From Candidatus Babeliales bacterium (lineage in GTDB: Bacteria; Babelota; Babeliae; Babelales; JACPOV01): a stretch of 64,000 nt of DNA. Below are positions 1 to 64,000 of this stretch, piece after piece. Every line of letters starts with the position of its first letter. Position 1 is the first letter of the stretch. The notes beneath the pieces were generated by a model, which made no database searches, had not been told where the DNA came from, and saw only the letters and a program-made list of their open reading frames with translations. Made by a program: the position numbers and the translations under genes. The stretch covers positions 64,001 to 128,000 of the forward strand of contig JBFWNW010000002.1 of assembly GCA_050250855.1 (NCBI GenBank), in the 5' to 3' direction.

Positions 1-201
1 CAACATGATATTGTAGTGCGTGATATTTTTATTTTTCTTGACCGAGAACAAGGTGGCGTTGAACGATTACAAAATAAAGGTTATCGCGTACATACTCTCT
101 TTACGTTTACAGAAATGCTCCATGCTCTTGAAGAATTACGCTGCATAGATGAAACAGAAAAAAATACCAGCATTTCATGGCTTAAAGAGCATAGTCTATA
201 A
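1..201 (+). CDS. pyrE: Orotate phosphoribosyltransferase, C-terminal part (truncated by window start)
   Basis: Frame open from base 1; VRDIFIFLDREQGG...GYRVHTLF is the OPRTase C-terminal motif; directly upstream of pyrF. Confidence 0.8.
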   Translation, partial: QHDIVVRDIFIFLDREQGGVERLQNKGYRVHTLFTFTEMLHALEELRCIDETEKNTSISWLKEHSL

Positions 202-213
202 AAAGGAGTTGCT

Positions 214-1017
214 ATGAATTTTCATGATCGTGCTAGCTATGCACAGAATCCTGTAGCAAAAAAACTTTTTAACCTTATGGACCAAAAAAGAACTAACCTT
301 GCTGTTGCTGCTGATGTCACAACCAAGCAACAACTTCTTGATCTTGCCCGCATGATAGGTCCTGAAATTTGTTTTTTAAAAACTCATATTGATATCGTAG
401 AAGATTTTGATTGGGATTTGATAGAGCAGTTGCAACATATAGCACAAACCTATAATTTTTTGCTCATTGAAGACCGAAAATTTTGCGATATTGGTTCTAC
501 TGTTCAAGCACAATATACTGGCGGCATCCATAAAATATGCTCTTGGGCAGATGCAACTATAGCTCATGCTATTTCAGGAGAAGGAATTATTAAAGCACTA
601 GAAACAGCAAGTGCTGGCTATGATCGCGGTTTGCTTTTACTCGCTCATATGAGTTCACAGGGGAATTTAATTGATGAAACATATAGCACAAAAGTTTGTG
701 CACTCGCTGAAAAATATACTCGTTTTGTTATGGGTTGCATTTGCCAAAAAAAATGCCTCAGCAACGCTGGCATGATCCATGTCACACCCGGCATACATAT
801 GCAGGCGCAAGGAGATATGCTGGGGCAACAGTTTACCTCACCAGAAAAAGCGATCATTGAACAAGGAACTGATATTATTATTGTAGGTCGTGGTATTTAT
901 GCTCAAGATGATCAACGCGCTGCAGCTCAACGTTACCGTCAAGCTGCATGGAACGCATATCAATCAAAATTATCTGTTTATAAAGAAATCTGTGCTGTTG
1001 ATTGCCAACCAGGATAA
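214..1017 (+). CDS. pyrF: Orotidine-5'-phosphate decarboxylase, URA3/UMPS-like type
   Basis: KTHIDI, EDRKFCDIGSTV (DxKxxD), TPG, GDMLGQQF, IIVGRGIY; RBS AAGGAG. Confidence 0.93.
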   Translation: MNFHDRASYAQNPVAKKLFNLMDQKRTNLAVAADVTTKQQLLDLARMIGPEICFLKTHIDIVEDFDWDLIEQLQHIAQTYNFLLIEDRKFCDIGSTVQAQYTGGIHKICSWADATIAHAISGEGIIKALETASAGYDRGLLLLAHMSSQGNLIDETYSTKVCALAEKYTRFVMGCICQKKCLSNAGMIHVTPGIHMQAQGDMLGQQFTSPEKAIIEQGTDIIIVGRGIYAQDDQRAAAQRYRQAAWNAYQSKLSVYKEICAVDCQPG

Positions 1018-1844
1018 AGCATTTTTGGCATGTCAAGAAGCCCTGCAAATTCCATTGCTCGCTCTAAGCGAGTAATACCAATACCACCACCAAAACGTGG
1101 CATATGGTTAAGGTTTAGATACTCATCTAATTCTTTCAAAACACGATCTTTGCCAAAGTTTTTAAATAAAAGCTCTGCAAATTGGCCATCAGATGTTGTA
1201 TAGAAAAGGTCACGCATTTCTTGAGGATTTACAGAACGTTCTGAAGACCCGATAGTTTCTGCGCCATATAATAAAACATCAATTTTATTATAAAGACCAT
1301 CGGGGCGCTTTTTCATAACAAAATAAGGGTTACTTCTTTGAGGAAAACGCTCAAGCATTATTGAAGAACTAACGTCCTGCGCCATACGTGCTTCTTGTTC
1401 TGCCTCAATAAGTTCTACGCCATAACGTTCGCAAGCATCTTCATACAAAACTTGTGTTGGACGCTCAAAGCCAAGGTAAACAAGCAGATCAGTTTCAAAT
1501 GCTCGCAAATCATCTATAGAACCATGAGACTCAAAATCACAAAGAGGAAATACTCTTTTGTGACGGCCAGGAATTATATTCGGCTCATTACGATAACTCG
1601 GCCCTATACAGAAAGCCCCCTTCATATCTCTATTTTTAAGAAGCTCCATTTCAAGCCACATTTGCCCAGATTGAGGGAGAGGCCATAATTGATTGCCAAT
1701 AGAATACGTTGTTACTGTACGGGGATCTTCACATGCTGCTAGAATAGAAAGGCGTGTTGATGTTGGCACCTCAACAAAATCCCTTTCTTTAAAGAAAGTA
1801 CGTAATTTTTTAACAATATAATCGTAATGTACCGTATTTTCCAT
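978..1844 (-). CDS. AsnRS/AspRS catalytic-core-only paralogue (probable tRNA-independent asparagine synthetase)
   Basis: Class II aaRS motifs FVEVPT, SYRNEP, GAETIGSSER, PRFGGGIGITRL; no N-terminal OB fold; start set at ATG 1844 after AAGGAG. Confidence 0.75.
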   Translation of the reverse strand: MENTVHYDYIVKKLRTFFKERDFVEVPTSTRLSILAACEDPRTVTTYSIGNQLWPLPQSGQMWLEMELLKNRDMKGAFCIGPSYRNEPNIIPGRHKRVFPLCDFESHGSIDDLRAFETDLLVYLGFERPTQVLYEDACERYGVELIEAEQEARMAQDVSSSIMLERFPQRSNPYFVMKKRPDGLYNKIDVLLYGAETIGSSERSVNPQEMRDLFYTTSDGQFAELLFKNFGKDRVLKELDEYLNLNHMPRFGGGIGITRLERAMEFAGLLDMPKMLYPGWQSTAQISL

Positions 1845-1908
1845 AAAGCAACTCCTTTTTATTTTTTTGCACAAATTAACAAAACCCTACTTTAAAAAAA
1901 AATTTGGT

Positions 1909-2697
1909 TCAAGAGTTTTTATAAAAAATTTGTACTGAGTTGTTTTCTACAGTGATAAAACCTCGTGCACGAGATAGAAATGAAGAATCATATTTTGTGA
2001 GAATAAAAAATATTTTTGAAAAAGATGAATGGAAATCTTTCACTTCAAGTAACATTGCAGCATTATCTTCTGCAGAAACAATAGTTACTGGCAAATAAGA
2101 TCGAATACAATCTTTGATAAGCGCATAATGAGTACAACCTAAAATCAAGGTATCTATTTTTGCCTGCGCAAGAGACTTACTGTACTGTCTTACTATTTCA
2201 TGGATCTGATTGTCGTCCTCTGAGCACTCTTCTATTAAAGATGCTAAAAGAGGACACGATTGTTCTATTACTTCTATAGAAGGATCTAAAGATACTATTC
2301 GTTGTTTATGGGCATGGCTTTTTATAGTTGCTTCGGTTGCCATAATACCAATACGTTTATGAGTAGTCATTGCTACAGCATTTTTGATAACAGGCTCTAC
2401 AACATCTATAAAATTAATAGTGGGATACAATTTTTGTAGCATTGGAAAAATAGTAGAACATAACGTGTGACATGCAATAACTATTGTTTCAACACCATAT
2501 GAAACAAGCATGTCAACATTATATTTTGTTAAGGCCAAAAGTTCTTCATTGGTTTTTGAACCATAGGGCAAATTTTTAAGGTCTGCACAATAGTAATATT
2601 CAGCAGGAACATGTAAGGACAGGGGTCGCAAAATGGTGAGCCCACCTAGACCAGAATCTAGAACGCCAATTTTTTTTTGTGGCATAAAATTTTTCAT
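1909..2697 (-). CDS. murI: Glutamate racemase
   Basis: IGVLDSGLGGLT, PYGSK, IACHT, LILGCTHY; start uncertain (2697 or 2685). Confidence 0.92.
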   Translation of the reverse strand: MKNFMPQKKIGVLDSGLGGLTILRPLSLHVPAEYYYCADLKNLPYGSKTNEELLALTKYNVDMLVSYGVETIVIACHTLCSTIFPMLQKLYPTINFIDVVEPVIKNAVAMTTHKRIGIMATEATIKSHAHKQRIVSLDPSIEVIEQSCPLLASLIEECSEDDNQIHEIVRQYSKSLAQAKIDTLILGCTHYALIKDCIRSYLPVTIVSAEDNAAMLLEVKDFHSSFSKIFFILTKYDSSFLSRARGFITVENNSVQIFYKNS

Positions 2698-2699
2698 AA

Positions 2700-2729
2700 A
2701 AAACAACCATGGGGCATTGCTGCCCCATG
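2700..2729 (-). terminator. Intrinsic terminator after rpsA-ndk
   Basis: CATGGGGCA-ttgc-TGCCCCATG stem, then a T-rich run on the minus strand. Confidence 0.6.
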
Positions 2730-2745
2730 ATAACTAGTATGCTCT

Positions 2746-3156
2746 TTATTTCAAATCAGGAAAAAAGAACGCAACTTCCGCTTGTGCATTTTTAAGTGAA
2801 TCTGATCCATGCGTAGCATTTTCGCCAACGTTAGTGCCAAACTGCTTTCTAATAGTACCAGCTTCAGCTTTTAGAGGATCTGTTGCTCCCATAAGATCAC
2901 GCCATGCTGGCACCGCATTTTCTTTTTCTAATGCCATAACAACAACAGGACCTGATGTCATAAATTCAACAAGTTCTCCAAAAAAAGGACGCTCTTTATG
3001 CACCGCATAAAATTCTTCAGCTTGTTTTTTTGACAAGTGAAGCTTATTCATACGTGCAACAGTAAAGCCTTTGTTCTCTATAATATCAATGATTTTACCG
3101 GTAAAACCAGATCGGACTGCATCTGGTTTTATGATTGCTAATGTTCTTTCTTTCAT
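2746..3156 (-). CDS. ndk: Nucleoside diphosphate kinase
   Basis: [31 protein letters not shown]. Confidence 0.97.
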
Positions 3157-3162
3157 GATCAA

Positions 3163-4953
3163 TTACTCATCTTTATTTCGTGCTGCGTGTTTTTCTAGCT
3201 CAAGTTGCAACATTGATTTTGGTTTTTCTTCTGACTTTTTAGCTTTTGCTTGTTGTTGCTGTTGTGCTTTTTTGTCAGCTTTTTCTTGTGCTTTAGCTTT
3301 AGCTTCTTTTTCATCAAGCTTCAAGCTCAAGCCAAGTTTATGATCATCTTTGCTTACTTTAATAACACGGAACTGAGCTTTTTGACCAACTTTTAGTACA
3401 TCTTCAACTTTATCAATATTTTGATCAGATAATTCTGAAATATGAATCAAGCCTTCAATGCCGGTAGGCAATTTAATGAATGCACCAAAATTAGTAATTT
3501 TAGAAACTTCACCGTCTATAATAGTGCCAACTGGATATTGCTCTTCAATCTTTGCCCATGGATCATCATGCAACTGTTTGATGCCTAATGAAACACGTTT
3601 GTTATCTTCATCAATGCTTAAAATAACGGCTTCTACTTCTTCACCTTTTTTAAAGCGATCAGTAGGATGATTAATATGTTCTGTCCATGAAAGGTCAGAA
3701 ATATGAACTAAGCCATCAATTCCTGGCATAAGTTGTACGAAAATACCAAAATCAGTAATATTGCTGATGGTACCTTTAATCTTATCACCAACTTTGAATT
3801 TCTCATGAAGTTGTTTCCAGGGATTTTCTTGTAATTGCTTAATACTCAAGGACATACGACGATTATCTTTATCAAGCGAAACAATAACCGCTTCAACTTC
3901 ATCACCAACTTTATAGTGGCGTTTGATATCATCTATACGATCTGTCCAAGAAATTTCAGAGATGTGGACTAAACCTTCTACACCTTTTGCAATTTCAACA
4001 AAGAAACCATAATCAGTAATACTTGAAATTTTGCCTTTAATTTTCTTGCTAGCTTCAAGTCCACTGGTTGCTTTTTCCCAAGGATTTTCGGTAAGTTGTT
4101 TCATGCCAAGAGAAATCTTTTCATGCTCTTTATCAAATGAAAGAACTTTAACAGAAATTTTGTCACCTATTTTTACCAATTCACTTGGATGCGCAATACG
4201 ACCCCAAGTCATATCAGTAATGTGCAATAGACCGTCAACGCCACCGATATCTATGAACACACCGTAGTTAGTGATATTCTTAACGATACCTTGGATAACG
4301 TCGCCTTCTTTCAATTTATCAAGAATCTTTTTGCGAGATTCAGAACGAATTTCGCTCAAATATTTACGACGAGAAATGATAACATTTCCACGTTTTTTAT
4401 TAACTTTTATAATATAGGCTGTAATTGGATGCGATACAAATTGATCAAAATCCATAACACGTTGTAAGTCAACTTGAGATCCTGGCAAGAATGCAGGGAT
4501 ACCAATGTCAACGTTCAAGCCACCTTTAACTTTGTGAGTAACAATCCCCTCAACAGGCTGCCCTTCATCATAAAGCTTCATAATTCTATCCCAAGCACGC
4601 ATAGCTTTTGCTTTTTCATAGGACAGACTCAAAATACCATCAACATTTTCTAGCTCTTCCAGCATAACTTCGATTTCATCACCAGGCTGGAATTTTTTAC
4701 GTTCAAAATCAGAAAATTCATAATTAGGGATTAAACCATAAGATTTAAAACCTATATCAACAAGAACACCATCGGCGTCTGATTTAACAACTTTACCGGT
4801 AACAATTTTACCTTGACCAAGACCTTCAAAAGTATGTTCATACAGATCTTTAATCTCTGCACGCTGGTCTTGGTTTAATAAAAATTCTTCTTCGTCTTCC
4901 CATACAGGTTTAACATGACGAAACTGATCGCCGCGTATAACGGTTTTTGACAT
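3163..4953 (-). CDS. rpsA: 30S ribosomal protein S1
   Basis: Six S1 domains (AFLPGSQVD, GVDGLLHITDMTW, GLVHISEISW). Confidence 0.97.
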   Translation of the reverse strand: MSKTVIRGDQFRHVKPVWEDEEEFLLNQDQRAEIKDLYEHTFEGLGQGKIVTGKVVKSDADGVLVDIGFKSYGLIPNYEFSDFERKKFQPGDEIEVMLEELENVDGILSLSYEKAKAMRAWDRIMKLYDEGQPVEGIVTHKVKGGLNVDIGIPAFLPGSQVDLQRVMDFDQFVSHPITAYIIKVNKKRGNVIISRRKYLSEIRSESRKKILDKLKEGDVIQGIVKNITNYGVFIDIGGVDGLLHITDMTWGRIAHPSELVKIGDKISVKVLSFDKEHEKISLGMKQLTENPWEKATSGLEASKKIKGKISSITDYGFFVEIAKGVEGLVHISEISWTDRIDDIKRHYKVGDEVEAVIVSLDKDNRRMSLSIKQLQENPWKQLHEKFKVGDKIKGTISNITDFGIFVQLMPGIDGLVHISDLSWTEHINHPTDRFKKGEEVEAVILSIDEDNKRVSLGIKQLHDDPWAKIEEQYPVGTIIDGEVSKITNFGAFIKLPTGIEGLIHISELSDQNIDKVEDVLKVGQKAQFRVIKVSKDDHKLGLSLKLDEKEAKAKAQEKADKKAQQQQQAKAKKSEEKPKSMLQLELEKHAARNKDE

Positions 4954-5034
4954 TAAAAAGCTCCTAAGAGACCTATTTTTTATTAAAAAAAGAGGAGAGG
5001 TTTAGATATTAAACATATATAACTCAACAAACCA

Positions 5035-5063
5035 ATTGTAGCAAGTATTTTTGCGATTGGCAA
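5035..5063 (-). promoter_or_regulatory. Sigma70-type promoter for rpsA
   Basis: Minus strand TTGCCA-17 nt-TACAAT with extended -10 TG. Confidence 0.65.
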
Positions 5064-5075
5064 ATCATAATCAAG

Positions 5076-5103
5076 AAAAAAGCCCCTGAATTCAGGGGCT
5101 TTT
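5076..5103 (-). terminator. Intrinsic terminator
   Basis: AAAAGCCCCTGAATTCAGGGGCTTTT palindrome with flanking A/T runs. Confidence 0.75.
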
Positions 5104-5116
5104 GAAAATCTTTATG

Positions 5117-5707
5117 CTAGATAAAAAGAAGTTTAGAGAGTATTTGCTCTAAGTAAGATTTAGGCCTTAATATTTCTTCTAATTCACCGACTTTTTTATT
5201 GAATTCACAACTATTGATAGAACTCAAGTAATAATGCGGCTTGAGGCTAAACTCATGTAAAAAACTCTGAGTTGAGCTCTTAAGACTGGTATGAGACTTT
5301 ATCTGGTCAGCATCTTTTAAAAGCTGGGGCCCTACATTTGCATTTAATAACAGAGAAGGATTTCTTTTTAGAAGCACAAGATTGCCTATAAAAAGATTTA
5401 TAAGTCGATTATCTTCTTTAGTTTTTTTCTTCCATTCTAATGCCAATGATCTAGCACCTAAAACGACATATCCCAACCCCAATGCTATAGCTAGCACTTT
5501 GTAACCAGGCATATAAGGACTCACAAACTGAGTTACTTTATCGCAAAAATTAGTTTTTACTTCCGGAGCCATTGAATACAAAGCATTCATTTGCTCTTCA
5601 GTAGAACCAGCGATATAAGGAAGTTCAGCACCAAAAGCTGTCGAGCTTGAAGCAGAGGTAATAAAAAGAACTGCCAACAAAGCAGTCGATAATTTCTTGA
5701 ATTTCAT
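5117..5707 (-). CDS. Hypothetical exported/membrane protein
   Basis: Signal peptide MKFKKLSTALLAVLFITSASS; internal hydrophobic stretch; RBS GGAGG; own promoter and terminator. Confidence 0.75.
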   Translation of the reverse strand: MKFKKLSTALLAVLFITSASSSTAFGAELPYIAGSTEEQMNALYSMAPEVKTNFCDKVTQFVSPYMPGYKVLAIALGLGYVVLGARSLALEWKKKTKEDNRLINLFIGNLVLLKRNPSLLLNANVGPQLLKDADQIKSHTSLKSSTQSFLHEFSLKPHYYLSSINSCEFNKKVGELEEILRPKSYLEQILSKLLFI

Positions 5708-5740
5708 AGGATATCATCCTCCATTTAAAGACTTGTTTCC

Positions 5741-5768
5741 AGTATAGCTCCTAGAGATTTATTGTCAA
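5741..5768 (-). promoter_or_regulatory. Sigma70-type promoter
   Basis: Minus strand TTGACA-16 nt-TATACT upstream of 5707. Confidence 0.55.
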
Positions 5769-5870
5769 TTGATCAGGTTCATAAAAAATATTATTTTATT
5801 GATTTCAGGTATAAATTTAAATACTCATTCCTACCTGTCATTAAAAAACAGGTCTTCTTTTACTAGTCAT

Positions 5871-6037
5871 TTGACAAATAAGCAATTTTAGGGTAATTTT
5901 AGGAAGTAAACTAATATTTTAATAAAATAGCATGAGGCTCTTTTAGTACAAAGCTAGAGAAAAGAGCGTTTTCAAAGTGGATGACCGTTGCGTCAGCAAT
6001 GAAAGAGCAGCATGCAATGCAATAAGAGGCATCCATT
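5871..6037 (+). promoter_or_regulatory. deaD promoter and structured 5' leader
   Basis: TTGACA(5871)-17-TAATTT; stems GCTCTTTT/AAAAGAGC and TGGATG/CATCCA near the RBS. Confidence 0.5.
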
Positions 6038-7627
6038 ATGAATACTTTTAAAACATTTAATCTTCACCCTGATTTAATAGCTACCCTGGAAACATTGGGT
6101 ATAACTACCCCCACCGAAATACAGACTCAAACCCTACCAATTTTACTTTCCCAAAACAAAGATTTTCATGGGCAAGCTCAAACAGGAACAGGGAAAACAT
6201 TAGCTTTTGGCCTTCCTTTACTCAGCAACATTAAAGCTGACAATAAAAAGACCCAAGCCCTTGTTGTGGCCCCAACCAGAGAACTTGTCGTACAAATTTT
6301 CCAAAGCTTACAACCTTTAGCTCAGGCTCGTGGTATTTCTATTGCCGCTATTTATGGTGGTGTTTCTATAGAAAATCAGTTCAGAGACCTTAAAAAAGGG
6401 GTTCAGGTTGTTATAGGTACACCGGGCCGCTTAAATGACCATTTAAAGCGAAAATCGTTGTCTTTAAGCACTATTCAGACGCTTGTCCTTGATGAAGCTG
6501 ATATCATGCTTGATATGGGCTTTAGAGAGGAAATAGATGAAATTCTACAATTTACTCCGCAAGACCGTAATATTTGGCTCTTTTCTGCTACCGTGAAATC
6601 AGGAATTAGCGAGCTTATGAAAACTCATATGAAGGACCCTGCTTCAGTACGCGCATCGCAAAAAAATGTAGGGAACTCAAATACTAAGCAGTACTTTTGC
6701 ACTGTTCCTAAAAAATATCGCTTTGAAGCTCTCTTGCGCTTTATTACCAATACTCCTTCATTCTATGGCTTTATTTTTTGCCAAACAAAAATAGAAACAG
6801 CAGAACTTGCAGAAAAATTAGCTGCTAAAGGATTAAGCTCTAATGCCCTCCATGGCGATATGAATCAAGCAAATAGAAATCGTGTTATTAAAGATTTTAA
6901 AAATAAAAAATTTAGCGTGCTTGTGGCAACTGACGTTGCAGCTCGTGGTATTGACGTTGCTGATATTACGCACGTTATTAACTACCAGCTTCCAGAAGAC
7001 CATGAGTCGTATGTTCACCGTGTAGGAAGAACAGGACGTGCTGGTAAAGAAGGTACTGCTATTACGTTAATTAATCCACGTGAAGTACATACTATAAAAA
7101 CATTACAAAAACGTTTTGGTGTTGCTATTGAAGCAATAGAAGTTCCTTCTGTAGAAGCTATGTATGACCGCCAAATTCAGGAAGCTCACAGTTTTGTAGA
7201 ATCTATGCAAAGTACCACTACAAAAAAATCTCATTTAGAAAAGCTACAAGCATTACTGAAAAATTATTCAACAGCTCAAATTAATACAGTAATACTATCG
7301 CTCCTTGATGAAAAATTCTTCAAGAATATTGATGATACACCGGTTAATTTCAGTGCTGCAGTAGAAGTCGACAATCGTTACCATAATGCTGATGTTGGTG
7401 AAATTATGATTAACGTTGGCTCGCAAGACGGCATTCAAACCCAGGATATTTTACATTACTTATTGCAAGATAAAAGTCTTAACAAGCGCAACATTGGCAA
7501 AATTCGAGTTATTAAGAAACGTAGTTTTGTTAAAATTCCACATGAAAAAGTTAATGATATTATTACAGCACTTAAAGGCAAAACTATTCGCGGACGTCGC
7601 GTATATATTGCTGCTGTAACACAGTAA
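6038..7627 (+). CDS. deaD: DEAD-box RNA helicase with C-terminal DbpA-type RNA-binding domain
   Basis: AQTGTGKT, PTREL, TPGR, DEAD, SAT, ARGID, HRVGRTGRAG. Confidence 0.9.
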   Translation: MNTFKTFNLHPDLIATLETLGITTPTEIQTQTLPILLSQNKDFHGQAQTGTGKTLAFGLPLLSNIKADNKKTQALVVAPTRELVVQIFQSLQPLAQARGISIAAIYGGVSIENQFRDLKKGVQVVIGTPGRLNDHLKRKSLSLSTIQTLVLDEADIMLDMGFREEIDEILQFTPQDRNIWLFSATVKSGISELMKTHMKDPASVRASQKNVGNSNTKQYFCTVPKKYRFEALLRFITNTPSFYGFIFCQTKIETAELAEKLAAKGLSSNALHGDMNQANRNRVIKDFKNKKFSVLVATDVAARGIDVADITHVINYQLPEDHESYVHRVGRTGRAGKEGTAITLINPREVHTIKTLQKRFGVAIEAIEVPSVEAMYDRQIQEAHSFVESMQSTTTKKSHLEKLQALLKNYSTAQINTVILSLLDEKFFKNIDDTPVNFSAAVEVDNRYHNADVGEIMINVGSQDGIQTQDILHYLLQDKSLNKRNIGKIRVIKKRSFVKIPHEKVNDIITALKGKTIRGRRVYIAAVTQ

Positions 7628-7646
7628 AATATAATTCAAAAATTTG

Positions 7647-7676
7647 AAAGGAGCCGATTAAACTCGGCTCCTTTTG
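7647..7676 (+). terminator. Intrinsic terminator
   Basis: AAAGGAGCCGA-ttaaac-TCGGCTCCTTTT. Confidence 0.8.
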
Positions 7677-7745
7677 CTTTTATGTTGCATAATTTTTCCT
7701 TCAAGGTACCCTAGTGTATGAATTTCAATCTTGAAGGAGACTTTT

Positions 7746-8501
7746 ATGAATAAAAAAATTACCCTATCACTCGCTTTACTTACTTCTATTTTTAGCTCTC
7801 TTTTTGCAGATCAAATCTATACCCCGCAAACAGCTGTTATTGGCTGGGAATTACCAAACATTTTGCTCGAAAGCACCTGTCCTTCTAAAGCTGGTATTAT
7901 TTGGGAAATTTTTAGTGATGCAGAAAATAAATGGGACTTAGTAAAACTTCTCTTTAATGGAGAATTAAGAAAAGATATAAAAGAACTAGCGCGCAGAAGT
8001 GATTATGTTATCGATGAAATTGTTGAAAAATTAAGTGACAAATACCCAGCGCTTGCTCCGCATGCAAACAACATTATGGATCTGGTAACAGAATTTGAAA
8101 TAATCAATGAAACTTTCCAAGTATTACAAGAATGCAAACAATGTGGTTATAAAAATTTTATTATCTCAAACATTGGCGCAGAGTCGCTACGCTTAATAAG
8201 CTCAAAACTGCCTGATTTTTTTGAACTTTTTGATGGGATTGTTGTTGCACATGAGCAAGAAAATAATGATGATAAATGGATTGCAAAACCACAAAGCGAA
8301 TATTACAAGGATATGCGTGAAGAATTAACGCAACAGGGAATCAATAGTAATATCATAGTTATTTGCATTGATAGTAAAAAAGAAAATATTGACGCTCTTA
8401 TAAAACTTTCAGAATTTAATATGAAAGCAGTTAGATACAAAAACCCTGACCAACTACGCAAACAATTAACGCGTTTGGGTGTACTTACCGCTGCAGCATA
8501 A
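7746..8501 (+). CDS. Exported HAD-fold protein with degenerate active site
   Basis: Signal peptide; IISNIG, AKP, ICIDS; motif I reads GWELPN. Confidence 0.65.
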   Translation: MNKKITLSLALLTSIFSSLFADQIYTPQTAVIGWELPNILLESTCPSKAGIIWEIFSDAENKWDLVKLLFNGELRKDIKELARRSDYVIDEIVEKLSDKYPALAPHANNIMDLVTEFEIINETFQVLQECKQCGYKNFIISNIGAESLRLISSKLPDFFELFDGIVVAHEQENNDDKWIAKPQSEYYKDMREELTQQGINSNIIVICIDSKKENIDALIKLSEFNMKAVRYKNPDQLRKQLTRLGVLTAAA

Positions 8502-8509
8502 AGGCCGCT

Positions 8510-8842
8510 ATGATTAGTTACCAAGATTTTGAAAAAGTTGATATTCGTACAGGAACAATTATTGAAGTTCAAGAATTCCCTGAAGCACGAAAACCTGCTT
8601 ATAAATTAACTATCGACTTTGGCAAAGAACTAGGTGTAAAAAAGTCTTCTGCTCAGATAACACAAAATTACAGTCGCCAGGAACTTATTGGCAAACAGAT
8701 TATTGCCGTAGTCAATTTTGGCCCTAAACAGATAGGGCCCTTCATTTCTGAAGTATTAACACTCGGGCTAGCACAAGAAGATGGCGCTGTTGTTTTGGTA
8801 GCACCAACTAAAACAGTTCCCAATGGAACGAAACTTTTTTAA
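8510..8842 (+). CDS. csaA: CsaA/Trbp111 tRNA-binding export chaperone
   Basis: DFEKVDIRTGTI, ARKPAYKL, SSAQIT, VVNFGPKQIG, SEVLTLG. Confidence 0.9.
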   Translation: MISYQDFEKVDIRTGTIIEVQEFPEARKPAYKLTIDFGKELGVKKSSAQITQNYSRQELIGKQIIAVVNFGPKQIGPFISEVLTLGLAQEDGAVVLVAPTKTVPNGTKLF

Positions 8843-8844
8843 AT

Positions 8845-9360
8845 ATGAAAACTCTGCATTCAACTACTTTTGAAACACTGCTGGGCACTATGCTTGCCAT
8901 AGCAGATGAAAATTTTTTGTATCTTTTAGAGTTTACTGAACGCAAAAACCTTACAAAAGAACTTAAAAATTTACAAAAAAATTATGCTATCGTTCCTGGT
9001 ACCACCAAAATAACCGAATCTATCAAACAAGAGATAAAAGGCTATTTTGCCGGAAAACTGCAACAATTCAAAACACCAATCAAAGTATCAGGAACGCCAT
9101 TCCAAGAAAAAACCTGGCAAGCACTCGCAAAAATTCCTTTTGGCAGTACGCAAAGTTATGCTCAACAAGCAATCTCTATGCATAAACCAAAAGCATGCCG
9201 CGCGGTTGCAAAAGCAAATAGCACCAATCAACTTGTTATTATTATTCCATGTCATCGGATAATTAATAAAAGTGGAAAACTTGGTGGCTATGCTGCTGGC
9301 CTTGCACGCAAGCAATGGCTCCTTGAGCATGAAAAACAAGTAGCTATGAGATCAATTTAA
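8845..9360 (+). CDS. ogt: Methylated-DNA--protein-cysteine methyltransferase
   Basis: GTPFQ, IPFG, RAVA, IIPCHRII active site, GGYAAG. Confidence 0.93.
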   Translation: MKTLHSTTFETLLGTMLAIADENFLYLLEFTERKNLTKELKNLQKNYAIVPGTTKITESIKQEIKGYFAGKLQQFKTPIKVSGTPFQEKTWQALAKIPFGSTQSYAQQAISMHKPKACRAVAKANSTNQLVIIIPCHRIINKSGKLGGYAAGLARKQWLLEHEKQVAMRSI

Positions 9361-9598
9361 ATCGCGGTTGTTCTTGATTATCTATAAGAACAGTTTCACA
9401 GAATTTGTTTAGCGATCTTGCAAAGATAGGGTTATCGCCAAGCTTTGGGTCATTATAAAGCCCTTGATACACAACCCATTGTTCAAGATCATCAGCTTCG
9501 CTATTCCATACAAGCATTAAAATTTTATAACGTTTACCTTTATAGTGCTCGTAAACATCATGGGCAGATGGTTTTTTAAAATTCCCTTGAGTAAGCAT
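9344..9598 (-). CDS. DUF1653 family protein
   Basis: YEHYKGKRY, VVYQGLY, FARS...F, PRF. Confidence 0.8.
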   Translation of the reverse strand: MLTQGNFKKPSAHDVYEHYKGKRYKILMLVWNSEADDLEQWVVYQGLYNDPKLGDNPIFARSLNKFCETVLIDNQEQPRFKLIS

Positions 9599-9657
9599 TG
9601 TTAACTCCTTTGTAGTAACTTAAATTTTTGTCTGATTGCTTGGTGCAGTATAAAAAC

Positions 9658-10044
9658 CTACTTTAATTCTACTTCTTGTTCTTCTAAACTCTTGTAAAAA
9701 GCAGAGCGTAGCCATACTTTATCAACTGCTTGAAGAGCTACAGCAAATACTGCATAATGAAATGCCGCCCATAAACCCATATAAGAACTCCTCTGCAGAG
9801 AACTTTTGATATCGCGACGGCCAAGGTCACTTATTGTGCATATAGTAATTGGAAACAAAAATTTATATGCCGCCCATGTCCCTACCATAATTGATGCAGC
9901 ATTTATATTAGCACGAACATTAAAGTACCAATCAGTTGAACTATATTGCTTTGGCAAATTATTTTTTTCACTTGAAAAGGTTGTACTTATTGCAGAAGAA
10001 AGCAATACTACCAATGCAAAATTTTTATAATGAGCTAAAAACAT
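9658..10044 (-). CDS. Hypothetical exported/membrane protein (paralogue of 10176-10814)
   Basis: Signal peptide; shares DWYFNVR and DKxWL...YKSLEEQ with its neighbour; RBS GAGGAG. Confidence 0.75.
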   Translation of the reverse strand: MFLAHYKNFALVVLLSSAISTTFSSEKNNLPKQYSSTDWYFNVRANINAASIMVGTWAAYKFLFPITICTISDLGRRDIKSSLQRSSYMGLWAAFHYAVFAVALQAVDKVWLRSAFYKSLEEQEVELK

Positions 10045-10120
10045 ATACTCTCCTCATAGTGTTAATATAAAAAATTAAAATCTAGCTTCATACTAAACAT
10101 CGATAAAGAAAATATACAAT

Positions 10121-10152
10121 AAAAAAAGGGCTGAGAAAAATCCCAGCCCTTT
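10121..10152 (-). terminator. Intrinsic terminator
   Basis: AAAGGGCTG...CAGCCCTTT followed by a T run on the minus strand. Confidence 0.7.
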
Positions 10153-10175
10153 AAATAGTTTTTTTGGTCTATATC

Positions 10176-10814
10176 TTAGTTTGCTTCTTGCTCTTCTGCT
10201 GCAACAGCAACCTCTTCTTTTTGAACAGCATCACTACTTGCTTCATTAGCTAAACTCGCTGCATTTTCAAGTACAACCATAAAAGGATGTTTTTCTGTCT
10301 CTTTATACTCAGCTTCAGTTTGTTTTTCTGAACTCTTCAAGCAGGATTTCATTATAGCCTCAATACGATTTATCTCATCCTTAAGCATAACCACAAAAGA
10401 ATTATTTTCTGCCTCTTTATGCTCAGCTTTATTTTGCTCTTCTAAGCTCTTGTAGTAAGCAGGGCTAAGCCATAGTTTATCAATTGCTTTCAGGGCTAAA
10501 ATCATACCTGCATAGGAAAACATATGGGGAAGTCCATACTGAGAAGCATTGTAAAAAGCATCTGCAAAAGAACAAGGATGAATAAACATGCTCCCCTTTA
10601 CCTTAAAACTACGGATTAGATAAATATATTCAGATACTGCATAAGTTCCTGCAATAATTGCTGCAGAATTCAAGTTAGTACGAACATTAAAATACCAGTC
10701 AGCTGCGCTGTGCCCTTTTGGCAAAGATTTTTCTTGCTCTCCTGAAACTGCTGTACCAACTATAGAGAAAAGCAATGCAGCTAATGCAAAGTTTTTATAA
10801 CGAGACAGAAACAT
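10176..10814 (-). CDS. Hypothetical exported/membrane protein with acidic tail
   Basis: Signal peptide; paralogy with 9658-10044; internal tail repeat. Confidence 0.75.
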   Translation of the reverse strand: MFLSRYKNFALAALLFSIVGTAVSGEQEKSLPKGHSAADWYFNVRTNLNSAAIIAGTYAVSEYIYLIRSFKVKGSMFIHPCSFADAFYNASQYGLPHMFSYAGMILALKAIDKLWLSPAYYKSLEEQNKAEHKEAENNSFVVMLKDEINRIEAIMKSCLKSSEKQTEAEYKETEKHPFMVVLENAASLANEASSDAVQKEEVAVAAEEQEAN

Positions 10815-11025
10815 AAAATCCCCTACAAGGTTAATTTTGTTATAATAAAGATTAGATCTGCCTTAAGAATAACTTCTACTATAAAAATGTCAATTCAAAA
10901 GAACTGCTTGCCCATCACCTTTTAATTCAAATAGAAAACTATAAATAACGCCTTTTTGACTTTTTTTTAAAAATCTATAATGTTATACATATATGGGTAA
11001 AAAATAGCTATAAATGGAGGCTATC

Positions 11026-11772
11026 ATGCAAAAACGGTTATTATTATCTCTTTCCCTGCTTTTGGCAAGTTCTTCACTCTTTTGCCAACAAGAAACACCT
11101 AAACTTAATAACACTAATACGATCATTGCCTGGGATTTTCATGACGTTTTAGTAAGAAAAAATTGGTCTAATATAGGGTCTTCTGCCCTTAATTTGATAA
11201 AAAAAGATTGGAGTCTTTTAGGCTATTTATTCTCTCCTATTTCATTTTATATTCCAGCGTATAGAATAATAAAAAATTCAAGCAACCCTGAAGAAATTGT
11301 TGATAAACTGATCAGCAATTATGGTTATTTAAAACAACATGAAGATGACCTTTTAAATCTTGTTAATCAGCATGACCTTATTCCAGAATCTGTTACTGCA
11401 CTAGAGCTCTTAAAAAAACAAGGTTACAAAAATTACCTAGCTTCAAATATGGGACCAAAATCATACACAATAAATCAAAAACGTTTTTCAGAATTTATGA
11501 ATAAGTTTGATGGTAAATTTATTCCTTCTGACAATACTGAACAGGATAAAAAACCAAAACCATTTTTAGAATATTTTTATGGTCTGCGATCATTTCTTAA
11601 TACACAAAAAGATATAACAGATCAAACAACTATCATTTTCCTTGATGATAGTGCAAAAAACATTAAAGCAGCAAATGAATCTCAAAAAAATATTATTGGG
11701 CTGCACGTTACTGATCCCAAAAATATAAAAAATCTTTTGAATAACCATATTACTCTAAATCAGGATGTATAA
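11026..11772 (+). CDS. Exported HAD-family hydrolase
   Basis: Signal peptide; IIAWDFHDVL, LASNMG, KP, IFLDDSAKNI; RBS GGAGG before ATG 11026. Confidence 0.75.
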   Translation: MQKRLLLSLSLLLASSSLFCQQETPKLNNTNTIIAWDFHDVLVRKNWSNIGSSALNLIKKDWSLLGYLFSPISFYIPAYRIIKNSSNPEEIVDKLISNYGYLKQHEDDLLNLVNQHDLIPESVTALELLKKQGYKNYLASNMGPKSYTINQKRFSEFMNKFDGKFIPSDNTEQDKKPKPFLEYFYGLRSFLNTQKDITDQTTIIFLDDSAKNIKAANESQKNIIGLHVTDPKNIKNLLNNHITLNQDV

Positions 11773-13208
11773 TGAAATTATTTAACTACGCTATACCGTT
11801 CTTTCTTTTTGCAACCTTTTCAACGCCACTATTAAGTAAAAAAACCAAAACAAAAAAATATGATTGGCAAAAAGAAGACCACTGGAATTGGTCAACAGTT
11901 GACTCCATGAGCAATGAAGATTTCTGGCAGCAATTAACACGCTTCTTCCCTCAAGATTTTGCTTGGGGTGTTGCAACATCAGCATTCCAAATGGAAGGAA
12001 CACAATCTGCTCATGGCAAACATTGTTTAAATAGTTGGACTAAAAATGCACAACTTGCTCAACCGGGCATTGCAACTGGCCACTGGGATCGTTACAAAGA
12101 AGACGTTCAGTTGATTAAAAAAGCAGGTTTTACGCACTACCGCTTTTCTATAGAATGGAGCAAAGTTGAGCCTGAATGTGGTGTTTTTGACGAAGATGCT
12201 CTGCAGCATTATAGTGATCTTGTTGATGAACTTATCGCCAACGGCATTACTCCCATTCCTTGCCTTTTCCATCATGCATGGCCGCTGTGGTTTGATGATA
12301 AAGATCATTTTGAAAAAACAGAAAATATCCATTATTTTACCCAATTTGCTTTATACGTATTTGAAAAACTGCATCACAAAATTCAGATGTGGATGACGTT
12401 TAATGAACCTGCCGGTTATGCAATGGCTGCTTACGTTGATGCAAAATATCCACCGTGCAAAAAACTTGCCTTTAAAGAATGTGGCATTTGGCTTAAAAAT
12501 GTTTTAAATGCGCACGTTGCTGTTGCTATGAAATTTAAAGAGATTAACCCAACAGTACAAGTTGGCTTTCCTCATATGTTCAATCCTTTAGATCCTTACA
12601 ATAGTTGGAATCCTTGCGATTATAAAATAACAGGAGAATTTAACTATTTACTCCATGATGTAACGCTCAATTTCTTTAAAACAGGACATTTTGATTGGAA
12701 AATTTCTTTATTTGGTATGAATACCTATCGCATTCGTGATTACAACAAAAATGCACCAAAGTCACTCGATTATTTAGGTGTTAACTATTACAGCCATACC
12801 ACTATAGGTTGGTTTAAGCGTAAAGTGCGTGAAAATGAACCTTATACTGGCGGTAAGAATGGCAGAACTATTTATCCAGAAGGTTTGTATCGTTCTATTA
12901 AAAAAGCCAATGAACTTGCAACTGCTCTTAACATTCCGCTTTATATTGCAGAAAATGGTGTTAACGATCCACAAGACATTTGGAAAAATGAGTTCTTAAA
13001 AAAACATTTATCAGTTATTACACGAGCAATGCAAGAAGGCATTGATATTCGTGGCTACTACTGGTGGACTTTGCTTGATTCATTCTCATGGTCCCACAAT
13101 ACTGATAGCAAAATGGGTTTTTATGCTGTTGATGAAAACCTTAACAGAACATTACGCTTTGGCGTTCAGCCTTTTATTGAATTCATGAAAACAGTACAAG
13201 CGAGTTAA
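11772..13208 (+). CDS. Glycoside hydrolase family 1 (beta-glucosidase-like) with signal peptide
   Basis: FAWGVATSAFQMEG, YRFSIEWSK, TFNEP (acid/base), IAENG (nucleophile), GYYWWTLLD. Confidence 0.92.
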   Translation: MKLFNYAIPFFLFATFSTPLLSKKTKTKKYDWQKEDHWNWSTVDSMSNEDFWQQLTRFFPQDFAWGVATSAFQMEGTQSAHGKHCLNSWTKNAQLAQPGIATGHWDRYKEDVQLIKKAGFTHYRFSIEWSKVEPECGVFDEDALQHYSDLVDELIANGITPIPCLFHHAWPLWFDDKDHFEKTENIHYFTQFALYVFEKLHHKIQMWMTFNEPAGYAMAAYVDAKYPPCKKLAFKECGIWLKNVLNAHVAVAMKFKEINPTVQVGFPHMFNPLDPYNSWNPCDYKITGEFNYLLHDVTLNFFKTGHFDWKISLFGMNTYRIRDYNKNAPKSLDYLGVNYYSHTTIGWFKRKVRENEPYTGGKNGRTIYPEGLYRSIKKANELATALNIPLYIAENGVNDPQDIWKNEFLKKHLSVITRAMQEGIDIRGYYWWTLLDSFSWSHNTDSKMGFYAVDENLNRTLRFGVQPFIEFMKTVQAS

Positions 13209-13213
13209 AAACT

Positions 13214-13243
13214 AAAAAGGGCCGGCTAAACACCGGCCCTTTA
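13214..13243. terminator. Bidirectional intrinsic terminator
   Basis: AAAGGGCCGG-ctaaaca-CCGGCCCTTT between convergent genes. Confidence 0.8.
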
Positions 13244-13264
13244 TTCTTTTTCTAAAAAAACTAA

Positions 13265-13900
13265 TTATGAAACTAAAGGATAAATTTCAACGCGGCGGTT
13301 AGCAGCTTGGCCTTCCTTAGTTACCGCTTGCTCCATAATCATAGGCTCATCATAGCCAACGCCAATCAAAATGCGTTTGCTTTCTGGCACGCCAAGCATA
13401 TTTGCAGCATGAATAGCACGCTCATTAGATCTAATCATATTATATAAAGAATCACCTTTTGGCGACCAACAGCAAGCATGGCCACGGAAGACAATTTTAT
13501 AGCCTTTCTTTTGCCATTTATTAATTTCTGAGCGCACTGCTTTAAGCTGAGCTTTTTGATCCGCTCGCGGCTCATTACTGTCATAATCAAAATAAATGCA
13601 GCATTTCTCTCCCTCAGTACGGGCTGGTTTTAAGCGGAATTCTTCTTTTGCATCAGCCTTCGCTACCACCATTCCTTTATCATGAGACTCTTCGTCTAAA
13701 ACAAAGGTTTCTACGTCATCAAATGTATTAGTATCTTCATCAAAAAAGCTTAAAAGGGTTCCTTTTGAATCACCACCTAAAGGCATAGCTAATTTTTGGC
13801 CCTCAGTATCAGGCTTAACTTCCTTGACCTGCTTGTCTCCACAGCCGGCAAGAACTCCTAGTAAGATAATAAAAAGGGGGAATAAATTGCGTTTTTTCAT
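13265..13900 (-). CDS. OmpA-C/Pal-like peptidoglycan-associated lipoprotein
   Basis: Lipobox LAGC; IYFDYDS, GHA, SNERA, GVGYDEP, NRRVEI; start at ATG 13900 after GAGGAG. Confidence 0.85.
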   Translation of the reverse strand: MKKRNLFPLFIILLGVLAGCGDKQVKEVKPDTEGQKLAMPLGGDSKGTLLSFFDEDTNTFDDVETFVLDEESHDKGMVVAKADAKEEFRLKPARTEGEKCCIYFDYDSNEPRADQKAQLKAVRSEINKWQKKGYKIVFRGHACCWSPKGDSLYNMIRSNERAIHAANMLGVPESKRILIGVGYDEPMIMEQAVTKEGQAANRRVEIYPLVS

Positions 13901-14082
13901 AGAAATCTCCTCTAAAAAACTCATTATACTCAGGTTCAGATAGGGGAAACGTACCATATTTTTAACTATTTTACTAGAAGATTCTCTCGTTTCCTGTAAT
14001 TTGTTGTACGAATAAGGTATACTAGAATTATACCTGGTTAAGGTTAAAAAATTATAGTTATTTAGGGGCGGATTGGAGATCC

Positions 14083-15591
14083 ATGAAAAAAATTTTAATA
14101 CAAGTAACCCTTTGGCAAACAAAGGTTGCTATACTCCGGGATGGAGAACTACAGAATATCTATTTTTCATCCCCGGTCAGTGAAAATCTTGAACGTTCAT
14201 ATTTTAAGGGTATTGTTAATAAGGTACTGCCTGGGATACAAACAGCCTTTGTAGACATCGGGCAACCAAAAGCAGGCTTTTTACATATATCAGAAATTGA
14301 TCGAGAGCTTGCACTCCAGCGCATGAGCTCTACCGTAGATCTTGAAGATTTTAAGGATTCAAAACCTGAGCCTTCTCCATCTCGTCATGGTATGGATATT
14401 AGCAAGATATTCAAGGAAAATGAGAATATCTTAGTACAAGTAAGCAAAGAACCTGTTTATGAAAAAGGGGCTAAACTTACTACCTGCTTTACCATTCCTG
14501 GTAGATTTCTTGTTCTTATGCCCAATATTCCCCGCATAGCTATTTCTAAAAAAATAGAAGACCGAGAAGAACGCGCACGCCTTAAAGAATTGGTTTTGGC
14601 TAATTTACCTGAGGGTATGGGCGCTATTATACGTACAACTTCAGAAAAACGTTTAGAAAAAGAAATCATTCGCGACCTGCATTACTTAGTTGATATTTGG
14701 AATACTATTCTAAAAAAATATCAAGCTGCAAAACCTACTGAAAAAATTTATGAAGATTTACCATTAGTGCTCAGCATTGTGCGTGATCATCTTGATGAAG
14801 ATGTAGAAGATGTTGTTATTGATGATCAAAGAACACAAGTTGAAGTCTATAAATTTGTAAAAACAATAGCACCAGAATATGCTCAACGCATCCATTATTA
14901 TGCAGGGCCTCAAGATTTATTTGAGCGCTTTAATGTTAATAAGCAACTAGAAGAAGCACTTTCTGAAAAAGTTCATCTAAAATCTGGCGGTTCTATTATT
15001 GTTGAAACTACACAAGCTATGACCGTTATTGATGTAAATACTGGTAAATTTATAGGTAAAACAGATTTAGAAGAAACAATACTTAAGACAAATTTAGAAG
15101 CTGCTGAAGAAGTTGTACGCCAGTTGCGCTTGCGCAACATTGGTGGGCTTATTGTTATTGACTTTATTGATATGGCAACGCATGCCCACCGCCAAAAGCT
15201 TTTAAAATTTCTAGAGCGCATGCTTAAAGAGCGTGATAAATTCCAATCTGTGGTACTGAAAGTTTCTGAGTTTGGGCTTATTCAGATGACGCGTAAGCGT
15301 TCAGGCAAAACATTGTTGCAGGAATTAATGACAACCTGTCCAACCTGTAAAAGTCTTGGTGTTATTAAATCAATCCAAACGCAATGTTATACAATTTTGG
15401 AAAAAATAAAAATCGCTTTAGAAAAAAAGAAAACTGAACCAAAAATAACCCTTGTTCTTAACCATGAAATGTTTGAATACATGACTGGCATAGAATACAA
15501 CGTTATTCTTGAGCTTGAGAAAAAATACAATGCCAAAATTACTCTCGTAAGCGATGAAACCATGCACTTACTAGAGTTTGAGATTCAGTAA
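14083..15591 (+). CDS. rng: Ribonuclease G/E family
   Basis: VLPGIQTAFVDIG, VIDVNTG, RLRNIGGLIVIDFIDM, CPTC. Confidence 0.92.
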   Translation: MKKILIQVTLWQTKVAILRDGELQNIYFSSPVSENLERSYFKGIVNKVLPGIQTAFVDIGQPKAGFLHISEIDRELALQRMSSTVDLEDFKDSKPEPSPSRHGMDISKIFKENENILVQVSKEPVYEKGAKLTTCFTIPGRFLVLMPNIPRIAISKKIEDREERARLKELVLANLPEGMGAIIRTTSEKRLEKEIIRDLHYLVDIWNTILKKYQAAKPTEKIYEDLPLVLSIVRDHLDEDVEDVVIDDQRTQVEVYKFVKTIAPEYAQRIHYYAGPQDLFERFNVNKQLEEALSEKVHLKSGGSIIVETTQAMTVIDVNTGKFIGKTDLEETILKTNLEAAEEVVRQLRLRNIGGLIVIDFIDMATHAHRQKLLKFLERMLKERDKFQSVVLKVSEFGLIQMTRKRSGKTLLQELMTTCPTCKSLGVIKSIQTQCYTILEKIKIALEKKKTEPKITLVLNHEMFEYMTGIEYNVILELEKKYNAKITLVSDETMHLLEFEIQ

Positions 15592-15597
15592 TTTTTA

Positions 15598-16443
15598 TTA
15601 TGGATTTCCATATTTTTTGAATATTTTTTCAACAAAAATACGGTTTGATTCTTTAGAAAGCTTTACTGCATGGTTATAATCAGCATTAAGTTTAAACGTT
15701 TTTTCTTCATTGCAACGATCAAAACCATAGCCTTCCCATAATTTTTCCCAGTTTTCTTTATACTCCAAACAACTGAGAATGGTAGGCAATGCTCCTTCAA
15801 GCCAAGCATCATTTTTTCTATAGATTTCGCACAGTTCAATAAAATCATCTTTATATACCGCTGGTATATATGCTATATCTGCATATGCATGACAGATGCA
15901 ATTATCTCCCCAGTTAGCTTTTAACATTTCCTTATAGCAATCAGGCGTTTCTTTATAAGCATTCTTTAGTGCTTCATAACCAAATTTTGTTGGCCACCAA
16001 CAATTAGTAATTGCTCTAATCCCTTTATTTAAATTAACAGCTTCTCCAATATCATATCTATGCCAATTAACGAATACATGATTAGCGGCCCATATTTTTG
16101 ATAGATCAAAACGATTATAACGCCAAACATTCATTAAGCAATCATCGTGACAGAACAAATACCCTTTATAATCAGGAAATCTTTGCATAGCATCACTAAG
16201 AGCATAATAACTAAATGCCCCTCGCTCCTCTTCAATCGCATAAACGTCAGGACACTCACTTGGTCCATAAAAAATTACTTTAGAAAAATAAGGCTCATAG
16301 ATCTTTTTTAAAAATGAGATTGCTTCATAATGAGCAAAATTAAAATTTATAATTAAAAGAACATCATCAAACATTTTTCCATAATTAGAAAAAATAATAG
16401 TAAAGACAAAAAAATAAACAATTCTTTTACTAAAAAAAACCAT
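15598..16443 (-). CDS. Exported putative glycosyltransferase resembling the STELLO/DUF288 C-terminal domain
   Basis: DVLLIINFN...IYEPYFSKVIFYGP...GYLFCHDD...NVW...DLSKIW; signal peptide; family recognised by eye. Confidence 0.55.
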   Translation of the reverse strand: MVFFSKRIVYFFVFTIIFSNYGKMFDDVLLIINFNFAHYEAISFLKKIYEPYFSKVIFYGPSECPDVYAIEEERGAFSYYALSDAMQRFPDYKGYLFCHDDCLMNVWRYNRFDLSKIWAANHVFVNWHRYDIGEAVNLNKGIRAITNCWWPTKFGYEALKNAYKETPDCYKEMLKANWGDNCICHAYADIAYIPAVYKDDFIELCEIYRKNDAWLEGALPTILSCLEYKENWEKLWEGYGFDRCNEEKTFKLNADYNHAVKLSKESNRIFVEKIFKKYGNP

Positions 16444-16455
16444 AGGTTTCCCTTT

Positions 16456-17535
16456 CTAGTGTGTTATAGTTTTATAATAGCTATAAGCCTTTTCAAGCAT
16501 AGCTATTTGCTCCGGTGTAAAAATTAACTCTCTTTTGTAATCAGGAATAGTTAATGATAACACGGTATCAATAAAATATTCTGTAGAAAATAGAAATGCC
16601 ATTTCGCTCTTCAAGTAAGCTTTAATATTTTTAATATATTGATCATATTCTTCTTTTTTCATCTTTTTCATAAATTTATATAATTCTCGATTATTTTTAA
16701 ATTTACGGCGATCAATAAAGCAACTTGGCCATACACAATCGGTAATATTTTCTGCACCCCAATAGACTGGTACACAGCCAGAAACTAAACAATCAAAAAT
16801 TTTTTCTGTAATATAGCCAGGAACATTATTACAATTTTCATAACAAATGCAAAATTTATAATTTTTTAATACTGGGCGTTTATGAGGAACCTTGCCTTTA
16901 AATGTCTTAAATTGCGATGCAGGCCAACCACCTTCACCATAAAAATCAAATTTTTTTCTCCTTTTACTTTTTTTCTCAAAAAAATTAATTACTTCTCTTC
17001 GTGCAGAATATAACTGGCCAACTCCTCCTGACATCTTATAGCTTACTATCATAGTGCACAATTTCTTTTGATCAAAAGAAGGAATATCTTTTTCTATTTC
17101 TAATGATGGTTGAGGATAAAAAAACTTTAAAGCTTTATCGTTATCAATCATTGCATCAGATAAATATAAAATTTTTTTACAATAAGGCCGATAATCAAAA
17201 CTATACATTCCTGGCGCAATCAGAGGCGGTTCAAAAACTCCAAAAATAGATTTTTCTTGCAATGTTTTCGGCAAAAGATCGACATTAGGAGTATTTAAAA
17301 AAAAAGCCCCTATACAATTATCATCATTATAATCACTAAGCTCTAAACAGCTTGGATGATAACCAAGATTTTTTATGGCTTGTGCAAAATCGTAAAACAT
17401 CTTCCATCCATTATCGCGACAAGGGTAATTAGGAATATTTAATATTTCATCAGACAAATTAAAATAAAATACTTTTTCTGTTCCAACTACAGTAAAAAAA
17501 GCTAAAAAAACTAATACTCTTATCTTATTATTCAT
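16456..17535 (-). CDS. GT10 fucosyltransferase-family protein, signal peptide
   Basis: YKFCICYEN...GYITEKIFDCLVSGCVPVYWG; FEPP. Confidence 0.88.
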   Translation of the reverse strand: MNNKIRVLVFLAFFTVVGTEKVFYFNLSDEILNIPNYPCRDNGWKMFYDFAQAIKNLGYHPSCLELSDYNDDNCIGAFFLNTPNVDLLPKTLQEKSIFGVFEPPLIAPGMYSFDYRPYCKKILYLSDAMIDNDKALKFFYPQPSLEIEKDIPSFDQKKLCTMIVSYKMSGGVGQLYSARREVINFFEKKSKRRKKFDFYGEGGWPASQFKTFKGKVPHKRPVLKNYKFCICYENCNNVPGYITEKIFDCLVSGCVPVYWGAENITDCVWPSCFIDRRKFKNNRELYKFMKKMKKEEYDQYIKNIKAYLKSEMAFLFSTEYFIDTVLSLTIPDYKRELIFTPEQIAMLEKAYSYYKTITH

Positions 17536-17542
17536 ATATTTT

Positions 17543-18391
17543 CTACGCCTTCAAGTAACTATGTTGTAAATGGGGATTAAAAAAAAGAGCCGCGAGCGCA
17601 ACATTTGATACGCCATGGATAAAATGATCACACTTAGAAAGCAACTGTGTTTCAATCAAAACCTGTTCTCCCATTAATGCTCTATTTTTTACTTGTTGGT
17701 TCCATATATGTAATCCTGTATCATCAAGAGATCGATAGGAGTCATAATAGATCACCTTACCAGGTAATTTCTTTTTTAATTCATCAAGAACTCGTTGATC
17801 ATCAGTCGCTACCAAAAATTGTGCTCCCTTATGCTTAGAAGCCTCTTCTATATACTGCTTAAGAGGAATTCGCGGTGCTTCATTATGGTCTGTTCTGCGT
17901 ACATGAATACCGACCGTCTTTTTACCTTGCATATTTTTGTGATAAAAATCATCAATTTTTGCACTAATTTGAGGTTTTATATGTATATATTTTTCTATAT
18001 ATGAGTTAATAAAAGATCTATATTCATAAGAAAAATTTTGTTCATATCCAATATATCCGCAAGGTATAGCTTGACCATCTGGCGTAACATAATCTTCATG
18101 TATTACATCACCAGAATTATACTGAGCTTCTGAGACGGGATAAAAATAATATTCCCAAATATTATCACTTCCATTATAAGTTCCTGATACTTTATAATAA
18201 GCAGGAGCACGGTTCCAATGTACCACAAGATCTAGCCCTTTTTCTTCACACCATATAAGATGACTGACTACACCAAATATATTAGAAAAAAGACCTGCCC
18301 AGCGACCACCTAAAACATAATGATCTTTTGAAAAAGAGAAAAAACTAAAAAATATAATCGACATACAAAGAAAACAAGAATAATTTTTCAT
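17543..18391 (-). CDS. NodZ/FUT8-like (GT23-type) fucosyltransferase, signal peptide
   Basis: AGLFSN, NIWEYYF, VGIHVRRTD, FLVATDD, LLSKCDHFIHGVSNV. Confidence 0.8.
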   Translation of the reverse strand: MKNYSCFLCMSIIFFSFFSFSKDHYVLGGRWAGLFSNIFGVVSHLIWCEEKGLDLVVHWNRAPAYYKVSGTYNGSDNIWEYYFYPVSEAQYNSGDVIHEDYVTPDGQAIPCGYIGYEQNFSYEYRSFINSYIEKYIHIKPQISAKIDDFYHKNMQGKKTVGIHVRRTDHNEAPRIPLKQYIEEASKHKGAQFLVATDDQRVLDELKKKLPGKVIYYDSYRSLDDTGLHIWNQQVKNRALMGEQVLIETQLLSKCDHFIHGVSNVALAALFFNPHLQHSYLKA

Positions 18392-18426
18392 TAACTATTT
18401 CCTCAACAAAAATCTGTTTTATAGCT

Positions 18427-19311
18427 CTAAGAAATAACCAAGCCTACCTTAAAATCTTCCGTCATTTTTAAATATATGCTTTTTAATAATGGATTAAAAA
18501 ACAATGCACCCAAGGAAACATTTGATACAGAGTGAATAAAACAATCGCACAAAGAAAGTAGCTTTGATTCTATAAGCACTTGCTCTCCCATAAGAGCTTT
18601 ATTATCTACTTGTGGGTTCCATATATGCAATCCTTTATTATTTGAAGAACGATACGCATCATAATAAATAACGTTTCCCTTTAGTTTTTGTTTTAAAATA
18701 TCTAACACTGATTGATCATCGGTCGCTACTAAAAACTGCACATCTTTAAAAGAATTTGCCACCTGAATATAAGCATTAAGAGGAATGCGTGGCGATTCAT
18801 AATGATCTGTTCTTCTAACGTGAATTCCTATTGTTGCTTTACCTTCCATATTTTTTTTATAAAAATCATTCATTTTTTCAAGAATAGAAGGCTTTATGTG
18901 AATATATCTTTGAATATAGGAGTTAATAAATGATCTATATTCATAAGAAAGATTTTTTTCATATAAATAATATAAACATTCAATAGCTTCTCCATCTGGT
19001 GGCGTATAATCTGCGTGCAATTCATCACCAAGTTGATAGTGAGCTTCTGAAACAGGATAAAAATAATATTCCCAAATATTATCACTGCCATTATAACCAT
19101 CACTCATCTTGTAAAAAGAAGGCTCATCTTTCCAATAAACTACTAAGTCCATTCCCTGTTTTTCACACCAAATGAGATGATTAATGACCCCAAGGATATT
19201 TGAAAATAACCCTGTCTGCCGACCTGTCAAAACATAATAATTATTACTTAAACAAGAAAATGATTGTCCTAAGAAAAAAACTCCTATAATAATTTTTACA
19301 AAAAACCGCAT
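18427..19311 (-). CDS. NodZ/FUT8-like (GT23-type) fucosyltransferase, signal peptide
   Basis: Close paralogue of 17543-18391; IGIHVRRTD, FLVATDD. Confidence 0.8.
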   Translation of the reverse strand: MRFFVKIIIGVFFLGQSFSCLSNNYYVLTGRQTGLFSNILGVINHLIWCEKQGMDLVVYWKDEPSFYKMSDGYNGSDNIWEYYFYPVSEAHYQLGDELHADYTPPDGEAIECLYYLYEKNLSYEYRSFINSYIQRYIHIKPSILEKMNDFYKKNMEGKATIGIHVRRTDHYESPRIPLNAYIQVANSFKDVQFLVATDDQSVLDILKQKLKGNVIYYDAYRSSNNKGLHIWNPQVDNKALMGEQVLIESKLLSLCDCFIHSVSNVSLGALFFNPLLKSIYLKMTEDFKVGLVIS

Positions 19312-19314
19312 AAC

Positions 19315-20385
19315 TTATCCTATTTTTTTAAACAAAAAAGAACAATAATCCTTTGCCTTTTCAAGGTTAGTTATTTGTTCCGGGTTAAAAATAAGCTCTT
19401 TTTTATAATCAGGAACTGTTAATGACAAAACTAAATCAATAAAATATTCCATAGAAAATAAAAACGCCATTTCACTCTTTAAATATGCCTTGATATTTTC
19501 AATATATTGATCGTATTCCTCTTTTTTCATATGCTTAATGAAATTGTACAACTCTTGATTATCCTTAAATTTACGCCGATCAATAAAGCAATTTGGCCAT
19601 ACATAATCGGTAATATTTTCTGCACCCCAATAAATAGGGACACATCCTGCAACTAAACAATCAAAAATTTTTTCTGTAACATATCCTGGCGCATTGTTGC
19701 TATTTTCGTAACATATACAAAACTTGTAATTTTTGAGCACTGGTCTTTTGTGAGAAACCTTCCCTTTATAGGTTTTAAATGACGCTGGCCATTCAATACC
19801 ATATACATCAAGCTCTTGGACTCTTTGAGGATCTGAATCAAAAAAATTAACTACACTAAGACGTTGGGTAAATAATTCTCCAGGCCTTTCTATAAATTTA
19901 TAGGTTGCAATAAGTGCACATAGTTTTTTTTCATGAAAATCTGGAATATCCTCTTCAATCTCCAGTGAAGGTTGAGGATAAAAAAATTTAAATCTCGTAT
20001 TGTTATCAATCTTATTATCCAAGAGATATAAAGTTCTAAAAGGATAGAAGGTTGTTGTATAATAACCAGGAGCAATAATAGGCGGCTCCCATAATGAGAA
20101 TAAACATTTTTCAGGAATTAGATTCGGTGAAATATAATTGGGCAAATTAATAAAAAAAGCACCTGCATAATCTTTTGATCCCAGATAATCAAATTCTTTT
20201 ACCTCATAACCAAGTTTTTTTGCCGCCTGAGCTAATTCATAAAAAACTCTATAAGCAGCATCTCTTTGCGGATAAGAAGTATCAGTAAAAGTAACTTCTG
20301 GAAGATTTATATAAAAAATCCTTTGATCAGCTTCACTCAAAAAAACCTGTAATAAAAAAGTAATTCCTAATAAATAGCGCACCAT
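19315..20385 (-). CDS. GT10 fucosyltransferase-family protein, signal peptide
   Basis: YKFCICYENS...GYVTEKIFDCLVAGCVPIYWG; paralogue of 16456-17535. Confidence 0.88.
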   Translation of the reverse strand: MVRYLLGITFLLQVFLSEADQRIFYINLPEVTFTDTSYPQRDAAYRVFYELAQAAKKLGYEVKEFDYLGSKDYAGAFFINLPNYISPNLIPEKCLFSLWEPPIIAPGYYTTTFYPFRTLYLLDNKIDNNTRFKFFYPQPSLEIEEDIPDFHEKKLCALIATYKFIERPGELFTQRLSVVNFFDSDPQRVQELDVYGIEWPASFKTYKGKVSHKRPVLKNYKFCICYENSNNAPGYVTEKIFDCLVAGCVPIYWGAENITDYVWPNCFIDRRKFKDNQELYNFIKHMKKEEYDQYIENIKAYLKSEMAFLFSMEYFIDLVLSLTVPDYKKELIFNPEQITNLEKAKDYCSFLFKKIG

Positions 20386-21857
20386 TATACTATGCCAAAA
20401 TTATACAGCTTTCTCTTTTGATATAGCTGCTGATCATACCTAAAATATTGTGCATTACGCACATATAAAGGATCGTTATGATCAGAACCATCTAAAGGGT
20501 AATTATTCTTAATAAGCTGCTCATAGAATATTTTTTCTTTACCGAGTGAACGGGCTACTTCAGCCAGTTCATTATCGCAGTAATATGATTTATATTCTGG
20601 ATAATAAATATATCCAAACCGTTTATAATACATTCTGCCTATAATAGGATAAATAACATAGTCTTTAGGATCTCTGCCATCTGAAAAATTAAGGATACCG
20701 TCAAAATCAGGAAAATGTTTCAACATTTGACGCACTATAACTACATCATAGTTTTTTACGATAGGTTCAAGATCATCACTTACTACTAAAATAACGTCAA
20801 ACTTATCAATAAAATCATCGATATCTTTATTGTATGCTTCAATTTTTGAACTACTATTGCCAAAGCGATAAGAAAGATTTGGCAAACTATCAAGAATACT
20901 TATTACCTTGGCATTATTCATAGTTGGATCATCTTGATCGCACGTAATTAAAAAATGGTAGGGAATGGTTCCTGATAACATCTCATAGTACTTTTTTAAA
21001 TATTGGAAAAATTGTACCGGACGATAACGCGTTGGAATTTTTATAAGTAGACGAACTAACTGCTCTCTTGACTGCTTGCAAGCATGAAATGCTATAGTAT
21101 CTATATCTTTTTTATATGCACTATAGGGCCTTGGAGGTAAACAATCAACATAAGTACCTTCTTCAATACGGCCCACATCATAGCGCCAATTAATTTTATC
21201 TATTCTCGTGCGTGGTGAAACTACATCAGTTTTGCCCAATCGTATACAGCGACTCTCATAACCATCCCACGCAAGTACCGTTTTATATAACATTTTTTGA
21301 TCAGTGGTCCATCCAATTGCAGTATCATGCCATTCTTTAATCTTTTGAGGGATATCCTCTTTTGTGAAAATCTTAAAAATTTCTGCAAAAATTTTACCTT
21401 TACCTGCAACATAGCACATAGGAATTTCTTTGAATTGTCGTTCAAACTCTTCGCTATCTCGATAAACAACAAAAACATCATCAGCTAAATCTTTAATACG
21501 CTCGGTAAAATAATCTCGAGAAAGAGGTAATAAGTCTATATCAGAAACTATGCAACAATCATTGGGAAATAACAAGGGCAAAAATAAGCGAATACATTGA
21601 GCATATAATGACGTTGGTATGCCTGGAATAGGCTCAAAGCGAATAATGTCACCTAATGATTCATCTATTTCTACACTTTTATCTGCAATTAAAGCTAACG
21701 TTGGCCTTATACCAACTACTTCTTTCCACATCTTGGCAACCAGCGGCCAGTATTCTATATAATTGGGATTTGCATCAGTAGACAAAATAACACGATCAAG
21801 CGTTAAAGCTTCTGCTTTAAAAATACATAAAAAAAGTACTACGTATATTCTTCTCAT
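20385..21857 (-). CDS. Two-domain GT-A glycosyltransferase fusion, signal peptide
   Basis: N-domain IVSDIDLLPL, PMCY, WTTDQ; C-domain KIPTRYRP, SKIEAYN, VVSDD, YYCDNEL. Confidence 0.7.
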   Translation of the reverse strand: MRRIYVVLFLCIFKAEALTLDRVILSTDANPNYIEYWPLVAKMWKEVVGIRPTLALIADKSVEIDESLGDIIRFEPIPGIPTSLYAQCIRLFLPLLFPNDCCIVSDIDLLPLSRDYFTERIKDLADDVFVVYRDSEEFERQFKEIPMCYVAGKGKIFAEIFKIFTKEDIPQKIKEWHDTAIGWTTDQKMLYKTVLAWDGYESRCIRLGKTDVVSPRTRIDKINWRYDVGRIEEGTYVDCLPPRPYSAYKKDIDTIAFHACKQSREQLVRLLIKIPTRYRPVQFFQYLKKYYEMLSGTIPYHFLITCDQDDPTMNNAKVISILDSLPNLSYRFGNSSSKIEAYNKDIDDFIDKFDVILVVSDDLEPIVKNYDVVIVRQMLKHFPDFDGILNFSDGRDPKDYVIYPIIGRMYYKRFGYIYYPEYKSYYCDNELAEVARSLGKEKIFYEQLIKNNYPLDGSDHNDPLYVRNAQYFRYDQQLYQKRKLYNFGIV

Positions 21858-21867
21858 AGCTATCTCT

Positions 21868-23229
21868 TTATTCAGTACATGAAATTAAACAAATATCTTC
21901 TTTGTCTTTGGATAAATCATAAGATTGTATAGTTGAAAGTGATAATACAGTATTTCTTTTTACTATCATGCCACATGAATCTGCAGGAGACATAAATTTT
22001 ACTTGTGAAATAGCTAAACCATCCCATAGATATGAAGCATTTTGCTGAGAAGAAAAATCTTTTTTGGATAGTATACAGAAATTTGATTTTGTATCATGCA
22101 TAGCTTCTGCACAAATTTCTCTATTTTTTAATGTTTCTAAAGCTTTAACGTCTGTAATAACACAATAATAATCATAATTAACATCTTTTAACCAAAAATC
22201 AGGTGATGCATCCTGCGATGGGTTAATAACAAACGTATAATGAGAGTAAAGAGAAGCTAATTGTTCATAATCATTTTTATGAGATAAGTCTCCACAGCAA
22301 ATAACGTTTAGATTTTCATTTTTATATAAACCTTTAAATGCGCTTAATGTCTCTGCAAGTGTATTTGGATCATTAGCATAGATCAAAAAAGGAATAGATT
22401 TTTTTTGATACGATTCTCGATAAGGTCTTTGTTCAAGGGGTTTGTATGCCGACCGGCTGCTAATAACCTTTCTTAAAAATTGTTGCTTTTCCCAGTTAGT
22501 TGCACCATCTGCAATTGGATTATCTTCATTGTAGCGATATAAAATGTTTGGGTTAAATTTGTAATGATTAATTGCCATCTCTATAATTGGATACACCCAA
22601 GAAACGTCCTGTGCCATAGAGAAAAACATACCTTCATGTAGTAAATCTTTAAGAGCAACTTCTCTAAAAAGCCATGCATACATGCAACGAGGAGGACTAA
22701 AATACCAATTTTGACGAATAAGATTACGCTGCTTTACCATAGGAGGAATATCACCAGACCATGGTGCATAACCGTTTCTTGTTCCCCAAAAATTACCGTA
22801 GGTAAACCAAATAGATTCATCACTAAACTGTTCATTGATTGATGATAAAACATCTTTTGTAGTAAAGGTATCATCGCCATCCAAAATTACTGCAATTTCA
22901 TGAGGTTTGCAGAATTTATAAAAGGCATACACAATATTTCTGAGCGCAAGACCACGAATTTCATTTTTAATAAGAGTAACGCGATGATGTATATCATACT
23001 GATCAATAAAAGCCTTTGCATTTGCATAAGTATTATCAGGAGAACAATCATCTATATAAACAACGCGAAATTTTTCATAATCCTGCATAAGAACTGATGC
23101 TAAATTTTCATTGCATACATCTTGATTTTTATAAGAAGGAATAATAACAACAATATCATGCTGATATGCTGCTGCTATAGTATATACTCCCCCTACAAAA
23201 ATTAATCCAAAAAATAGTTTTAAATTCAT
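21868..23229 (-). CDS. GT2 glycosyltransferase, signal peptide
   Basis: VVIIPSYKN, YIDDCSPDNT, ILDGDD. Confidence 0.85.
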   Translation of the reverse strand: MNLKLFFGLIFVGGVYTIAAAYQHDIVVIIPSYKNQDVCNENLASVLMQDYEKFRVVYIDDCSPDNTYANAKAFIDQYDIHHRVTLIKNEIRGLALRNIVYAFYKFCKPHEIAVILDGDDTFTTKDVLSSINEQFSDESIWFTYGNFWGTRNGYAPWSGDIPPMVKQRNLIRQNWYFSPPRCMYAWLFREVALKDLLHEGMFFSMAQDVSWVYPIIEMAINHYKFNPNILYRYNEDNPIADGATNWEKQQFLRKVISSRSAYKPLEQRPYRESYQKKSIPFLIYANDPNTLAETLSAFKGLYKNENLNVICCGDLSHKNDYEQLASLYSHYTFVINPSQDASPDFWLKDVNYDYYCVITDVKALETLKNREICAEAMHDTKSNFCILSKKDFSSQQNASYLWDGLAISQVKFMSPADSCGMIVKRNTVLSLSTIQSYDLSKDKEDICLISCTE

Positions 23230-24167
23230 ACACACTTCCTTATTTGCTTTAAGTACCATTGAAAATTTTTAATATCATTTCTTGAACTATAAATATGGGT
23301 ATTTTCATTAACAAAATCACCTTGCCAGGTAATATAAAAAGGAATTGAAACCTGATTATAATCCAAAAGCATAGGAACTTTCTGCGTATAGTCTTGTTTA
23401 TGAATGCAAAGATCTTTTAAATAGGCTAAAATTCCCAACAACGCTTGTTCATAGCGAGCACAACCAAACCCTTCAGGAGCTGTCCCATCATCAATAAAAT
23501 TTCTTAAATCTTTGCTCATGTTATATAAGGGAGTAATAAAAAGATCTTGTGCTTTTTGCGCTACACCAATAACACCAGCCATAACTGCCTCTTGTGAAAG
23601 TATCCATTGATACTCGGGAGCATCAAGATTAAATTTATTTCTTACATAACGCGTTGTCTGCCATGCAATGGGATGTCTAAATTTACCATTATCACGCTCA
23701 TTACCAATAGTAGCTAAAAAATATCCTTTGTGCTGTATATATTCAAATAAATCATCAAGAGGACGCAATACCGTTGAGCCTGCATCTATCCATAGAACAT
23801 AGGGAAATCTTTCTAAAGCCTGTTTTATAACAACAGGTTTCCATGCAAACCATCCAGGAACCATTCTTCCTGCCTTATTAATTACTACCTGCCTGAGTAA
23901 GTCAGGATGCGTTAATTCAACATTATAAACTGCTATATTTTGAATAGTTTTAAGAAAAGAAATTTGTTGTTCTTCAAGGCCTAAATCAAAAACAGCAATT
24001 TCGTTAATATTGTCATAATTTGTAGCATGTAATGATCCAATTAAATTTAAAAGCTTAGAAAAATATTTTGCATCACATGCAGTACAATAATACTGAGGAA
24101 TAGCTTGTAGAAAAGCCATTCCTCCTAATAAAGCTAACCATACATAAAGAGTCTTTCTTTTTATCAT
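23226..24167 (-). CDS. DUF1647-like putative glycosyltransferase, signal peptide
   Basis: TACDAKYF, VFDLGL, FAWKPVVI, VLWIDAG, RYEQA. Confidence 0.6.
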   Translation of the reverse strand: MIKRKTLYVWLALLGGMAFLQAIPQYYCTACDAKYFSKLLNLIGSLHATNYDNINEIAVFDLGLEEQQISFLKTIQNIAVYNVELTHPDLLRQVVINKAGRMVPGWFAWKPVVIKQALERFPYVLWIDAGSTVLRPLDDLFEYIQHKGYFLATIGNERDNGKFRHPIAWQTTRYVRNKFNLDAPEYQWILSQEAVMAGVIGVAQKAQDLFITPLYNMSKDLRNFIDDGTAPEGFGCARYEQALLGILAYLKDLCIHKQDYTQKVPMLLDYNQVSIPFYITWQGDFVNENTHIYSSRNDIKNFQWYLKQIRKCV

Positions 24168-24173
24168 TACTCT

Positions 24174-24764
24174 TTACTCAAAAAATGTACGAATATCTAT
24201 AGTATCACTGACAATCGTTGTCTGAATTGCATAACGCAAATAAGTATAACGATATTTGAAAGTTGCAAGAACTGGTTCATACCCATATGCAGGTTCTTCT
24301 GTATCATGTACAACAAAAATATCTGCATTATGGCGCAAACGCTCAATATCAACTCTTCGTCTATCACCAGGACGATGATCAACAAAAACCACTGACCAAT
24401 AGCGATCTGTTCCTACAGCATCCCATAATTCTGGCTTTGGATTCTTTGCCCAATCATCTTCAAAAACAGGAATATAGCTAAAATGATGCCAATCTCGTGC
24501 CAAATCTATAAATAAAGAAAGCCATCTTTTATCAGTATCTGTTGTAAGAAGAAACCGTTTTGTTACTGAACAAACAGCATGCAAAAGTGGCGTACTATAA
24601 TCCCCAGATCCAAGTTCTAAAATAGGCCCTTTAGTATTTGCCACGACCGTCATAAGAGGAGCCATGTGAGTCCCATAATTGCCATCACCAAGACGTCTAT
24701 TCGCTTCTATAAACTGGCCATTTAAACTCAATAAAATTATGAATAAAAATAATTTTTTTTGCAT
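24174..24764 (-). CDS. Class I SAM-dependent methyltransferase-like protein, signal peptide
   Basis: ILELGSGDYST, VVFVDH, VVHDTE. Confidence 0.6.
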   Translation of the reverse strand: MQKKLFLFIILLSLNGQFIEANRRLGDGNYGTHMAPLMTVVANTKGPILELGSGDYSTPLLHAVCSVTKRFLLTTDTDKRWLSLFIDLARDWHHFSYIPVFEDDWAKNPKPELWDAVGTDRYWSVVFVDHRPGDRRRVDIERLRHNADIFVVHDTEEPAYGYEPVLATFKYRYTYLRYAIQTTIVSDTIDIRTFFE

Positions 24765-24777
24765 ACTATTCCCTCTT

Positions 24778-25698
24778 TTAAAAAGACCAATCAATATCCC
24801 AAATATCTAAATCTTTAAAGTAACCTTTTCCATACTGTTCAAACCATGCCAATACCTGTTTTTTCCTCCATAAAATTGGTTTATCCCATACAGAAAAATC
24901 AAGAAATTCATAACCTTTAAACCAATATACTGGAGATGGTTGCGTTCTTAATCCTCGCTCATCTTTTGAAGGGAAATAACGCACATTAATTTCCTGGCAA
25001 GATTTTTCTGGTTGCCTGATACGCTCAAGACAGCGATACCACGCTTGTTTTTCTAATAAGTTTTGCCAATTAACAAACTGAAAATGCAAAAGGCCATATT
25101 CATAACCCTGTAAACGGAATCTTTTTCCTTGCACGGGAAAACTACGATTATGCAAAAAGTATGAAGGAAAATTTGAAACACCATCATCGCAAAAAATAAC
25201 AGGTTTATAATCATTGGTCCATTTTGAGTCATCAAAACGATAGCGATCTATTGTTCTCCAGAGTTGAATCCAACAAACCTCCATACTTTCTCCTGGCTGC
25301 AAAGAAAGAATAAGTTTGCGTAAAAAATTATTATCTGAACAGTTTGCAGTAAACATTTCATCCGCATCAATTAAAACAAAATGAGTACCACCAAGTGCTC
25401 TGCCAGCATCTAATAATTTCTGCTTGTTATCACTTTCTTTGCCAACTTGCCAGCCAGATTGTTCATTGCGCAAAATGACAAATTCTTTGCCAAGCTTTTT
25501 ACAACATGATTCAACCAGAATTTTAGTGCTATCTTCAGAATTATCATCAAGCGTAACAAATGCATCAACATAAAAAGACAATGCTTGTAAACATTGCTCA
25601 ATACATTGCTCTTCATTTCTTACTTGCATAAGACTTACTATTTTAGGTGAAGCAGTTAAAGATAAAAAAGTCCCTAACAATAATAATAATTTAAACAT
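24778..25698 (-). CDS. GT2-like glycosyltransferase, signal peptide
   Basis: VRNEE, LDDNSEDST, LIDADE, LLHF. Confidence 0.8.
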   Translation of the reverse strand: MFKLLLLLGTFLSLTASPKIVSLMQVRNEEQCIEQCLQALSFYVDAFVTLDDNSEDSTKILVESCCKKLGKEFVILRNEQSGWQVGKESDNKQKLLDAGRALGGTHFVLIDADEMFTANCSDNNFLRKLILSLQPGESMEVCWIQLWRTIDRYRFDDSKWTNDYKPVIFCDDGVSNFPSYFLHNRSFPVQGKRFRLQGYEYGLLHFQFVNWQNLLEKQAWYRCLERIRQPEKSCQEINVRYFPSKDERGLRTQPSPVYWFKGYEFLDFSVWDKPILWRKKQVLAWFEQYGKGYFKDLDIWDIDWSF

Positions 25699-25711
25699 AT
25701 TCAGCACTCCT

Positions 25712-26560
25712 TTACTGAACAAATGCTTCTTTTTTTAACCAGCTTCCTGCCCAATGGTGCACCGCATATGATTCAGGTTTTTGCCATTCTGAGGCAGGGG
25801 TTCCTCGTTGTTCATAACCACATGGGTAAAAGTAACTAGCGGGAAAAGCTACGATACGAAATTCTTGCATCATAGAGGGAACATATTTTAAAAAAAGTTT
25901 AGTAAAAAACAAAGGACCCGTTCTTAGTATAATCTGAATCTCATGAGATGAATTACGCAACTCTTCAATACATTTTTGCAATAATGGATGATGAGGAATA
26001 GACGCTATTAAAGCATTGTTAAGCTGGACCATATTGGTATCCAAAGGTTGAATACCGGTGTAAAAATCATAAATACATAAAGAATTCATTGATTTTAAAC
26101 ATTCAAAATCGGTATCAATGTAAATACCCCCAAATTGCTCTAAAATTTCATAACGCCAAATATCAGACTTTTCACCATAATTCTTTGAAGCATCAAATAG
26201 ATCTTTATTACGCCACGCAAATGATGCTACATCTGCATCTGTCCATAATTTATATTCCCAGCCAGGATTATGCTTCAACCAGCTTTCTTGATAAGCGCGG
26301 TATTTTTCAGGAAAAGGACTACCAAGCCAAATTTGATGTATTATTTTAGGGATACGAACAGACGTCGGCACAATTCTTGCTGGTGAAAATAAGTTATATA
26401 AACGCTCAAAAAAGTTTTTAAGCATCATATTATTATTCTTTTCAAGAATATGTTTATATGAATCAGCTTGCATTGATGTATTAAAATCTACCCATATAAA
26501 ATTTTCCTGTGCACAAACTAAAGAACTAAAAAGAAACGTTATGCTTAATAGTTTTTTCAT
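25712..26560 (-). CDS. GT32 (OCH1-like DXD) glycosyltransferase, signal peptide
   Basis: IPKIIHQIWLG, KSDIWRYEIL, GGIYIDTD, TGPLFFT, HHWAGSW. Confidence 0.88.
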   Translation of the reverse strand: MKKLLSITFLFSSLVCAQENFIWVDFNTSMQADSYKHILEKNNNMMLKNFFERLYNLFSPARIVPTSVRIPKIIHQIWLGSPFPEKYRAYQESWLKHNPGWEYKLWTDADVASFAWRNKDLFDASKNYGEKSDIWRYEILEQFGGIYIDTDFECLKSMNSLCIYDFYTGIQPLDTNMVQLNNALIASIPHHPLLQKCIEELRNSSHEIQIILRTGPLFFTKLFLKYVPSMMQEFRIVAFPASYFYPCGYEQRGTPASEWQKPESYAVHHWAGSWLKKEAFVQ

Positions 26561-26562
26561 AA

Positions 26563-27594
26563 TTATACCCTTGCTTGTTTATAAGATTTTTCTGGTACAA
26601 CCTTGTGCGCTAAATACCAAAAATATGCTTCCTTTAAACCATTTTTCAATGAAGTTTTTGCTGTCCAACCAAGCTGTGAAATTTTATCAACATTTAATAC
26701 TTTTCTTGGCGTGCCATCTAAAGTATTGATATTAAAAAGGATTTCTCCTGCATACCCAACGATCTCTTTAATTAAAGAAGCTAGTTCGGCAATTGTTATA
26801 TCTTTACCGGTCCCAATATTAATATGACCCGATTCTTCATAACTATTCATTAAAAATAAGCATGCTTGCGCTAAATCATCGACGTATAAAAATTCTCGCA
26901 ACGCTTTACCCGTTCCCCATAAAGAAACTGACGGTTTATTTTCTTCTTTTGCTGCATGAATTTTTGCAATAAGTGCAGGAATAACGTGCGATGATTCAAA
27001 GTCAAAATTATCATGAGGACCATAAAGATTTGTTGGCATACAAGAAATAAATTTTGTACCATATTGCCTGTTATAGCTTTTGCATAAAAGTATGCCGGCA
27101 ATTTTTGCAAGCGCATACGGCTCATTTGTTTTTTCAAGTTCATCGGTCATTAAATACTCTTCTTGTATTGGTTGAGGACAATTACGAGGATAAATGCAAG
27201 AAGAACCTAAAAATAAGAGCTTTTTAACGCCATTGGTATACGATGCATGAATAATATTTGCTTCAATCATAAGATTGTCATAAATAAATGAGGCTGGAAA
27301 ATCATTATTTGCTTTAATGCCGCCAACTTTTGCAGCAGCCAAAAACACATATTCCGGTTTTTCTTGGTTGAAAAAATCATGTACCGCTGCTTGGTTGCGC
27401 AAATCAAGTTCTGCAAAACTACGCGTTATAAGGTTAGTATATCCTTCAGCTTGCAACGCTCGCATTAAAGCAGAGCCAACCAACCCCTGACCTGCTATAT
27501 AAATTTTTGCCTGCTTGTCCATATGTGCTTCACTAACACCAGTAAAAAGATTAAAAATCAAGCCTATACTCATTATCTTTGTTACGTAGTTCAT
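26563..27594 (-). CDS. fcl: GDP-L-fucose synthase with N-terminal signal-like extension
   Basis: [56 protein letters not shown] before ATG 27594; enzyme core starts at 27522. Confidence 0.93.
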
Positions 27595-28783
27595 GAGATT
27601 CTCCTGATAATTTTTGAGCTGCAATGTAGATATTTGAGCCGGTTGCCTCACTTTTTAATTCCCATGCAATTTGTTCTAAATCTGCATCCATCATTAGACA
27701 AACTAAATCTTTAAAGGTTGTTTTTGGCTCCCAACCAAGAAGTTTTTTTGCTTTGCTAGGATCACCCAGTAAAATTTCAACTTCAGTCGGTCTGAAATAA
27801 CGAGGATCAACCGCTATCAACAGCTCACCAGTTTTTTTATTGTATCCTTTTTCCTCAGCACCTATACCGCGCCATTCTACCGTAATACCAACACGTTCAA
27901 ATGCTAATTCAACAAACTCTCTTACGGTATGCGTTTGTCCGGTTGCAACAACCCAATCTTCAGGCTTTTCATACTGTAAAATAAGCCACATTGCTTCTAC
28001 ATATTCTTTGGCATAGCCCCAATCTCGTTTTGCATCAAGATTACCTAAATAAATAGGATCTTTTTTACCTAAAGAAATTGCGGCTACCGCACGCGTAATT
28101 TTTCTGGTTACAAAGGTTTCGCCACGTAAAGGAGATTCATGATTAAATAAAATACCATTTGCAGCAAACATGCCGTAGGCTTCTCGATAGTTTACCGTTA
28201 TCCAATAGGCATAAAGTTTTGCAACACCATAGGGAGAACGTGGATAAAAAGGGGTCGTTTCTTTTTGAGGAATTTCTTGTACGTTGCCATACATTTCTGA
28301 AGTTGATGCTTGGTAAAATTTCGTTGTTTTATCAAATCCGGTTACACGCAATGCTTCTAATAAACGCAAGGTACCTATGCCATCAGCATTTGCTGTATAT
28401 TCTGGCACTTCAAAAGAAACTTTTACATGAGATTGTGCTGCAAGATTATAAATTTCATCAGGCTTAATTTCTTGTATCAAACGAATAAGATTGGTAGAAT
28501 CGGTCATATCACCAAAGTGTAAAAAGAAATTTCCTTTCTTTTTATTATGAGGATCACGGTATAAAGGATCTATGCGATGCGTATTAAACATTGATGAACG
28601 ACGTTTAATGCCATGAACTTCATACCCTTTACCCAGTAAAAATTCAGCCAAGTAGGCCCCATCTTGACCAGTTATACCGGTAATTAAGGCAACTTTTTTC
28701 TTCATACTCTGCTCTCCTGCAAAAAAAGTACTGAATCCTAAGCAAGCTACTGCAACAAAAATTTTTTTATAAGAGTGCTTCAT
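27551..28783 (-). CDS. gmd: GDP-mannose 4,6-dehydratase with N-terminal signal-like extension
   Basis: [53 protein letters not shown]; enzyme core starts at 28705. Confidence 0.96.
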
Positions 28784-28798
28784 ATCCTATTTCCTTTT

Positions 28799-29827
28799 TT
28801 ATGTATAATGATGGCTATTTTTTTCCCGTAATTGATGCAAAATATGTTTTACTTTATCTGTCTGATCTCGCTTCGCTATTAAAAGAACATCATCTGTTTC
28901 TACAACACATAGATCTTCAACGCCTATAAGTGCTACGAGCTTTTTTGGCACCTGAACAATATTATTAGCTGCGTGCAATTCAATAACTTCTGTTTGCTGT
29001 TGGCTATGCTTTTTGTGCAAAGAAAGAAATATTTCTAAGTTGCCAACATCTGACCATGTAAAAGAGCAGGGCTGTACATACACGGCATTACTTTTTTCTA
29101 ATACCGCATAATCAATAGAAATATTTTCGGCATCTTTGTAATCTGCTTTATGTTCAAAAAAATCACATACCACCTTATATAGCTGTTGGGCATGACGATT
29201 GTATTCTTCTATAAAAACAGAACTTTTGGCACAAAAAATACCTATATTCCATAACATGGTATCCATGGTACTATATACATCCGCCAATTGCGCTGAAGGT
29301 TTTTCATGAAAACGAGAAACTTTTACAACATCATTTTTTTGCGCTGCCATTTCTATGTAGCCATAGTTTGTTGCGGGAAAATCAGGACGAATTCCTAACA
29401 ATGTTATGGCATCATGAGCTTGCGAAAATTCTAACGCATTATTTAAATGTTTGGCAAATTGGTCATCTTCTACAATAAAAGCATCAGCAGGTAAAAAAGC
29501 TATAATTGCTGAAGGGTCTTTTTGTTGAATATAAAGCGTAGCCAAAAGTAATGCTGGCGCTGTATTGCGGCCAATTGGTTCAGACAAAATGCCGCCTATA
29601 GAATCTCCCAAAAGACTTTTAATAGAATCAACCTGCTGCTCAGTTGTCATAATAAAAATATTATGTTTTTCAACAATTAAAGAAGCACGCATAACAGTAC
29701 GCTCAAGCAAAGAATTTTGATCATCAAGAGAGAGCAGCTGCTTTGGCTTTTTCTCTCTACTCAAAGGCCATAAACGCTCACCTTTGCCTCCAGCTAAAAT
29801 AACAATATAGCGTGATGTTATATCCAT
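28799..29827 (-). CDS. manC: Mannose-1-phosphate guanylyltransferase
   Basis: ILAGGKGERLWPLSR, EPIGRNTAPA, FHEKP, SIDYAVLEK, WSDVG; no signal peptide. Confidence 0.92.
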   Translation of the reverse strand: MDITSRYIVILAGGKGERLWPLSREKKPKQLLSLDDQNSLLERTVMRASLIVEKHNIFIMTTEQQVDSIKSLLGDSIGGILSEPIGRNTAPALLLATLYIQQKDPSAIIAFLPADAFIVEDDQFAKHLNNALEFSQAHDAITLLGIRPDFPATNYGYIEMAAQKNDVVKVSRFHEKPSAQLADVYSTMDTMLWNIGIFCAKSSVFIEEYNRHAQQLYKVVCDFFEHKADYKDAENISIDYAVLEKSNAVYVQPCSFTWSDVGNLEIFLSLHKKHSQQQTEVIELHAANNIVQVPKKLVALIGVEDLCVVETDDVLLIAKRDQTDKVKHILHQLREKNSHHYT

Positions 29828-29833
29828 AACTAT

Positions 29834-30547
29834 TTATTTTTTTCTTCGTTCAAAAAACAAACGACAAAATGTTTTAGCTGCTTCTTTCATAATTGCTACT
29901 GAAAGCTTTGAATCGCCATGAATTCTATTACGTGCATGAATCGGAATTTCTGTTATACGCAAACCATCCTCTTTAAAGCGATACAGTGATTCAATGCAGA
30001 AAGAAAATCCTTTTGAACTTACTTTTTTATAGACATGAGGCTTTAATTTTTGTACAGAATATAAACGGTAAGCACCGGTACAATCGTACGGCATACCAAG
30101 GCCTCGTTTAATTAAATTTCGCCAAAAGTAAGTAAATGGTAAACGAATTCTTCCCCAACCGCTCATGCCACCGCCATGAATATAGCGTGAACCAATAACG
30201 ACATCATGAACATCTCTTTTTTCAAAAAGAGCAGGAATATAACGCGGATCGTGCGTAAGATCTGCATCCATCGTAATTAAAAATTTATAATTATGTTTTT
30301 GCGCATATTCAAATGCCTGCACGTGAGCCGTTCCTAAACCAAGCTTTGCAGGGCGATGCATAACATGCACAGAAGGATCTTTTTTACTTAAATCATCAAG
30401 AACTTTTCCGGTGCCATCTGGAGAATTATCATCACAAAAAAGAATATCAACATCTTCTTTGTGCTTCTTTATTTCTTCATACAAAATTAAAACATTGTCA
30501 CGTTCATTATAGGTGGGAACAAAAACTAAAACTTCATTTTTTTGCAT
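29834..30547 (-). CDS. Polyprenol-phosphate mannosyltransferase (DPM1-like GT2)
   Basis: PTYNERDN, DDNSPDGT, KLGLGTA, MDADLTH, VIGSRY, DCTGAYRLY. Confidence 0.85.
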   Translation of the reverse strand: MQKNEVLVFVPTYNERDNVLILYEEIKKHKEDVDILFCDDNSPDGTGKVLDDLSKKDPSVHVMHRPAKLGLGTAHVQAFEYAQKHNYKFLITMDADLTHDPRYIPALFEKRDVHDVVIGSRYIHGGGMSGWGRIRLPFTYFWRNLIKRGLGMPYDCTGAYRLYSVQKLKPHVYKKVSSKGFSFCIESLYRFKEDGLRITEIPIHARNRIHGDSKLSVAIMKEAAKTFCRLFFERRKK

Positions 30548-30556
30548 AGTATAAAC

Positions 30557-31909
30557 CTAGTGAATCAATTGGTACGTAATAATAGTATTTTCTTTCTTTG
30601 CACAACGATATGCAACAACCATACCAAAAGCAGAAAAAAGGATAAAGAAGTATTCAAACATCATCCGATAGCGCGCACATCCGTCATGTCCTGTTATAAA
30701 GGAAAAATAAAAAATTGAAATAATGACAAAGCTAACTATAAAATAATATTTTTTATGCCATAGAGCATAAAGGCCGATCATGATAAAAAATAGTTGCAAT
30801 ACCATCCAGAGTAATTGTAAAAATGCAATAATATGTATTAAACGCGATGAAGTGCCATCAACTACATAATGGTAAAAACGATTATATAAAGAGCCTGACT
30901 TTGAAAAAAATGATGTTTCCGTACCTTTTAACGATGGATTTACTAAAAATTTAAGTTGATTCGTATACAAAGCACCTACCGTCTTTATCATGTTATGCAA
31001 CCAAATACGTACAACTAATACTGGTTTTTCATAAAAATAAGAATGCATCAATGCTTTTGGTTTATTCCAACGCGTATGATCATTATGATGTTTACCATCC
31101 ATTAACGTACCGACCTGAACTAATCCTTCTGCCCATGAGATACCTTGGTCATGTGCTATAACTTTTGCCAAAAAATAAAAATAAATATTTTCATGCATTA
31201 AAGGGGCAATTGTCATAGAACCAAATTGATACTTATTGTGTAGCATATAACCAGCAACAGGAATATAAAAACAAAACAAGCACAGTAAAATGGCATTCAA
31301 TACTTTTTGTCTCTGTAAATAAGCATGTAGCCCGACAAAAAAGATTACTATGAAAATATAAAAAAGCGCTACCGGTTTTACCGCAACTGAACAACCATAC
31401 AATAAGCCTGCTAGGGCTAAAGAAGATAAGCTAGACGTTTTAAAATACGTACATAAACGCTCAAGAGAAGCTATCAAGAAAAATGCTAAAAGCACTTCTG
31501 TGAGCATAAATTGACTGTATATTAAAAAACCAAGATTAAAAGATCCTAACAAAACAGTTACTTGTGCAACATGTTCATCAAAAAGCATGTATGCTATGCG
31601 ATAGAGCAACAATAACGCTAAAAGGCTTAGCAAGATTTGTGCAATAATGACCCATGTGTGATGAAAACCAAATAACTTATAAATACTACCTAGAAAAAAT
31701 GGGTACCCTAATGTTTGAACGGGAATAATGGATCCTCGTTGAGGATCCATTAATTGATTATCTGTTGCAAAATAGTTGCCTATTGCCACATATCCTGATG
31801 AATCAAGATCACAATGAGCTTCATAGGCAGGATTTATCCTATACAAACTGTAGGATAATAAACAAAAAATAACTATCGAACAGAGTAAAACTATTTTTGT
31901 ACTATTCAT
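30557..31909 (-). CDS. ArnT/PMT-like (GT-C) integral membrane glycosyltransferase
   Basis: Many TM segments; DSSGY, GYPFFL, LTEVL, VKP, ARYRM. Confidence 0.75.
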   Translation of the reverse strand: MNSTKIVLLCSIVIFCLLSYSLYRINPAYEAHCDLDSSGYVAIGNYFATDNQLMDPQRGSIIPVQTLGYPFFLGSIYKLFGFHHTWVIIAQILLSLLALLLLYRIAYMLFDEHVAQVTVLLGSFNLGFLIYSQFMLTEVLLAFFLIASLERLCTYFKTSSLSSLALAGLLYGCSVAVKPVALFYIFIVIFFVGLHAYLQRQKVLNAILLCLFCFYIPVAGYMLHNKYQFGSMTIAPLMHENIYFYFLAKVIAHDQGISWAEGLVQVGTLMDGKHHNDHTRWNKPKALMHSYFYEKPVLVVRIWLHNMIKTVGALYTNQLKFLVNPSLKGTETSFFSKSGSLYNRFYHYVVDGTSSRLIHIIAFLQLLWMVLQLFFIMIGLYALWHKKYYFIVSFVIISIFYFSFITGHDGCARYRMMFEYFFILFSAFGMVVAYRCAKKENTIITYQLIH

Positions 31910-34083
31910 TGATTGATTTCTTGATTACCTCCTCCTTGGCAGGCAAGCTTATCAACAATCAGCGTTATTTCTGCTACGCGCATTAAACGTTCTATGCTAA
32001 TTGGCGCTTTATAATCATTGTGCATAGCGCCAAAAAAATCCTTAAGCAACTGCTCATGACCTTTATCAGGAACCATTACTTTTTCATTAAATGATGATGG
32101 TAATCCAAAACCTTGCAAGACTTTATAATCGTCCATCAAAATTGATTTAGAATCATAAAAGACTTCCATACGCTCTTTTCCTAGATCGCCATGACCTAAT
32201 GACGTATACAATAAAGAACAAATTGAACCATCTGCAAAGCTAAATTGAACGGAAAAATTATCCGTTGGAAAAAGATCATCATGTTTTGGTTTTAGTGATT
32301 CTACTGATAATGCTACTGGATAGGAATCTGTTAAATGAACAAAAAGATCAAAAATATGACACGCCTCACCTATAATTCTGCCAGCACCAACTTCAGTTTG
32401 AATCCAATGATTTTTAGGGATAAAACCAGCATTCATTCGATAATGTACAACAAGTGGTGATGAACGCTTTGCTACTTCTTTTTTTATTTTCTGCACAAAA
32501 GGAGCAAAGGAACGATTATAATCAACACAGAATGGCAATGAAGAATTTTTCTCAAAAAACGCTTTCATTTCGTGTAGTTGATCAAAATCAGTAACCATAG
32601 GTTTTTCTAAGAATACCGCTTTGCCATGTTGCAATGCAGCAAGAGCTTGCTTGCTATGGTATTTGTGAGGAGATGCAATTAATACTGCATCAACTAAATC
32701 TTCATCAAAAAGTTTGCTATCATCAGATAATGCTTTTGCTGCACCATATGTTTTTGAAACAGTAATTGAATTTGCCATATTGGCATCAACAACGGCATTA
32801 ATTTTTACATTTTTGATACGAGAAATTATAGGCATAAGCTTCACTTTTGCAAAGCCACCAGCACCAACAACCCCGACACGTAAACGATCTTTAAATGCTG
32901 GAACAAATCTTATTTCTTCTAATGGTACGGATTCTTTTTGAACCGCCTCTTCTTGATGAGGCGCAAGCTCATGTTCTTCAGTACGATAAGAAAGAACTAC
33001 CGCCAAAACGTCTTGCGATTTTAAAGAATCATATGCCTTTTCTGCTTGATCAAGAGAGGCTTCTTGTGAAATTAAACTATCAACATCAAGCTTTTTACGT
33101 TCAATAAGATCAACAATTGATTCCATATTGCGATTTTCTGTCCAACGCACGTAGGCATAAGGATAATCTAAACCATTTTGCTCATACGATGCATCGTAAC
33201 GGCCAGGACCATATGAACATGAAATAAGAAAATCAATCTCTTTTTGATAAAATGGTGAACGATCAAAGGTAAGCGGAACATCACCAACTAAGACAACACG
33301 CCCTTTTTTGCGCGTAATTTCCATAGATTGTTGAATTATTCCTTTATGCGATGATCCTGCGGTAATAATAGTACAGTCAACGCCCTGATGAGCAGTTACA
33401 AATTCTATTTCTTTTTTTATATCAACTTCTGCAGGATTCAACACGGTATCAGCACCTAGTTTAAGCGCTAAATCAAGGCGATTTTTTAATAAATCTAATG
33501 CAATAACTTTGCAACCAGAAATCTTTGCCAATTGCACCGTAAATTGCCCAAGTAGACCTAAACCAAGAACGCACACGGTATCACCCAGTTTAACATCGGC
33601 ACGACGTAAACCTTGTAATGCAATTGCACCTAACGTTGTAGTACTTGCTTGGCGCAAATATTCTTCGCTGCTTACTTTAGTAACAAGATTTTCTGGCACA
33701 ATGACCATTTCAGCATGATGAGCAAAACCTGCGCCAGCACAAGCAACAAAATCTCCTGCTCTGTATTTTTTTATATTTTTGCCTACAGCAATAACTTTTC
33801 CAGAACATGAGTATCCTAGTGCTTGCAAATTGCCGGCAAGTTTTTCGCGAATAAGTGCTTTTGTTCCTTCTATCCCATTTTTTGCAATAGAAAGAAGAAC
33901 TTTAGGCAACTTTAACGGAATATTGCTAAAAACACTTTGTTGAGCATTTGCAATAGTAGAACCTTCTGTTCCTGGACTAATACAAGAGTAATAAACTTCA
34001 ACAAGAACACTATTATCATCAAGAATAGGTTCGCATACATCTTTTACTGCTATAATACCTTTTTCTAGAAACAGTTGTCTCAT
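31906..34083 (-). CDS. Bi-domain oxidoreductase (Zn-ADH fold + Gfo/Idh/MocA)
   Basis: ISPGTE, LGYSCSG, GLGLLG, SYGPGRYD, YVRWTENRNM, GAGGFA, EKPM, GEACHIFD. Confidence 0.88.
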   Translation of the reverse strand: MRQLFLEKGIIAVKDVCEPILDDNSVLVEVYYSCISPGTEGSTIANAQQSVFSNIPLKLPKVLLSIAKNGIEGTKALIREKLAGNLQALGYSCSGKVIAVGKNIKKYRAGDFVACAGAGFAHHAEMVIVPENLVTKVSSEEYLRQASTTTLGAIALQGLRRADVKLGDTVCVLGLGLLGQFTVQLAKISGCKVIALDLLKNRLDLALKLGADTVLNPAEVDIKKEIEFVTAHQGVDCTIITAGSSHKGIIQQSMEITRKKGRVVLVGDVPLTFDRSPFYQKEIDFLISCSYGPGRYDASYEQNGLDYPYAYVRWTENRNMESIVDLIERKKLDVDSLISQEASLDQAEKAYDSLKSQDVLAVVLSYRTEEHELAPHQEEAVQKESVPLEEIRFVPAFKDRLRVGVVGAGGFAKVKLMPIISRIKNVKINAVVDANMANSITVSKTYGAAKALSDDSKLFDEDLVDAVLIASPHKYHSKQALAALQHGKAVFLEKPMVTDFDQLHEMKAFFEKNSSLPFCVDYNRSFAPFVQKIKKEVAKRSSPLVVHYRMNAGFIPKNHWIQTEVGAGRIIGEACHIFDLFVHLTDSYPVALSVESLKPKHDDLFPTDNFSVQFSFADGSICSLLYTSLGHGDLGKERMEVFYDSKSILMDDYKVLQGFGLPSSFNEKVMVPDKGHEQLLKDFFGAMHNDYKAPISIERLMRVAEITLIVDKLACQGGGNQEINQ

Positions 34084-35409
34084 TTAAATTTCTCCTTGCA
34101 TATGATCTATAATTGAGCGAATTGCTGCATTACTTGCAGGCCAAAATAGTTTTTCTTGTGTATCTTGTTCCTTGTGAGGCTCATAAAAAATACCACAAAA
34201 ATCCAAAATCTTTTTATGCTGTATATCAAGTGCATCTATTTTTTTAAATGCTGTATGTTTTACAAGACATAAGATAATATCAGCCTGTTCGATGCCTTTT
34301 TGTAATGAAACACCATCGTGACCAAAAATTTCTACAATATTCTCATTGTGAATGTATGGATCACAAATCAGTAAATTCATATCAGTAAAAATTGAAAGTT
34401 TTTTTGCTATTTCTAATGCTGGTGATTCGCGTAAATCATCAATATCTGGCTTATAGGTGAGGCCTAAAATAAGTACGTTAGCTACTTTTTGATGCGCTTG
34501 ACGCCAACGCTCAATACAGTAACGTGTTGCTTGAACAACCTGTCTTGGCTTTGCACTATTAACATCACGAGCCATTTTTAAAAGTTTTGTTTCTTCAGGA
34601 AATGTTTGCACTAAAAACCAAGGATCAACTGCTATGCAATGCCCACCAACACCGCATGAAGGATTTAAAATATTAACGCGTGGATGTTTATTTGCTAATT
34701 CAATAACTTCAAAAGGATTTAAACCTATTTTATACGCCATTGCAGCAACTTGGTTTGCAAAGGCAATTTCAACATCACGAGAGCTATTTTCAACTAGCTT
34801 TACCATTTCTGCTGTTGTTGCATTAGTAAGATATAATGCTCCCTTTACAAATGCTTTATAAAATAGTTTTGCTTGCTCAACTGATTCTTGGTTTATACCG
34901 CCAATAATGCGAGCATTGTGTACAAGCTCATGAAAAATCTTGCCTGGCAACACGCGCTCTGGACAATGTGCAACAAAAAAGTCTACGCCTGCCTTTAAGG
35001 GGGTAAGCATTTCTAATCGCTCACCAAGCTTATCAGTAGCTCGGACCGGCACAGTAGATTCTAAAATAACAACGTCACCCTTTTTGAGTACCGTAGCTAT
35101 TGAAGCTGCAGCATGCCAAATATAAGAAAGGTCTGCTTCTTTATTTTCTAAAAATGGCGTTGGTACTGCTATAACAAAAAAGTCAGCCGCTTCTATAGCT
35201 TGTATAGCACGGAAATTACCGGAAGAAAGAGCTTCTCGCAATTTCTCCGAAAGCTCTGGCTCTTCTATGACAGGGTCAAAATTATTAATACGTTCAACTT
35301 TTTTTTGATCTATGTCAAAACCAACAACATCAAAATCTGCATTTGCTGCAACAATAGCTGTTGGAAGACCTATATAACCAAGACCAACTACACATACCTT
35401 TTTTTTCAT
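34084..35409 (-). CDS. wecC: UDP-N-acetyl-D-mannosamine dehydrogenase
   Basis: GLGYIGLP, VPTP, ESTVP, CPERVLPG, GVGGHCIAVDPWF, DLRESP. Confidence 0.88.
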   Translation of the reverse strand: MKKKVCVVGLGYIGLPTAIVAANADFDVVGFDIDQKKVERINNFDPVIEEPELSEKLREALSSGNFRAIQAIEAADFFVIAVPTPFLENKEADLSYIWHAAASIATVLKKGDVVILESTVPVRATDKLGERLEMLTPLKAGVDFFVAHCPERVLPGKIFHELVHNARIIGGINQESVEQAKLFYKAFVKGALYLTNATTAEMVKLVENSSRDVEIAFANQVAAMAYKIGLNPFEVIELANKHPRVNILNPSCGVGGHCIAVDPWFLVQTFPEETKLLKMARDVNSAKPRQVVQATRYCIERWRQAHQKVANVLILGLTYKPDIDDLRESPALEIAKKLSIFTDMNLLICDPYIHNENIVEIFGHDGVSLQKGIEQADIILCLVKHTAFKKIDALDIQHKKILDFCGIFYEPHKEQDTQEKLFWPASNAAIRSIIDHMQGEI

Positions 35410-35424
35410 AGGAAAAGTTCCTCT

Positions 35425-36609
35425 CTATTTTACTACTAATGTAGGCTTAATTTTTTTGTGATCAAGAACATTAGAATTATCGTGCATAAAAAAATTCTTA
35501 ATACCTTGTACCATTTTTTCTGCTGCATAACCATCACCAAAGATAGTACGTTTTTTTGGCTCACTTAACAAGATGGTATCAGCTATTTGTTGTAACATAT
35601 CAGTAATATTCTTTTCATCCGTCCCTACTAAATGTGCAACACCTTCCCACACTGCCTCCATGCGCTCTGTTTCGTTGCGCAAAATTAAGGTAGGCTTTCC
35701 TAAACTTGCTGCCTCTTCGCAGATGCCGCCGGAATCTGATGCTACAATATCGGCCTGTAAAAGAATGTATACTAAATCTTTATACGCTACTGGCTTACAC
35801 ATAAAAATATTTGAAGTGCCATCAAGACCAACCGACTGAATAGCTTGCAATACGTTTGGATTTGGATGATAAGGATAAATAAAAAATGTATCAGGATTTT
35901 TTTGAGCATACGTTTTGATGGCAGTTAGTATTGATTTAATACCGCCATTAAAGGATTCTCTACGATGCGCTGTTACTAAAATAATTTTTTTACCGTGTTT
36001 TTTATTCTCTTCTATAACTGCTTTAAGAGTAGCATCAATAAGAACTACTTCTTGTTTAATTTTTTCTTCCATAATACGCAAGGCATCAACAACGGTATTT
36101 CCTGTGCATAACACTCTTTGTCTTTCAATATTTTCTGATAAAAGATTTGCTGCTGCCGTTGCTGTTGGTGCAAAATGAAGCTGTGCGACCATAGAAATAA
36201 AACGTCGATTCATTTCCTCAGGAAAAGGTAAATCTATTGTTGGGGTACGCAATCCTGCTTCAACGTGAGCAAGGGGGATTCTTAGGTAAAATGCAGCAAG
36301 AGCTGCTGTCATTGCCGTGGTTGTATCTCCTTGCACAATAACAAGAGAGGGCTCAACTGACACAAATATTTCTTTAATTTTTTCCAAAACTTTTTGCGTA
36401 ATATGGAAAAGGTCTTGTCCTGGCACCATACAATGCAGTTCAAAATCTGGCTTAATTGAAAAAAGATCAAAAGCTTCTTGCAATAAATTGTTATGTTGAT
36501 TTGTTGAACATATTAAAACAGGCAACTTTGCTCGTTTAAGAGCATAGTAAAGAGGTATCATTTTAATACCTTCTGGCCTCGTTCCAATAACAAGAATAAT
36601 TGGTTTCAT
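35425..36609 (-). CDS. wecB: UDP-N-acetylglucosamine 2-epimerase
   Basis: GTRPEGIK, VQGDT, HVEAGLR, PFPEEMNR, TAHRRE, SDSGG, TERME. Confidence 0.93.
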   Translation of the reverse strand: MKPIILVIGTRPEGIKMIPLYYALKRAKLPVLICSTNQHNNLLQEAFDLFSIKPDFELHCMVPGQDLFHITQKVLEKIKEIFVSVEPSLVIVQGDTTTAMTAALAAFYLRIPLAHVEAGLRTPTIDLPFPEEMNRRFISMVAQLHFAPTATAAANLLSENIERQRVLCTGNTVVDALRIMEEKIKQEVVLIDATLKAVIEENKKHGKKIILVTAHRRESFNGGIKSILTAIKTYAQKNPDTFFIYPYHPNPNVLQAIQSVGLDGTSNIFMCKPVAYKDLVYILLQADIVASDSGGICEEAASLGKPTLILRNETERMEAVWEGVAHLVGTDEKNITDMLQQIADTILLSEPKKRTIFGDGYAAEKMVQGIKNFFMHDNSNVLDHKKIKPTLVVK

Positions 36610-36740
36610 ATAATAATTTTACGTTTATAAAAACTATATCAAATACATCTGCAAACATACCATAATCGTACTACATAGCAAGATTTGAAATATGAAAATT
36701 AGTTGATAAACTGATAGTTTGTATAAAAATAGGGAGTATC

Positions 36741-38222
36741 ATGAATACAACATTTTCACATTTTAATCGTCCATATTCTTGGAAAAATTTAAGCTTTCTT
36801 TTTATTGCAGCATTCATACTACGAGCTCTTTTTTTCTTTTTTTATGTACAACATGAAGAGCGTTATCGTCAAGCAGATTCTATGGATTATCATGCATGCG
36901 CAGTAAGCCTTGGCGCTGGATTTGGCTTAGTACATCCACAACATAGAAAGCCTATTTTTTGGCGCGTTCCAGGTTATCCTTATTATCTATCAAAATTTTA
37001 TACATCATATGGACTAAAGGATCCTCGCTTTGAAGGAAACCGTGAAGCACAAAAAGCATCAATTTGGTTTCAAATCTTTTTATGCTCCTTTACTCCTATT
37101 CTTACTTTTTTTCTTGCGCTCTTTTTAACAGGATCATTAGCTCTTGCATGGATTACCGGCTGGATTTTTGTATTTCATGTAGGATTCATTCTGGCAAGTA
37201 CCTATCTGCTTACAGATGGCCTTGCTACACTATTTTTTTTAATGTTTTTAATACTTTTTTATCTTTGTTTTAATTTTATAGGAGAACAGCGACACTTATC
37301 TGCCAATAAATATCTTTATTGCATTGGCGCTGCATTAACTCTTTCTGCTTATACGTGGATGAGACCAAATGGTGAATTTATTGCACTTCTTGCTCTTATA
37401 ATTTTTGCCCTTGCTGCTGGCACATGGAGAAAAAAAGTTGTTATGATGATACTCTTTTTTTCTGTATTTTTTTCAAGCATTAGCCCATGGTATTTTAGAA
37501 ATTACCGCCTTACTGAAAAATGGTTTTTCTGTCCCATGTCTGGACCTTATCATTTAGCATTTACTGCCCCAAAAATATTACGCAGAGTAACAAAACAACC
37601 CCTTGATATCTGTTTGAAATACCTTTTTTATCAAACTAAACAGGAATTAGACCGCCAAGAAAAAGAATTAAAAATTACTTCGCCCCATCTTTATGTACCG
37701 CAAGAATTAGTATGCGGTTCCATTGCGCGCCAGTGGCTAACAAAATATCCTCATTATCTTGCTTGTGATTGGGCTCGAGAAGTTTCCAAGGCAACGTTTG
37801 ATTTGTATTCAAGTCAACTTGTTGCCTTTGCAAATAATAGTTATACCTATGATCCCATTGAAGAATTTTTAACGGAAAAACTAAAAAATTGCATCTATAA
37901 ACAAGCTATGCCTTGGTGGATGCGACTAGTCTGCTGGCTTGAATTAATCTTTTCTCTTTGCGTCTGGTTTGGCTTATTTGGTGGCCTTATTTATTATGTT
38001 ATTCTTCCTTTATTCTATCTTATAAGAAAAAAACAACCTCTTCATGCTGTATCTTTACTCTGGATTAAAACAGGACTCATGATAGGGGGATTATTGTTTA
38101 TGACAGGAGGATTTGGTTATGCGCGCCTTCGTATGCCACCTGAAGCGCTCATGATCATTCTTTCGCTAACATTTTGGTATTGGTTTTTAGAAAAAAAACA
38201 TCTTGAGGAGCTTACTCAATGA
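36741..38222 (+). CDS. ArnT/PMT-like (GT-C) integral membrane glycosyltransferase
   Basis: Multi-TM; DSMDY, PGYP, LLTD, MRP, YFRNY, ARLRM; similar layout to 30557-31909. Confidence 0.65.
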   Translation: MNTTFSHFNRPYSWKNLSFLFIAAFILRALFFFFYVQHEERYRQADSMDYHACAVSLGAGFGLVHPQHRKPIFWRVPGYPYYLSKFYTSYGLKDPRFEGNREAQKASIWFQIFLCSFTPILTFFLALFLTGSLALAWITGWIFVFHVGFILASTYLLTDGLATLFFLMFLILFYLCFNFIGEQRHLSANKYLYCIGAALTLSAYTWMRPNGEFIALLALIIFALAAGTWRKKVVMMILFFSVFFSSISPWYFRNYRLTEKWFFCPMSGPYHLAFTAPKILRRVTKQPLDICLKYLFYQTKQELDRQEKELKITSPHLYVPQELVCGSIARQWLTKYPHYLACDWAREVSKATFDLYSSQLVAFANNSYTYDPIEEFLTEKLKNCIYKQAMPWWMRLVCWLELIFSLCVWFGLFGGLIYYVILPLFYLIRKKQPLHAVSLLWIKTGLMIGGLLFMTGGFGYARLRMPPEALMIILSLTFWYWFLEKKHLEELTQ

Positions 38223-38737
38223 AACATCTTTATGCTCCATGGCGAAAAAAATACGTAGAAGATATTGTTCATGGTAAAAAAGAAAAAACAGAAGAAGGCG
38301 AATGCCCTTTTTGCTTAAAAATTTTATCCCATGAAGATGAAAAAAATTTTATTTTAGCGCGTTTTAAATATTTCACTATAATGCTTAATCTTTATCCTTA
38401 TAACGCTGGCCATATTTTAATTGTATCTAATGACCATAAAAATTGCTTAAAAAATATATCAGCCCAAGCGCGCCATGAACTCATGGAGCTTACCAATGAA
38501 TCGATCAACATTTTAACTGACGTTTTAAAAGCAGAGGGCATTAACGTTGGGCTTAATATTGGCAAAGCAAGTGGCGCTGGCATTCCTGCACATTTGCATC
38601 AACACGTATTGCCGCGCTGGGTTGGCGATACTAACTTTTTACCACTCCTTGCTCATACTAAGCAAATTTCAGTGGACCTTGAAGAGCTTTTCCTTAAGCT
38701 AAAACCTTATTTTGAAAAGCTCACTGCTCACCACTAG
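38219..38737 (+). CDS. HIT family hydrolase (Ap4A phosphorylase-like)
   Basis: LYAPWR, CPFC, NLYPYNAGH, GAGIPAHLHQHVLPRW.GDTNF. Confidence 0.9.
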   Translation: MKHLYAPWRKKYVEDIVHGKKEKTEEGECPFCLKILSHEDEKNFILARFKYFTIMLNLYPYNAGHILIVSNDHKNCLKNISAQARHELMELTNESINILTDVLKAEGINVGLNIGKASGAGIPAHLHQHVLPRWVGDTNFLPLLAHTKQISVDLEELFLKLKPYFEKLTAHH

Positions 38738-38796
38738 GCTGTTGCGTTTTGGTTATAATACATTACTTTAAGTATACATAATCTGAAAGGAAAACT

Positions 38797-39462
38797 ATGC
38801 TTAAATTAATGTCGCTGCTACTTTTATTTCAATTAGAATCACCAGAAATAACAGTAAAAAAGGCCAATCACGATAAAGTATTGGAAATCTATCTTGATAT
38901 AGCATTTAAAACTGCCTATGAAAGAGCAGTGAATTATGGATTGTGTGCTTCAAATCTTTCGCATTATATTAAAGATTCACAGGAGATTCCTTCTTTGAAG
39001 TATAATGAGAAAAGAAGCATTATAGATTCTTTACAAAATGAATCTCATCAATATCCTTTTGCTTATATAGCAGGCAAATTTAACTTGGATCATGTAAAAC
39101 TTTCCCGTCTTTATGATGTCATAACCCCCTATGAAATGGCACTGAATTTTTATCTTTATGCTGCTTATACGAAAGGGCTTTTTAGCCGAGAGTATAATCT
39201 TCTTGCAAATATATGGCATTCAAACATACACCATAAAGAAATGATATTTGAATGCTTCAGCGATAAAGAACATAAAAAGATTCAGGCTCGATGCAAAAAG
39301 ATTATTAAAAAAGATTTTCGCCAGCCACTCTACAGTGTGAAGCCAGCCCCTCACAAAAATCCGTATTGGGTTCATCCTCATTCCCCTTATATAGATCACG
39401 GGATTAACCCTCATTCATCATGGGCTAATCATTCAAATATTTATAAATATCAGCCCTTTTAG
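38797..39462 (+). CDS. Hypothetical protein
   Basis: 221-aa ORF with RBS AAGGA and a short hydrophobic N-terminus. Confidence 0.6.
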   Translation: MLKLMSLLLLFQLESPEITVKKANHDKVLEIYLDIAFKTAYERAVNYGLCASNLSHYIKDSQEIPSLKYNEKRSIIDSLQNESHQYPFAYIAGKFNLDHVKLSRLYDVITPYEMALNFYLYAAYTKGLFSREYNLLANIWHSNIHHKEMIFECFSDKEHKKIQARCKKIIKKDFRQPLYSVKPAPHKNPYWVHPHSPYIDHGINPHSSWANHSNIYKYQPF

Positions 39463-39536
39463 TATACAAAAACCCTTTTATACCAAGAGATTCTGCTGAA
39501 GCAATATTTTTCTTTTTGATCATCAATAAAAACAGC
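39425..39536 (-). pseudogene. Detached 3' fragment of the HAD gene (direct repeat of 42931-43025)
   Basis: 39441-39536 matches 42931-43025 with 7 substitutions and one 1-nt indel; encodes NIASAESLGIKGFLYTKRADIYK. Confidence 0.85.
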
Positions 39537-39544
39537 GCGAAAGA

Positions 39545-41147
39545 ATATTCTTGCTTTTTATATAAAGAATATGATGTACTTTCTATATAAAAAAAAGGAG
39601 AACCATGAAGAATCATTTTAAAAAATTACTATTGTTCGGATTACTCGGTGCAATGCCCACAATTTTTGCTGAGAAAATAAAGCTTGAATCAAGCAATGAC
39701 AAAAAGTTCGAAATCGAAAAAAAAGCCGCAGAACAATCAATAACTATTAAAAACATGTTAGCAGATATAGGTGAAGCAACTGATCAACCAATTCCTTTGC
39801 CCAATATAGATGGAGCAACGTTGGGGCATATGGTAGAATTTCTTACAAACATAGATAAAAATCCGAAAAAATATAAAAATCCTCAAGAACTAATTACTTT
39901 GATTAAAAATAAAAATTTAGATCTTGAAAATCTTATAAAAATAGTTAATGCAACAAATTATCTTGATATACCTACGCTCCTTGATGCTGCAACTACAGTT
40001 TTAGCAGAATATATCAATACCAATCCAAGCAATCTTGAAGAAAAAGTCAAAAAACTTCCTTTAGATATTCTAAAACTTGTTATGCAAAAATTAAATTTTA
40101 AAGAAACACCATTCAAAACACTTATGGAAGATAGATCTGTCACTTCAGTAGCATGGTCACCAGATAGCAAAAAGCTTGCATCAGGCTCAGATGACGGTAT
40201 CATAAAAACATGGGATACCAATACCTGGCAAAAGACACCTCTTAAAGGGCATACATCCTATGTCCATTCAGTAGCATGGTCACCAGATGGCACCAAGCTT
40301 GCATCAGGCTCATATGATGATAAAACCATAAAAATATGGGATGCCAATAACGGGAAAGAGCTCAAAATTCTTAAGGGGCATACAGGCGATATCATTTCAG
40401 TAGCATGGTCACCAGATGGCACTAAGCTTGCATCAGGCTCAAATGACGAGACCATAAAAATATGGGATGCAAAAAACTGGAAAAAGCTCCAAACTCTTAC
40501 GGGGCATGAAGGCGCGATTAATTCAGTAGCATGGTCACCAGATGGCACTAAGCTTGCATCAGGCTCACATGACGAGACCATAAAAATATGGAATGCAAAA
40601 AATGGCACAGAGCTCCAAACCCTTACAGGGCATACAGCTGAGGTCACTTCAGTAGCATGGTCACCAGATGGCACTAAGCTTGCATCAGGCTCACATGACA
40701 AAACCATAAAAATATGGGATGCCAATAACGGGAAAGAGCTCCAAATTCTTAGGGGGCATAAAGATTCTGTCTATTCAGTAGCATGGTCACCAGATGGCAA
40801 AAATCTTGCATCAGGCTCAGATGACAAAACCATAAAAATATGGAATACCAATACCTGGAAAGAGCTCCAAACTCTTACAGGGCATGAAGGCGCGATTAAT
40901 TCAGTAGCATGGTCACCAGATGGCACTAAGCTTGCATCAGGCTCACATGACAAAACTATAAAAATATGGGAACGAGAGTCTGAAATAGGAAAAAAATTAC
41001 AAGAAGTTATAAAAGAAAAAGAAAAAACAACCAAAATCTAAAACAAGAACTGCAGCTGGCAATGCATGAAATTGATTTCTTAAATAAAGAATTACAATCA
41101 TTGCAAAGTGAGCTGGATAGATTGGTAAAAATGCTGGGATAATCTAA
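39545..41147 (+). repeat. Tandem duplication unit 1 (upstream region, Skp1-WD40 gene and tail)
   Basis: Matches 41311-42916 from ATATTCTTGC to GGGATAATCTAA. Confidence 0.9.
39605..41041 (+). CDS. Secreted Skp1-like + F-box-like helix + 7xWD40 protein
   Basis: Signal peptide; IKLESS..KKFEI...QSITIKNML...PIPLPNID...NYLDIPTLLD; LPLDILKLV; seven SVAWSPDG..LASGS..IKIW repeats. Confidence 0.88.
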   Translation: MKNHFKKLLLFGLLGAMPTIFAEKIKLESSNDKKFEIEKKAAEQSITIKNMLADIGEATDQPIPLPNIDGATLGHMVEFLTNIDKNPKKYKNPQELITLIKNKNLDLENLIKIVNATNYLDIPTLLDAATTVLAEYINTNPSNLEEKVKKLPLDILKLVMQKLNFKETPFKTLMEDRSVTSVAWSPDSKKLASGSDDGIIKTWDTNTWQKTPLKGHTSYVHSVAWSPDGTKLASGSYDDKTIKIWDANNGKELKILKGHTGDIISVAWSPDGTKLASGSNDETIKIWDAKNWKKLQTLTGHEGAINSVAWSPDGTKLASGSHDETIKIWNAKNGTELQTLTGHTAEVTSVAWSPDGTKLASGSHDKTIKIWDANNGKELQILRGHKDSVYSVAWSPDGKNLASGSDDKTIKIWNTNTWKELQTLTGHEGAINSVAWSPDGTKLASGSHDKTIKIWERESEIGKKLQEVIKEKEKTTKI

Positions 41148-41185
41148 AAGTTTATCGCAAAATTAGAAACTTTTGCAGTTTTATA

Positions 41186-41302
41186 CTTCGATTCGGGTCA
41201 AAACCCTTGCTCCCGTCGCCCCCAAGGCTACATCGGACACCGCAGGGCGAACGTTTATATTAAAGCCGTTTGTGCTGAGTTTATCCAAGCATTCGAACGG
41301 CA
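41186..41302. repeat. REP-like palindromic element
   Basis: 41266-41302 is a degenerate reverse complement of 47911-47947; CAGGGCGAACG matches the reverse complement of 48031-48041. Confidence 0.7.
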
Positions 41303-41310
41303 GTTAAAGG

Positions 41311-42916
41311 ATATTCTTGCTTTTTATATAAAGAATATGATGTACTTTCTATATAAAAAAAAGGAGAACCATGAAGAATCATTTTAAAAAATTACTATTG
41401 TTCGGATTACTCGGTGCAATGCCTACAATTTTTGCTGAGAAAATAAAGCTTGAATCAAGCGATGACAAAAAGTTCGAAATCGAAAAAAAAGCCGCAGAAC
41501 AATCAATAACTATTAAAAACATGTTAGCAGATATAGGTGAAGCAACTGATCAACCAATTCCTTTGCCCAATATAGATGGAGCAACGTTGGGGCATATGGT
41601 AGAATTTCTTATAAACATAGATAAAAATCCTCAAGAACTAATTACTTTGATTAAAAATAAAAATTTAGATCTTGAAAATCTTATAAAAATAGTTAATGCA
41701 ACAAATTATCTTGATATACCTACGCTCCTTGATGCTGCAACTACAGTTTTAGCAGATCATATTAATGCTACGCAAACAGCTATTAATGATTTTAAAGACA
41801 AACTTCCTTTAGATATACTAAAGCTTCTTGTGCAAAAAATACCAGGAGGAACGTTTAAAGAAACGCCATTCAAAACACTTATGGGGAATACGAACACGGT
41901 CTATTCAGTTGCATGGTCACCAGATGGCACTAAGCTTGCATCAGTCTCAGATCTCAAGACCATAAAAATATGGGATACCAATACCTGGAAAGAGCTCCAA
42001 ACCCTTACAGGGCATACAGCCGCGGTCGATTCAGTAGCATGGTCACCAGATGGCAAAAATCTTGCATCAGGCTCAAGTGACACAACCATAAAAATATGGA
42101 ATACCAATACCTGGAAAGAGCTCCAAACTCTTAAAGGGCATACAGCCGTGGTCACTTCAGTAGCATGGTCACCGGATGGCAAAAAGCTTGCATCAGGTTC
42201 ACATGACAATACCATAAAAATATGGAATACCAATACCTGGAAAGAGCTCCGAACTCTTACAGGGCATACAGCCGTGGTCACTTCAGTAGCATGGTCACCG
42301 GATGGCACTAAGCTTGCATCAGGTTCACATTCACCTGACAATACCATAAAAATATGGGATGCGAATACCTGGAAAGAGCTCCAAACTCTTACAGGGCATA
42401 CAGCCGCGCTCACTTCAGTAGCATGGTCACCAGATGGCACTAAGCTTGCATCAGGTTCAAATGCATATAGCAACAATACCATAAAAATATGGGATACCAA
42501 TACCTGGAAAAAGCTCCGAACTCTTAAGGGGGATACAGCCGCGATCACTTCAGTAGCATGGTCACCAGATGGCAAAAATCTTGCATCAGGCTCAAATGAC
42601 AAAACCATAAAAATATGGAATGCAAAAAATGGCACAGAGCTCCAAACTCTTAAAGGGCATACAGCCGCGGTCGATTCAGTAGCATGGTCACCAGATGGCA
42701 CTAAGCTTGCATCAGGTTCATGGGAGCTAAAAATATGGGAACGAGAGTCTGAAATAGGAAAAAAATTACAAGAAGTTATAAAAGAAAAAGAAAAAACAAC
42801 CAGAACCTAAAACAAGAACTGCAGCTGGCAAGGCATGAAATTGATTTCTTAAATACAGAATTACAATCATTGCAAAGTGAGCTGGATAGATTGGTAAAAA
42901 TGCTGGGATAATCTAA
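41311..42916 (+). repeat. Tandem duplication unit 2
   Basis: Matches 39545-41147. Confidence 0.9.
41371..42810 (+). CDS. Secreted Skp1-like + F-box-like helix + 7xWD40 protein (paralogue)
   Basis: Near-identical N-terminus to 39605-41041; seven WD40 repeats with different variable residues. Confidence 0.88.
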   Translation: MKNHFKKLLLFGLLGAMPTIFAEKIKLESSDDKKFEIEKKAAEQSITIKNMLADIGEATDQPIPLPNIDGATLGHMVEFLINIDKNPQELITLIKNKNLDLENLIKIVNATNYLDIPTLLDAATTVLADHINATQTAINDFKDKLPLDILKLLVQKIPGGTFKETPFKTLMGNTNTVYSVAWSPDGTKLASVSDLKTIKIWDTNTWKELQTLTGHTAAVDSVAWSPDGKNLASGSSDTTIKIWNTNTWKELQTLKGHTAVVTSVAWSPDGKKLASGSHDNTIKIWNTNTWKELRTLTGHTAVVTSVAWSPDGTKLASGSHSPDNTIKIWDANTWKELQTLTGHTAALTSVAWSPDGTKLASGSNAYSNNTIKIWDTNTWKKLRTLKGDTAAITSVAWSPDGKNLASGSNDKTIKIWNAKNGTELQTLKGHTAAVDSVAWSPDGTKLASGSWELKIWERESEIGKKLQEVIKEKEKTTRT

Positions 42917-42920
42917 GCTT

Positions 42921-43655
42921 TCATAATAGCTTATAAATATCAGCCCCTTTAGTATATAAAAGGCCTTTTATGCCAAGAGACTCTGCTGAAGCAATATTTT
43001 CTTGTTGATCATCAATAAAAACAGCTTCTTGAGGATCAAAAGCATGTTTTTGCAAAACATGCTCAAAAATAGCTTTTTCTGGTTTTATTAACTGCACTTG
43101 GCAAGAAGCGATAATGTCATCAAAAAGAGCAAATATTTCTGGAAAAGCTTTTTGTAAACAATCAAGGAGCTCGTGATCAATATTAGTAAGCATAAGCAGA
43201 GAATACTGATTACTTTCTTTTAATGCAGCAATATTCTTTATGAGTTTATTATTCGGCTGCATGGTAGGTATTCTGTTTTTACTATCAAATGATTGCCTCA
43301 TAGAATTTTTAAATAACTGATATTCCCATTCTTGTGCAAAATAGCTTTGTTGATCAAGAATCTCTATAAATTGTAGTAATTTTTCTAAAGCTTCTTGATT
43401 ACTCATAAGTCCTCTCTGCCAAGAACAAAAGGATGCTGGCAGATAATTACCACGAAATGCAATAACATCTTGATATTCCCCCGGCATTTCTTCGCGCATT
43501 TTATCAAGAATTTCGTAATATTTGTCATAAGGAGTTGTTCGATACTTACAGAAAAATCTTAATGTACTCAACCAGCCTATTTGCTTTAAAATAACAAGTG
43601 GCTTTAAAAAAAATAAAACACCATAAAGGTCAAAAATTACTGTCTTTTTCTTCAT
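42921..43655 (-). CDS. HAD-family phosphatase (cytoplasmic)
   Basis: VIFDLYGVL, LTN, IKPE, FIDDQQENI. Confidence 0.85.
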   Translation of the reverse strand: MKKKTVIFDLYGVLFFLKPLVILKQIGWLSTLRFFCKYRTTPYDKYYEILDKMREEMPGEYQDVIAFRGNYLPASFCSWQRGLMSNQEALEKLLQFIEILDQQSYFAQEWEYQLFKNSMRQSFDSKNRIPTMQPNNKLIKNIAALKESNQYSLLMLTNIDHELLDCLQKAFPEIFALFDDIIASCQVQLIKPEKAIFEHVLQKHAFDPQEAVFIDDQQENIASAESLGIKGLLYTKGADIYKLL

Positions 43656-43656
43656 A

Positions 43657-44211
43657 TCAACTCATACTAAAAACAAATTGTTTATGCTTTTCATCATAGG
43701 CAAGTTTGCCTTTTAAAGATAATTTTTTTTGCTGCGCTACTTTAGGCAATGGTTCTACTAAAAAAGAATCCTTTGAACTATCAAGATGAAAATGAACGCT
43801 ATTTGTTTGGCCATCAACAGGGTGCATGCTGCCATGAAAAGTTCCTTCTAAGGATACCAACTCAAAACCCTCTTTTTCCACTGCTTTTTTTAAACTCTCA
43901 AAAGATATATTCTCATTTCTTTTAGTCCAAAAAAGTTCTATATAACTTTGTTCATAATCTTCTGTTACATTTTTAAAGAGGGGCTCTTCTATGCCATTAA
44001 TTTTTTTAAGAGCCGTTAATACTGATTCAGCACATAGCTCGCACTCAACACCGCTCACTTTTACATAAAAAAGAGAAGCATTCTTTTTCTTTCTCAATAA
44101 CGTTGAAATTTTTTGTTGATCACTTTTTTCTGATCTTTTTTTAGTGTAAGGCCCGGCATAGCTGATACAACATACCGTTATTATTATCATTAAAAAAATA
44201 CTTTTTTTCAT
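43657..44211 (-). CDS. Exported heavy-metal-associated (HMA-like) domain protein
   Basis: Signal peptide MKKSIFLMIIITVCCISYA; VSGVECELCAESV...LKKINGI...AVEKEGF. Confidence 0.65.
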   Translation of the reverse strand: MKKSIFLMIIITVCCISYAGPYTKKRSEKSDQQKISTLLRKKKNASLFYVKVSGVECELCAESVLTALKKINGIEEPLFKNVTEDYEQSYIELFWTKRNENISFESLKKAVEKEGFELVSLEGTFHGSMHPVDGQTNSVHFHLDSSKDSFLVEPLPKVAQQKKLSLKGKLAYDEKHKQFVFSMS

Positions 44212-44278
44212 AGCACATTCTCTATCTTTTATAAAAAAATTATATAATACCAAACAATCACGCCTCTTTATTTTTTTC

Positions 44279-44307
44279 TTGACAGCACTCTGGTTGCTTG
44301 TTAGGAT
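44279..44307 (+). promoter_or_regulatory. Strong sigma70 promoter with no downstream CDS
   Basis: TTGACA-17 nt-TAGGAT with extended -10 TG. Confidence 0.65.
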
Positions 44308-44312
44308 CATCT

Positions 44313-44416
44313 GTGACTAAAGAATTTAACAATGTCCCTAAACGAACAATACGATCTACTGTATTGTTCACCCCCCTAACCCTTCAGCTTTTTCTAAGTT
44401 GAAGGGTTTTATTTTT
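44313..44416 (+). ncRNA. Candidate ~100-nt small RNA
   Basis: Lies between the promoter and a + strand terminator; hairpin 44344-44369, CCCCCC linker, hairpin 44378-44408 plus T tract. Confidence 0.5.
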
Positions 44417-44683
44417 CTATCTTTTTGGCTTTGAAACCTGAAAAATTTGTCCCTTATCATTTTGTAAAATAAGCTGATCTTTACTTACCCCTTTTACAAT
44501 CCATTCATCATTAAAACGATCGCCTACTTGATAACTATCTTTATTTTCATAAGAAGCTTTTTGGCAAGACTCTTTAGGTTTTTGCTCAGAGTGTTTAATG
44601 CTATCATCTGCAAAAGAGAAAGGATCTCGTGCTTGCAAAATAGGAAAACTAATACAGACCAAAAGCATATAATATTTTTTCAT
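44417..44683 (-). CDS. Small exported protein, PilP-like
   Basis: Signal peptide then RDPF; C-terminal YQVGD...WIVKGVSKDQLIL; follows a PilO-like gene. Confidence 0.5.
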   Translation of the reverse strand: MKKYYMLLVCISFPILQARDPFSFADDSIKHSEQKPKESCQKASYENKDSYQVGDRFNDEWIVKGVSKDQLILQNDKGQIFQVSKPKR

Positions 44684-45246
44684 ACTCCCACACCTTCATT
44701 AAATTTTAATACTAAGGACATTTGCAACACCGCATCGTGCACTTTTTTTATGTCACAACAATGAATAGTGGTGGCTGGTAAATTTTTTTCAATCACCTGT
44801 AATAACTTTATAGAATTTTCAAAAGACCCCTGTACTGCACTGTGAACTACAGTTCTAGGGCTCCCTTTTTTATTCATTTTTTGTTCAGATGAAAATGACT
44901 GCAAAGATAACCCAGATTCTTCAACGAGCGAACAAAAAAGCTTGCTATATTCATCAAACGGTAATGCTTTATTTTTTGCCTCTTGTATTGAATCTTTAAG
45001 CGTTTTTATTGAGCGCTCAAGATCATGAAATAGTCTGTTGTCCTGAATAAGAGTTTGTTGACCTTTTTCTAAGGTAGCTATTCCCTGTTTATAATTTTTT
45101 ATAGTACTAAGCAAAATACGATAACAAGTGCCGTACCATAGAGCAACCAATCCTAGTAGCAATAAACATGAAATACCATACCAAGTTTTAAGTGAAAATT
45201 TGCTCGCATATGCGCTGAGCCTATATGGCCGTGCTATAAATTCCAC
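44680..45246 (-). CDS. PilO/GspM-like bitopic membrane protein
   Basis: TM, coiled coil, SGLSLQSF...VQGSFENSIKLL. Confidence 0.55.
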   Translation of the reverse strand: MEFIARPYRLSAYASKFSLKTWYGISCLLLLGLVALWYGTCYRILLSTIKNYKQGIATLEKGQQTLIQDNRLFHDLERSIKTLKDSIQEAKNKALPFDEYSKLFCSLVEESGLSLQSFSSEQKMNKKGSPRTVVHSAVQGSFENSIKLLQVIEKNLPATTIHCCDIKKVHDAVLQMSLVLKFNEGVGV

Positions 45247-45260
45247 CTTTTTACCTCATA

Positions 45261-46466
45261 TTAAAAATATTGATTTGTCCATTGTAATGGATCAATTGCT
45301 ACATTATTAATACGCATTTCCCAATGGAGATGATAACCACTTGCATAGCCAGTTTTTCCAAGCGTTCCTATAGGATTACCGCGTTTAACTACGCTACCAA
45401 CGGCAATATTTTCTGCAAATTCATCAAGATGATAGAATAAAGAAAAAACACCATAGCCATGATCAATTACAATAGTGTTACCACTTTCTGCATAACGATT
45501 TTTAACGATAACCCTACCGCCCTGCGTTGCCCATACGACGCTTTTTGGACTGCTAATAACATCTATTGCTTTATGCGTATAACGCCCTTTTTCTTGCGTA
45601 GTTCTTATGGTACCAAACTCAGTAGTAATCGTTTGAATTTCTATAGGCGGATAGAACGAACCATGCCATAGTTTTTCTTGAGGTGATTTTTGCACCAATA
45701 TCTCTAGTTCTCGCTCAAGTTCTGCATTGCTCAAACCAAGCTCTTTTTCTTTTTTAAACTGTTCATAATCAACTTTGAGAATCGATTTTTTAAACTGAAA
45801 TGCAACGACTTGAAATTTGCTCTCTAGCTTTGAACTATTACCGACATTATCCTGCGCTTCTATAGTAAAAGGATGTTCTGTTGGTGATTCTTCACATGCT
45901 ATAGGAATAAAACATTCATAAACTAATGAGTTTTTTGACTCTGGAAAACATATAAAATTATCATCGAGTGTTTTTACAAAAGCAGTTTTTAAAGGCTTAT
46001 TGGCTTGAAACTGAAGATGCAATGTTCTGCCTTGAAAAACTTTACTCTCCGTTTGCGGACGCACAAAAGCTGCTCGTAAGGGCTCATTATCAACTAAAAA
46101 TTCACAGGTGATAGTTTTTTTTGCTTGATTATACGTACCACTTACTACTTCTGCCTTTAAGGAATGTGCTCCATGCGCAAGATGTTTTGTTGCAAAGGTA
46201 AGCGGATGCTCAAAATTCTTTTTGCCAATTCTTAATTTTGAAATAAGAGGTTTTTCATCAAGCCACACAGAACACTCAGCAACTTTATAAGAATCCTTAC
46301 CTTCAAGCGTACATTGCACGTCTCCTGCATAGTAATGCTGATCAATTAATCCTTTGAGCATAATGGTTGGCTCTGCTGTATCAAAAAAGTAGTGGTAATA
46401 ATTCCATGTAGTATAGCCGCTAAAAACAAATAATAATGTTATAAGAGCTGTCTTTATATAGTTCAT
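45261..46466 (-). CDS. M23 family metallopeptidase
   Basis: HKAID, GNTIVIDHG, FYHL, GYASGYHLHWE; N-terminal anchor. Confidence 0.9.
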   Translation of the reverse strand: MNYIKTALITLLFVFSGYTTWNYYHYFFDTAEPTIMLKGLIDQHYYAGDVQCTLEGKDSYKVAECSVWLDEKPLISKLRIGKKNFEHPLTFATKHLAHGAHSLKAEVVSGTYNQAKKTITCEFLVDNEPLRAAFVRPQTESKVFQGRTLHLQFQANKPLKTAFVKTLDDNFICFPESKNSLVYECFIPIACEESPTEHPFTIEAQDNVGNSSKLESKFQVVAFQFKKSILKVDYEQFKKEKELGLSNAELERELEILVQKSPQEKLWHGSFYPPIEIQTITTEFGTIRTTQEKGRYTHKAIDVISSPKSVVWATQGGRVIVKNRYAESGNTIVIDHGYGVFSLFYHLDEFAENIAVGSVVKRGNPIGTLGKTGYASGYHLHWEMRINNVAIDPLQWTNQYF

Positions 46467-46617
46467 AAATAATCCTTGTCATAATCTAGAAAAAAACTCA
46501 TAAGTAAGTTCAATATAAATCTTTTTAAAAATAAGGTAAATTGATTATCAGAAAACTATTTCTTTAGCTATACCCCAATTTTACAAATTGCCAATATTTT
46601 GCTATAGTAAAAATACT

Positions 46618-47877
46618 ATGGAAACCTTAAATAAAGCTCTCATTCCTACATCTCCAGGTATCTATCTCTTTAAAAATAAGGATAATACCATTATCTATAT
46701 AGGTAAGGCAAAGTCACTCAAAAAAAGGGTAAATTCCTATTTTCTTAACTATCATAAGGACTGGAAAATTAAGGCTCTTATTGATGAACATACCTCCATA
46801 GACCATATTGTTACCAAAACTGAACCTGAGGCCCTCCTTCTTGAAGCTCAGCTTATAAAGCAGCATCAGCCCAAATACAATGTTTTGCTCAAAAGCGGAC
46901 AACCTTTTGTATACCTTTTATTCACAGCAGAGCCCTTGCCTCAACTAGAATTAGTAAGAAATAAAAAGAAAAAAGGTACCTATTTTGGGCCATTTTTGCA
47001 TAAAAAACAGGCCCGTAGTGTTTATAGCTACCTTTTAAGAACCTTCCGTCTAGAATGGTGTAAAACAAAAATAAAAGAAGGGTGCTTGCGTTATCATATA
47101 GATTTATGCGTTGGGAACTGCCGCCAAGATTTTAACCCTGATGAATACCTTTTTAGAATAGAATTAACCAAAGATATTCTTAAAGGACATTATGAAAAGT
47201 CTTTAAAAGATTTAAAAGAACGCATCACGCTCCATAGTAAAAATTTCGAATTTGAAAAAGCAAAAAACTTACACGAATATGTACAAAATTTAGATACTAT
47301 TTTTGCTACCTTAAAAACAAAATTTTCTGATAAAAAATATGAACATGATGTTTTTATAGCAACAATGCCGCTTGCACATAAAAAAGAACCTGATCTGAAA
47401 TTAGCTGAAGAGCTCCAAGCATTTCTGCAACACCATGACCCTATAAAAACAGTAGATTGTTTTGATATTTCTCATTTTCAAGGTAATTATATTGTAGGCT
47501 CATGCGTTCGCTTTACGTATGGCGTTCCTGATAAACATCATTTTCGTCATTTTAAAATAAAAACATTAGTACAACAAAATGATTATGCTGCATTACAAGA
47601 AATTGTGAGCCGTCGGTACAAAAATCCTGCTGAAATTCCTGACCTTATTGTTATTGATGGCGGTAAAGGACAATTAAGTGCTGTAAAAGCTATTTTACCA
47701 GCTGCACCTTTAGTGAGCCTTGCAAAACGAGAAGAAAGATTGTTTACTGGTTATAATCCTGAGGGAATTCTTCTTAATCAAAAAACTGAGGTTGGTAAGT
47801 TTTTTATTGCTTTACGCGATTATGCTCATCATTTTGCTATTAGTTATCATAGAAAACGAAGAAATAAAGAGTTATAA
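46618..47877 (+). CDS. uvrC: Excinuclease ABC subunit C (short form lacking HhH)
   Basis: PGIY...IYIGKAKSLKKRV, EAQLIK, FDISH, NDYA, PDLIVIDGGKGQL, RDYAHHFAI. Confidence 0.9.
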   Translation: METLNKALIPTSPGIYLFKNKDNTIIYIGKAKSLKKRVNSYFLNYHKDWKIKALIDEHTSIDHIVTKTEPEALLLEAQLIKQHQPKYNVLLKSGQPFVYLLFTAEPLPQLELVRNKKKKGTYFGPFLHKKQARSVYSYLLRTFRLEWCKTKIKEGCLRYHIDLCVGNCRQDFNPDEYLFRIELTKDILKGHYEKSLKDLKERITLHSKNFEFEKAKNLHEYVQNLDTIFATLKTKFSDKKYEHDVFIATMPLAHKKEPDLKLAEELQAFLQHHDPIKTVDCFDISHFQGNYIVGSCVRFTYGVPDKHHFRHFKIKTLVQQNDYAALQEIVSRRYKNPAEIPDLIVIDGGKGQLSAVKAILPAAPLVSLAKREERLFTGYNPEGILLNQKTEVGKFFIALRDYAHHFAISYHRKRRNKEL

Positions 47878-47910
47878 TATAAGTTAAGAGTTTATTCACA
47901 AACTACTAAT

Positions 47911-48131
47911 TGCCGTTCGAATGCTTCGACAAGCTCAGCACGAACGGATTTTAATACAGATACTTCCTCCGTTCAACCTAATTCTTCGATTGAATATTCA
48001 GGAGTAAGTACTGCGCTTAGTAGCTCACTCCGTTCGCCCTGACCCCTCGTCAGCTTTGCAGCTGCTCGGGACTAAAGGCCACTCGAGGGGAGCCTGCCCT
48101 GAGCTTGTCGAATGGGTCGAAGGGTACGAAC
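47911..48131. repeat. Cluster of REP-like palindromic elements
   Basis: GC-rich; CTTCGACAAGCTCAG at 47924 and its inverse CTGAGCTTGTCGAA at 48099; repeated CCGTTC/GAACGG. Confidence 0.75.
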
Positions 48132-48154
48132 ACAAAATTAATTTGGAGATAATT

Positions 48155-50713
48155 ATGAATACAGAAATTCTTACTAATGCAAGCCAAGAACTTATCAATA
48201 AAAGTATTCAATTGGCCATGGCCAATAAAAATCCTGCTTTATTACCCCTCCATACGCTTGCTGCAGGACTTGGCGATGAATTTTGTTCTTCATTTTTTGC
48301 TGCACTCAATGTTGCTCAAGAACCATTAAAAACATTAATTGAACAAGAACTTGCCAAACTTCCTAAAGCTGAAGGAGCTCGCCTTGCAGCTGATTATTCT
48401 TTTGAACAGTTTATGTTAGAACTAGAAAAGGAAGCTCAAGGACTTGGTGATACCTATATAAGTCTTGAACTTTTTTTACTTGGTTGGGGCACTACAAGCT
48501 ATCTTCCTGAGGCTATAAAAAATTTCTTTAAACAAAATAATTTTACCAAAAGCACTATCCTTGCTCATATGAAATTATTGCGAAAGGGCAAAACAGTGAA
48601 TTCAAAATCTGCTGAAAAACAGTACCAAATTTTAGAAAAATATTGCACAGACCTTACTAAACTTGCTCGTGAAGGAAAACTTGATCCCGTCATTGGCCGC
48701 CATGAAGAGGTTCGTCGCGTTATTCAAATTCTTTCACGCAGAACAAAAAACAATCCTGTTTTAATTGGACAACCAGGCGTTGGTAAAACTGCTATTGTAG
48801 AAGGTATTGCACAACGCATTATTAATAATGACGTACCTGAAGGACTACAAAATAAAAAAATATTTGCCCTTGATCTTGGCATGCTCATTGCAGGAACTAA
48901 ATATCAAGGAGAGTTTGAAGAACGTCTTAAAGGAATTTTAAAAGAAATAGAAGAAAGTAAGGATGATATTATTCTCTTTATTGACGAGCTGCATATGCTT
49001 GTTGGCGCTGGTGCAGCTGGTGGCGGCATGGATGCTTCTAATTTACTCAAGCCTGCTTTAGCGCGCGGCATTTTGCATTGCATTGGCGCAACAACGCTGC
49101 AAGAATATAAAAAATATATAGAAAAAGATGCGGCACTTGAGCGCCGATTCCAAAAAGTTTTTGTTCCTGAACCAACGGTAGAAGATGCTATTTCAATTTT
49201 ACGTGGCTTAAAAGAGCGCTATGAACTTCATCATGGTATTCGTATAAAAGACCAAGCGCTGGTGGATGCGGTACAACTTTCTGCCAAAAATATCGCTGAT
49301 CGCTTTTTGCCTGATAAAGCAATAGACCTTATTGATGAAGCAGCAGCAAGTGTTCGCATGACCATTGATTCTCATCCGGTTGAAATAGATCAACTTGATC
49401 GCAAGATTCGTCAGCTTGAGATTGAAAAAGTTGCTTTAGCAAAAGAAAAAGATGAGGCTTCACAAAAGCGCTTAAAAGATATTGAAAAGGAATTGGCTAA
49501 TCTTAAAGAACAGCATAAAAAACTCATGAGCCAGTGGGAAGCTGAAAAAAAACCGTTAGAAACTATTCATAAATTGCGTGAAAAAATTGAACAAGCGCAG
49601 CTTGAATTCCAACAAGCAGAACGTGAGGGTGATTTTGCAAAAGCTTCAGAAATTAAGTATGGCAAGTTAGTAAAATTGGCAAGTGAGCTTGATAAAGAAC
49701 AAGAAAAAATTAAAAAATTAGAAACACACCTTATTAAAGAAGAAGTCGATGAAGAGGATATTGCACGTATTCTTTCTCGCTGGACTGGCATTCCTGCAGA
49801 AAAATTACAAACTTCAGAAAAAGAAAAAATCCTTAACATGGAAAAAATCTTAAAAGAACATGTTATTGGACAAGATGAAGCTCTTGAAAAAGTTTCTCAA
49901 GCAATTCAAATGCACCGTGCCGGGCTTACTGACCAAAATAGACCAATAGGTTCTTTTCTCTTTTTAGGACCAACAGGGGTTGGTAAAACTGAAGTAGCAA
50001 AAACATTAGCAGACTTTTTATTCAATGACCCTCATCGCCTCATTCGCATTGATATGTCTGAATACATGGAAAAACATGCCGTTGCGCGCCTTATTGGTGC
50101 TCCTCCTGGTTATGTTGGTTATGAAGAAGGTGGTCAATTAACAGAACAAGTACGCCGCAACCCTTACAGCGTTATATTATTTGATGAAATTGAAAAAGCA
50201 CATCCAGATGTTTTTAATATTTTCTTACAAATTCTTGATGAAGGCCATTTAACAGATAGCCAAGGACGTACCGTCTCCTTTAAAAATTGCATTATTATTA
50301 TGACTTCTAATATTGGCTCTGATATTATCCTTACGGCAAAAGAATTAACCGATAAGGTAAAGTCTGAAGTCGAGCAACTACTGTTTAAGCATTTTAGACC
50401 AGAATTTTTAAACCGTATTGATGCCATAGTATTCTTTAAAAGTCTTTCAGAAAAAGATGTGGAAAAAATTGCAAAAATCCATCTTGGCATGCTAGAAAAA
50501 CGCTTACAAGAAAAGGGCATTACTCTTACTATGAGCAAAGATGTTTTGAAAATAATTGCACAAGAAGGGTATGAAAAAGAGTTTGGCGCTCGTCCATTAA
50601 AACGGGCTATTCAACGATTTATTACGGTACCAGTTTCACTCTCTATGCTTCAGCATCCTGATAAAAAAGAAATTCATTTAGGAACTAAAGGCGGGGCGAT
50701 AATAGTGGAATAG
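48155..50713 (+). CDS. clpB: Chaperone ClpB
   Basis: [15 protein letters not shown], long M-domain coiled coil, [31 protein letters not shown] before ATG 48155. Confidence 0.96.
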
Positions 50714-50751
50714 AACTTATCAAATATTGAATAATTTGATATAATAGCAGC

Positions 50752-51552
50752 ATGAATTACAAAAAAAAATTAATAAAAACTATTACACATTCTCTTGATG
50801 GCCCATTATTGGACACCATAAAAATTGCTTTTTCAGCTAATGCTCCCTTTAATGAGTATCCTTTTTGCATACCGCTTATTAAAAACTTAAAAAATATAAA
50901 CTTTCCGCAGCAAGTTACTTTTTTTGTTGGCGAAAACGGGACAGGTAAATCAACCATTATGGAAGCCATTGCGCAAAAATCAGGATTTGGCCCTGAAGGT
51001 GGCAGTAAAAACATACATTTTAAAACGTCTCAGGAAAATACCTATACAGGAACAGAGTCTCTTGCAGATGCTATGACACTTTCATGGCGAAAAAAACCTA
51101 TGAATGGTTATTTTTTTAGAGCAGAAAGTTTTTTTAATGTTGCAAATTATCTTGATCTTATAGCAAAAAATGGTGGCCCTGAATTGGCTTATGGTCCTTA
51201 TGGTGGCAAGTCTCTGCATGAACAATCACATGGTGAAAGCTTTCTTGCTTTTTTTAAAAATCGGTTAGGAATAGAAGGCTTTTTTCTATTTGATGAGCCA
51301 GAGGCAGCACTTTCACCGCAGCGTCAGTTATCATTGCTGGCAATAATGCACGATATCTGCAAACATAATACACATGCACAATTTATTATCGCAACGCATT
51401 CACCTCTATTACTTGCTTACCCAAATGCTACTATTTATTCATGTGATGGGGATGCATTAACTCAGATTTCTTACGAAGATACGCTGCATTATCAAATTAC
51501 AAAAAACTTTTTAAATAACCCAGAGGGTTACTTACGTTACTTATGCGATTAA
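50752..51552 (+). CDS. Stand-alone ABC-type ATPase (COG3910-like)
   Basis: GENGTGKST, FFRAESF, SHGESF, DEPEAALSPQRQ, IATHSP. Confidence 0.85.
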   Translation: MNYKKKLIKTITHSLDGPLLDTIKIAFSANAPFNEYPFCIPLIKNLKNINFPQQVTFFVGENGTGKSTIMEAIAQKSGFGPEGGSKNIHFKTSQENTYTGTESLADAMTLSWRKKPMNGYFFRAESFFNVANYLDLIAKNGGPELAYGPYGGKSLHEQSHGESFLAFFKNRLGIEGFFLFDEPEAALSPQRQLSLLAIMHDICKHNTHAQFIIATHSPLLLAYPNATIYSCDGDALTQISYEDTLHYQITKNFLNNPEGYLRYLCD

Positions 51553-51560
51553 ATTAAATC

Positions 51561-51580
51561 GGGGGCTTTTCAGCCCCCCT
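51561..51580. terminator. Hairpin terminator between convergent genes
   Basis: GGGGGCT-tttc-AGCCCCC. Confidence 0.6.
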
Positions 51581-51586
51581 TAATCT

Positions 51587-52657
51587 TTATTTATCGCAAT
51601 AAACAACAATACAAGGTCTGCTATTTTGTTCTTGCTTCAATTTTTCTTTTTCATATTCGAGCGATACTTGCTGAATACCTTGGCAAACGCCAGTAACAAA
51701 TTGACCTGCTTCTTTTAATGCCAAATAATCTTCTCGTGCTTGTAGTGCTGCTTCGCGTTCACGCTGTCTTATTCTTTCTTGTGCTAAACGCGCTTCTTTT
51801 TCTCGTAGCTCTTTTTCTTTGCGTTCAAGCTCTTGTTTTTTGTAATAATGGCTTGTGCTTACAATTCTCTGCACATCACGCAAAATAATAAGCATTCCAT
51901 TGGCATCTTGATACACAACAGAATATCTGTTCAAATACTGGATATGAGACTCTAAATTTCGAATATCACGATTAAGGTTTTGAACATAATACAAAGCAGG
52001 AAATTCTTTGCGTATGTTATAAACAAGTCGCTCCAAAAATTGCTCTCTGCCCGCATAAGAAAGCTTTGGCATATTCATAAACTCGCTACCATAAGAGCGA
52101 TGTAAGCAACCCTGTAACGAGCAAAATTCAAAATAATGCTTATGCATAGTAACTATATCTTTAAAATTTTTAATACGCTTTACAAAATCCTCTATCTGCA
52201 CTACAGCACGTTGCGCTTCAAATACAAACATCCCTTTTTCATAATTGTTATAAGATTTTGTTATGCGCTTTGTTAATTCTTGTCTGATTTGATCAAGATT
52301 GTTTTCATAGGTCATATTACAAAAATCAAGAAGCTTAGATCCACTAAAACGTTCATAGAGTGTTCTTAAATCATTTTCACTCAATTGATACCCTGATTTA
52401 CAACCAACAGTATATTCAAATCCTCGTATAACATGCTCCAAATTTCGCTGTGCTTCTTCTAATGCTGTATGAGCTTTTTGCAAAACTGCCTCATCTGACT
52501 CTGGCCAAAAAAGCCAGTACCCTATTCCAGCAACCGCCGCACATGCCGTTGCAAAAATACCTACCTTTTCTGGGGTGCTAAGTTCAACTGGCTTTGCCTC
52601 TTGAACCTGAGTATAAAGCGCTAAGCCTAGTGATATTTTCATAATGTGTTTTTTCAT
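51587..52657 (-). CDS. Hypothetical exported/membrane protein with C-terminal coiled coil
   Basis: Start at ATG 52657 after GGAG; signal peptide, TM, E/R/K-rich helix. Confidence 0.7.
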   Translation of the reverse strand: MKKHIMKISLGLALYTQVQEAKPVELSTPEKVGIFATACAAVAGIGYWLFWPESDEAVLQKAHTALEEAQRNLEHVIRGFEYTVGCKSGYQLSENDLRTLYERFSGSKLLDFCNMTYENNLDQIRQELTKRITKSYNNYEKGMFVFEAQRAVVQIEDFVKRIKNFKDIVTMHKHYFEFCSLQGCLHRSYGSEFMNMPKLSYAGREQFLERLVYNIRKEFPALYYVQNLNRDIRNLESHIQYLNRYSVVYQDANGMLIILRDVQRIVSTSHYYKKQELERKEKELREKEARLAQERIRQREREAALQAREDYLALKEAGQFVTGVCQGIQQVSLEYEKEKLKQEQNSRPCIVVYCDK

Positions 52658-52820
52658 TGAAAAGTCTCCATGTATAAGTAGTTGTGAAAAAACTAATTTC
52701 GTTTCAACTATAGCGATATTTGCCACAAAATCAAAAGCCCCCCTAGACCAAAAAACTATACAAATACATAAATTTTGGCATATTCTTTCAATAATACATT
52801 TCAACACCAAAAGGATTCCT

Positions 52821-53519
52821 ATGAAAAAATTTCTTCTTGCTTTAGCAATAATGTTTAGCACTCCGGCTGTACAAGCCCAAGACCCAATTAGTTGGTTTTT
52901 TGAATTACTTGGTTATCGAGTAGAAGAGCGTGAAGGCTGGCAAGTACAACAAGCGGCCCGTGAAAATGCAGCTTATGATGTAGCAGAGGCAAATGCTAGC
53001 CAACGCGCAGATTATTATGGTGAAATTCGCCAAACATTTAAAAATTCTTTTGATTATGTATTAGTAAAGCCAGGCACCTACAACAGTAAAATTGAAAAAG
53101 CTAAAAATCACTATTCAAATGAATTAATTAACCACTACCAAAAACAAAATGCTCATACATGGCTTGCATTAGATCAAGCAAAAAAGCAAGCAAAAGACGT
53201 TGCTGTCCAAAAAGCCAAAGAATTTATCTTGCACAACGCTAAGGATTATGCAAATAAGCTCCTTTATGGCAAAAATCTCCCTTGCAATCCCGATTACCTT
53301 ATAAATGAAGTTCATAATAACATTGCTAATAAAATAAGATATCTCGACACTTGCCAAGATTTTGTTGGCCAAAATTTATACTATGAAGTTGAGGCTATAT
53401 TAGAAAGAGAAATAGGATGTACGTGCACTATGATTACCCATGATCAATCAGATTACGCAGATTATCTTAATGCTCAGAACCAGAAATATGCACCTTCAGC
53501 ACCGCCTATGGATCTATAA
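52821..53519 (+). CDS. Hypothetical exported protein ending in PSAPP
   Basis: Start at ATG 52821 after AAGGA; signal peptide MKKFLLALAIMFSTPAVQA. Confidence 0.75.
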   Translation: MKKFLLALAIMFSTPAVQAQDPISWFFELLGYRVEEREGWQVQQAARENAAYDVAEANASQRADYYGEIRQTFKNSFDYVLVKPGTYNSKIEKAKNHYSNELINHYQKQNAHTWLALDQAKKQAKDVAVQKAKEFILHNAKDYANKLLYGKNLPCNPDYLINEVHNNIANKIRYLDTCQDFVGQNLYYEVEAILEREIGCTCTMITHDQSDYADYLNAQNQKYAPSAPPMDL

Positions 53520-53530
53520 AGGAATTTAGC

Positions 53531-54292
53531 ATGCAAAAAAAAGGATATATGCTCATTGGTAATTGGAAAATGTACATGAGCACTTATGAAGCACGTGCAT
53601 GGCTGGAATCTCACACTAAAAATCTTGCTACAACTCTTAAGGGCTCAGGACATTCTTTAGTCCTGTGCCCTTCTTTTGATGCTCTTTTTTTAGTGCAACA
53701 GTTTTTAAAAGATTCTTCTATAGAATATGGTGCGCAGGATTGTTCGGAACATATACAAGGGGCGTACACGGGCCAGGTTTCTGCTCAATCATTGCAAGAC
53801 CTTGGTTGTTCTTACGGCATTATTGGCCATAGCGAAGTAAGACAGTTTCATGCAGAAACATCAGATATAGTTGCTCAAAAAATGGTGCGTTTATTGGAAC
53901 ATGCTATAACCCCGATAATTTGCATTGGAGAATCTCATCAAGATTACCTAAATGGTAAAGCACAAGAACACATTAAGAAACAACTTAAGCCCATTGAGCG
54001 TGCTCTTACTTCTTATAAAAAATCTGCAAATCTTATTATCGCCTATGAACCAATTTGGTCGATAGGAACGGGCATTGTACCAGAAGTTAATTACTTAGAA
54101 AGCATCTTTGAATTCATTAACTCTTTAACTGCCAGTTGGCCAAAAACTACTACGTTTAAACTTTTATATGGCGGTAGCGTTAATGAAAAAAGCAGTATAC
54201 AGCTTAAAAATATAGCTGCTCTTGATGGCTTTCTTGTAGGTAAAGCAAGCACTGACCCTAAAAAATTAAGTGATATGCTAAAGCTCTTATAA
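53531..54292 (+). CDS. tpiA: Triosephosphate isomerase
   Basis: GNWKM, GAYTG, IIGHSE, AYEPIWSIGTG, LYGGSV, DGFLVG. Confidence 0.95.
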   Translation: MQKKGYMLIGNWKMYMSTYEARAWLESHTKNLATTLKGSGHSLVLCPSFDALFLVQQFLKDSSIEYGAQDCSEHIQGAYTGQVSAQSLQDLGCSYGIIGHSEVRQFHAETSDIVAQKMVRLLEHAITPIICIGESHQDYLNGKAQEHIKKQLKPIERALTSYKKSANLIIAYEPIWSIGTGIVPEVNYLESIFEFINSLTASWPKTTTFKLLYGGSVNEKSSIQLKNIAALDGFLVGKASTDPKKLSDMLKLL

Positions 54293-54364
54293 ATTCTTTT
54301 TTTACAAATGCTAAAAAAAGGGTTATCCTGAAACTATAAGTATACTCAAGTACTGGAGACTATT

Positions 54365-54658
54365 ATGAATATTGTTATCGGTTTACTAACAGCTCTTTTT
54401 GTTTTTGTCAGCATTCTTTTGATTCCCCTTATTCTTTTACAAAAAGGTAAAGGAAGCATGGGTCTTGGCTCTATGGGCGGCGGCGCTCAAATGCTTTTTG
54501 GTGGCAGCGGTGGTCAAGATCTTTTCCAAAAATTAACATGGACTCTTGGTGCAATTTTCATGTTTGGCTCGCTTGCAATTTCTATCATGAAAACCCAAGA
54601 TTATCGCTCTTCTCGCTATTTAAAGGGTTATAAAACTCAACAGCAACTTCCAGAATAA
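54365..54658 (+). CDS. secG: Preprotein translocase subunit SecG
   Basis: Two TMs with LLQKGKG...FGGSG...KLT; typical position after tpiA. Confidence 0.9.
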   Translation: MNIVIGLLTALFVFVSILLIPLILLQKGKGSMGLGSMGGGAQMLFGGSGGQDLFQKLTWTLGAIFMFGSLAISIMKTQDYRSSRYLKGYKTQQQLPE

Positions 54659-54674
54659 GAATCTTATTCTGCGC

Positions 54675-55445
54675 ATGCTTATTAGCAACACGGGAAGATT
54701 TTTTTTAAAAGCATGTAATGCTACTGGTTCCTTTATTCTTTTTTTAGGACATGTGCTGCGTACTTTTTTTTCTGAAAAACCTCCTTATAAAAAGATACTG
54801 CACAATATTGAGTCTATAGGAATTCATTCGCTTCCTATTGTTTTATTAACCGGTACGTTTTCTGGCGCCGTACTCGCTTTGCAAAGTTATTTAGGATTCA
54901 AGCGCTTTGGCGGTCAAGATTTTATAGGCCCTATTGTAGCATTAACCTTAACACGAGAGTTAGGCCCCGTTTTAACAGGACTTATGGTCACAGGAAGGGC
55001 CGGTTCTTCCATTGCAGCAGAAATTGGCACCATGAAAATTACTGAACAAATTGATGCTCTGCGCACGATGAATATTAATATCTGGCACTATCTTATGGTT
55101 CCCCGTATTGTTGCTGCTACTTTTATAGTACCTTTTCTTTCACTGATTGCTATGCTCATGGGAATCTTAGGCGGTTATTTTGTATGCACCTATATTTTAC
55201 ATATAAATAGTCACCTTTATATTCTTGGCATTCAAAAACATATTGACCTTTTTGACATTATAAGCGGCCTGATTAAATCTGCTTTTTTTGGCCTCATTTT
55301 TTCATGGGTTGGTTGTTATAAAGGATATAAAACATATGGCGGCGCTCAAGGAGTTGGCAAAGCCACAACACAAACGGTTGTCCTTGCTTCTGTTATGATT
55401 TTAATAGCTAACTACTTTTTAACCGCACTTCTTTTTGGTCTCTAG
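54675..55445 (+). CDS. mlaE: MlaE family ABC permease
   Basis: RELGPVLTGL, GRAGSSIAAEIGTMKITEQIDAL, GGAQGVGKATT. Confidence 0.9.
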   Translation: MLISNTGRFFLKACNATGSFILFLGHVLRTFFSEKPPYKKILHNIESIGIHSLPIVLLTGTFSGAVLALQSYLGFKRFGGQDFIGPIVALTLTRELGPVLTGLMVTGRAGSSIAAEIGTMKITEQIDALRTMNINIWHYLMVPRIVAATFIVPFLSLIAMLMGILGGYFVCTYILHINSHLYILGIQKHIDLFDIISGLIKSAFFGLIFSWVGCYKGYKTYGGAQGVGKATTQTVVLASVMILIANYFLTALLFGL

Positions 55446-55448
55446 CAT

Positions 55449-56201
55449 ATGATTCAACTTATTAATGTTCATAAAAAAATTAAAAATTCATTTATCTCTA
55501 AGGGCATAGATCTGGTAATCCCTGCTCACAAGATGACCGTTATTATAGGAAGATCGGGTGAAGGTAAGTCACTTCTTTTAAAACAGATCATGGGACTTGT
55601 AAAACCAACATCAGGCTCAATTTTGATTGATAATAAGGATATAACTACATTATCAGAAAAAGAGTGCGCTCCTATTTTTAGCCAACTGGGCTATGTATTT
55701 CAATTTGCAGCTCTTCTTGATTCACTCAATACATTTGAAAATATAGGAATAAAGTTGCTCCTTGATGGCATGCCCCGAGAAAAGGTTCTTGCTATTGTGC
55801 AAGAAAAATTAGCTCTTGTTCATTTACCACAAGAAGTATTATGGAAATATCCTTCTGAACTTTCTGGCGGCATGCGCAAGCGCGTTGGCTTGGCACGCAC
55901 TTTAACCACAAACCCTAGCATTATTTTGTATGATGAACCAACAACGGGCCTTGACCCTATTACAACACGAGTAATTCATGAACTTATGCATGACATGCAA
56001 GTAAAACTCAATGTAACGTCTGTTGTTATTTCACATGACGTTGAAATTTTTAAATATGCGGATCATGTAGCACTATTGCATGAAGGTAAAATTCAGTATT
56101 CAGGAACTGCCTGCGACATATGGCAAACGGATAATGCTCACGTTCATCAATTCATTCATGGCTTACAAAACGGCCCTATTCAAGCAGAATGGCAACTCTA
56201 A
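55449..56201 (+). CDS. mlaF: MlaF family ABC ATPase
   Basis: GRSGEGKS, LSGGMRKRVGLAR, YDEPTTGLDP. Confidence 0.88.
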   Translation: MIQLINVHKKIKNSFISKGIDLVIPAHKMTVIIGRSGEGKSLLLKQIMGLVKPTSGSILIDNKDITTLSEKECAPIFSQLGYVFQFAALLDSLNTFENIGIKLLLDGMPREKVLAIVQEKLALVHLPQEVLWKYPSELSGGMRKRVGLARTLTTNPSIILYDEPTTGLDPITTRVIHELMHDMQVKLNVTSVVISHDVEIFKYADHVALLHEGKIQYSGTACDIWQTDNAHVHQFIHGLQNGPIQAEWQL

Positions 56202-56314
56202 AACAAATCGCCATTGTAAGATTTGATCAAACTGATACAATGAATATTACTCAGTAATTTGCACGAGGATTTACTAATAAGAATAGTATAAAACTTGGAT
56301 AGTAAGGCATAGTT

Positions 56315-57301
56315 ATGGTTCATGAATTAGATAATCAACTTATTGAAAAAATACAAGAACAAAGCGCTTTATTTAATCTTTTAAAAAATGAAGTCGGCAA
56401 ACATATTGTTGGCAATGAAAAAGCTATAGATTTTATTATTATAGCCCTTCTTTGCAATGGACATATTCTTTTGGAAGGTGTTCCTGGTGTCGCTAAAACA
56501 AAAATGATTAAAACAATTTCTGATGCGCTAGGTCTTTCGTTTAAGCGAATTCAATTTACGCCAGATTTATTACCAGCAGATTTGCTTGGCACCCTTATTT
56601 TTAACCCAAAAACTCATGAATTTGAAACAAAAAAGGGTCCTATTTTTGCCAATTTAATTTTAGCCGATGAAATTAACCGTACGCCTGCAAAAGTTCAAGC
56701 TGCTTTGCTTGAATGTATGCAAGAACATCAAGTAACACTCGGTTCTACTACCTACAATCTCGAAAAACCTTTCTTGGTATTTGCTACACAAAATCCTATA
56801 GAACAAGAAGGAACCTATCGCCTTCCTGAAGCGCAAATAGATAGATTCATGTTTAAACTTCTTATTGAATATTTAAATCCTGAACAAGAAAAACAAATTA
56901 TAGCAAAAACAGAAAATAGTAGTCCTATTGTTCGTATTCTTGACCAGGCAACTATTTCAGCCGCGCAAGCATTAGTCAAAAAAGTATATGTCGATCAAAA
57001 GATTGTTGATTATATTATTGACCTTATTTTTGCAACAAGAAGACCACAAGATTATGGCTTAAAAAATATTAAACCATATATTCATTATGGCGTTTCTCCT
57101 CGTGCTACGCTTGCACTCTATCATGCTGCTCAAGCTCATGCATTTTTAAAGAAACGACATTTTGTAATACCTGATGATGTAAAAGCAGTTGCTCCTGCAG
57201 TGCTTCGTCACCGCATAACGTTAAGCTACGAGGCAGAAGCGGATGATATTACGCAAGATGCTATCATTCAAACAATTTTAAATACTATTCCATCTCCATA
57301 A
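56315..57301 (+). CDS. MoxR family AAA+ ATPase
   Basis: GVPGVAKT, RIQFTPDLLPAD, DEINR, ATQNPIEQEGTY.LPEAQIDRF. Confidence 0.92.
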   Translation: MVHELDNQLIEKIQEQSALFNLLKNEVGKHIVGNEKAIDFIIIALLCNGHILLEGVPGVAKTKMIKTISDALGLSFKRIQFTPDLLPADLLGTLIFNPKTHEFETKKGPIFANLILADEINRTPAKVQAALLECMQEHQVTLGSTTYNLEKPFLVFATQNPIEQEGTYRLPEAQIDRFMFKLLIEYLNPEQEKQIIAKTENSSPIVRILDQATISAAQALVKKVYVDQKIVDYIIDLIFATRRPQDYGLKNIKPYIHYGVSPRATLALYHAAQAHAFLKKRHFVIPDDVKAVAPAVLRHRITLSYEAEADDITQDAIIQTILNTIPSP

Positions 57302-57410
57302 TAATAAGTAGGACAAATCAAGGGTCTATTCTTGCAATCAAAAATAGCCCTTGACAAAAAATTAATATGAAGGGTATTGTGTGAAAGTAATGTCAAAAAA
57401 AGGAATATTA

Positions 57411-58562
57411 ATGAAACATCCTTTTTGGCTTCTTAATAGTACTCTATTATTAACCTTTATTGGGTCAATACTTTTTGTAATTTTTTCATGGCAAAAAATG
57501 CCTTTAAAGGTATCCTTTGAGCCTGGTCCTGAAATAAAACCTATTAAAAAAGAACTTACAAAAATTGATCTGAGTAAAATTTATACTAACGATCTTTTTG
57601 ATACGTATGTTCAACCATTGCCAAGTATCAAGCAGCCAACATTTACAGCACCTATTCCTGCACCCCCAATACCAAAACCACCAGCAATTCCTTCTACACC
57701 GCCTATAAAATTTTTAGAACCACTTAAAATTAATTTGCGTGGCATTATTATAGCAAGCGATGAACGCATGAATATTGCTATTATTCAAGATGCAAAAACA
57801 GGAAAATCTGAAAACTACAAAATTGGTGACATGCTTGAAGATGCTCAACTTATTAGAATATTAAAAAACAAAATTATTCTTATTCGCTCAAATGGGCAAC
57901 AAGAAACTCTTTATGTAAGTCAGCATGATGCAGAGCTTGAACAACTTATGAAACCTCAGCAAAACTGGACTTCTGTTATCAAGAAAACATCAGAAAATGT
58001 TTATAGCATAGATACCGATCTTTTTGCTGAAAAAATAAAAAATCTTTCACAATTTATTGACGCACTGAACTTAACAACAGTATATAAACAGGGTGAAAGC
58101 ATTGGATGCCGCCTTGGTAAACAAAGTAATGATTCATTAGGCTTAGCGCTTGGTTTAATGCAAGGTGATATTATTGAATCAATACAAGGTATTCCGGTAA
58201 CAACCACTGAAAATCGCTTTACTATTTACCAAAATCTTCTTTCTTTAGAAAAAGGTCAGGAGATTTCCGTTATTGTGATACGACGAGGTCAACCAATGCG
58301 TTTTAGTTACCTATTGGAAAAATATACGGGAATAAGTGCTGCTGCGCAGCTAGAAGGAATCTCAGTAAAATATGATGAAAAAACAGAAGAGCAAGTTAAA
58401 GCAGAAAAAAGAAAGCTTCTAGAAGAAAAATATCGTTTTGCTCCAACTGCTGAAGAACTACAAAAAAAAGAAAAACAGGATATGCTCAAATTAAGTAGAC
58501 GAAATAGCCAGTTATCTAATAGGCAAAATCGTAGTACACTATTAAATACTATGAAACTTTAA
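57411..58562 (+). CDS. gspC: Type II secretion protein C-like (TM, Pro-rich, HR and PDZ domains)
   Basis: TM; LRGII...IAIIQD...YKIGD; GLMQGDIIESIQG...RRGQ PDZ; upstream of the secretin. Confidence 0.75.
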   Translation: MKHPFWLLNSTLLLTFIGSILFVIFSWQKMPLKVSFEPGPEIKPIKKELTKIDLSKIYTNDLFDTYVQPLPSIKQPTFTAPIPAPPIPKPPAIPSTPPIKFLEPLKINLRGIIIASDERMNIAIIQDAKTGKSENYKIGDMLEDAQLIRILKNKIILIRSNGQQETLYVSQHDAELEQLMKPQQNWTSVIKKTSENVYSIDTDLFAEKIKNLSQFIDALNLTTVYKQGESIGCRLGKQSNDSLGLALGLMQGDIIESIQGIPVTTTENRFTIYQNLLSLEKGQEISVIVIRRGQPMRFSYLLEKYTGISAAAQLEGISVKYDEKTEEQVKAEKRKLLEEKYRFAPTAEELQKKEKQDMLKLSRRNSQLSNRQNRSTLLNTMKL

Positions 58563-58574
58563 ATGTAGAAAAAA

Positions 58575-61220
58575 ATGAATTATAAAAAAATTATATCAAT
58601 GCTTTTTATATTCTTTTTTTGTCAGCATCTAGAGGGATACACGAGAAAAACAAAAACTTCTTGTGCTAGTCCTGTTGCTGCAGAAAAACAACAGAGCTCT
58701 TATGGCAAAAGAGCATCACGAAATAAACCTAAAGCGGTTATTTCTGGTTCTACCCAAGAATGTCAACCTGAAGCTTTAGATACCTGTGCTCCTGCAGTTT
58801 TTAATCCTGCGCAAAAGGTACAAAGCCGACAACCCTTTGCCGCAAAAAAAGATCCTAAACAGACTAAAACAAAACCACTATCACAAGTAGAGCAAAAACA
58901 AGTTGATGAGCCTTTAGATGGTCACGATTTTTCTGAAGCTAAAAAGCATATTCCCACGCGCCCAAAAACAGCAACTGATGATAAAGAAGATTTAATAGAA
59001 GTAAATCTTGAAAAAACAGATCTTCCTAATTTGTTGCGTTGGATTTCTGATGTATTTAACGTTAAATTTTTAAGTGAAGATGCTCTTCAACCGTCGCCGA
59101 GTGGCAGAAATTTATCTGGTAATGCTATTACTTTTAAAACCCATACGCCACTTACCAAGCGTGAAGTGTGGGATCTCTTTATTACGTTTCTTGATCTTTT
59201 TGGTTTTGGCCTTTCTGAAGGCACTATTCCAGATTTATATAAAGTTTTACCAACAGGGCCACAGGGGTCTCCTAATTTACTTTCAAAAGCACCGCTCCCT
59301 TCTTACATTAATATACCTTGGCAAGATTTACCTGATAATGATAGCACCGTGCGCTATGTATATTTGGTAAAAAATAGTAACTTAGCAACCATTCAAGGTA
59401 TTGTTGATGCCTTTAGAAGTAACACCTCAATATTACGAAAATTAGAAGATCTAAATGGTCTTTTTATGATTGATAAATCATCCAATATTCGTTCTATTAT
59501 GCAAGTTGTTGATGAGCTTGATAAAGCAACACAACCGGAAGCACTTTCTGTTCTTAAGTTAAAAAATGCTGACGCTAATGATGTTGTTAATCTTTATAAC
59601 CAATTAGTAAAAACAGAAGATCCTCGCGGCATTGCTCGCTTTTTGGGAGGCAAAAAACCTACTACTATTTACTTTCCCGAAGGCCTTCGCATGATTCCTG
59701 AACCGCGAACCAATACGCTGATTATTTTGGGAGATAAAGAAGGTATCAAAAAAGCAGAAGATTTCATTATTAACCATGTTGATACTGAATTAAAAATTCC
59801 TTATTCACCTTTGTATGTTTATGAATTACAGTACACCAGCGCCAAAGATATGGCAGAAATTTTAACGAATGTAACACAATTTACCGGAGGCTCTGCAGCC
59901 GCAGCAACAAGCGGCGGTGTTCGTGAAGGTGATAAATATTTACGTCCTATGGTGTTCAAGGCAGAAGATCAAGGAAATCGTTTACTTATTAAAGCAGAAA
60001 AAGAAGATTATTTAAAAGTGCGTGATATTATTAGAAAACTTGATGTAAAACAACCACAGATTGCTATGGAAGTTTTAATCGTCAATGTTATTCAGACCAA
60101 TGATCGCCAACTTGGCGTTCAGATTCGTAACAAGTCAACAAATACCGTTAGTAAAAATCTTGATTTCCAAACTTCCGGGTTCCCTCTTGCGAATAATACT
60201 CGCTCAGCTCCCGTCATTGATCAAAATACTGGCTCAATCATGGCAAACCTTATTAGCCTTGCGCAAGGACAATCTGTTGGCTCAACCTTGTTGACCATTT
60301 CTAATGCAGCATCGGGCGTATGGGGAATTTTTAAAATTTTACAAAACTATGCACAAACAAATATTGTTTCTAATCCGTTCTTAATTACGACTAATAAATA
60401 TACGGCTCAAGTTTCTATTGGTGAAACACGCCGTATTCAGACAAGTACAACCTCTGGTGTACAAAACGTTGCAGCATTTGGCGACGTTGAAGCGAATTTG
60501 ACAGTAAAAATAACACCACAAATAAATAGTATAGGTATTATTAACTTAGTTGTTGATATTAGCATTCAAAACTTTACGCAAGCTGACCCTAACAGTGCTA
60601 CTAAAGATACAAAAACAGTAAAAACAAACGCTAACGTTGCTAATGGCGAAGTTCTTGCTATTGGTGGCCTCTTGCAATCAAGAGAAGATGATGCCACCAG
60701 CAAAGTACCTATTCTTGGTGATTTTCCTGTGCTTGGTTGGTTCTTTAAAAGTAAGGCAAAAACGAAAACAAAAGATAATTTACTTATTTTTATTTCTCCT
60801 CGCATTATCGAACCTATGCTTGCAGGTGGCATTGGTGAATACACACAAGAAAAAGCATGTAAATCAAAAAATATTATGGGCGAAGCTCGTCATCCTGCAG
60901 AAAAACGCGATCCTATTCATCGTTGGTTCTTCCATGACTATCCATGCGAAGGTACTGAGTATATTGACGATTTCCTTGCAAGTCGCAACAATGAACCAGT
61001 ATGCCGCGTAGAATGTGAAGAATGTCCAGATCAAATAGATCCAGATTATACCTGTTGCGGAGAGCCAGCCACACGCTTTATAACAACAGATGCTGCAGTT
61101 GGCACTGATGCAAAGAAAAATAGTCCCGCACCTAAAGAAAAAGTTATTCTTGCTGATAACAAGGCAGAAAATAAAAAATCAAAAAAATCTCTTATTAACT
61201 TCTTGCCAGGTGAAGCATGA
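58575..61220 (+). CDS. gspD: Type II secretion secretin
   Basis: N domains (EPRTNTLII, LDVKQPQIAMEVLIV), VKITPQIN, GEVLAIGGL, KVPILGDFPVLGWFFK, LLIFISPRII. Confidence 0.9.
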   Translation: MNYKKIISMLFIFFFCQHLEGYTRKTKTSCASPVAAEKQQSSYGKRASRNKPKAVISGSTQECQPEALDTCAPAVFNPAQKVQSRQPFAAKKDPKQTKTKPLSQVEQKQVDEPLDGHDFSEAKKHIPTRPKTATDDKEDLIEVNLEKTDLPNLLRWISDVFNVKFLSEDALQPSPSGRNLSGNAITFKTHTPLTKREVWDLFITFLDLFGFGLSEGTIPDLYKVLPTGPQGSPNLLSKAPLPSYINIPWQDLPDNDSTVRYVYLVKNSNLATIQGIVDAFRSNTSILRKLEDLNGLFMIDKSSNIRSIMQVVDELDKATQPEALSVLKLKNADANDVVNLYNQLVKTEDPRGIARFLGGKKPTTIYFPEGLRMIPEPRTNTLIILGDKEGIKKAEDFIINHVDTELKIPYSPLYVYELQYTSAKDMAEILTNVTQFTGGSAAAATSGGVREGDKYLRPMVFKAEDQGNRLLIKAEKEDYLKVRDIIRKLDVKQPQIAMEVLIVNVIQTNDRQLGVQIRNKSTNTVSKNLDFQTSGFPLANNTRSAPVIDQNTGSIMANLISLAQGQSVGSTLLTISNAASGVWGIFKILQNYAQTNIVSNPFLITTNKYTAQVSIGETRRIQTSTTSGVQNVAAFGDVEANLTVKITPQINSIGIINLVVDISIQNFTQADPNSATKDTKTVKTNANVANGEVLAIGGLLQSREDDATSKVPILGDFPVLGWFFKSKAKTKTKDNLLIFISPRIIEPMLAGGIGEYTQEKACKSKNIMGEARHPAEKRDPIHRWFFHDYPCEGTEYIDDFLASRNNEPVCRVECEECPDQIDPDYTCCGEPATRFITTDAAVGTDAKKNSPAPKEKVILADNKAENKKSKKSLINFLPGEA

Positions 61221-62836
61221 TACGTGATATTTTTATTCCAGAAAAAGTTGGTACGTATTATCTATCACCAAAACGCATTATAGGATTTGATATAACCAAA
61301 ACATACGTATACGCTTCACAAGTTTATTGCGCTGGCTCTTCTATTACGTTGGAAAAATTTTATCAAGAACAGATTGACCCTGATGTTACAAGATCTTATG
61401 TAGAACGAGTGAGCCAAGCAATTAGAGCAATTATGAGCCAAGCTCCTTATTGCGATGAAATGAGATCTTCTCTTTCAAGTACCTTAATTGTTTTTAAAGA
61501 ATTAACATTACCGTTCTTGAATGCAGAAAAAATTTCCTTACTCTTGCCGTATGAAATTGAACAATCATTACCATTTTCATTACACGATGCAGTTGTTGAT
61601 TTTATTACTACAAAGCAAACAGTTCAACAAGGAACATCAGACGTTATTGCTGCTGCTACCCAGAAAGAATATATTGCAGAGCAAATAGTTTATTTTGAAC
61701 AAGCTGGCTACAACCCTACAACTCTCACTGTTGATCTTTTTGATCTTTATGGCCTTTATCGCCAAATTCCTTCTTATGCAACATCGGAGGAAACGGTGGC
61801 CCTTATTGATATAGAATTTAATATAACCAGAATTTGTTTTATTATTGATGGTCAATTAAAACTTGTGCGCACATTACAGCGCGGCATTGCAAATATTGCA
61901 AAAACAATGGCTCAAGAACTTTCTGCTGCTAATGGAAAAGCACTAGAAGATCTTGTCAGATTTGGTCTAGAAAAACATGACGATGCATCCTATACGACTG
62001 CTGCACAAAAAGCAATGCAGATGTTCTTAAAAGATATTCAGTTCACCTTGCAATCATTTATAACGCAAACAGGCTATCAAGAAAAAATTAATAAAATTTT
62101 ATTACTGGGCCGAGGCTCTGAAATTAATAATCTTGAGCAGTTCTTTACTAAAAATTTGAGTATTGAAACCGTGCTTTTTGATACGAATGCTTTATTAAAA
62201 CTACCAAATGTTTCAATAAAAACAGGCGTGCGTATTCCGCGTGCAAATAGCATAAGTTTATCTACAGCTTTCCCTACTACTATTACTGAAAGATTCAATT
62301 TACGCCAACAAGAGTTTGCTATTCCCTCAACCGTTACGTTTTACAAACAGTTTTTTGTAGCAGTTACTCTTTTTCTGTCAACATTCTTAATGCTCTTTAT
62401 GCACAGCTATTGGCAAAAAAGAACGCTAGCTCATACGGCAACAGCAATGGAAAAAGCGGTAGTAAATAAACTTAATGAGCTTGATCTAACGGATAAAAAA
62501 CAGTTTGCTACTGCTCTTGAAGATGCAGAGGAAAAAGTTGCACGAGAAGAAGAATTATGGTTTGGTTTTTCTCGTCAAACACGTTTTTCTTTCCTTAAAG
62601 CATTGCAAGATTTAAGCATTCTTATAGATAGAAAAGGCCTTGGACTTCAGCTTAAAAAAATGATCATTACCACCAATGAAATTACCCTAGAGGGTGAGGT
62701 CAGAGGATTTGAAGAACTAAAAACGCTTGAACGCGAATTGCGAGAATCAAAACTATTTGCCTATGTTCCTACACTGCAAGAGCTTAAATTTAATGAAAAG
62801 TTACCATTACGTAAAAATAATGAGGGACCTCAATGA
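61217..62836 (+). CDS. gspL: GspL-like protein (PilM actin-like domain + TM + PilN-like domain)
   Basis: IIGFDIT, LTLPF, EQSLPF, ALIDI, LLLGRGS; TM near residue 380; ITLEGEV. Confidence 0.7.
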   Translation: MIRDIFIPEKVGTYYLSPKRIIGFDITKTYVYASQVYCAGSSITLEKFYQEQIDPDVTRSYVERVSQAIRAIMSQAPYCDEMRSSLSSTLIVFKELTLPFLNAEKISLLLPYEIEQSLPFSLHDAVVDFITTKQTVQQGTSDVIAAATQKEYIAEQIVYFEQAGYNPTTLTVDLFDLYGLYRQIPSYATSEETVALIDIEFNITRICFIIDGQLKLVRTLQRGIANIAKTMAQELSAANGKALEDLVRFGLEKHDDASYTTAAQKAMQMFLKDIQFTLQSFITQTGYQEKINKILLLGRGSEINNLEQFFTKNLSIETVLFDTNALLKLPNVSIKTGVRIPRANSISLSTAFPTTITERFNLRQQEFAIPSTVTFYKQFFVAVTLFLSTFLMLFMHSYWQKRTLAHTATAMEKAVVNKLNELDLTDKKQFATALEDAEEKVAREEELWFGFSRQTRFSFLKALQDLSILIDRKGLGLQLKKMIITTNEITLEGEVRGFEELKTLERELRESKLFAYVPTLQELKFNEKLPLRKNNEGPQ

Positions 62837-63402
62837 CGATAGTTAACCATATTAAAGAATTCATTGAGCAACTTGATGAAGCAGCTTTTAAGCGTTACAT
62901 AGTTACCTTTTTTGCTCTTTTTTTCCTCTGCATAGGTTTTATTATATATCGCTACTATAGTGGCGTTTCAGTTATAAAAAATCGCATTGATACTATTAAT
63001 AAAAAAAGAAAAGAGGTTAAAAATCTCTTAGAACGTTTTGAAGTTGTTAAAGTACAAAAAACGGAAGTAGATACACTTCTTGAAAAAGATGCAGCATTTA
63101 AAATTGGTGGTTATTTTGATACTATTATTAATCAACTAGGCATAGCCGGTAATCAAACTCGTGCTCCTGAAACTTCATCTGAAGAGCTAGATAATGGCTA
63201 CACTGAAGTTAAGTTGTATGCAAGCTTTACCAACATGAATACACAAAAGCTTGTAGCATTACTTGACACACTTGAGCAAAATGAACGAATCTATACAAAA
63301 GAAGTTGAAATTTATAAACCAGATGTTGGCAAAACAATCAACATAAATATTTTAATTGCAACGCTTGAACCAAAAATTGAAACAACTGAAATAACGGAGT
63401 GA
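62833..63402 (+). CDS. GspM-like protein
   Basis: Bitopic, coiled coil, YTEVKL...LVALLDTLE; follows gspL. Confidence 0.6.
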   Translation: MTIVNHIKEFIEQLDEAAFKRYIVTFFALFFLCIGFIIYRYYSGVSVIKNRIDTINKKRKEVKNLLERFEVVKVQKTEVDTLLEKDAAFKIGGYFDTIINQLGIAGNQTRAPETSSEELDNGYTEVKLYASFTNMNTQKLVALLDTLEQNERIYTKEVEIYKPDVGKTININILIATLEPKIETTEITE

Positions 63403-63404
63403 TT

Positions 63405-64000
63405 ATGCTAAACAAGCGTTTTATATTTCTTGTAAGCATAGTACTATTTACTACGCATGCATTAATGAGTACTGAAGAAATTTCTTTAAAAAAAGATGAT
63501 TCAGTAAAAAAAACTCATACAAGAACTGGCAAAAAAAAAATTAAATTCGAGTTTACGGATAAACCTCTTGTAGATATTATCAATGAACTCGCACAAGAAA
63601 AAAAACTAAATATTATTCTTCCGCAAGGTGATCCTGTTGAAATAAAAACAAAGGTAACCTATCATCTTAAAAAACCTTTAACCCTTGCACAAGCATGGAA
63701 AGAAGTTATTTCACTACTTGACCTTGCTGGCTATACTATGCAGCCGCAGGGCACTGATATGCTTCTTATTAGAAAAGTTGATGATAATATAAAAAAACAA
63801 ATTACTTCAATCTTTATTGATCAACCTCTCGATAAATTACCTGATAATGAAAACTTTATTCGTGCTGTTTTTTATTTGGCCAATATAAATCTTAAAAATG
63901 AGTCTAGCTGGGGGGATTTAAATCCCATATTAACCGATATGCTTTCAGCTAAAGCAAATATCCAGGTTGATAAAAAAACTAACGCTTTAATTTTAACTGA
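63405..64000 (+). CDS. Second secretin-like protein, N-terminal part (runs off the window; absent from the ORF track)
   Basis: My translation: MLNKRFIFLVSIVLFTTHA...KIKFEFTDKPLVDII...KPLTLAQAW...LLDLAGY...LPDNENFIRAVFYL...VDKKTNALILT, which parallels the GspD N-region (PLTKREVW...LDLFGF...LPDNDSTVRYVYL). Confidence 0.75.
   Translation, partial: MLNKRFIFLVSIVLFTTHALMSTEEISLKKDDSVKKTHTRTGKKKIKFEFTDKPLVDIINELAQEKKLNIILPQGDPVEIKTKVTYHLKKPLTLAQAWKEVISLLDLAGYTMQPQGTDMLLIRKVDDNIKKQITSIFIDQPLDKLPDNENFIRAVFYLANINLKNESSWGDLNPILTDMLSAKANIQVDKKTNALILT

Follow-up and report, generated by a model that had tools for sequence, protein, structure and literature searches.

Thirteen consecutive leader-bearing genes suggest fucose-rich glycan assembly outside the cytoplasm of a Babeliales bacterium

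A run of 13 leader-bearing genes, among them the pair that makes GDP-fucose (gmd and fcl), suggests that a Babeliales-type bacterium, a parasite living inside a protist, assembles fucose-rich glycans beyond its cytoplasm out of precursors supplied by the host. The source genome is a 1.2-Mb, 95% complete Babeliales/Dependentiae genome. Within the window (the whole stretch of 64,000 nucleotides analysed), its minus strand carries, from 28783 down to 15598, 13 back-to-back ORFs that overlap or are separated by gaps of at most 35 nt. The explanation that we prefer, and to which we give about an even chance, is that these 13 enzymes would be exported by Sec and would draw, outside the cytoplasm, on the GDP-mannose, NADPH, SAM and other sugar nucleotides of the host. 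In the literature we found no paper describing an export-tagged fucosylation operon.

The original prediction, of an exported fucosylation pathway encoded by 13 consecutive signal-peptide genes, was borne out as to the run itself: the ORF listing and the N-terminal charge and hydrophobic runs confirm all 13 leaders at 15598-28783, and the three that had been quoted were located at 21857 (unk490), 26560 (GT32) and 20385 (GT10a). The shared pattern is basic, hydrophobic, small-residue. Net charge at the N-terminus is +1 to +3 in every case, and the uncharged run that comes next is 15 residues long in the STELLO-like protein and 10, 13, 14, 15, 15, 15, 15, 16, 19, 20, 24 and 26 in the others, that is, at most 16 residues in 9/13 and 19-26 in 4/13. 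Read by eye, a (-3,-1) small-residue site ends the leader in 12-13 of the 13; an automatic site finder places 10, some leaders being merged with the first β-strand. The N-terminal flank is more positive than the C-terminal flank in 12/13. Judged by n-region charge and short h-regions, a Sec signal peptide would fit better than a cytoplasm-facing anchor.

Leaders were called by our own heuristics, for which Rossmann first strands are known false positives; 11 of the 13 pass the strict rule, and the other two fail its length cut only. Genome-wide, 366 of 1086 ORFs pass the strict rule and 483 (about 44%) have any leader-like N-terminus, a background that counts against the export reading. Nowhere else in the genome is a leader run as long (the next are of 11, 9 and 8 genes), and a run of 13 is reached in 73 of 5000 gene-order shuffles; given the leader-like background, it is only modestly unusual. 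The standout feature is the identity of the enzymes, not the length of the run.

That the leaders are genuine, translated and under selection, and mark extracytoplasmic enzymes, is supported at the sequence level by Shine-Dalgarno (SD) motifs, by recurrence despite divergence, by missing canonical start methionines and by paired gmd copies. An SD motif of at least 4 nt precedes 10 of the 13 leader starts (genome-wide, 618/1086 ORF starts vs 170/1086 internal control positions). As a correction to the original listing, four leaders begin at an ATG within the maximal ORF (fcl at 27594, GT2a at 25698, MT at 24764 and GT2b at 23229), all four preceded by an SD motif. Among relatives, leader sequence diverges while leaders recur on orthologues.

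The GDP-mannose 4,6-dehydratase gene gmd (27551..28783, minus strand) encodes a 26-residue leader, a domain that matches TIGR01472 from residue 30 at 611 bits (cut-off 415) and PF16363 at E 4e-157, and a C-terminal extension of ~35 aa. Its predicted leader start, ATG 28783, does have an SD motif, but so does the canonical leaderless ATG 28705, where the motif is strong (AGGAG, 8 nt upstream), and the public copy of this Gmd is called from 28705 as a leaderless 384-aa protein. From its two starts, the source-genome gmd may give both an exported and a cytoplasmic form. The GDP-L-fucose synthase gene fcl (26563..27594, minus strand) matches NF047922 from residue 28 at 471 bits, narrowly missing the cut-off (500). 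Its leader ATG lies within gmd, 44 nt from that gene's end, and follows AGGAG by 6 nt; the canonical ATG 27522 has only a weak GGTG, 14 nt before it.

Leaders are present on 14 of 30 Gmd copies from 27 Babeliales genomes, and 10 of these 14 lack the canonical-start Met, so that the leader would be part of the protein unless translation begins at a non-AUG codon in the first strand. A clade of nine Gmd sequences (support 100/99) is leader-bearing throughout, with differing leader sequences, and the upstream frame is open and leader-like in 9/9 despite this divergence. In the closest-clade N-termini that were read, the canonical Met is kept in G000, G001, G002 and P0002-P0006; it is absent from G004, of the same tree clade. 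An SD motif lies ahead of the gmd leader start in G001, G004, G013, G023a and G039, and in G001 none lies before the internal start. Genomes G023 and G040 each hold two copies: a leaderless gmd in a wec-manC-gmd-fcl block, and a leader-bearing gmd adjoining leader-bearing STELLO-like genes, the two leader-bearing copies being sisters in the tree (88/89). G059 has a Gmd-Fcl fusion with a leader, and leader-bearing ManC occurs in G033 and G059. On Fcl, a leader is seen in G004, G013 and G021 but not in G001 (of the same genus as the source) or G002, both with leader-bearing Gmd, and in G005 and G006 a leader-bearing GT10 accompanies leaderless Gmd and Fcl. Such mismatches imply that the exported enzymes do not in every case suffice by themselves. 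GT10 is likewise only partly associated with leader-bearing Gmd (9/13 genomes vs 4/14, the genomes being kin and non-independent).

Of the eleven other genes, all on the minus strand, four encode putative fucosyltransferases. GT10a (19315..20385; PF00852, E 9e-16) and GT10b (16456..17535; E 1.4e-15) are paralogues, 59% identical; 88 of the best 120 GT10a homologues pass the leader heuristic, and those that are named belong to Babeliales, Dependentiae, TM6 or Chlamydiae. NodZa (18427..19311) and NodZb (17543..18391), with 67% identity, are NodZ/FUT8-like: NodZa matches PF05830 below the cut-off (E 8.5e-5), and NodZb matches PF05830 (29 bits) and PF19745 (28.3 bits) barely above theirs. An AF2 model of NodZb (pLDDT 89) has as its best Foldseek matches FUT8 (E 3.5e-11) and NodZ (6.5e-10), and also AtFUT1 and POFUT1, which supports a predicted FUT8/NodZ-type fucosyltransferase fold. 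Leaders occur on 21 of 23 members of the NodZ-like family alignment.

The remaining transferases include a GT32-type protein with a DXD sugar-binding region (25712..26560; PF04488, Gly_transf_sug, E 9e-17) that also partially matches PF12919, the TcdA_TcdB GT domain (E 4e-11), and of whose 8 orthologues in relatives 7 are flagged as leader-bearing. GT2a (24778..25698) matches PF13704 and PF00535 only weakly, below their cut-offs; AAGGAG lies 8 nt upstream of its start, and its G013 orthologue bears a leader. GT2b (21868..23229; PF00535, E 2e-15) has AAGGA 7 nt upstream and a C-terminal extension of ~200 aa, with 6 of 9 homologues in relatives flagged. The last operon gene, STELLO-like (15598..16443; PF03385, E 1.8e-8, above cut-off), has leader-bearing paralogues at C1:330549 and C2:48496. 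These Pfam results, together with the family matches of gmd and fcl, uphold the family labels first given to the genes, the GT2a and NodZa matches being below cut-off. Two other labels fared less well, with zero Pfam matches and Atlas leads in their favour. The 313-aa protein (23226..24167), called DUF1647-like, has DUF1647/GT8-like leads only, and leaders on 3/3 orthologues in relatives; it is probably a GT-A-fold glycosyltransferase. The supposed double glycosyltransferase, the 490-aa unk490 (20385..21857), has GT2-like leads, its residues 268-490 matching small viral glycosyltransferase models; its reading as two GT-A-like halves is supported by the occurrence of each half as a leader-bearing gene of its own in G001, G013 and G033.

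The methyltransferase label, with zero Pfam matches, was supported by fold. For MT (24174..24764; 1652 relatives), an AF2 model with pLDDT 89 finds as its best Foldseek PDB matches MnmM, COMT-type O-methyltransferases, WbdD and MycF (E 2e-5 to 3e-4), supporting a predicted class I SAM-dependent O-methyltransferase fold. Leaders are flagged on 16/98 of its family, mostly on closest relatives, and for Gmd on just 4 of the 120 best homologues overall; from this rarity in the wider families, we take the leader to be an add-on.

Upstream on the same strand lies the other half of the operon (28799..36609; Pfam and NCBIfam assignments): manC (28799-29827), a DPM1-like polyprenyl-phosphate glycosyltransferase (29834-30547), a multi-pass GT-C of PMT_2 type (30557-31909), an ADH/GFO fusion oxidoreductase (31906-34083), wecC (34084-35409) and wecB (35425-36609). 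None of these six begins with a leader of the kind described. The sharp boundary that had been proposed holds for the five soluble enzymes, none with a leader by our heuristic; the list had omitted the GT-C. The wecB-wecC-oxidoreductase-DPM1-manC block is kept in relatives, where the heuristic flags no oxidoreductase or DPM1 copy; inspection by eye puts the few wecB/wecC flags down to Rossmann first strands or ORF extensions, apart from one 25%-identity protein in G060. A second, divergently transcribed, multi-pass GT-C (36741..38222, plus strand) is PMT-like (PF02366, E 1e-4, just below cut-off). In the neighbouring cluster at C2:36-56 kb, none of 11 plus-strand genes has a leader: nine are soluble, including a GT4, three GT2-containing proteins and methyltransferases, one is a membrane Wzx-GT4 fusion, and one is a frame overlapping it. 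Leaders are found there on all 4 minus-strand genes (NodZ-like, GT2-like, STELLO-like and a TylF-like methyltransferase).

For export, the genome encodes SecY and signal peptidase I and has two secretin matches; a type II secretion/type IV pilus cluster (57381..64000, plus strand; PF11356, PF00263, PF03958, PF11104) comprises a GspC-like protein, a secretin, PilM and a second secretin, which extends past the window end. Two leader-bearing WD40 proteins are also encoded in the window. A search of the genome, which is 95% complete, gave no TatC, so that Gmd would need to take up NADP after unfolded export. In the nucleotide-sugar transporter check, PF03151 was not found in the genome, and PF04142 gave no match in a search whose control likewise matched nowhere. 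There are three TLC/NTT nucleotide-transporter genes, from which we take it that host nucleotides reach the inner membrane.

Under the explanation that we prefer, 13 proteins with Sec-type signal peptides would leave the cytoplasm, their leaders presumably cleaved, and work together as one line that builds and tailors glycans in the periplasm, at the cell surface, or beyond it via type II secretion (T2SS) or vesicles. Because the parasite resides within a protist, these enzymes could have access to the GDP-mannose, NADPH, SAM and other sugar nucleotides of the host. Once exported, Gmd and Fcl would make GDP-fucose locally from host GDP-mannose, for use by the two GT10 and two FUT8/NodZ-like fucosyltransferases; about 5-6 GT-A-type transferases (one gene comprising two GT-A-like halves), the STELLO-like transferase and the O-methyltransferase would be further donor users. 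The leaderless wecB, wecC, oxidoreductase, manC and DPM1-like enzymes would stay cytoplasmic and, with the GT-C, most likely prime an envelope acceptor via a lipid-phosphate sugar, which the exported enzymes would then extend. The export originally proposed thus gains from the SD motifs, the recurrence, the missing canonical Met and the paired gmd copies, and is weakened by the leaderless gmd start, the uneven leaders in relatives and the 44% background; the leaderless manC of the source genome also counts against it.

That manC, directly upstream, would feed gmd-fcl classically if the leaders were instead uncleaved anchors, re-entrant (monotopic) or N-out, tethering Gmd and Fcl, along with the transferases, to the inner face of the membrane, where ManC-made GDP-mannose would be used and a lipid-linked glycan made inside and then flipped out. 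We regard this arrangement as doubtful. The WecA-like transferase and the Wzx-like flippase fused to GT4 offer a conventional route of assembly in the cytoplasm, no PF03151 exporter was found, the four longest uncharged runs could suit an anchor, and several h-regions have Gly-Gly or Gly, potential helix breakers (read from sequence). Yet n-regions are positive in all 13, which by the positive-inside rule would place a spanning protein's C-terminal domain outside; most h-regions are too short to span a membrane, and most leaders then show a small-residue cleavage motif. Moreover, no such segment is present on ordinary GT4, GT2 and methyltransferase proteins of the same genome, a genome search for Wzy_C and Bac_transf family genes found none, and it is difficult to see why G023 and G040 would keep paired gmd copies if both acted in the cytoplasm. 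Rather unlikely, in our estimate, is a division in which the transferases and methyltransferase are exported while source-genome Gmd, and perhaps Fcl, is mainly canonical-start and cytoplasmic, leaving exported fucosyltransferases to rely on host GDP-fucose or an unknown export route. The AGGAG at gmd 28705, the public gene call, the Met retained in closest-clade Gmd other than G004, and the leaderless Fcl of G001 and G002 and Gmd and Fcl of G005 and G006 all point this way; the conserved open frame in the nine-member clade, the SD placement in G001 gmd and in source-genome fcl, and the ten Gmd without canonical Met point against it.

We likewise think it improbable that the enzymes are effectors, delivered by T2SS or in vesicles to the cytoplasm or vacuole of the host, there to fucosylate and glycosylate host molecules rather than a bacterial envelope glycan, although such a route has been proposed within the phylum. 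Passages of the Babela report (PMC4378268) give T2SS as its only secretion system, the presumed route of ankyrin proteins whose signal peptides are taken to mark secretion into the amoeba, and a passage of the Chromulinavorax report (PMC6561590) describes signal peptides on 44% of CDS and replication in the host cytoplasm; signal peptide plus T2SS is, in these portions of both, the proposed route for host-acting ankyrin proteins. The T2SS cluster and WD40 proteins of the window, and the TcdA/TcdB-related match of GT32, would accord with such a role. Against it, the Pfam search showed no host-targeting domain, and the genes are co-transcribed with those of a GT-C and of a lipid-phosphate-sugar synthase, enzymes that act on the bacterium's own envelope. 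The host-modifying glycosyltransferase effectors known to us add one sugar only, in contrast to the multi-step set here, in which eleven transferase-type genes and a methyltransferase in one operon resemble stepwise assembly of a complex glycan.

The glycan operon, as read from its open reading frames, runs on the minus strand from position 36609 down to 15598 of the window, which covers 64001–128000 of contig C2, within a genome of 1.22 Mb (11 contigs, 35–37% G+C) whose nearest named homologues come from Candidatus Babeliales, Dependentiae and TM6. Its upstream half encodes WecB, WecC, an ADH/GFO fusion oxidoreductase, a multi-pass PMT_2-type GT-C, a DPM1-like polyprenyl-phosphate glycosyltransferase and ManC; a second GT-C (36741–38222, plus strand) lies divergent from it. 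The downstream half opens with Gmd, Fcl, a GT32, a GT2, a methyltransferase-fold protein and an unknown protein of 313 residues (unk313), and closes with another GT2, a two-domain protein of 490 residues (unk490), a GT10, two NodZ/FUT8-like proteins (NodZa and NodZb), a further GT10 and a STELLO-like protein. The claim in the original prediction that these 13 consecutive genes, from gmd at 28783 to the operon end at 15598, all begin with a leader is borne out: in every one a net charge of +1 to +3 precedes an uncharged hydrophobic run. The distinctive point is which enzymes bear leaders, not how long the run is.

The length of the run was in fact rejected as the chief evidence. Leader-like N-termini are found on 483 of the 1086 ORFs in the genome (366 under a stricter rule), the same 44% as the signal-peptide fraction given for Chromulinavorax destructans (PMC6561590). 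No other run in the genome is as long as this one of 13, but with so high a background 73 of 5000 gene-order shuffles reach that length. The second-longest run, of 11 genes, lies on contig C1 (381417–393962) and comprises small proteins with closely similar leaders of the Met-Lys-Lys-Leu-Leu type, among them near-identical tandem paralogues. An internal control is offered by a second glycan cluster just upstream of the window (contig C2, 36000–55999), in which leader status sorts by strand. None of the 11 plus-strand genes bears a leader; they comprise nine soluble proteins, a 903-aa membrane Wzx-GT4 fusion and one overlapping frame, the soluble set including a GT4, an asparagine-synthase-like protein, methyltransferases and three GT2-containing proteins (a methyltransferase-GT2 fusion and two DPM1-like GT2). 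All four minus-strand genes bear one, and encode NodZ-like, GT2-like and STELLO-like proteins and a TylF-like O-methyltransferase.

Gmd passes the TIGR01472 equivalog (611 bits, cut-off 415; residues 30–371 aligned) and matches PF16363 at E = 4e-157, while Fcl scores 470.7 bits against the NF047922 equivalog, slightly below its cut-off of 500 (residues 28–331 aligned), and is 53–74% identical to the fcl genes that come next after gmd in relatives. Because the models align only from residues 30 and 28, respectively, the leaders lie outside the Gmd and Fcl families. At its other end Gmd extends about 35 residues past the family model, and C-terminal tails are also seen on its closest metagenomic relatives; the last 44 nt of gmd (27551–27594, minus strand) overlap the start of the fcl leader-coding sequence in a different frame.

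Among the presumptive transferases, the GT10 pair matches PF00852, the C-terminal catalytic domain, at 57.9 and 58.4 bits (cut-off 23.9). The NodZ-like pair is marginal in Pfam, with NodZb just above threshold for PF05830 (29.0 bits, cut-off 28.3) and PF19745 (28.3 bits, cut-off 27.6) and NodZa by itself falling under the cut-off. The AlphaFold model of NodZb (23 family members, pLDDT 89) matches human FUT8 (E = 3.5e-11) and NodZ (6.5e-10), as well as plant FUT1 and POFUT1, and every aligned family member keeps His163 and Arg165. By profile and by its modelled GT-B fucosyltransferase fold, NodZb is a putative GT23-type (FUT8/NodZ) fucosyltransferase, with GDP-fucose as the predicted donor and an α-1,6 linkage as the predicted product. 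The 196-aa methyltransferase-fold protein has 1652 relatives and matches no Pfam family; its profile finds PDB sequences weakly (E = 0.013), and its model (pLDDT 89) matches MnmM, COMT, TrmR, MycF and WbdD at E values of 2e-5 to 3e-4. With Glu50, Gly52 and Gly54 conserved in a glycine-rich SAM loop, it is predicted to adopt a class I SAM-dependent methyltransferase fold. For unk490 (GT2-like) and unk313 (DUF1647/GT8-like) the assignments are Atlas leads alone, the Atlas neighbours of both being largely viral clusters; the two halves of unk490 are separate genes in relatives. Pfam searches at relaxed thresholds with the methyltransferase-fold protein, unk313 and each half of unk490 gave no meaningful match.

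The leaders themselves have uncharged runs of at most 16 residues in 9 of 13 cases, 19–20 in two and 24–26 in two more, the last including trailing polar residues. These lengths are a crude measure of our own rather than the output of a trained predictor, to be set against a reference of 7–15 residues, which is below a membrane span. By eye, a small-residue (−3,−1) site is present in 12–13 of the 13, with Ala at −1 in eight; an automatic search finds one in 10. Sites of this kind are also frequent by chance, occurring in the first helix of 18 out of 27 multi-pass proteins. As the automatic finder fused several leaders with the first β-strand of the mature domain and so overestimated their lengths, only its charge comparison was kept and cleavage sites were read by eye. 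Taken together, the charge pattern and short hydrophobic regions appear to fit Sec signal peptides. Lipoprotein signals were also considered and rejected: a canonical lipobox is absent by eye from all the leaders, and the Cys that follows Ser-Phe-Ser in NodZa does not fit one.

It had been recognized from the outset that translation might instead start past the leaders, and on this point the start sites favour the leaders, with a single exception. Genome-wide, a Shine-Dalgarno motif precedes 618 of 1086 ORF starts, compared with 170 of 1086 internal control positions. The motif is present at 10 of the 13 leader starts, among them all four that lie at an ATG inside the maximal ORF. For fcl, AGGAG stands 6 nt before the leader ATG (27594), while the canonical ATG (27522) has only a weak motif at 14 nt. 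The exception is gmd, in which the leader ATG (28783, AAGGA) and the canonical ATG 26 residues further on (28705, AGGAG) both look usable; the public record gives the 384-aa product without a leader, and the protein may, on this reading of its start region, be translated without its leader. Contigs from four sequencing runs yielded no usable strain variation in the leaders, consisting mostly of conserved Gmd parts from other organisms; two runs with a small share gave short identical pieces, which are no evidence of habitat. A search for RNA runs containing 26500–29000 listed none. A scan of 28700–37000 for promoter-like sites (24, fewer than the shuffle mean of 32) and terminator-like sites (6, no more than the shuffle mean of 5.5) was left unused because neither count exceeds that of the shuffles.

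The division between the two halves of the operon recurs in relatives. Across 61 Babeliales genomes, no copy of the upstream oxidoreductase or DPM1-like protein passes our leader heuristic; the sparse wecB and wecC sequences that do pass are, by eye, first strands of Rossmann folds or ORF extensions, together with one protein of 25% identity in genome G060. Homologues of the downstream families pass in 26 of 32 cases by the same heuristic. Gmd itself is divided: of 30 copies in 27 genomes, 14 bear a leader, 15 lack one and one is ambiguous, a count that excludes the matches in G015, G016, G028, G045 and G057, the second copies of G039 and G056, and the G051 copy, which was read as leaderless. 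Ten of the 14 leader-bearing copies lack a Met at the canonical start, and in those inspected (G001, G004, G013, G023a and G039) the Shine-Dalgarno motif precedes the leader start. On a maximum-likelihood Gmd tree the leader label requires five changes, at least two of them forced by well-supported branches, and a clade of nine that includes the copy studied here is leader-bearing throughout, with divergent leader sequences. Two genomes, G023 and G040, carry both forms, a leaderless gmd in a wec-manC-gmd-fcl block and a leader-bearing gmd adjoining leader-bearing STELLO-like genes, and the tree places the latter two copies as sisters. Leaders are also seen on ManC in G033 and G059 and on Fcl in G004, G013 and G021; G059 encodes a leader-bearing Gmd-Fcl fusion of 742 aa, and also a WecB-WecC fusion of 832 aa.

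Beyond these genomes the families differ. Among the best 120 Gmd homologues overall, four pass the heuristic and 116 do not, while among the best 120 GT10 homologues 88 pass, the named ones coming from Babeliales, Dependentiae, TM6 or Chlamydiae. Leaders are present on 21 of 23 members of the NodZ-like family and flagged on 16 of 98 in the methyltransferase family, chiefly on the nearest relatives. Judged by these N-termini, outside the Babeliales group the leader is an add-on to the enzyme. GT2-GT10 fusions of about 600 aa recur among the GT10 homologues (proteins P0145, P0156, P0173, P0184, P0207 and P0223, and one in G039); of the six proteins numbered here, P0145, P0156, P0207 and P0223 pass the leader heuristic.

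The genome has the means of Sec export, encoding SecY (E = 5.5e-99) and a Peptidase_S26 signal peptidase I (E = 9.6e-35), and some 30 kb from the operon lies a type II secretion/type IV pilus cluster (57381–64000, plus strand) with a GspC-like protein, PilM and two secretins, the first of 881 aa and the second, of 852 aa, extending beyond the window end. Tat export of a folded, cofactor-loaded Gmd was set aside, TatC not being found in this 95%-complete genome. Relatives are described as living inside protists, Chromulinavorax in the cytoplasm (PMC6561590) and Babela in a vacuole (PMC4378268), and type II secretion is the proposed route by which ankyrin proteins with signal peptides enter the host from them (PMC6561590, PMC4378268). 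Three TLC/NTT nucleotide-transporter genes imply that host nucleotides are at hand at the bacterium's inner membrane. Other leader-like N-termini in the window include those of two eukaryotic-type WD40 proteins with seven blades each, encoded in tandem (39605–41041 and 41371–42810, plus strand) and identical over the first 30 residues shown, signal-peptide-like leader included, and that of a GH1 glycoside hydrolase (11772–13208, plus strand; E = 4e-68), which is preceded by three small leader-bearing proteins without Pfam matches, among them a paralogue pair (9658–10044 and 10176–10814).

From the Sec-like leaders, the export machinery, the protist-internal relatives and the host nucleotides at the inner membrane, therefore, the most likely reading is that the 13 proteins form an exported glycan line working on host GDP-mannose, NADPH, SAM and sugar nucleotides. 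Priming of an envelope acceptor would fall to the operon's cytoplasmic half together with the GT-C, and the exported enzymes would then act on that acceptor outside the cytoplasm with host-derived substrates. The fucosylation line of the original prediction is partly supported by the charge pattern, the short hydrophobic regions and the presence of SecY and signal peptidase I, while export, cleavage, the source of substrate and the acceptor are each steps that we infer. Several observations count against such a line: ManC is cytoplasmic in this genome; gmd has a leaderless start; and leader status is not always matched within pathways, Gmd bearing a leader in G001 and G002, where Fcl has none, and GT10 doing so in G005 and G006, where Gmd and Fcl are both leaderless. 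The association of GT10 with leader-bearing Gmd is only partial, holding in 9 of 13 such genomes against 4 of 14 others, and the genomes are kin. A further count against it is that the nucleotide-sugar transporters to which the original prediction had looked did not appear, PF03151 having no match in the genome; PF04142 is also unmatched but uninformative, since its control matched in no genome.

Alternatively, but less probably, the hydrophobic segments may be re-entrant anchors of a cytoplasmic metabolon, whose glycan would be assembled inside; a WecA-like gene and a Wzx-like flippase in the genome agree with this, and Wzy_C and Bac_transf family genes were not found there. A second Glycos_transf_4 (WecA/MraY-type) gene, about 9 kb past the window end (contig C2, 137399–137830), might encode the transferase that initiates a lipid-linked glycan. 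An elaboration of the exported line, which we put forward tentatively and consider rather doubtful, is a Golgi-like compartment at the periplasm or surface of Babeliales, combining a GT-C-primed acceptor with Sec-exported Leloir transferases, a methyltransferase and GDP-fucose makers. Here lipid-phosphate sugar and the GT-C would first prime the envelope acceptor; GDP-mannose, NADPH, SAM and sugar nucleotides would diffuse in from the host cytoplasm; ManC, too, would be exported in some species; and a single gmd gene with two starts would perhaps serve both sides of the membrane.

In the textbook account, bacterial nucleotide-sugar synthesis and Leloir transferases are cytoplasmic, because the periplasm is without donors or cofactors, a limit that an obligate intracellular parasite surrounded by host metabolites could evade. 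If the leaders function as they appear to, Dependentiae would assemble or complete a surface glycan bearing fucose and methyl groups externally at the host's expense, which would help to account for export signals on nearly half of their proteome; were the Golgi-like view true, it would overturn the confinement of bacterial Leloir glycosylation and nucleotide-sugar conversion to the cytoplasm. Such an outside glycosylation line would be directly testable, and the genomes that pair a leaderless with a leader-bearing gmd, like the gmd here with its possible two starts, offer natural experiments. The phenomenon may reach other protist-dwelling intracellular bacteria, because the named leader-bearing GT10 homologues include Chlamydiae. 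Our literature search found no published account of leader-bearing Dependentiae/TM6 glycosyltransferases or of exported Gmd in intracellular bacteria; in the main text of the Chromulinavorax paper (PMC6561590), whose supplements and Fig. 3B categories may list such enzymes in the secretome, "glycosyl" and "fucos" occur 0 times.

A close parallel is Chlamydia trachomatis, which secretes its glycogen-synthesis enzymes (GlgA and others) and uses host UDP-glucose in the inclusion lumen (PMC4829429). There, too, an intracellular bacterium externalizes normally cytoplasmic sugar-nucleotide enzymes fed by a host nucleotide sugar, as sequence tags and the lifestyle of relatives suggest for Babeliales. 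Chlamydia, however, exports by type 3 secretion, its vacuole takes up UDP-glucose through a host transporter, and the product is glycogen (PMC4829429), whereas Babeliales would use a Sec-type leader, include the interconversion enzymes Gmd and Fcl (and ManC in relatives), and presumably make a fucosylated, methylated heteroglycan. The Neisseria gonorrhoeae sialyltransferase Lst, described as an outer-membrane enzyme transferring host CMP-Neu5Ac onto the bacterium's own surface glycan (PMC4324315, PMC4668040, PMC10827150), likewise places a Leloir-type transferase beyond the cytoplasm with a host-made nucleotide sugar, a location only predicted here. Lst is a single enzyme performing a single capping step with an unconverted donor, whereas the Babeliales set has 13 enzymes, two of them donor makers. 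Neither case has a line of many enzymes or puts Sec tags on enzymes that convert nucleotide sugars.

In the classical manC-gmd-fcl pathway to GDP-L-fucose, found in colanic acid and O-antigen clusters, all three enzymes are soluble, cytoplasmic and without N-terminal extensions. The Babeliales enzymes and gene order are the same, Gmd fitting its equivalog and Fcl nearly so, but Gmd and Fcl carry leaders outside the family models. In the eukaryotic ER and Golgi, PMT-type GT-C enzymes work on lipid-phosphate mannose, and lumenal GT10- and FUT8-type fucosyltransferases are fed by nucleotide-sugar transporters, with Gmd and Fcl cytosolic and GDP-fucose entering via a transporter. Common to both systems are the GT10, GT32 and STELLO families, a FUT8-like fold and a PMT-like GT-C, as well as, in our proposal, the order of steps, in which Leloir enzymes past the cytoplasmic membrane take over from a lipid-linked start; unlike the Golgi, the genome has no PF03151 match, and its leaders look cleavable rather than like long type II anchors. 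Chloroviruses carry genes for a GDP-mannose dehydratase and a GDP-fucose synthase. Giant viruses and chloroviruses are described as encoding glycosylation machinery of their own (PMC5408694, PMC9614988). Like them, Babeliales would be parasites of protists that bring sugar-nucleotide enzymes and transferases to act on precursors from the host cytoplasm; unlike the viruses, whose enzymes form in that cytoplasm, the bacterial parasite would first need to export them.

Follow-up and report, generated by a model that had tools for sequence, protein, structure and literature searches.

Predicted signal peptides on the GDP-fucose synthesis enzymes Gmd and Fcl of Babeliales bacteria, and a possible dual start of gmd

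The canonical enzymes of GDP-fucose synthesis found in colanic acid and O-antigen clusters, ManC, Gmd and Fcl, are leaderless and cytoplasmic. Bacterial glycosylation in the periplasm or at the cell surface is thought to use lipid-linked donors, nucleotide sugars and NADPH staying in the cytoplasm. Why, then, do the gmd and fcl genes of a Babeliales locus code for what look like export leaders in front of intact native N-termini? We analysed this locus in a 64,000-nt stretch of DNA (hereafter the window), all features discussed here being on its reverse strand. The source genome belongs to the Babeliales (Dependentiae/TM6), has a size of 1.22 Mb and a GC content of 36%, and is 95% complete. 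The closest named Gmd loci are those of 'Candidatus Babeliales' MAGs.

The long form of gmd (27551..28783, with its TAA stop codon at 27553-27551) codes for a protein of 410 residues composed of a 26-residue leader and a GDP-mannose 4,6-dehydratase. Its match to NCBIfam TIGR01472 (611.4 bits for a cut-off of 415) passes the curated equivalog threshold. Since positions 1-341 of the 342 of the profile align to residues 30-371, the leader is located outside the enzyme domain. The protein also matches Pfam PF16363 (E = 4.4e-157), shares 60-77% identity with ordinary Gmds of bacteria and archaea, and contains a GxxGxxG motif and Thr/Glu...Tyr...Lys residues, which we take to be the Rossmann motif and the SDR catalytic residues, respectively. 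According to sequence rules, the leader (28706..28783) consists of the n-region MKHSYKK, with a charge of +3, and a 16-residue uncharged h/c region followed by EQS. It harbours two mediocre candidate (-3, -1) cleavage sites, CLG↓FST and GFS↓TFF, and three lysines are found soon after the h-region. Lysines shortly behind the h-region hinder export in E. coli. The leader ATG (28783-28781) is preceded by the Shine-Dalgarno (SD)-like sequences AAGGA (28796-28792) and AGGA (28788-28785), which are located (28785..28796) in the 15 nt that separate the manC stop codon from gmd and have a duplex energy of -5.8 kcal/mol with the 16S tail.

The adjoining fcl gene (26563..27594) codes for a long form of 343 residues, with a 24-residue leader preceding a putative GDP-L-fucose synthase. 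The best match of the protein is NF047922, the profile of that enzyme (E = 2.3e-141, positions 2-305 of 308 aligned to residues 28-331), with a score of 470.7 bits that is just below the curated cut-off of 500 and hence misses the equivalog threshold. Fcl is 53-77% identical to gmd-linked homologues in relatives, and it likely functions as a GDP-L-fucose synthase even though the strict threshold is missed. The leader and its SD (27523..27605) comprise the n-region MNYVTK (+1), 15 uncharged residues and EAH, with a good cleavage site, SEA↓HM. Its ATG (27594-27592) is served by an AGGAG (27605-27601; -7.4 kcal/mol), and the leader overlaps the 3' end of gmd by 44 nt (27551..27594). Coordinates and sequences thus bear out what the preliminary description had reported, namely the 26-residue leader before the intact native Met of Gmd, the SD-like sequences at both gmd ATGs (AAGGA/AGGA before 28783, and AGGAG inside the leader before 28705), and the 24-residue leader of Fcl before MDKQAKI with its upstream start at 27594, AGGAG and overlap.

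We searched 61 genomes of the order for similar arrangements. Of the 33 genomes that have gmd, 13 carry a leader on it, with 15 such genes in all. Fcl has one in seven genomes, and in an additional genome one leader precedes a fusion of gmd and fcl. These eight genomes are all among the 13 with leader-bearing Gmds, and in five genomes Gmd has a leader and Fcl has none. The 20 leaders analysed all begin with an n-region charged from +1 to +5, contain an uncharged stretch that is 9-24 residues long, and offer one or more sites with small -3/-1 residues; sample leaders have A-x-A-like sites right at the native N-terminus (NVFA↓QK, SLA↓KV). The leader ATGs of gmd are mostly preceded by an SD site, with energies between -2.1 and -11.4 kcal/mol. 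Of the 15 gmd genes with a leader, 11 are devoid of Met at the native position (one of the 11 has a GTG two codons downstream), and hence the leader start is the sole available ATG in those genes. The native Met is similarly missing in three of the seven leader-bearing fcl genes. Leaders thus recur in relatives, and their presence on otherwise ordinary Gmd and Fcl enzymes is well supported as a prediction, in agreement with the preliminary description. The result that would have spoken against that description, leaders missing from relatives and sole use of the internal ATGs, was not obtained.

That description had also proposed that the leaders were grafted onto the enzymes, a part of the claim for which we found no support. 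The leader sequences of gmd are not alike between lineages, and blastp-short and blastn-short searches of the source genome with both leaders returned only gmd and fcl themselves. With no donor sequence in the genome and dissimilar leaders between lineages, it is more likely that they arose in place through the gain of an upstream start. In a tree of Gmds, the leader-bearing proteins are found at three or more places, and one leader-bearing clade is sister to a leaderless paralogue of the same genome.

Leader calls throughout this work come from hand-made rules rather than from SignalP. A first rule flagged 466 of 1142 ORFs of the source genome, including Rossmann N-termini such as that of UDP-glucose dehydrogenase; a tightened rule flagged 314 of 1019, with fcl itself then just under the threshold. 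As a rough estimate by these crude rules, 31-41% of the ORFs are thus SP-like. For Chromulinavorax destructans, another member of the Dependentiae, the description in PMC6561590 gives predicted signal peptides on 44% of the CDS, with no LPS genes observed. The genome analysed here codes for one signal peptidase I (Peptidase_S26), two secretins and three TLC nucleotide transporters; the presence of Sec genes is taken from the literature on the phylum (PMC6561590). Type II secretion genes are reported to be common to TM6 genomes, with gspD in two copies, and most LPS genes to be missing from Babeliales (PMC4776705).

We analysed the genes that share an operon-like row with gmd and fcl. Leaders are found in the window on four fucosyltransferase-like genes and on seven other glycosyltransferase-like genes, three of the seven being listed as coding for unknown products. 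Profile matches combined with the signal rule define the fucosyltransferase-like genes as two of the GT10 type (16456..17535 and 19315..20385), one NodZ/FUT8/GT11-like (17543..18391) and one NodZ/FUT8-like with a weak match (18427..19311). Those of the second group code for a STELLO-like glycosyltransferase-like protein (15598..16443), a GT2 (21868..23259), a GT2-like protein (24778..25698) and a DXD sugar-binding glycosyltransferase with a TcdA/TcdB-type DXD match (25712..26560), and the three genes of unknown products (20385..21857, 23226..24167 and 24174..24764) were flagged by the signal rule. ManC, GalU, GlmU, UDP-glucose dehydrogenase, UDP-GlcNAc 2-epimerase and two other SDR epimerases have no leader in the source genome. 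In the order, 18 of the 22 ORFs for GT10 fucosyltransferases have a leader, and no Gmd, Fcl or ManC was found in two genomes with such transferases. Leader-bearing fucosyltransferases are also present in genomes whose Gmd and Fcl are plain (e.g. G005 and G006).

The reading that we favour, with moderate confidence, is that the leaders are translated, Sec-type signal peptides that make Gmd and Fcl part of an exported fucosylation toolkit, and that gmd has two starts. Gmd, Fcl and the 11 leader-bearing enzymes of the island, including the four fucosyltransferase-like proteins, would form one exported set, which would cross the membrane by Sec and then probably be cleaved by signal peptidase I. 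They may act in a compartment reachable by host metabolites. This could be the periplasm, the bacterium being surrounded by host cytosol, or else the host side, with the enzymes released by the type II secretin or by vesicles. In that compartment, host GDP-mannose would be converted to GDP-fucose with host NADPH, where the exported fucosyltransferases need GDP-fucose. The leaders would have been gained repeatedly within the order, most simply via an upstream in-frame start by which the former 5' region became coding. The clade of the source genome, which keeps the native gmd start and its SD, would probably also make a leaderless cytoplasmic Gmd. Export poses difficulties of its own. Chains translocated by Sec arrive unfolded. 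Gmd depends on bound NADP+ and Fcl on NADPH in stoichiometric amounts, and a periplasm does not normally contain either cofactor. The coupling of compartments is also imperfect, with leaders on Gmd but none on Fcl in five genomes, and plain Gmd and Fcl beside leader-bearing fucosyltransferases in others.

The second start of gmd is the part of this reading that has the strongest competitor. The candidate site (28703..28718) consists of the native ATG (28705-28703) and an AGGAG inside the leader (28718-28714), and it would yield a 384-residue isoform. Both in-frame ATGs of gmd thus have a ribosome-binding site of their own, with an energy of -5.8 kcal/mol for the leader ATG and -7.4 kcal/mol for the internal one. 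SDs of -7 kcal/mol or stronger precede 16.7% of gene starts, versus 0.9% of internal in-frame ATGs. Alternatively, Gmd and Fcl might be exported and gmd have a single start at the leader ATG, the internal ATG and AGGAG being relics of the ancestral start region; we regard this as a serious possibility, albeit a somewhat doubtful one. The codons of the acidic spacer (GGA GAG) are purine-rich and could by themselves resemble an SD, the native Met has been lost from most leader-bearing gmd genes of the order (it is kept in only four of 15), and no promoter was found between the two gmd ATGs (10 promoter-like sites versus 14.3 expected from shuffles). Retention of Met is in itself weak evidence for a second start, as fcl keeps it in four of seven cases without any SD. 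Against a single start, the SD of -7.4 kcal/mol stands at an ideal spacing, and the native gmd Met is kept in eight of the nine sequences of the source genome's clade, although their leaders have diverged beyond recognition. The SD at this internal ATG varies in strength, from -7.4 to -2.2 kcal/mol (-5.1 in G001 and -3.3 in G002). In the latter two genomes Fcl is leaderless and would need a cytoplasmic Gmd, a need that three genomes of other lineages (G023, G040 and G056) would meet with one plain and one leader-bearing gmd paralogue.

A dual start giving an additional, leaderless cytoplasmic isoform of Gmd, as put forward in the preliminary description, is therefore plausible from the gene sequence. 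A second isoform is less likely for fcl, because its internal ATG (27522-27520), at the native start MDKQAKI, has no proper SD (-2.8 kcal/mol). Isoform pairs made from in-frame starts are known in bacteria for CheA (long and short forms), IF2 and ClpB, as well as from eukaryotic dual targeting. Like the genes of those three proteins, gmd has a pair of starts in the same frame with separate ribosome-binding sites, and its longer product would gain an N-terminal module. In contrast with them, the additional module of Gmd would be a signal peptide that sets the compartment. The choice of a compartment by alternative starts is familiar mainly from eukaryotic dual targeting.

Where would exported Gmd find its substrate? 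The gene upstream of gmd codes for a leaderless, mannose-1-phosphate guanylyltransferase-like ManC (28799..29827), whose best match, TIGR01479, scores 253.9 bits, below the cut-off of 372.95. ManC was found in all 20 genomes that have only plain Gmds, but it was not found in four of the 13 genomes with leader-bearing Gmds, and in each of these four Fcl has a leader as well. Their NTP-transferase genes code for GalU-like proteins or GlmU. The lack of a detectable ManC in these double-leader genomes points to host GDP-mannose as the putative substrate of leader-bearing Gmd. Searches of the 95% complete source genome for the nucleotide-sugar transporter families TPT and Nuc_sug_transp yielded none, the second search having been run without a positive control.

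The exported enzymes might instead be effectors that act on the nucleotide-sugar pool of the host, by draining GDP-mannose or by raising GDP-fucose for host glycans, and they would then not feed bacterial transferases. The five genomes in which, of the two enzymes, only Gmd has a leader would make sense if a host enzyme completes the reaction or if depletion is the goal. The TcdA/TcdB-type domain match of the neighbouring transferase is also in line with an effector role, and so are the large sets of secreted effectors described for Dependentiae in PMC6561590. However, the location of gmd and fcl in an operon-like row together with the 11 transferase-like genes that carry leaders, including four that are fucosyltransferase-like, fits a relation between donor and consumer, and we find an effector function unlikely.

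Another view is that the leaders are uncleaved membrane anchors that keep both synthesis enzymes and the transferases bound to the inner membrane on its cytoplasmic side, like an assembly line, with all of the chemistry taking place in the cytoplasm. The supply of NADPH and GDP-mannose outside the cytoplasm would then no longer be a problem, and ManC, from the same operon, is leaderless. Some of the uncharged stretches, with 20-24 residues, are long enough to span a membrane, and the gmd leader combines poor cleavage sites with the lysines that follow. According to the positive-inside rule, the positively charged flank of such a segment stays on the cytoplasmic side, and the enzyme C-terminal to it is then outside. 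As all 20 leaders are positively charged on their N-terminal side, this rule places the enzymes outside the cytoplasm. Moreover, many h-regions are as short as 9-16 residues, with classic A-x-A-like sites behind them, right at the native N-terminus, and four genomes with both leaders have no detectable ManC. Cytoplasmic anchoring is thus quite improbable.

We determined how often leader-like extensions occur by chance. As a control, we took the real sequence upstream of 1017 genes of the source genome in both wrong frames. Leader-like extensions were found in 11 of these 2034 out-of-frame readings (0.54%), and two of 2034 remained once an SD with an energy of -4 kcal/mol or below was demanded as well. 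A metagenome scan aimed at DNA of closer relatives yielded ordinary Gmds only and thus served as a second control: none of its 79 Gmd loci has a leader, including about a dozen with a GC content below 40%. Among 80 Gmd loci on genome contigs, four were flagged, three from Babeliales and one with a spurious frame in GC-rich DNA; hence, 75 of the 76 non-Babeliales loci are leaderless. Such leaders are easily overlooked, as one public gene call of the source genome begins both gmd and fcl at the internal Met and thereby truncates both proteins. It is very improbable that the leaders are untranslated accidents of AT-rich DNA and the internal ATGs the true starts, as that gene call, the stronger SD at the internal gmd ATG and the reading of AT-rich DNA as Phe/Ile/Leu/Lys-rich peptides might suggest, given the low chance rate, the absence of such frames from the metagenome loci, AT-rich ones included, the lack of an alternative start in most leader-bearing relatives, and the lack of a proper SD at the internal fcl ATG, in contrast with its leader ATG.

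The Babeliales enzymes have the same catalytic domains as those of the canonical GDP-fucose pathway and the same manC-gmd-fcl gene order, and they differ from them by their leaders. In the eukaryotic Golgi, fucosyltransferases of the GT10, GT11 and GT23 families are type II membrane proteins, and GDP-fucose made in the cytosol is imported via SLC35 transporters. The system described here resembles Golgi fucosylation in the CAZy-type families of its fucosyltransferases, in their N-terminal hydrophobic signals and in their predicted work outside the cytosol. In contrast with the Golgi, even the enzymes that make GDP-fucose bear such a signal, and an SLC35-like transporter family was not found. 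If the favoured reading is right, a Sec-exported GDP-fucose pathway breaks the rule of lipid-linked donors, and it would be of use only to a parasite that is surrounded by metabolites of its host.

More tentatively still, Babeliales might perform Leloir-type glycosylation outside the bacterial cytoplasm on host GDP-mannose and NADPH, in a counterpart of a Golgi-like compartment or as a secreted 'glyco-factory'. This system could have evolved several times via upstream start codons, with a dual-start gene, such as the one proposed for the source genome, or a pair of plain and exported paralogues as an intermediate stage. In one relative, donor synthesis outside the cytoplasm possibly also involves GalU and GlmU.

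Within the phylum, the same kind of N-terminal signal is present on an unusually large share of the proteins, as described for the Dependentiae Sec secretome in PMC6561590. The exported proteins named there for Chromulinavorax include proteases, nucleases, ankyrin proteins and ORFans, and the words 'fucose' and 'glycosyl' are absent from the text of that article. In contrast with the secretome as it is described there, the exported set predicted here includes nucleotide-sugar synthesis enzymes with cytoplasmic substrates. A partial parallel is provided by Chlamydia trachomatis, whose glycogen enzymes are reported to be secreted into the inclusion lumen, where they use host UDP-glucose (Gehre et al. 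2016, PMC4829429). In both cases, ordinary enzymes of sugar metabolism would work outside the cytoplasm of an intracellular bacterium, fed by a host nucleotide sugar. As reported in that article, the chlamydial system differs by type 3 secretion with no added Sec signal peptide, by its glycogen pathway and by experimental proof, our case being built from sequence.

Our literature searches on Dependentiae, Babeliales or TM6 combined with fucose, GDP-mannose or glycosyltransferases found no such report, although the supplementary tables of PMC6561590 and PMC4776705 may list such genes, and those on a signal peptide of any GDP-mannose dehydratase also returned none. The leader-bearing Gmd and Fcl would extend the large secretome known for Dependentiae, with no published description found. 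They would bear on how these bacteria exploit their protist hosts and on the make-up of their LPS-free surface. The genes of relatives can be arranged in a series, from plain genes to a leader with a kept start or to plain-plus-leader paralogues, and then to an obligate leader, which would be a rare natural record of a cytoplasmic enzyme moving to another compartment.

We also considered adaptation to an oxidising compartment through cysteine content, for which there was no signal (the medians for leader-bearing Gmd and Fcl were 3 and 5, respectively, and those for the plain proteins 2 and 4). No RR, as in a Tat signal, is present in the gmd or fcl leader. Finally, the gmd leader contains a lipobox-like VAVAC, with its Cys at position 14, preceded by just six hydrophobic residues (the lipobox pattern presumably being L-[AS]-[GA]-C), and lipobox-like strings also occur in leaders of relatives, namely LTVSC in G059 and FSGSC in G056.

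The gmd gene (27551..28783, - strand) codes for a protein of 410 residues, the first 26 of which form a signal-peptide-like leader. The fcl gene, on the same strand, starts at ATG 27594, overlaps the 3' end of gmd by 44 nt and codes for 343 residues, with a 24-residue leader followed by MDKQAKI. The preliminary description of these leaders, the overlap, the ATGs and their Shine-Dalgarno (SD)-like sequences was exact on re-reading: AAGGA and AGGA precede the gmd leader ATG (28783), and AGGAG is found upstream of both the internal gmd ATG (28705) and the fcl leader ATG. Gmd matches the NCBIfam model TIGR01472 from residue 30 onwards, with 611 bits (cut-off 415). By far the top match of Fcl is NF047922 (GDP-L-fucose synthase; E = 2.3e-141, residues 28-331), with 470.7 bits, slightly short of the curated cut-off of 500. 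Both enzyme identities hold. Public gene calls conflict, with one source giving proteins of 384 and 319 aa that begin at the internal Met and another giving 410 and 343 aa from the leader ATGs.

We determined how often such leaders arise by chance by translating, in both wrong frames, the real sequence 5' of 1017 genes of this genome. Leader-like extensions were found in 11 of 2034 wrong-frame readings, and only two of these readings combined one with an SD sequence. The organism's 16S tail is ...CACCUCCUUUC. Of 939 gene starts, 16.7% have an SD energy of -7 kcal/mol or lower, vs 0.9% of 5406 internal in-frame ATGs; SD sites are in use in this organism. The energies are -5.8 and -7.4 kcal/mol for the leader and internal starts of gmd, and -7.4 and -2.8 kcal/mol for those of fcl. 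In the genome_contigs control, our script flagged 4 of 80 Gmd loci: three are from Babeliales, and the other one, from an Armatimonadales MAG, is a GC-rich frame of 153 codons. A further Babeliales locus among the 80 has an obvious leader that scored narrowly below the threshold. None of the 79 Gmd loci of the metagenome control, about a dozen of which have a GC content <40%, was flagged. The Gmd and Fcl leaders are thus very probably real and translated.

Sixty relatives of the same order were queried with both proteins, and the N-terminal context of each match was read from the DNA. With presence defined as E of 1e-100 or better, gmd was found in 33 of 61 genomes, that of the window (G000) included. 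The preliminary description had proposed looking for leaders in orthologues from relatives, and 13 of these 33 genomes (G000, G001, G002, G004, G013, G021, G023, G033, G039, G040, G044, G056 and G059) indeed have gmd genes with hydrophobic N-terminal extensions. These genes number 15, as G033 and G039 each have two. Their leader sequences are mutually unalignable. The 13 Gmd and seven Fcl leaders share a common build, i.e. a positive n-region, 9-24 uncharged residues and a small -3/-1 site, which often falls exactly at the native N-terminus (e.g. ...NVFA↓QKTALIFG and ...SLA↓KVALIFG). The Met at the native position is absent from 11 of the 15 leader-bearing gmd genes, and that of G059 has a GTG two codons past this position. 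SD energies at the leader start codons range from -4.2 to -11.4 kcal/mol, with the sole exception of G056 (-2.1).

Fcl leaders are present in G000, G004, G013, G021, G033, G039 and G044, and in G059 (L124, G059:C3) gmd and then fcl are fused in a 743-codon frame with a single leader. These eight genomes, fusion included, all belong to the 13 with Gmd leaders; no genome of the 61 searched has a leader on Fcl without one on Gmd. Plain and leader-bearing gmd genes coexist in G023, G040 and G056. The leader of the G059 fusion contains a lipobox-like LTVSC. In the G000 clade, many gmd leaders carry one Cys close to where the hydrophobic stretch ends (VAVAC, LLLLC-GH, IAIC-S, LLLC-M); these leaders may be lipoprotein signals of a non-canonical type. 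In a named Babeliales record (L038, 1025-4928), a leader-bearing gmd without adjacent fcl lies amid leader-bearing STELLO-like genes. An adjoining leader-bearing protein resembles a sulfotransferase by eye (PKCGTN P-loop-like motif); this candidate, if a sulfotransferase, would require PAPS outside the cytoplasm.

In a maximum-likelihood tree of 50 Gmd sequences, leader-bearing genes occupy at least three positions. G000, G001, G002 and G004 form a clade (support 99/91), the leader-bearing f15 clade is sister to a leaderless G023 paralogue, and G059 stands alone; further leader-bearing genes fall in a poorly resolved basal group. The leader label changes three times on the tree, and the starred branches force at least two changes. 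The earlier proposal of export leaders grafted onto ordinary enzymes was largely right as to the export leaders, but grafting from another gene is unsupported, since no sequence similar to either leader was found in the rest of the genome. The simplest origin would be an upstream in-frame start that made the former 5' region and its ribosome-binding site coding, which would also account for the purine-rich acidic spacers (GEQS, KSETD, HENEECE, SEVENP).

Ordinary N-termini were found for other enzymes of the window genome, namely ManC, GalU, GlmU, UDP-glucose dehydrogenase, UDP-GlcNAc 2-epimerase, a Dpm1-like GT2 and two other SDR epimerases. At 15598-26560, on the same strand as gmd and fcl, all 11 genes of a row code for signal-like N-termini. 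Among them are two GT10 fucosyltransferase-like, two NodZ/FUT8/GT11-like, two GT2, one DXD transferase and one STELLO-like gene. Order-wide, 18 of 22 GT10 ORFs have a leader, two have none and two could not be judged. Together with the row, this suggests that GDP-fucose consumers are generally exported in the order, and the producers would then have followed them in some lineages. The leader-bearing DXD glycosyltransferase (25712-26560, - strand) matches Gly_transf_sug and the TcdA/TcdB catalytic glycosyltransferase domain (E = 4e-11), and could be host-directed. On the other side of gmd, manC, the Dpm1-like GT2 gene (29834-30547) and a gene for a membrane protein of the PMT_2/PMT family (30557-31909) form a row (28799-31909, - strand), and a further PMT-like gene lies at 36741-38222 (+ strand). 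Together these resemble a module for protein O-mannosylation from polyprenyl-phosphate-mannose, which would draw on cytoplasmic GDP-mannose. The glycosylation island is headed by a gene (31906-34083, - strand) for a 725-aa fusion of zinc-type alcohol dehydrogenase and GFO/IDH/MocA oxidoreductase domains.

The source of the substrate was addressed by searching the genomes with the window's ManC (threshold E of 1e-20 or better). Every one of the 20 genomes with plain gmd only gave a ManC match, and four of the 13 genomes with leader-bearing gmd (G013, G021, G039 and G044; 94-98% complete) gave none. These four have leaders on both Gmd and Fcl, and their NTP-transferase family genes are GalU-like or GlmU. 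The association has a hand-calculated Fisher p of ~0.02, for relatives that are non-independent and with only three families involved. In G049 and G055 (L147, L154, L164), Gmd, Fcl and ManC were not found with the queries used; both genomes have leader-bearing GT10 fucosyltransferase-like genes, which suggests that they rely on host GDP-fucose. These patterns of absence fit enzymes using host GDP-mannose or host GDP-fucose. Fcl requires stoichiometric NADPH, so with host substrates the working compartment would have to be open to host metabolites. It might be a periplasm equilibrated with the host cytosol, a state already implied for ATP by the TLC transporters, or else lie on the host side once the enzymes are released. 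No SLC35-type transporter family was found in a search of the genome. With some confidence, we favour a pathway working outside the cytoplasm on host substrates as the best reading.

Initiation at both the leader and the internal ATG of gmd would also leave a cytoplasmic enzyme. The native Met is kept in eight of nine gmd sequences of the G000 clade (G000, G001, G002 and the metagenomic P0002-P0006, not G004), although the leaders have diverged beyond recognition; outside this clade only the leader-bearing gmd of G013 keeps it (4 of 15 order-wide). Fcl is leaderless in G001 and G002, where cytoplasmic Gmd would thus be needed, and the internal gmd ATG of G000 has the best SD of the gmd and fcl starts. 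Other lineages instead pair plain and leader-bearing paralogues. However, the SD-like bases double as acidic-spacer codons (GGA GAG), G001 (-5.1) and G002 (-3.3) have weaker internal SDs, the Fcl Met is retained in four of seven cases without an SD, and no promoter-like site was found between the two gmd ATGs. The dual start that the preliminary description proposed for gmd is a reasonable idea with close to an even chance, if slightly the less probable outcome, and one of fcl is unlikely. In G044 (L248/L252), GalU and GlmU have signal-like extensions before an intact native Met, with SD energies of -11.9 (leader) and -3.3 (internal) for GalU, and of -7.7 and -5.8 at the two GlmU starts. GlmU may be a second dual-start case, as it is needed in the cytoplasm.

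The source assembly (1.22 Mb, 11 contigs, 95% complete, 36% GC) has its nearest named Gmd loci in 'Candidatus Babeliales bacterium' MAGs. Its three TLC-type nucleotide transporters, two secretins and one signal peptidase I fit an intracellular parasite drawing nucleotides from its host. A large Sec secretome is already known in Dependentiae. In Chromulinavorax, 44% of CDS have predicted signal peptides and LPS genes were not observed (PMC6561590); the TM6 comparison describes shared type II secretion genes, with gspD in two copies, and Babeliales without most LPS genes (PMC4776705). Our own crude rules gave 466 of 1142 signal-like ORFs in lax form, which has known false positives, and 314 of 1019 ORFs >=120 aa in stricter form. 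We found no published account of nucleotide-sugar synthesis enzymes with signal peptides, and none that deals with fucose metabolism in Dependentiae, the supplements of PMC6561590 and PMC4776705 being outside the scope. The situation resembles that of Chlamydia trachomatis, in which glycogen enzymes enter the inclusion by type 3 secretion, i.e. enzymes of ordinary sugar metabolism are moved out of the bacterium, where they use a nucleotide sugar of the host (PMC4829429). A family 1 glycoside hydrolase of the beta-glucosidase type (11772-13208, + strand) also has a signal-like N-terminus; beta-glucosidase is assigned to energy metabolism in the TM6 comparison (PMC4776705). Finally, tandem paralogues of ~478 aa each (39605-41041 and 41371-42810, + strand) have almost identical signal-like N-termini (MKNHFKKLLLFGLLGAMPTIFAEKIKLESS...).

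Follow-up and report, generated by a model that had tools for sequence, protein, structure and literature searches.

Why would a bacterium encode a Skp1-like domain, place it behind a signal peptide and fuse it to a WD40 propeller? Such propellers are the target-binding units of the Cul1-ligase receptors Cdc4, Fbw7 and beta-TrCP. The locus lies in a 64,000-nucleotide stretch of a contig from Candidatus Babeliales (JBFWNW010000002.1), the whole of which is here termed the window. A preliminary description had noted that bacteria have no cullins. Profile searches of this bacterium's own genome agree, giving no match for a cullin and none for an F-box or F-box-like domain, although searches that matched nothing anywhere do not prove absence, and the genome is 95% complete.

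Two genes make up the locus (Table 1). Both open reading frames called in the preliminary description are present on the + strand in the ORF list. The genes are tandem paralogs whose products align with 77% identity and are near-identical over their first ~80 residues. When the upstream regions and 5′ ends are aligned as DNA, shared identity begins ~62 bases ahead of each ATG, and a ribosome-binding site, AAGGAG, precedes gene 1 at ~39595–39600. In each product a predicted signal peptide precedes a Skp1-like module, a hydrophobic helix containing LPLDILKL (the LP helix) and a WD40 propeller of seven blades. This architecture was first proposed from reading the sequence and is now recovered with Pfam, AlphaFold2 (AF2) and hydrophobicity. 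The AF2 full model of the gene 1 product has pLDDT 90.4 and pTM 0.80, and that of its N-terminal module alone 93.3 and 0.88. In the full model the Skp1-like module and the propeller are rigidly fused.

Table 1. Features of the two-gene locus, in window positions
Feature	Positions	Strand	Details and basis
Gene 1 upstream region	39543..39604	+	62 bases, same as those preceding gene 2
Gene 1	39605..41041	+	478 aa; ORF list, Pfam, AF2 full model
Signal peptide (predicted), gene 1, residues 1-22	39605..39670	+	hydrophobicity; putative cleavage site
Skp1-homologous core, gene 1, residues 24-139	39674..40021	+	PF03931, phmmer, hhalign, motif table
Skp1-like module tail, gene 1, residues 140-164	40022..40096	+	AF2 secondary structure
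WD40 propeller, gene 1, residues 171-456	40115..40972	+	PF00400, AF2, Foldseek
C-terminal charged helix, gene 1, residues 460-477	40982..41035	+	AF2
Gene 2 upstream region	41309..41370	+	same bases and ribosome-binding site as gene 1; DNA alignment
Gene 2	41371..42810	+	479 aa; ORF list, Pfam, alignments
LP helix, gene 2, LPLDILKLLVQKI, residues 145-157	41803..41841	+	coordinates from translation; alignment with gene 1
WD40 propeller, gene 2, ~residues 166-458	41866..42744	+	Pfam, repeat table

The Skp1-like domain and its cullin-side motifs

The N-terminal module is a genuine Skp1-like domain. Skp1_POZ (PF03931) matches residues 24–81 at E 1.6e-16 in the gene 1 product and 6.6e-18 in the gene 2 product (60.6 and 65.1 bits, cut-off 21.9). 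A phmmer search of the PDB aligns residues 24–139 with Skp1 chains at E 1.8e-16 to 1e-13, individual alignments running on to residue 136–140, and its best solved relative is Dictyostelium Skp1A (6v88, E 1.8e-16). Against presumed eukaryotic Skp1, hhalign aligns residues 25–139 with a probability of 99.85% (E 1.4e-30). In the fold comparison all 50 matches listed, out of 999 aligned chains, are Skp1 (Z 13.1–14.8), among them the Skp1 of the F-box/WD40 complexes 1nex, 2ovr and 1p22; identity to solved Skp1 chains is 33–38%. These four lines of evidence bear out the Skp1-like fold that had been claimed for residues ~24–140. In gene 1 the core comprises the BTB/POZ fold and helices H4–H6, with the motifs PIPLPN and NYLDIPTLLD.

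By its profile matches the domain is specifically Skp1-type rather than generic BTB. The BTB model PF00651 has no match at E ≤ 10 in the two window proteins, and matches 3 of 37 relatives (E 1.3e-5 to 6.3e-3). Elongin C, which the preliminary description had offered as an alternative leading to Cul2 or Cul5, is disfavoured, at E 0.13 in the PDB search against 1.8e-16 for Skp1.

The preliminary description had further held that the cullin-facing segments are kept, and in the motif table PIPLPN and NYLD are indeed intact in both window proteins. PxPN, in strand B3, is named as Cul1-interacting in Stogios 2005. The four paralogs on contig C1 of the same genome have PINLPA for PIPLPN and NGLD for NYLD, and a count from the motif listing finds strict PxPN in only 7 of 34 family members, so that the Cul1-type surface is not uniformly conserved.

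The tail of the module and the LP helix

Similarity to Skp1 in sequence is detectable up to H6. The hhalign alignment ends at residue 139, and PF01466, the Skp1 H7–H8 model, has no match in the two window proteins at E ≤ 10 or in 37 relatives at E ≤ 1, as expected from the earlier observation that the similarity stops before the C-terminal helices. The tail scores only 6.9 (E 0.3) in hhalign against the Skp1 H7–H8 profile. AF2 gives the gene 1 tail a short H7-like helix at residues 145–148 followed by the LP helix, LPLDILKLVMQKL, at 151–163. Around its residues 153–162 the 10-residue blocks average pLDDT 86 and 84 when the full protein is modelled, and 94 when the N-terminal module is modelled alone. 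Low-rmsd VIA alignments end at model residues 125–129, paired with Skp1 residues 140–141; those stretched to the end of the model have an rmsd of 3.0–4.5, and Foldseek alignments of at least 138 columns one of 7.0–8.7. An Atlas structure match places residues 22–164 on a 163-aa Skp1 with TM 0.78. The models thus suggest that the module runs on through an H7-like turn and that the LP helix lies, topologically, where Skp1 has its final helix.

Helices at the H7 and H8 places in fold comparisons would fit a substitute Skp1, one still able to bind F-box proteins of the host or the bacterium and either to tether them to the propeller or to rival host Skp1. F-box-like proteins do occur in 16 of the 46 genomes of the phylum that bear the module, as a comparison of two survey tables shows. 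We nevertheless regard a substitute Skp1 as highly improbable: the PF01466 signature and the profile similarity of the tail are lost as described, the bacterium's own genome gave no F-box match, and the propeller, which begins only ~10 residues past the LP helix, would probably crowd the F-box site.

The LP helix fits the pattern L-P-x-(D/E)-(I/L)-x-x-x-(I/V)-x-x-x-L, and the preliminary description had read its LPLDILKL as resembling F-box helix 1 (H1). What stands is a real helix with an H1-like pattern; its identity as an F-box is not established. The F-box models PF00646 and PF12937 have no match in the window proteins at E ≤ 10 or in 37 relatives at E ≤ 1. We compared the family by hhalign with a profile of 29 Babeliales F-boxes. 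The pairing of the LP helix with H1 is the best single local match, and with the whole module as query it is in register, at a probability of only 5%. The tail alone scores 18.6 (18.6–18.8; probability 53%, E 1.3e-4), a value that none of 500 column shuffles reached (mean 5.0, maximum 12.7), but controls score nearly as high: presumed eukaryotic Skp1 reaches 17.4 against the same profile, and the family core 13.1.

These results bear on whether the helix descends from F-box helix 1, as the remnant of a fusion of Skp1 with an F-box/WD40 gene that now fills the F-box groove in cis, a question of origin rather than of function. The pattern, the in-register match and the shuffles speak for a relic, as does the low score of the tail against H7–H8. 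We consider such an origin doubtful. Besides the missing F-box HMM matches and the comparable controls, [LM]P is present in only 14 of 34 members, and the remaining 20 as a group score 8.5 against the F-box profile. Across 261 genomes of the phylum no F-box-like match is co-located with a Skp1_POZ match. By our reading of the sequences the LRR and Lcl_C fusions, too, have an LP-type helix behind the module; the helix is therefore part of the constant module, in which it would take the place of Skp1's last helix; the propeller behind it here is of bacterial type, not FBXW-like. The likeness to F-box helix 1 is accordingly a pattern match only, and an F-box origin is not established.

Receptors, spread in the phylum and export

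PF00400 matches seven stretches in each protein (E 2.2e-98 for gene 1, 2e-88 for gene 2), and AF2 builds seven four-stranded blades over the gene 1 propeller. Its top Foldseek matches are prokaryotic and designer WD40 propellers (5yzv, 7big and 2ymu at 44, 52 and 51% identity), with a TM normalized by target of 0.98 to 5yzv_B. The propeller is thus of a bacterial, highly repetitive type. Among the 38 blades of the six paralogs in this genome (two in the window, four on contig C1), four repeat positions have an entropy of 2.9–3.4 bits, while the rest of positions 1–31 stay at or below ~1.35 bits save position 26 (2.2 bits). Variation so concentrated at four hypervariable positions looks receptor-like.

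The Skp1-like module is found in 46 of 261 genomes of the phylum, with up to 12 copies per genome, and in none of 14 control genomes. Its recurrence, for which the preliminary description had proposed a survey, is far beyond chance expectation. C-terminal parts were examined with Pfam for 25 of 35 loci and for 8 library proteins. At the 25 loci the fused part is a WD40 or other propeller (10), LRR (4), ankyrin (2), Peptidase_M48 (1) or of no Pfam family (8); the library proteins carry LRR (4), Lcl_C (2) or Skp1-like domains only (2). This pattern suggests a layout in which a constant docking handle is combined with variable receptors.

The same layout weighs on another proposal, that the module fills the Skp1 site of Cul1 as a decoy or inhibitor and shuts down host SCF, the propeller serving localisation or stability. 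The Cul1-side motifs of the window proteins are kept and the recognisable F-box-binding helices are gone, so that the module would offer no means of recruiting F-box proteins of the host. For a plain decoy, however, a receptor module is superfluous, and the diversity of receptors (WD40, LRR, ankyrin, Lcl_C), the four hypervariable positions of the propeller and the expansion to as many as 12 copies point to many different targets. A decoy is in our judgement quite unlikely.

A Sec signal peptide alone leads only to the periplasm, which counts against delivery to the host. Residues 1–22 (MKNHFKKLLLFGLLGAMPTIFA) have a K-rich start, a hydrophobic core with a Kyte-Doolittle 10-residue maximum of 2.47 and a final A (...IFA), and AF2 gives residues 1–20 a pLDDT below 50. 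By a crude hydrophobicity test 32 of 34 family members, both window proteins included, have a signal-like N-terminus. Sec-type export of both proteins is predicted from these features, and cleavage of the signal peptide and delivery to the host cytosol may follow. Signal-peptide repeat proteins are regarded as host-secreted in papers on the Dependentiae. A C-terminal hydrophobic tail, absent from the C-terminal helix of the gene 1 product, is present in all four C1 paralogs and in some relatives, L016 among them; this tail could instead be an anchor in the bacterial membrane.

A Sec signal peptide accompanied by no known translocation signal, together with these hydrophobic tails, would suit a protein without any ligase role, in which the module is a scaffold for oligomerisation or docking of an exported or envelope-anchored propeller, or binds a Skp1 partner other than a cullin. 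An adhesin and a periplasmic binding platform are forms that such a protein could take. The degeneracy of PxPN and NYLD in many family members also favours a scaffold, as does the Pfam label of PF03931, 'tetramerisation domain'. Roles of Skp1 outside SCF are likewise known, judging from the titles of papers on the synaptonemal complex and on an Sgt1-Skp1 complex linked to the kinetochore. Against a scaffold, the domain is Skp1-type, with no PF00651 match in the window proteins. It is paired with WD40 and LRR, which give their names to the FBXW and FBXL classes of F-box proteins. Moreover relatives in 59 of the 261 phylum genomes have F-box proteins, found with the F-box model used above and directed at that very pathway of the host. 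We hold a scaffold without ligase role to be unlikely.

Proposed function and known counterparts

Most likely, with a probability of about 0.55, the two proteins are exported one-chain substrate receptors for Cul1, mimicking SCF. Their constant N-terminal module would derive from eukaryotic Skp1, with the BTB/POZ core, H4–H6, PxPN and NYLD kept and the two C-terminal helices by which Skp1 holds F-box proteins no longer recognisable in sequence. Their place would be taken by a short turn followed by a hydrophobic LPxD/E helix, probably packed back on the core, which would lead into the propeller. After Sec export and entry into the host cell, the Skp1-like module would bind host Cul1 at its N-terminal domain, and the propeller would bind host targets through its few hypervariable repeat positions and offer them to Rbx1-E2 for ubiquitination, without calling on host Skp1 or any F-box. 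From the parts described above we infer binding to Cul1, ubiquitination and the choice of targets. In F-box complexes the C-terminal helix of Skp1 is flanked by the F-box and the receptor domain of the F-box protein (PMC13237083); fusion behind the equivalent helix would therefore put a receptor at roughly the site of an F-box receptor.

More tentatively, the family as a whole may be a Babeliales receptor library for host Cul1, exported into the protist host, with swappable, fast-evolving WD40, LRR or ankyrin receptors. The LP helix would close the F-box groove in cis and so keep out competing F-box proteins of the host. Such a library would be the Cul1 counterpart of BTB-Cul3 adaptors, bacterial in origin.

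BTB-Cul3 adaptors, including those of amoeba symbionts, likewise join a cullin-docking BTB-fold module and a receptor in one chain. BTB-LRR proteins of the Parachlamydia-related UWE25 appear in Stogios 2005, and BTB-box expansions in Parachlamydiaceae in Domman 2014. In the window proteins, from another phylum, the docking module is Skp1-type and not PF00651, and Cul1 rather than Cul3 is therefore the expected partner. With eukaryotic Skp1, the SCF/CRL1 adaptor (PF03931 and PF01466; 6v88, 1fqv, 1ldk), they share the BTB/POZ core, H4–H6, PxPN and NYLD; they differ in their signal peptide, fused receptor and lack of the PF01466 signature, and in being encoded by a bacterium. With F-box/WD40 receptors they share a WD40 propeller as presumed target-binding unit, but they have neither a three-helix F-box nor a helical linker, and their propeller is nearest to prokaryotic and designer ones.

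Bacterial and viral F-box effectors such as Legionella AnkB, solved with human Skp1 (5k35), are foreign receptors that hijack host SCF, as the window proteins would, and an F-box protein is known from Babela massiliensis. These effectors need host Skp1, whereas the window proteins represent the Skp1 side and have no detectable F-box. The preliminary description knew of pathogen effectors carrying only the F-box. That is incomplete, since chloroviruses encode a stand-alone Skp1: PBCV-1 has the Skp1 homologue A039L, with the ankyrin-repeat partners A682L and A607R, according to a review. A039L is thus likewise a parasite-encoded Skp1 for SCF mimicry, but is separate and binds separate F-box-like partners, where here adaptor and receptor form a single exported chain of a bacterium. 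We found no paper describing a bacterial family of Skp1-receptor fusions; stand-alone viral Skp1 homologues are known. Plant-parasitic nematodes reportedly secrete Skp1-like proteins, also parasite-secreted but stand-alone and from a eukaryotic parasite.

Parasites that hijack cullin-RING ligases place receptors of the F-box, BTB or SOCS-box type on a host adaptor, and some giant viruses supply a separate Skp1. If our main reading is true, a bacterial family that supplies the adaptor too, in one chain with interchangeable receptors, would have solved the hijack differently, bypassing host Skp1 and the F-box code entirely. Skp1 would then be able to act as a covalent receptor handle, and the module, at ~145 residues, would be a compact natural template for recruiting Cul1. 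The almost unstudied effector biology of the Dependentiae would thereby be opened to direct tests.

Genes, domain layout and predicted structure

The two tandem genes of the window pair encode proteins that are 77% identical. In the DNA alignment an identical stretch of 62 bases, AAGGAG ribosome-binding site included, precedes both genes. Over their first ~250 coding bases the genes differ by just three substitutions and one 18-base indel, in contrast to their diverged propeller parts. At the sequence level these near-identical 5′ parts (window 39543-39860 and 41309-41610) suggest recent gene conversion or strong constraint there. The flanking ORFs look like normal bacterial genes, and there is little variation in G+C along the window (0.30-0.38), so eukaryotic contamination is unlikely; the assembly has 1.22 Mb in 11 contigs, with 95% completeness and 0.48% contamination. 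Short opposite-strand ORFs inside both genes are a by-product of the WD40 repeat periodicity. No upstream partner gene common to both paralog loci was found: the ORF directly upstream of gene 1 and the 205-aa ORF upstream of the paralog array on another contig, C1, are unrelated (E 51).

Coordinates of the genes, of their paralogs in the same genome (G000) and of the parts of the gene 1 protein (residue numbers)
Feature	Coordinates	Strand	Basis and remarks
Gene 1	window 39605..41041	+	ORF, 478 aa
Gene 2	window 41371..42810	+	ORF, 479 aa, in tandem with gene 1
Upstream ORF	window 38797-39462		221 aa, directly upstream of gene 1; hydrophobic N-terminus, no Pfam family
Four C1 paralogs (loci L002-L005)	G000 contig C1:471076-475500		contig end falls inside fourth copy
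Putative Sec signal peptide	residues 1-22		K-rich start, hydrophobic core (Kyte-Doolittle maximum 2.47), end ...IFA
Skp1 homologue	residues 24-139		Pfam, phmmer, profile-profile comparison
Short helix	residues 145-148		within 140-164 stretch
LP helix, LPLDILKLVMQKL	residues 153-162		DSSP; within 140-164 stretch
Seven-bladed WD40 propeller	residues 171-456		Pfam, seven stretches, E 2.2e-98
Charged C-terminal helix	residues 460-477		AF2

The layout given in the preliminary description (signal-like N-terminus, Skp1-like domain, an LPLDILKL or LP helix, seven WD40 blades) is borne out by Pfam, phmmer and AF2. The full-length AF2 model (pLDDT 90.4, pTM 0.80) points to two domains in a fixed arrangement; residues 1-20 have pLDDT <50, and the signal peptide of the gene 1 protein would presumably be cleaved off. 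Modelled alone from a 34-row alignment, the N-terminal module (residues 22-168) reaches pLDDT 93.3 and pTM 0.88. Its last helix has pLDDT about 94, which argues that this helix is part of the module and not of the propeller.

The nearest solved structures of the propeller are prokaryotic or designer repetitive propellers (5yzv, 44% identity; 7big, 52%; 2ymu, 51%), and F-box/WD40 proteins are not among them. The 42-residue repeat (GHTxxVxSVAWSPDGTKLASGSxDKTIKIW) varies little over the 38 blades of the six paralogs, except for hypervariability at positions 5, 6, 8 and 24 (entropy 2.9-3.4 bits), which we take to be those lining the top face of WD40 propellers. Other positions within repeat positions 1-31 have at most about 1.35 bits, save position 26 (2.2 bits), and variability is moderate in the segment linking one blade to the next.

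Extent of the Skp1 likeness and the LP helix

The HMM check proposed in the preliminary description gave Skp1_POZ (E 1.6e-16 for gene 1, 6.6e-18 for gene 2) and WD40 matches for both window proteins. A phmmer search of the PDB found 36 sequences at E <= 10, led by Dictyostelium Skp1A (6v88, E 1.8e-16); human Skp1 chains come next, at about 1e-14, with alignments spanning residues 24-139. Elongin C came at E 0.13, for which reason that identity was rejected; a generic BTB identity was rejected for the window proteins on the Pfam results. A profile of 34 family members matched a second profile, built from 33 presumed eukaryotic Skp1 sequences, a label that rests only on their canonical tails, with 99.85% probability (E 1.4e-30, 114 columns). 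Sequence comparison thus establishes the stretch from residue 24 to residue 139 as truly homologous to Skp1. The profile alignment stops at residue 139, the end of helix H6, and PF01466, the C-terminal part of Skp1 (the F-box-binding pair H7-H8), has no match in the two window proteins at E <= 10 or in 37 relatives at E <= 1; the sequence likeness does end after H6, as had been noticed at the outset.

Structural comparison carries the likeness further along the chain. Among the 999 chains compared by VIA-align, Skp1 makes up all 50 of the 50 entries listed (Z 13.1-14.8); the low-rmsd rows (2.0-3.1 A) pair model residues 2..125-129 with Skp1 2..140-141, that is, through H7, and rows extending to the model end reach Skp1 residues 146-163 at 3.0-4.5 A. 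Foldseek rows of at least 138 columns have an rmsd of 7.0-8.7 A (shorter rows, 3.1-5.8 A), high enough to suggest that the last helix is not placed like H8 of F-box-bound Skp1. The ESM Atlas model of a window protein aligns 141 residues, between 22 and 164, with a plant Skp1 model of 163 aa at TM 0.78, as might be expected of a topologically whole Skp1 whose last two helices have been rewritten.

Sequence gave no support for the LP helix as Skp1 H7/H8 (profile score 6.9-7.1). The preliminary description had likened it to F-box helix 1 (H1), of which it could be a remnant. It fits the pattern L-P-x-(D/E)-(I/L)-x-x-x-(I/V)-x-x-x-L, and when the family was compared by hhalign with a profile of 29 F-box regions from Babeliales genomes, the single best local match was this helix, in register with H1 (21 columns, E 0.0078, but a probability of only 5%). 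The tail alone scores 18.6 against the F-box profile (probability 53%, E 1.3e-4) and only 6.9 (E 0.3) against Skp1 H7-H8, and none of 500 column shuffles reached 18.8 (mean 5.0, sd 1.3, maximum 12.7). Two controls, however, reach similar scores with the F-box profile (presumed eukaryotic Skp1 17.4, family core 13.1), no F-box HMM matches the two window proteins or 37 relatives, and when the tables of both phylum surveys were compared no F-box-like hit adjoined a Skp1_POZ hit. [LM]P is present in only 14 of the 34 members, the remaining 20 scoring 8.5 as a group. An LP-type helix also stands behind the module in LRR and Lcl_C fusions (sequences read by eye), so it appears to travel with the constant module and not with the propeller. 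The resemblance to H1 is thus real as a pattern, with homology unproven. What stands firm of the first interpretation is the architecture and Skp1 origin of the window proteins; the F-box remnant does not share that standing.

Distribution, fused domains and origin of the family

There are six copies in the genome, the window pair and four arranged head to tail on C1 (471-475.5 kb). Unlike the window pair, the C1 copies have a hydrophobic C-terminal tail (...LLFFNK); they also have PINLPA and NGLD where the window pair has PIPLPN and NYLD. A survey across genomes, suggested in the preliminary description, revealed Skp1_POZ in 10 of 41 related genomes and in 46 of 261 genomes of the phylum (45 over the Pfam cut-off, up to 12 matches per genome; 33 of the 189 of good quality), with WD40 and other fusions, and in none of 14 control genomes.

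Family ORFs were taken from the returned loci at a family-HMM domain E <= 1e-5. Same-gene duplicates (L001, L004, L006 and L003:1-1422) were left out, as was a single weak fragment. Skp1_POZ matches each of the 37 N-terminal regions at E <= 1.2e-3, 35 reaching the cut-off, and a signal-like N-terminus is found in 32 of 34 members. C-terminal parts were run against Pfam for 25 of 35 members (nine of the other ten were already WD40, and L020 was without family), giving WD40/propeller in 10, LRR in four, ankyrin in two, Peptidase_M48 in one and no family in eight. When residues 22-170 were used for an exhaustive HMMER search of the protein library, 943 proteins matched at E <= 1e-3; of these, 23 passed E <= 1e-10, but no protein passed E <= 1e-30. 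A word-index search with residues 1-170 returned nothing among proteins of 262-837 aa, a blank due to an index limit since HMMER did find such proteins. The long library hits include signal-peptide proteins with Skp1-like module and WD40 (sequences read by eye), and there are fusions to LRR (P0012, P0044, P0064, P0140) and to Lcl_C (P0061, E 3.2e-20; P0118, E 1.4e-42). Where sources name family proteins, they are 'hypothetical protein' or 'WD40 repeat protein'. Scanning a single genome for each of 185,579 species gave seven loci, six in records titled Candidatus Babeliales bacterium and one in a record titled 'bacterium'; the scan used one peptide pattern, from a nine-row alignment, and says nothing on other phyla.

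Several features of the relatives deserve separate mention. The Peptidase_M48 fusion is L036 (genome G185; E 5.1e-9); neither this domain nor Lcl_C is a classical ligase receptor module. At least two tandem Skp1-like modules occur in L007 (G023), L028 (G072), P0003 and P0008, P0003 having three or more, without a receptor domain. In many members, for example L008, L015, L017, L022, L033, L036 and L039, the signal-like segment ends (G/A)-M-(D/E/Q), which places a conserved Met, lacking in the window pair, right behind the likely cleavage site; it could be a motif for cleavage or export that is peculiar to the phylum, or else an additional start site yielding a non-exported form. Many relatives (such as L008, L016, L013, L014, P0057, P0126 and P0106) share a post-propeller helical segment, (L/M)-(S/T)-x-(E/Q)-Q-A-x-x-(I/V)-(W/F/Y)-x-Y-L, that no Pfam family covers and the window pair is without; in some a transmembrane-like stretch follows. 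F-box-like domains occur in 59 of the 261 phylum genomes (25 matches in G063 alone), and in 16 genomes F-box-like genes are accompanied by Skp1-like ones, in every case at a different location.

A quick tree of 67 rows and 120 columns, in which 41 of 64 inner branches are unresolved, has a branch with SH-aLRT 98 separating 34 of the 35 bacterial rows from 32 presumed eukaryotic rows (again labelled by their tails only) and one long-branch bacterial row, L027. The six paralogs form one group (SH-aLRT 85) inside the bacterial side, and the tree accordingly lends no support to this genome having separately taken up a eukaryotic Skp1 in recent times. The topology is compatible with one old acquisition of the module.

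Relation to known systems and proposed role

F-box effectors use host Skp1, as is described for the Babela F-box and, for AnkB, indicated by the title of the AnkB-Skp1 structure. Other sources describe BTB-box and F-box expansions in Parachlamydiaceae, with BTB-LRR proteins in UWE25, and a chlorovirus Skp1, A039L, with separate ankyrin partners. The window proteins are not F-box proteins, nor are they full members of the Skp1 family, being fused, putatively exported and without the PF01466 signature. Like BTB-Cul3 adaptors they putatively combine adaptor and receptor in one chain, but the version of the fold that they use is that of the Skp1 branch. A secreted Skp1 is reportedly found in a nematode. 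No account of bacterial fusion proteins with a Skp1 domain came up in the literature searched, although supplementary domain tables could still list PF03931. WD40, F-box, LRR and TPR are mentioned in the TM6 comparative-genomics paper, but the words POZ, Skp1, cullin, BTB and ubiquitin each have 0 occurrences there; in the Babela paper 'Skp1' stands only within a reference title.

A constant eukaryote-derived docking module with swapped receptors, in many copies and exported, is what would be expected of substrate receptors sharing one host partner. Cul1 is the partner most consistent with the evidence, because the module is of Skp1 type, not BTB or Elongin C, and because PIPLPN and NYLD are kept in both window proteins, as the preliminary description had said of the cullin-side motifs; PxPN is involved in Cul1 interaction according to Stogios et al. 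2005. Searches of the genome itself (95% complete) for cullin, F-box and F-box-like domains were blank, which is not proof of absence. In SCF complexes, as described in PMC13237083, an F-box protein has its F-box on one side of Skp1's C-terminal helix and its receptor domain on the other; a receptor joined immediately after the equivalent helix would be positioned roughly as F-box receptors are. The many signal-peptide repeat proteins of Dependentiae are held in PMC4378268 and PMC6561590 to be released into host cells, outer-membrane vesicles being a possible vehicle.

The rival readings, in which the proteins act as a Cul1 decoy, a non-ligase scaffold or envelope platform, or a substitute Skp1, gain from the hydrophobic C-terminal tails and from the degenerate PxPN and NYLD of the C1 paralogs and many relatives. 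For the window proteins the role of cullin-docking effector is plausible, and they may plausibly be counted among the instances of parasite mimicry of cullin-RING ligase parts.
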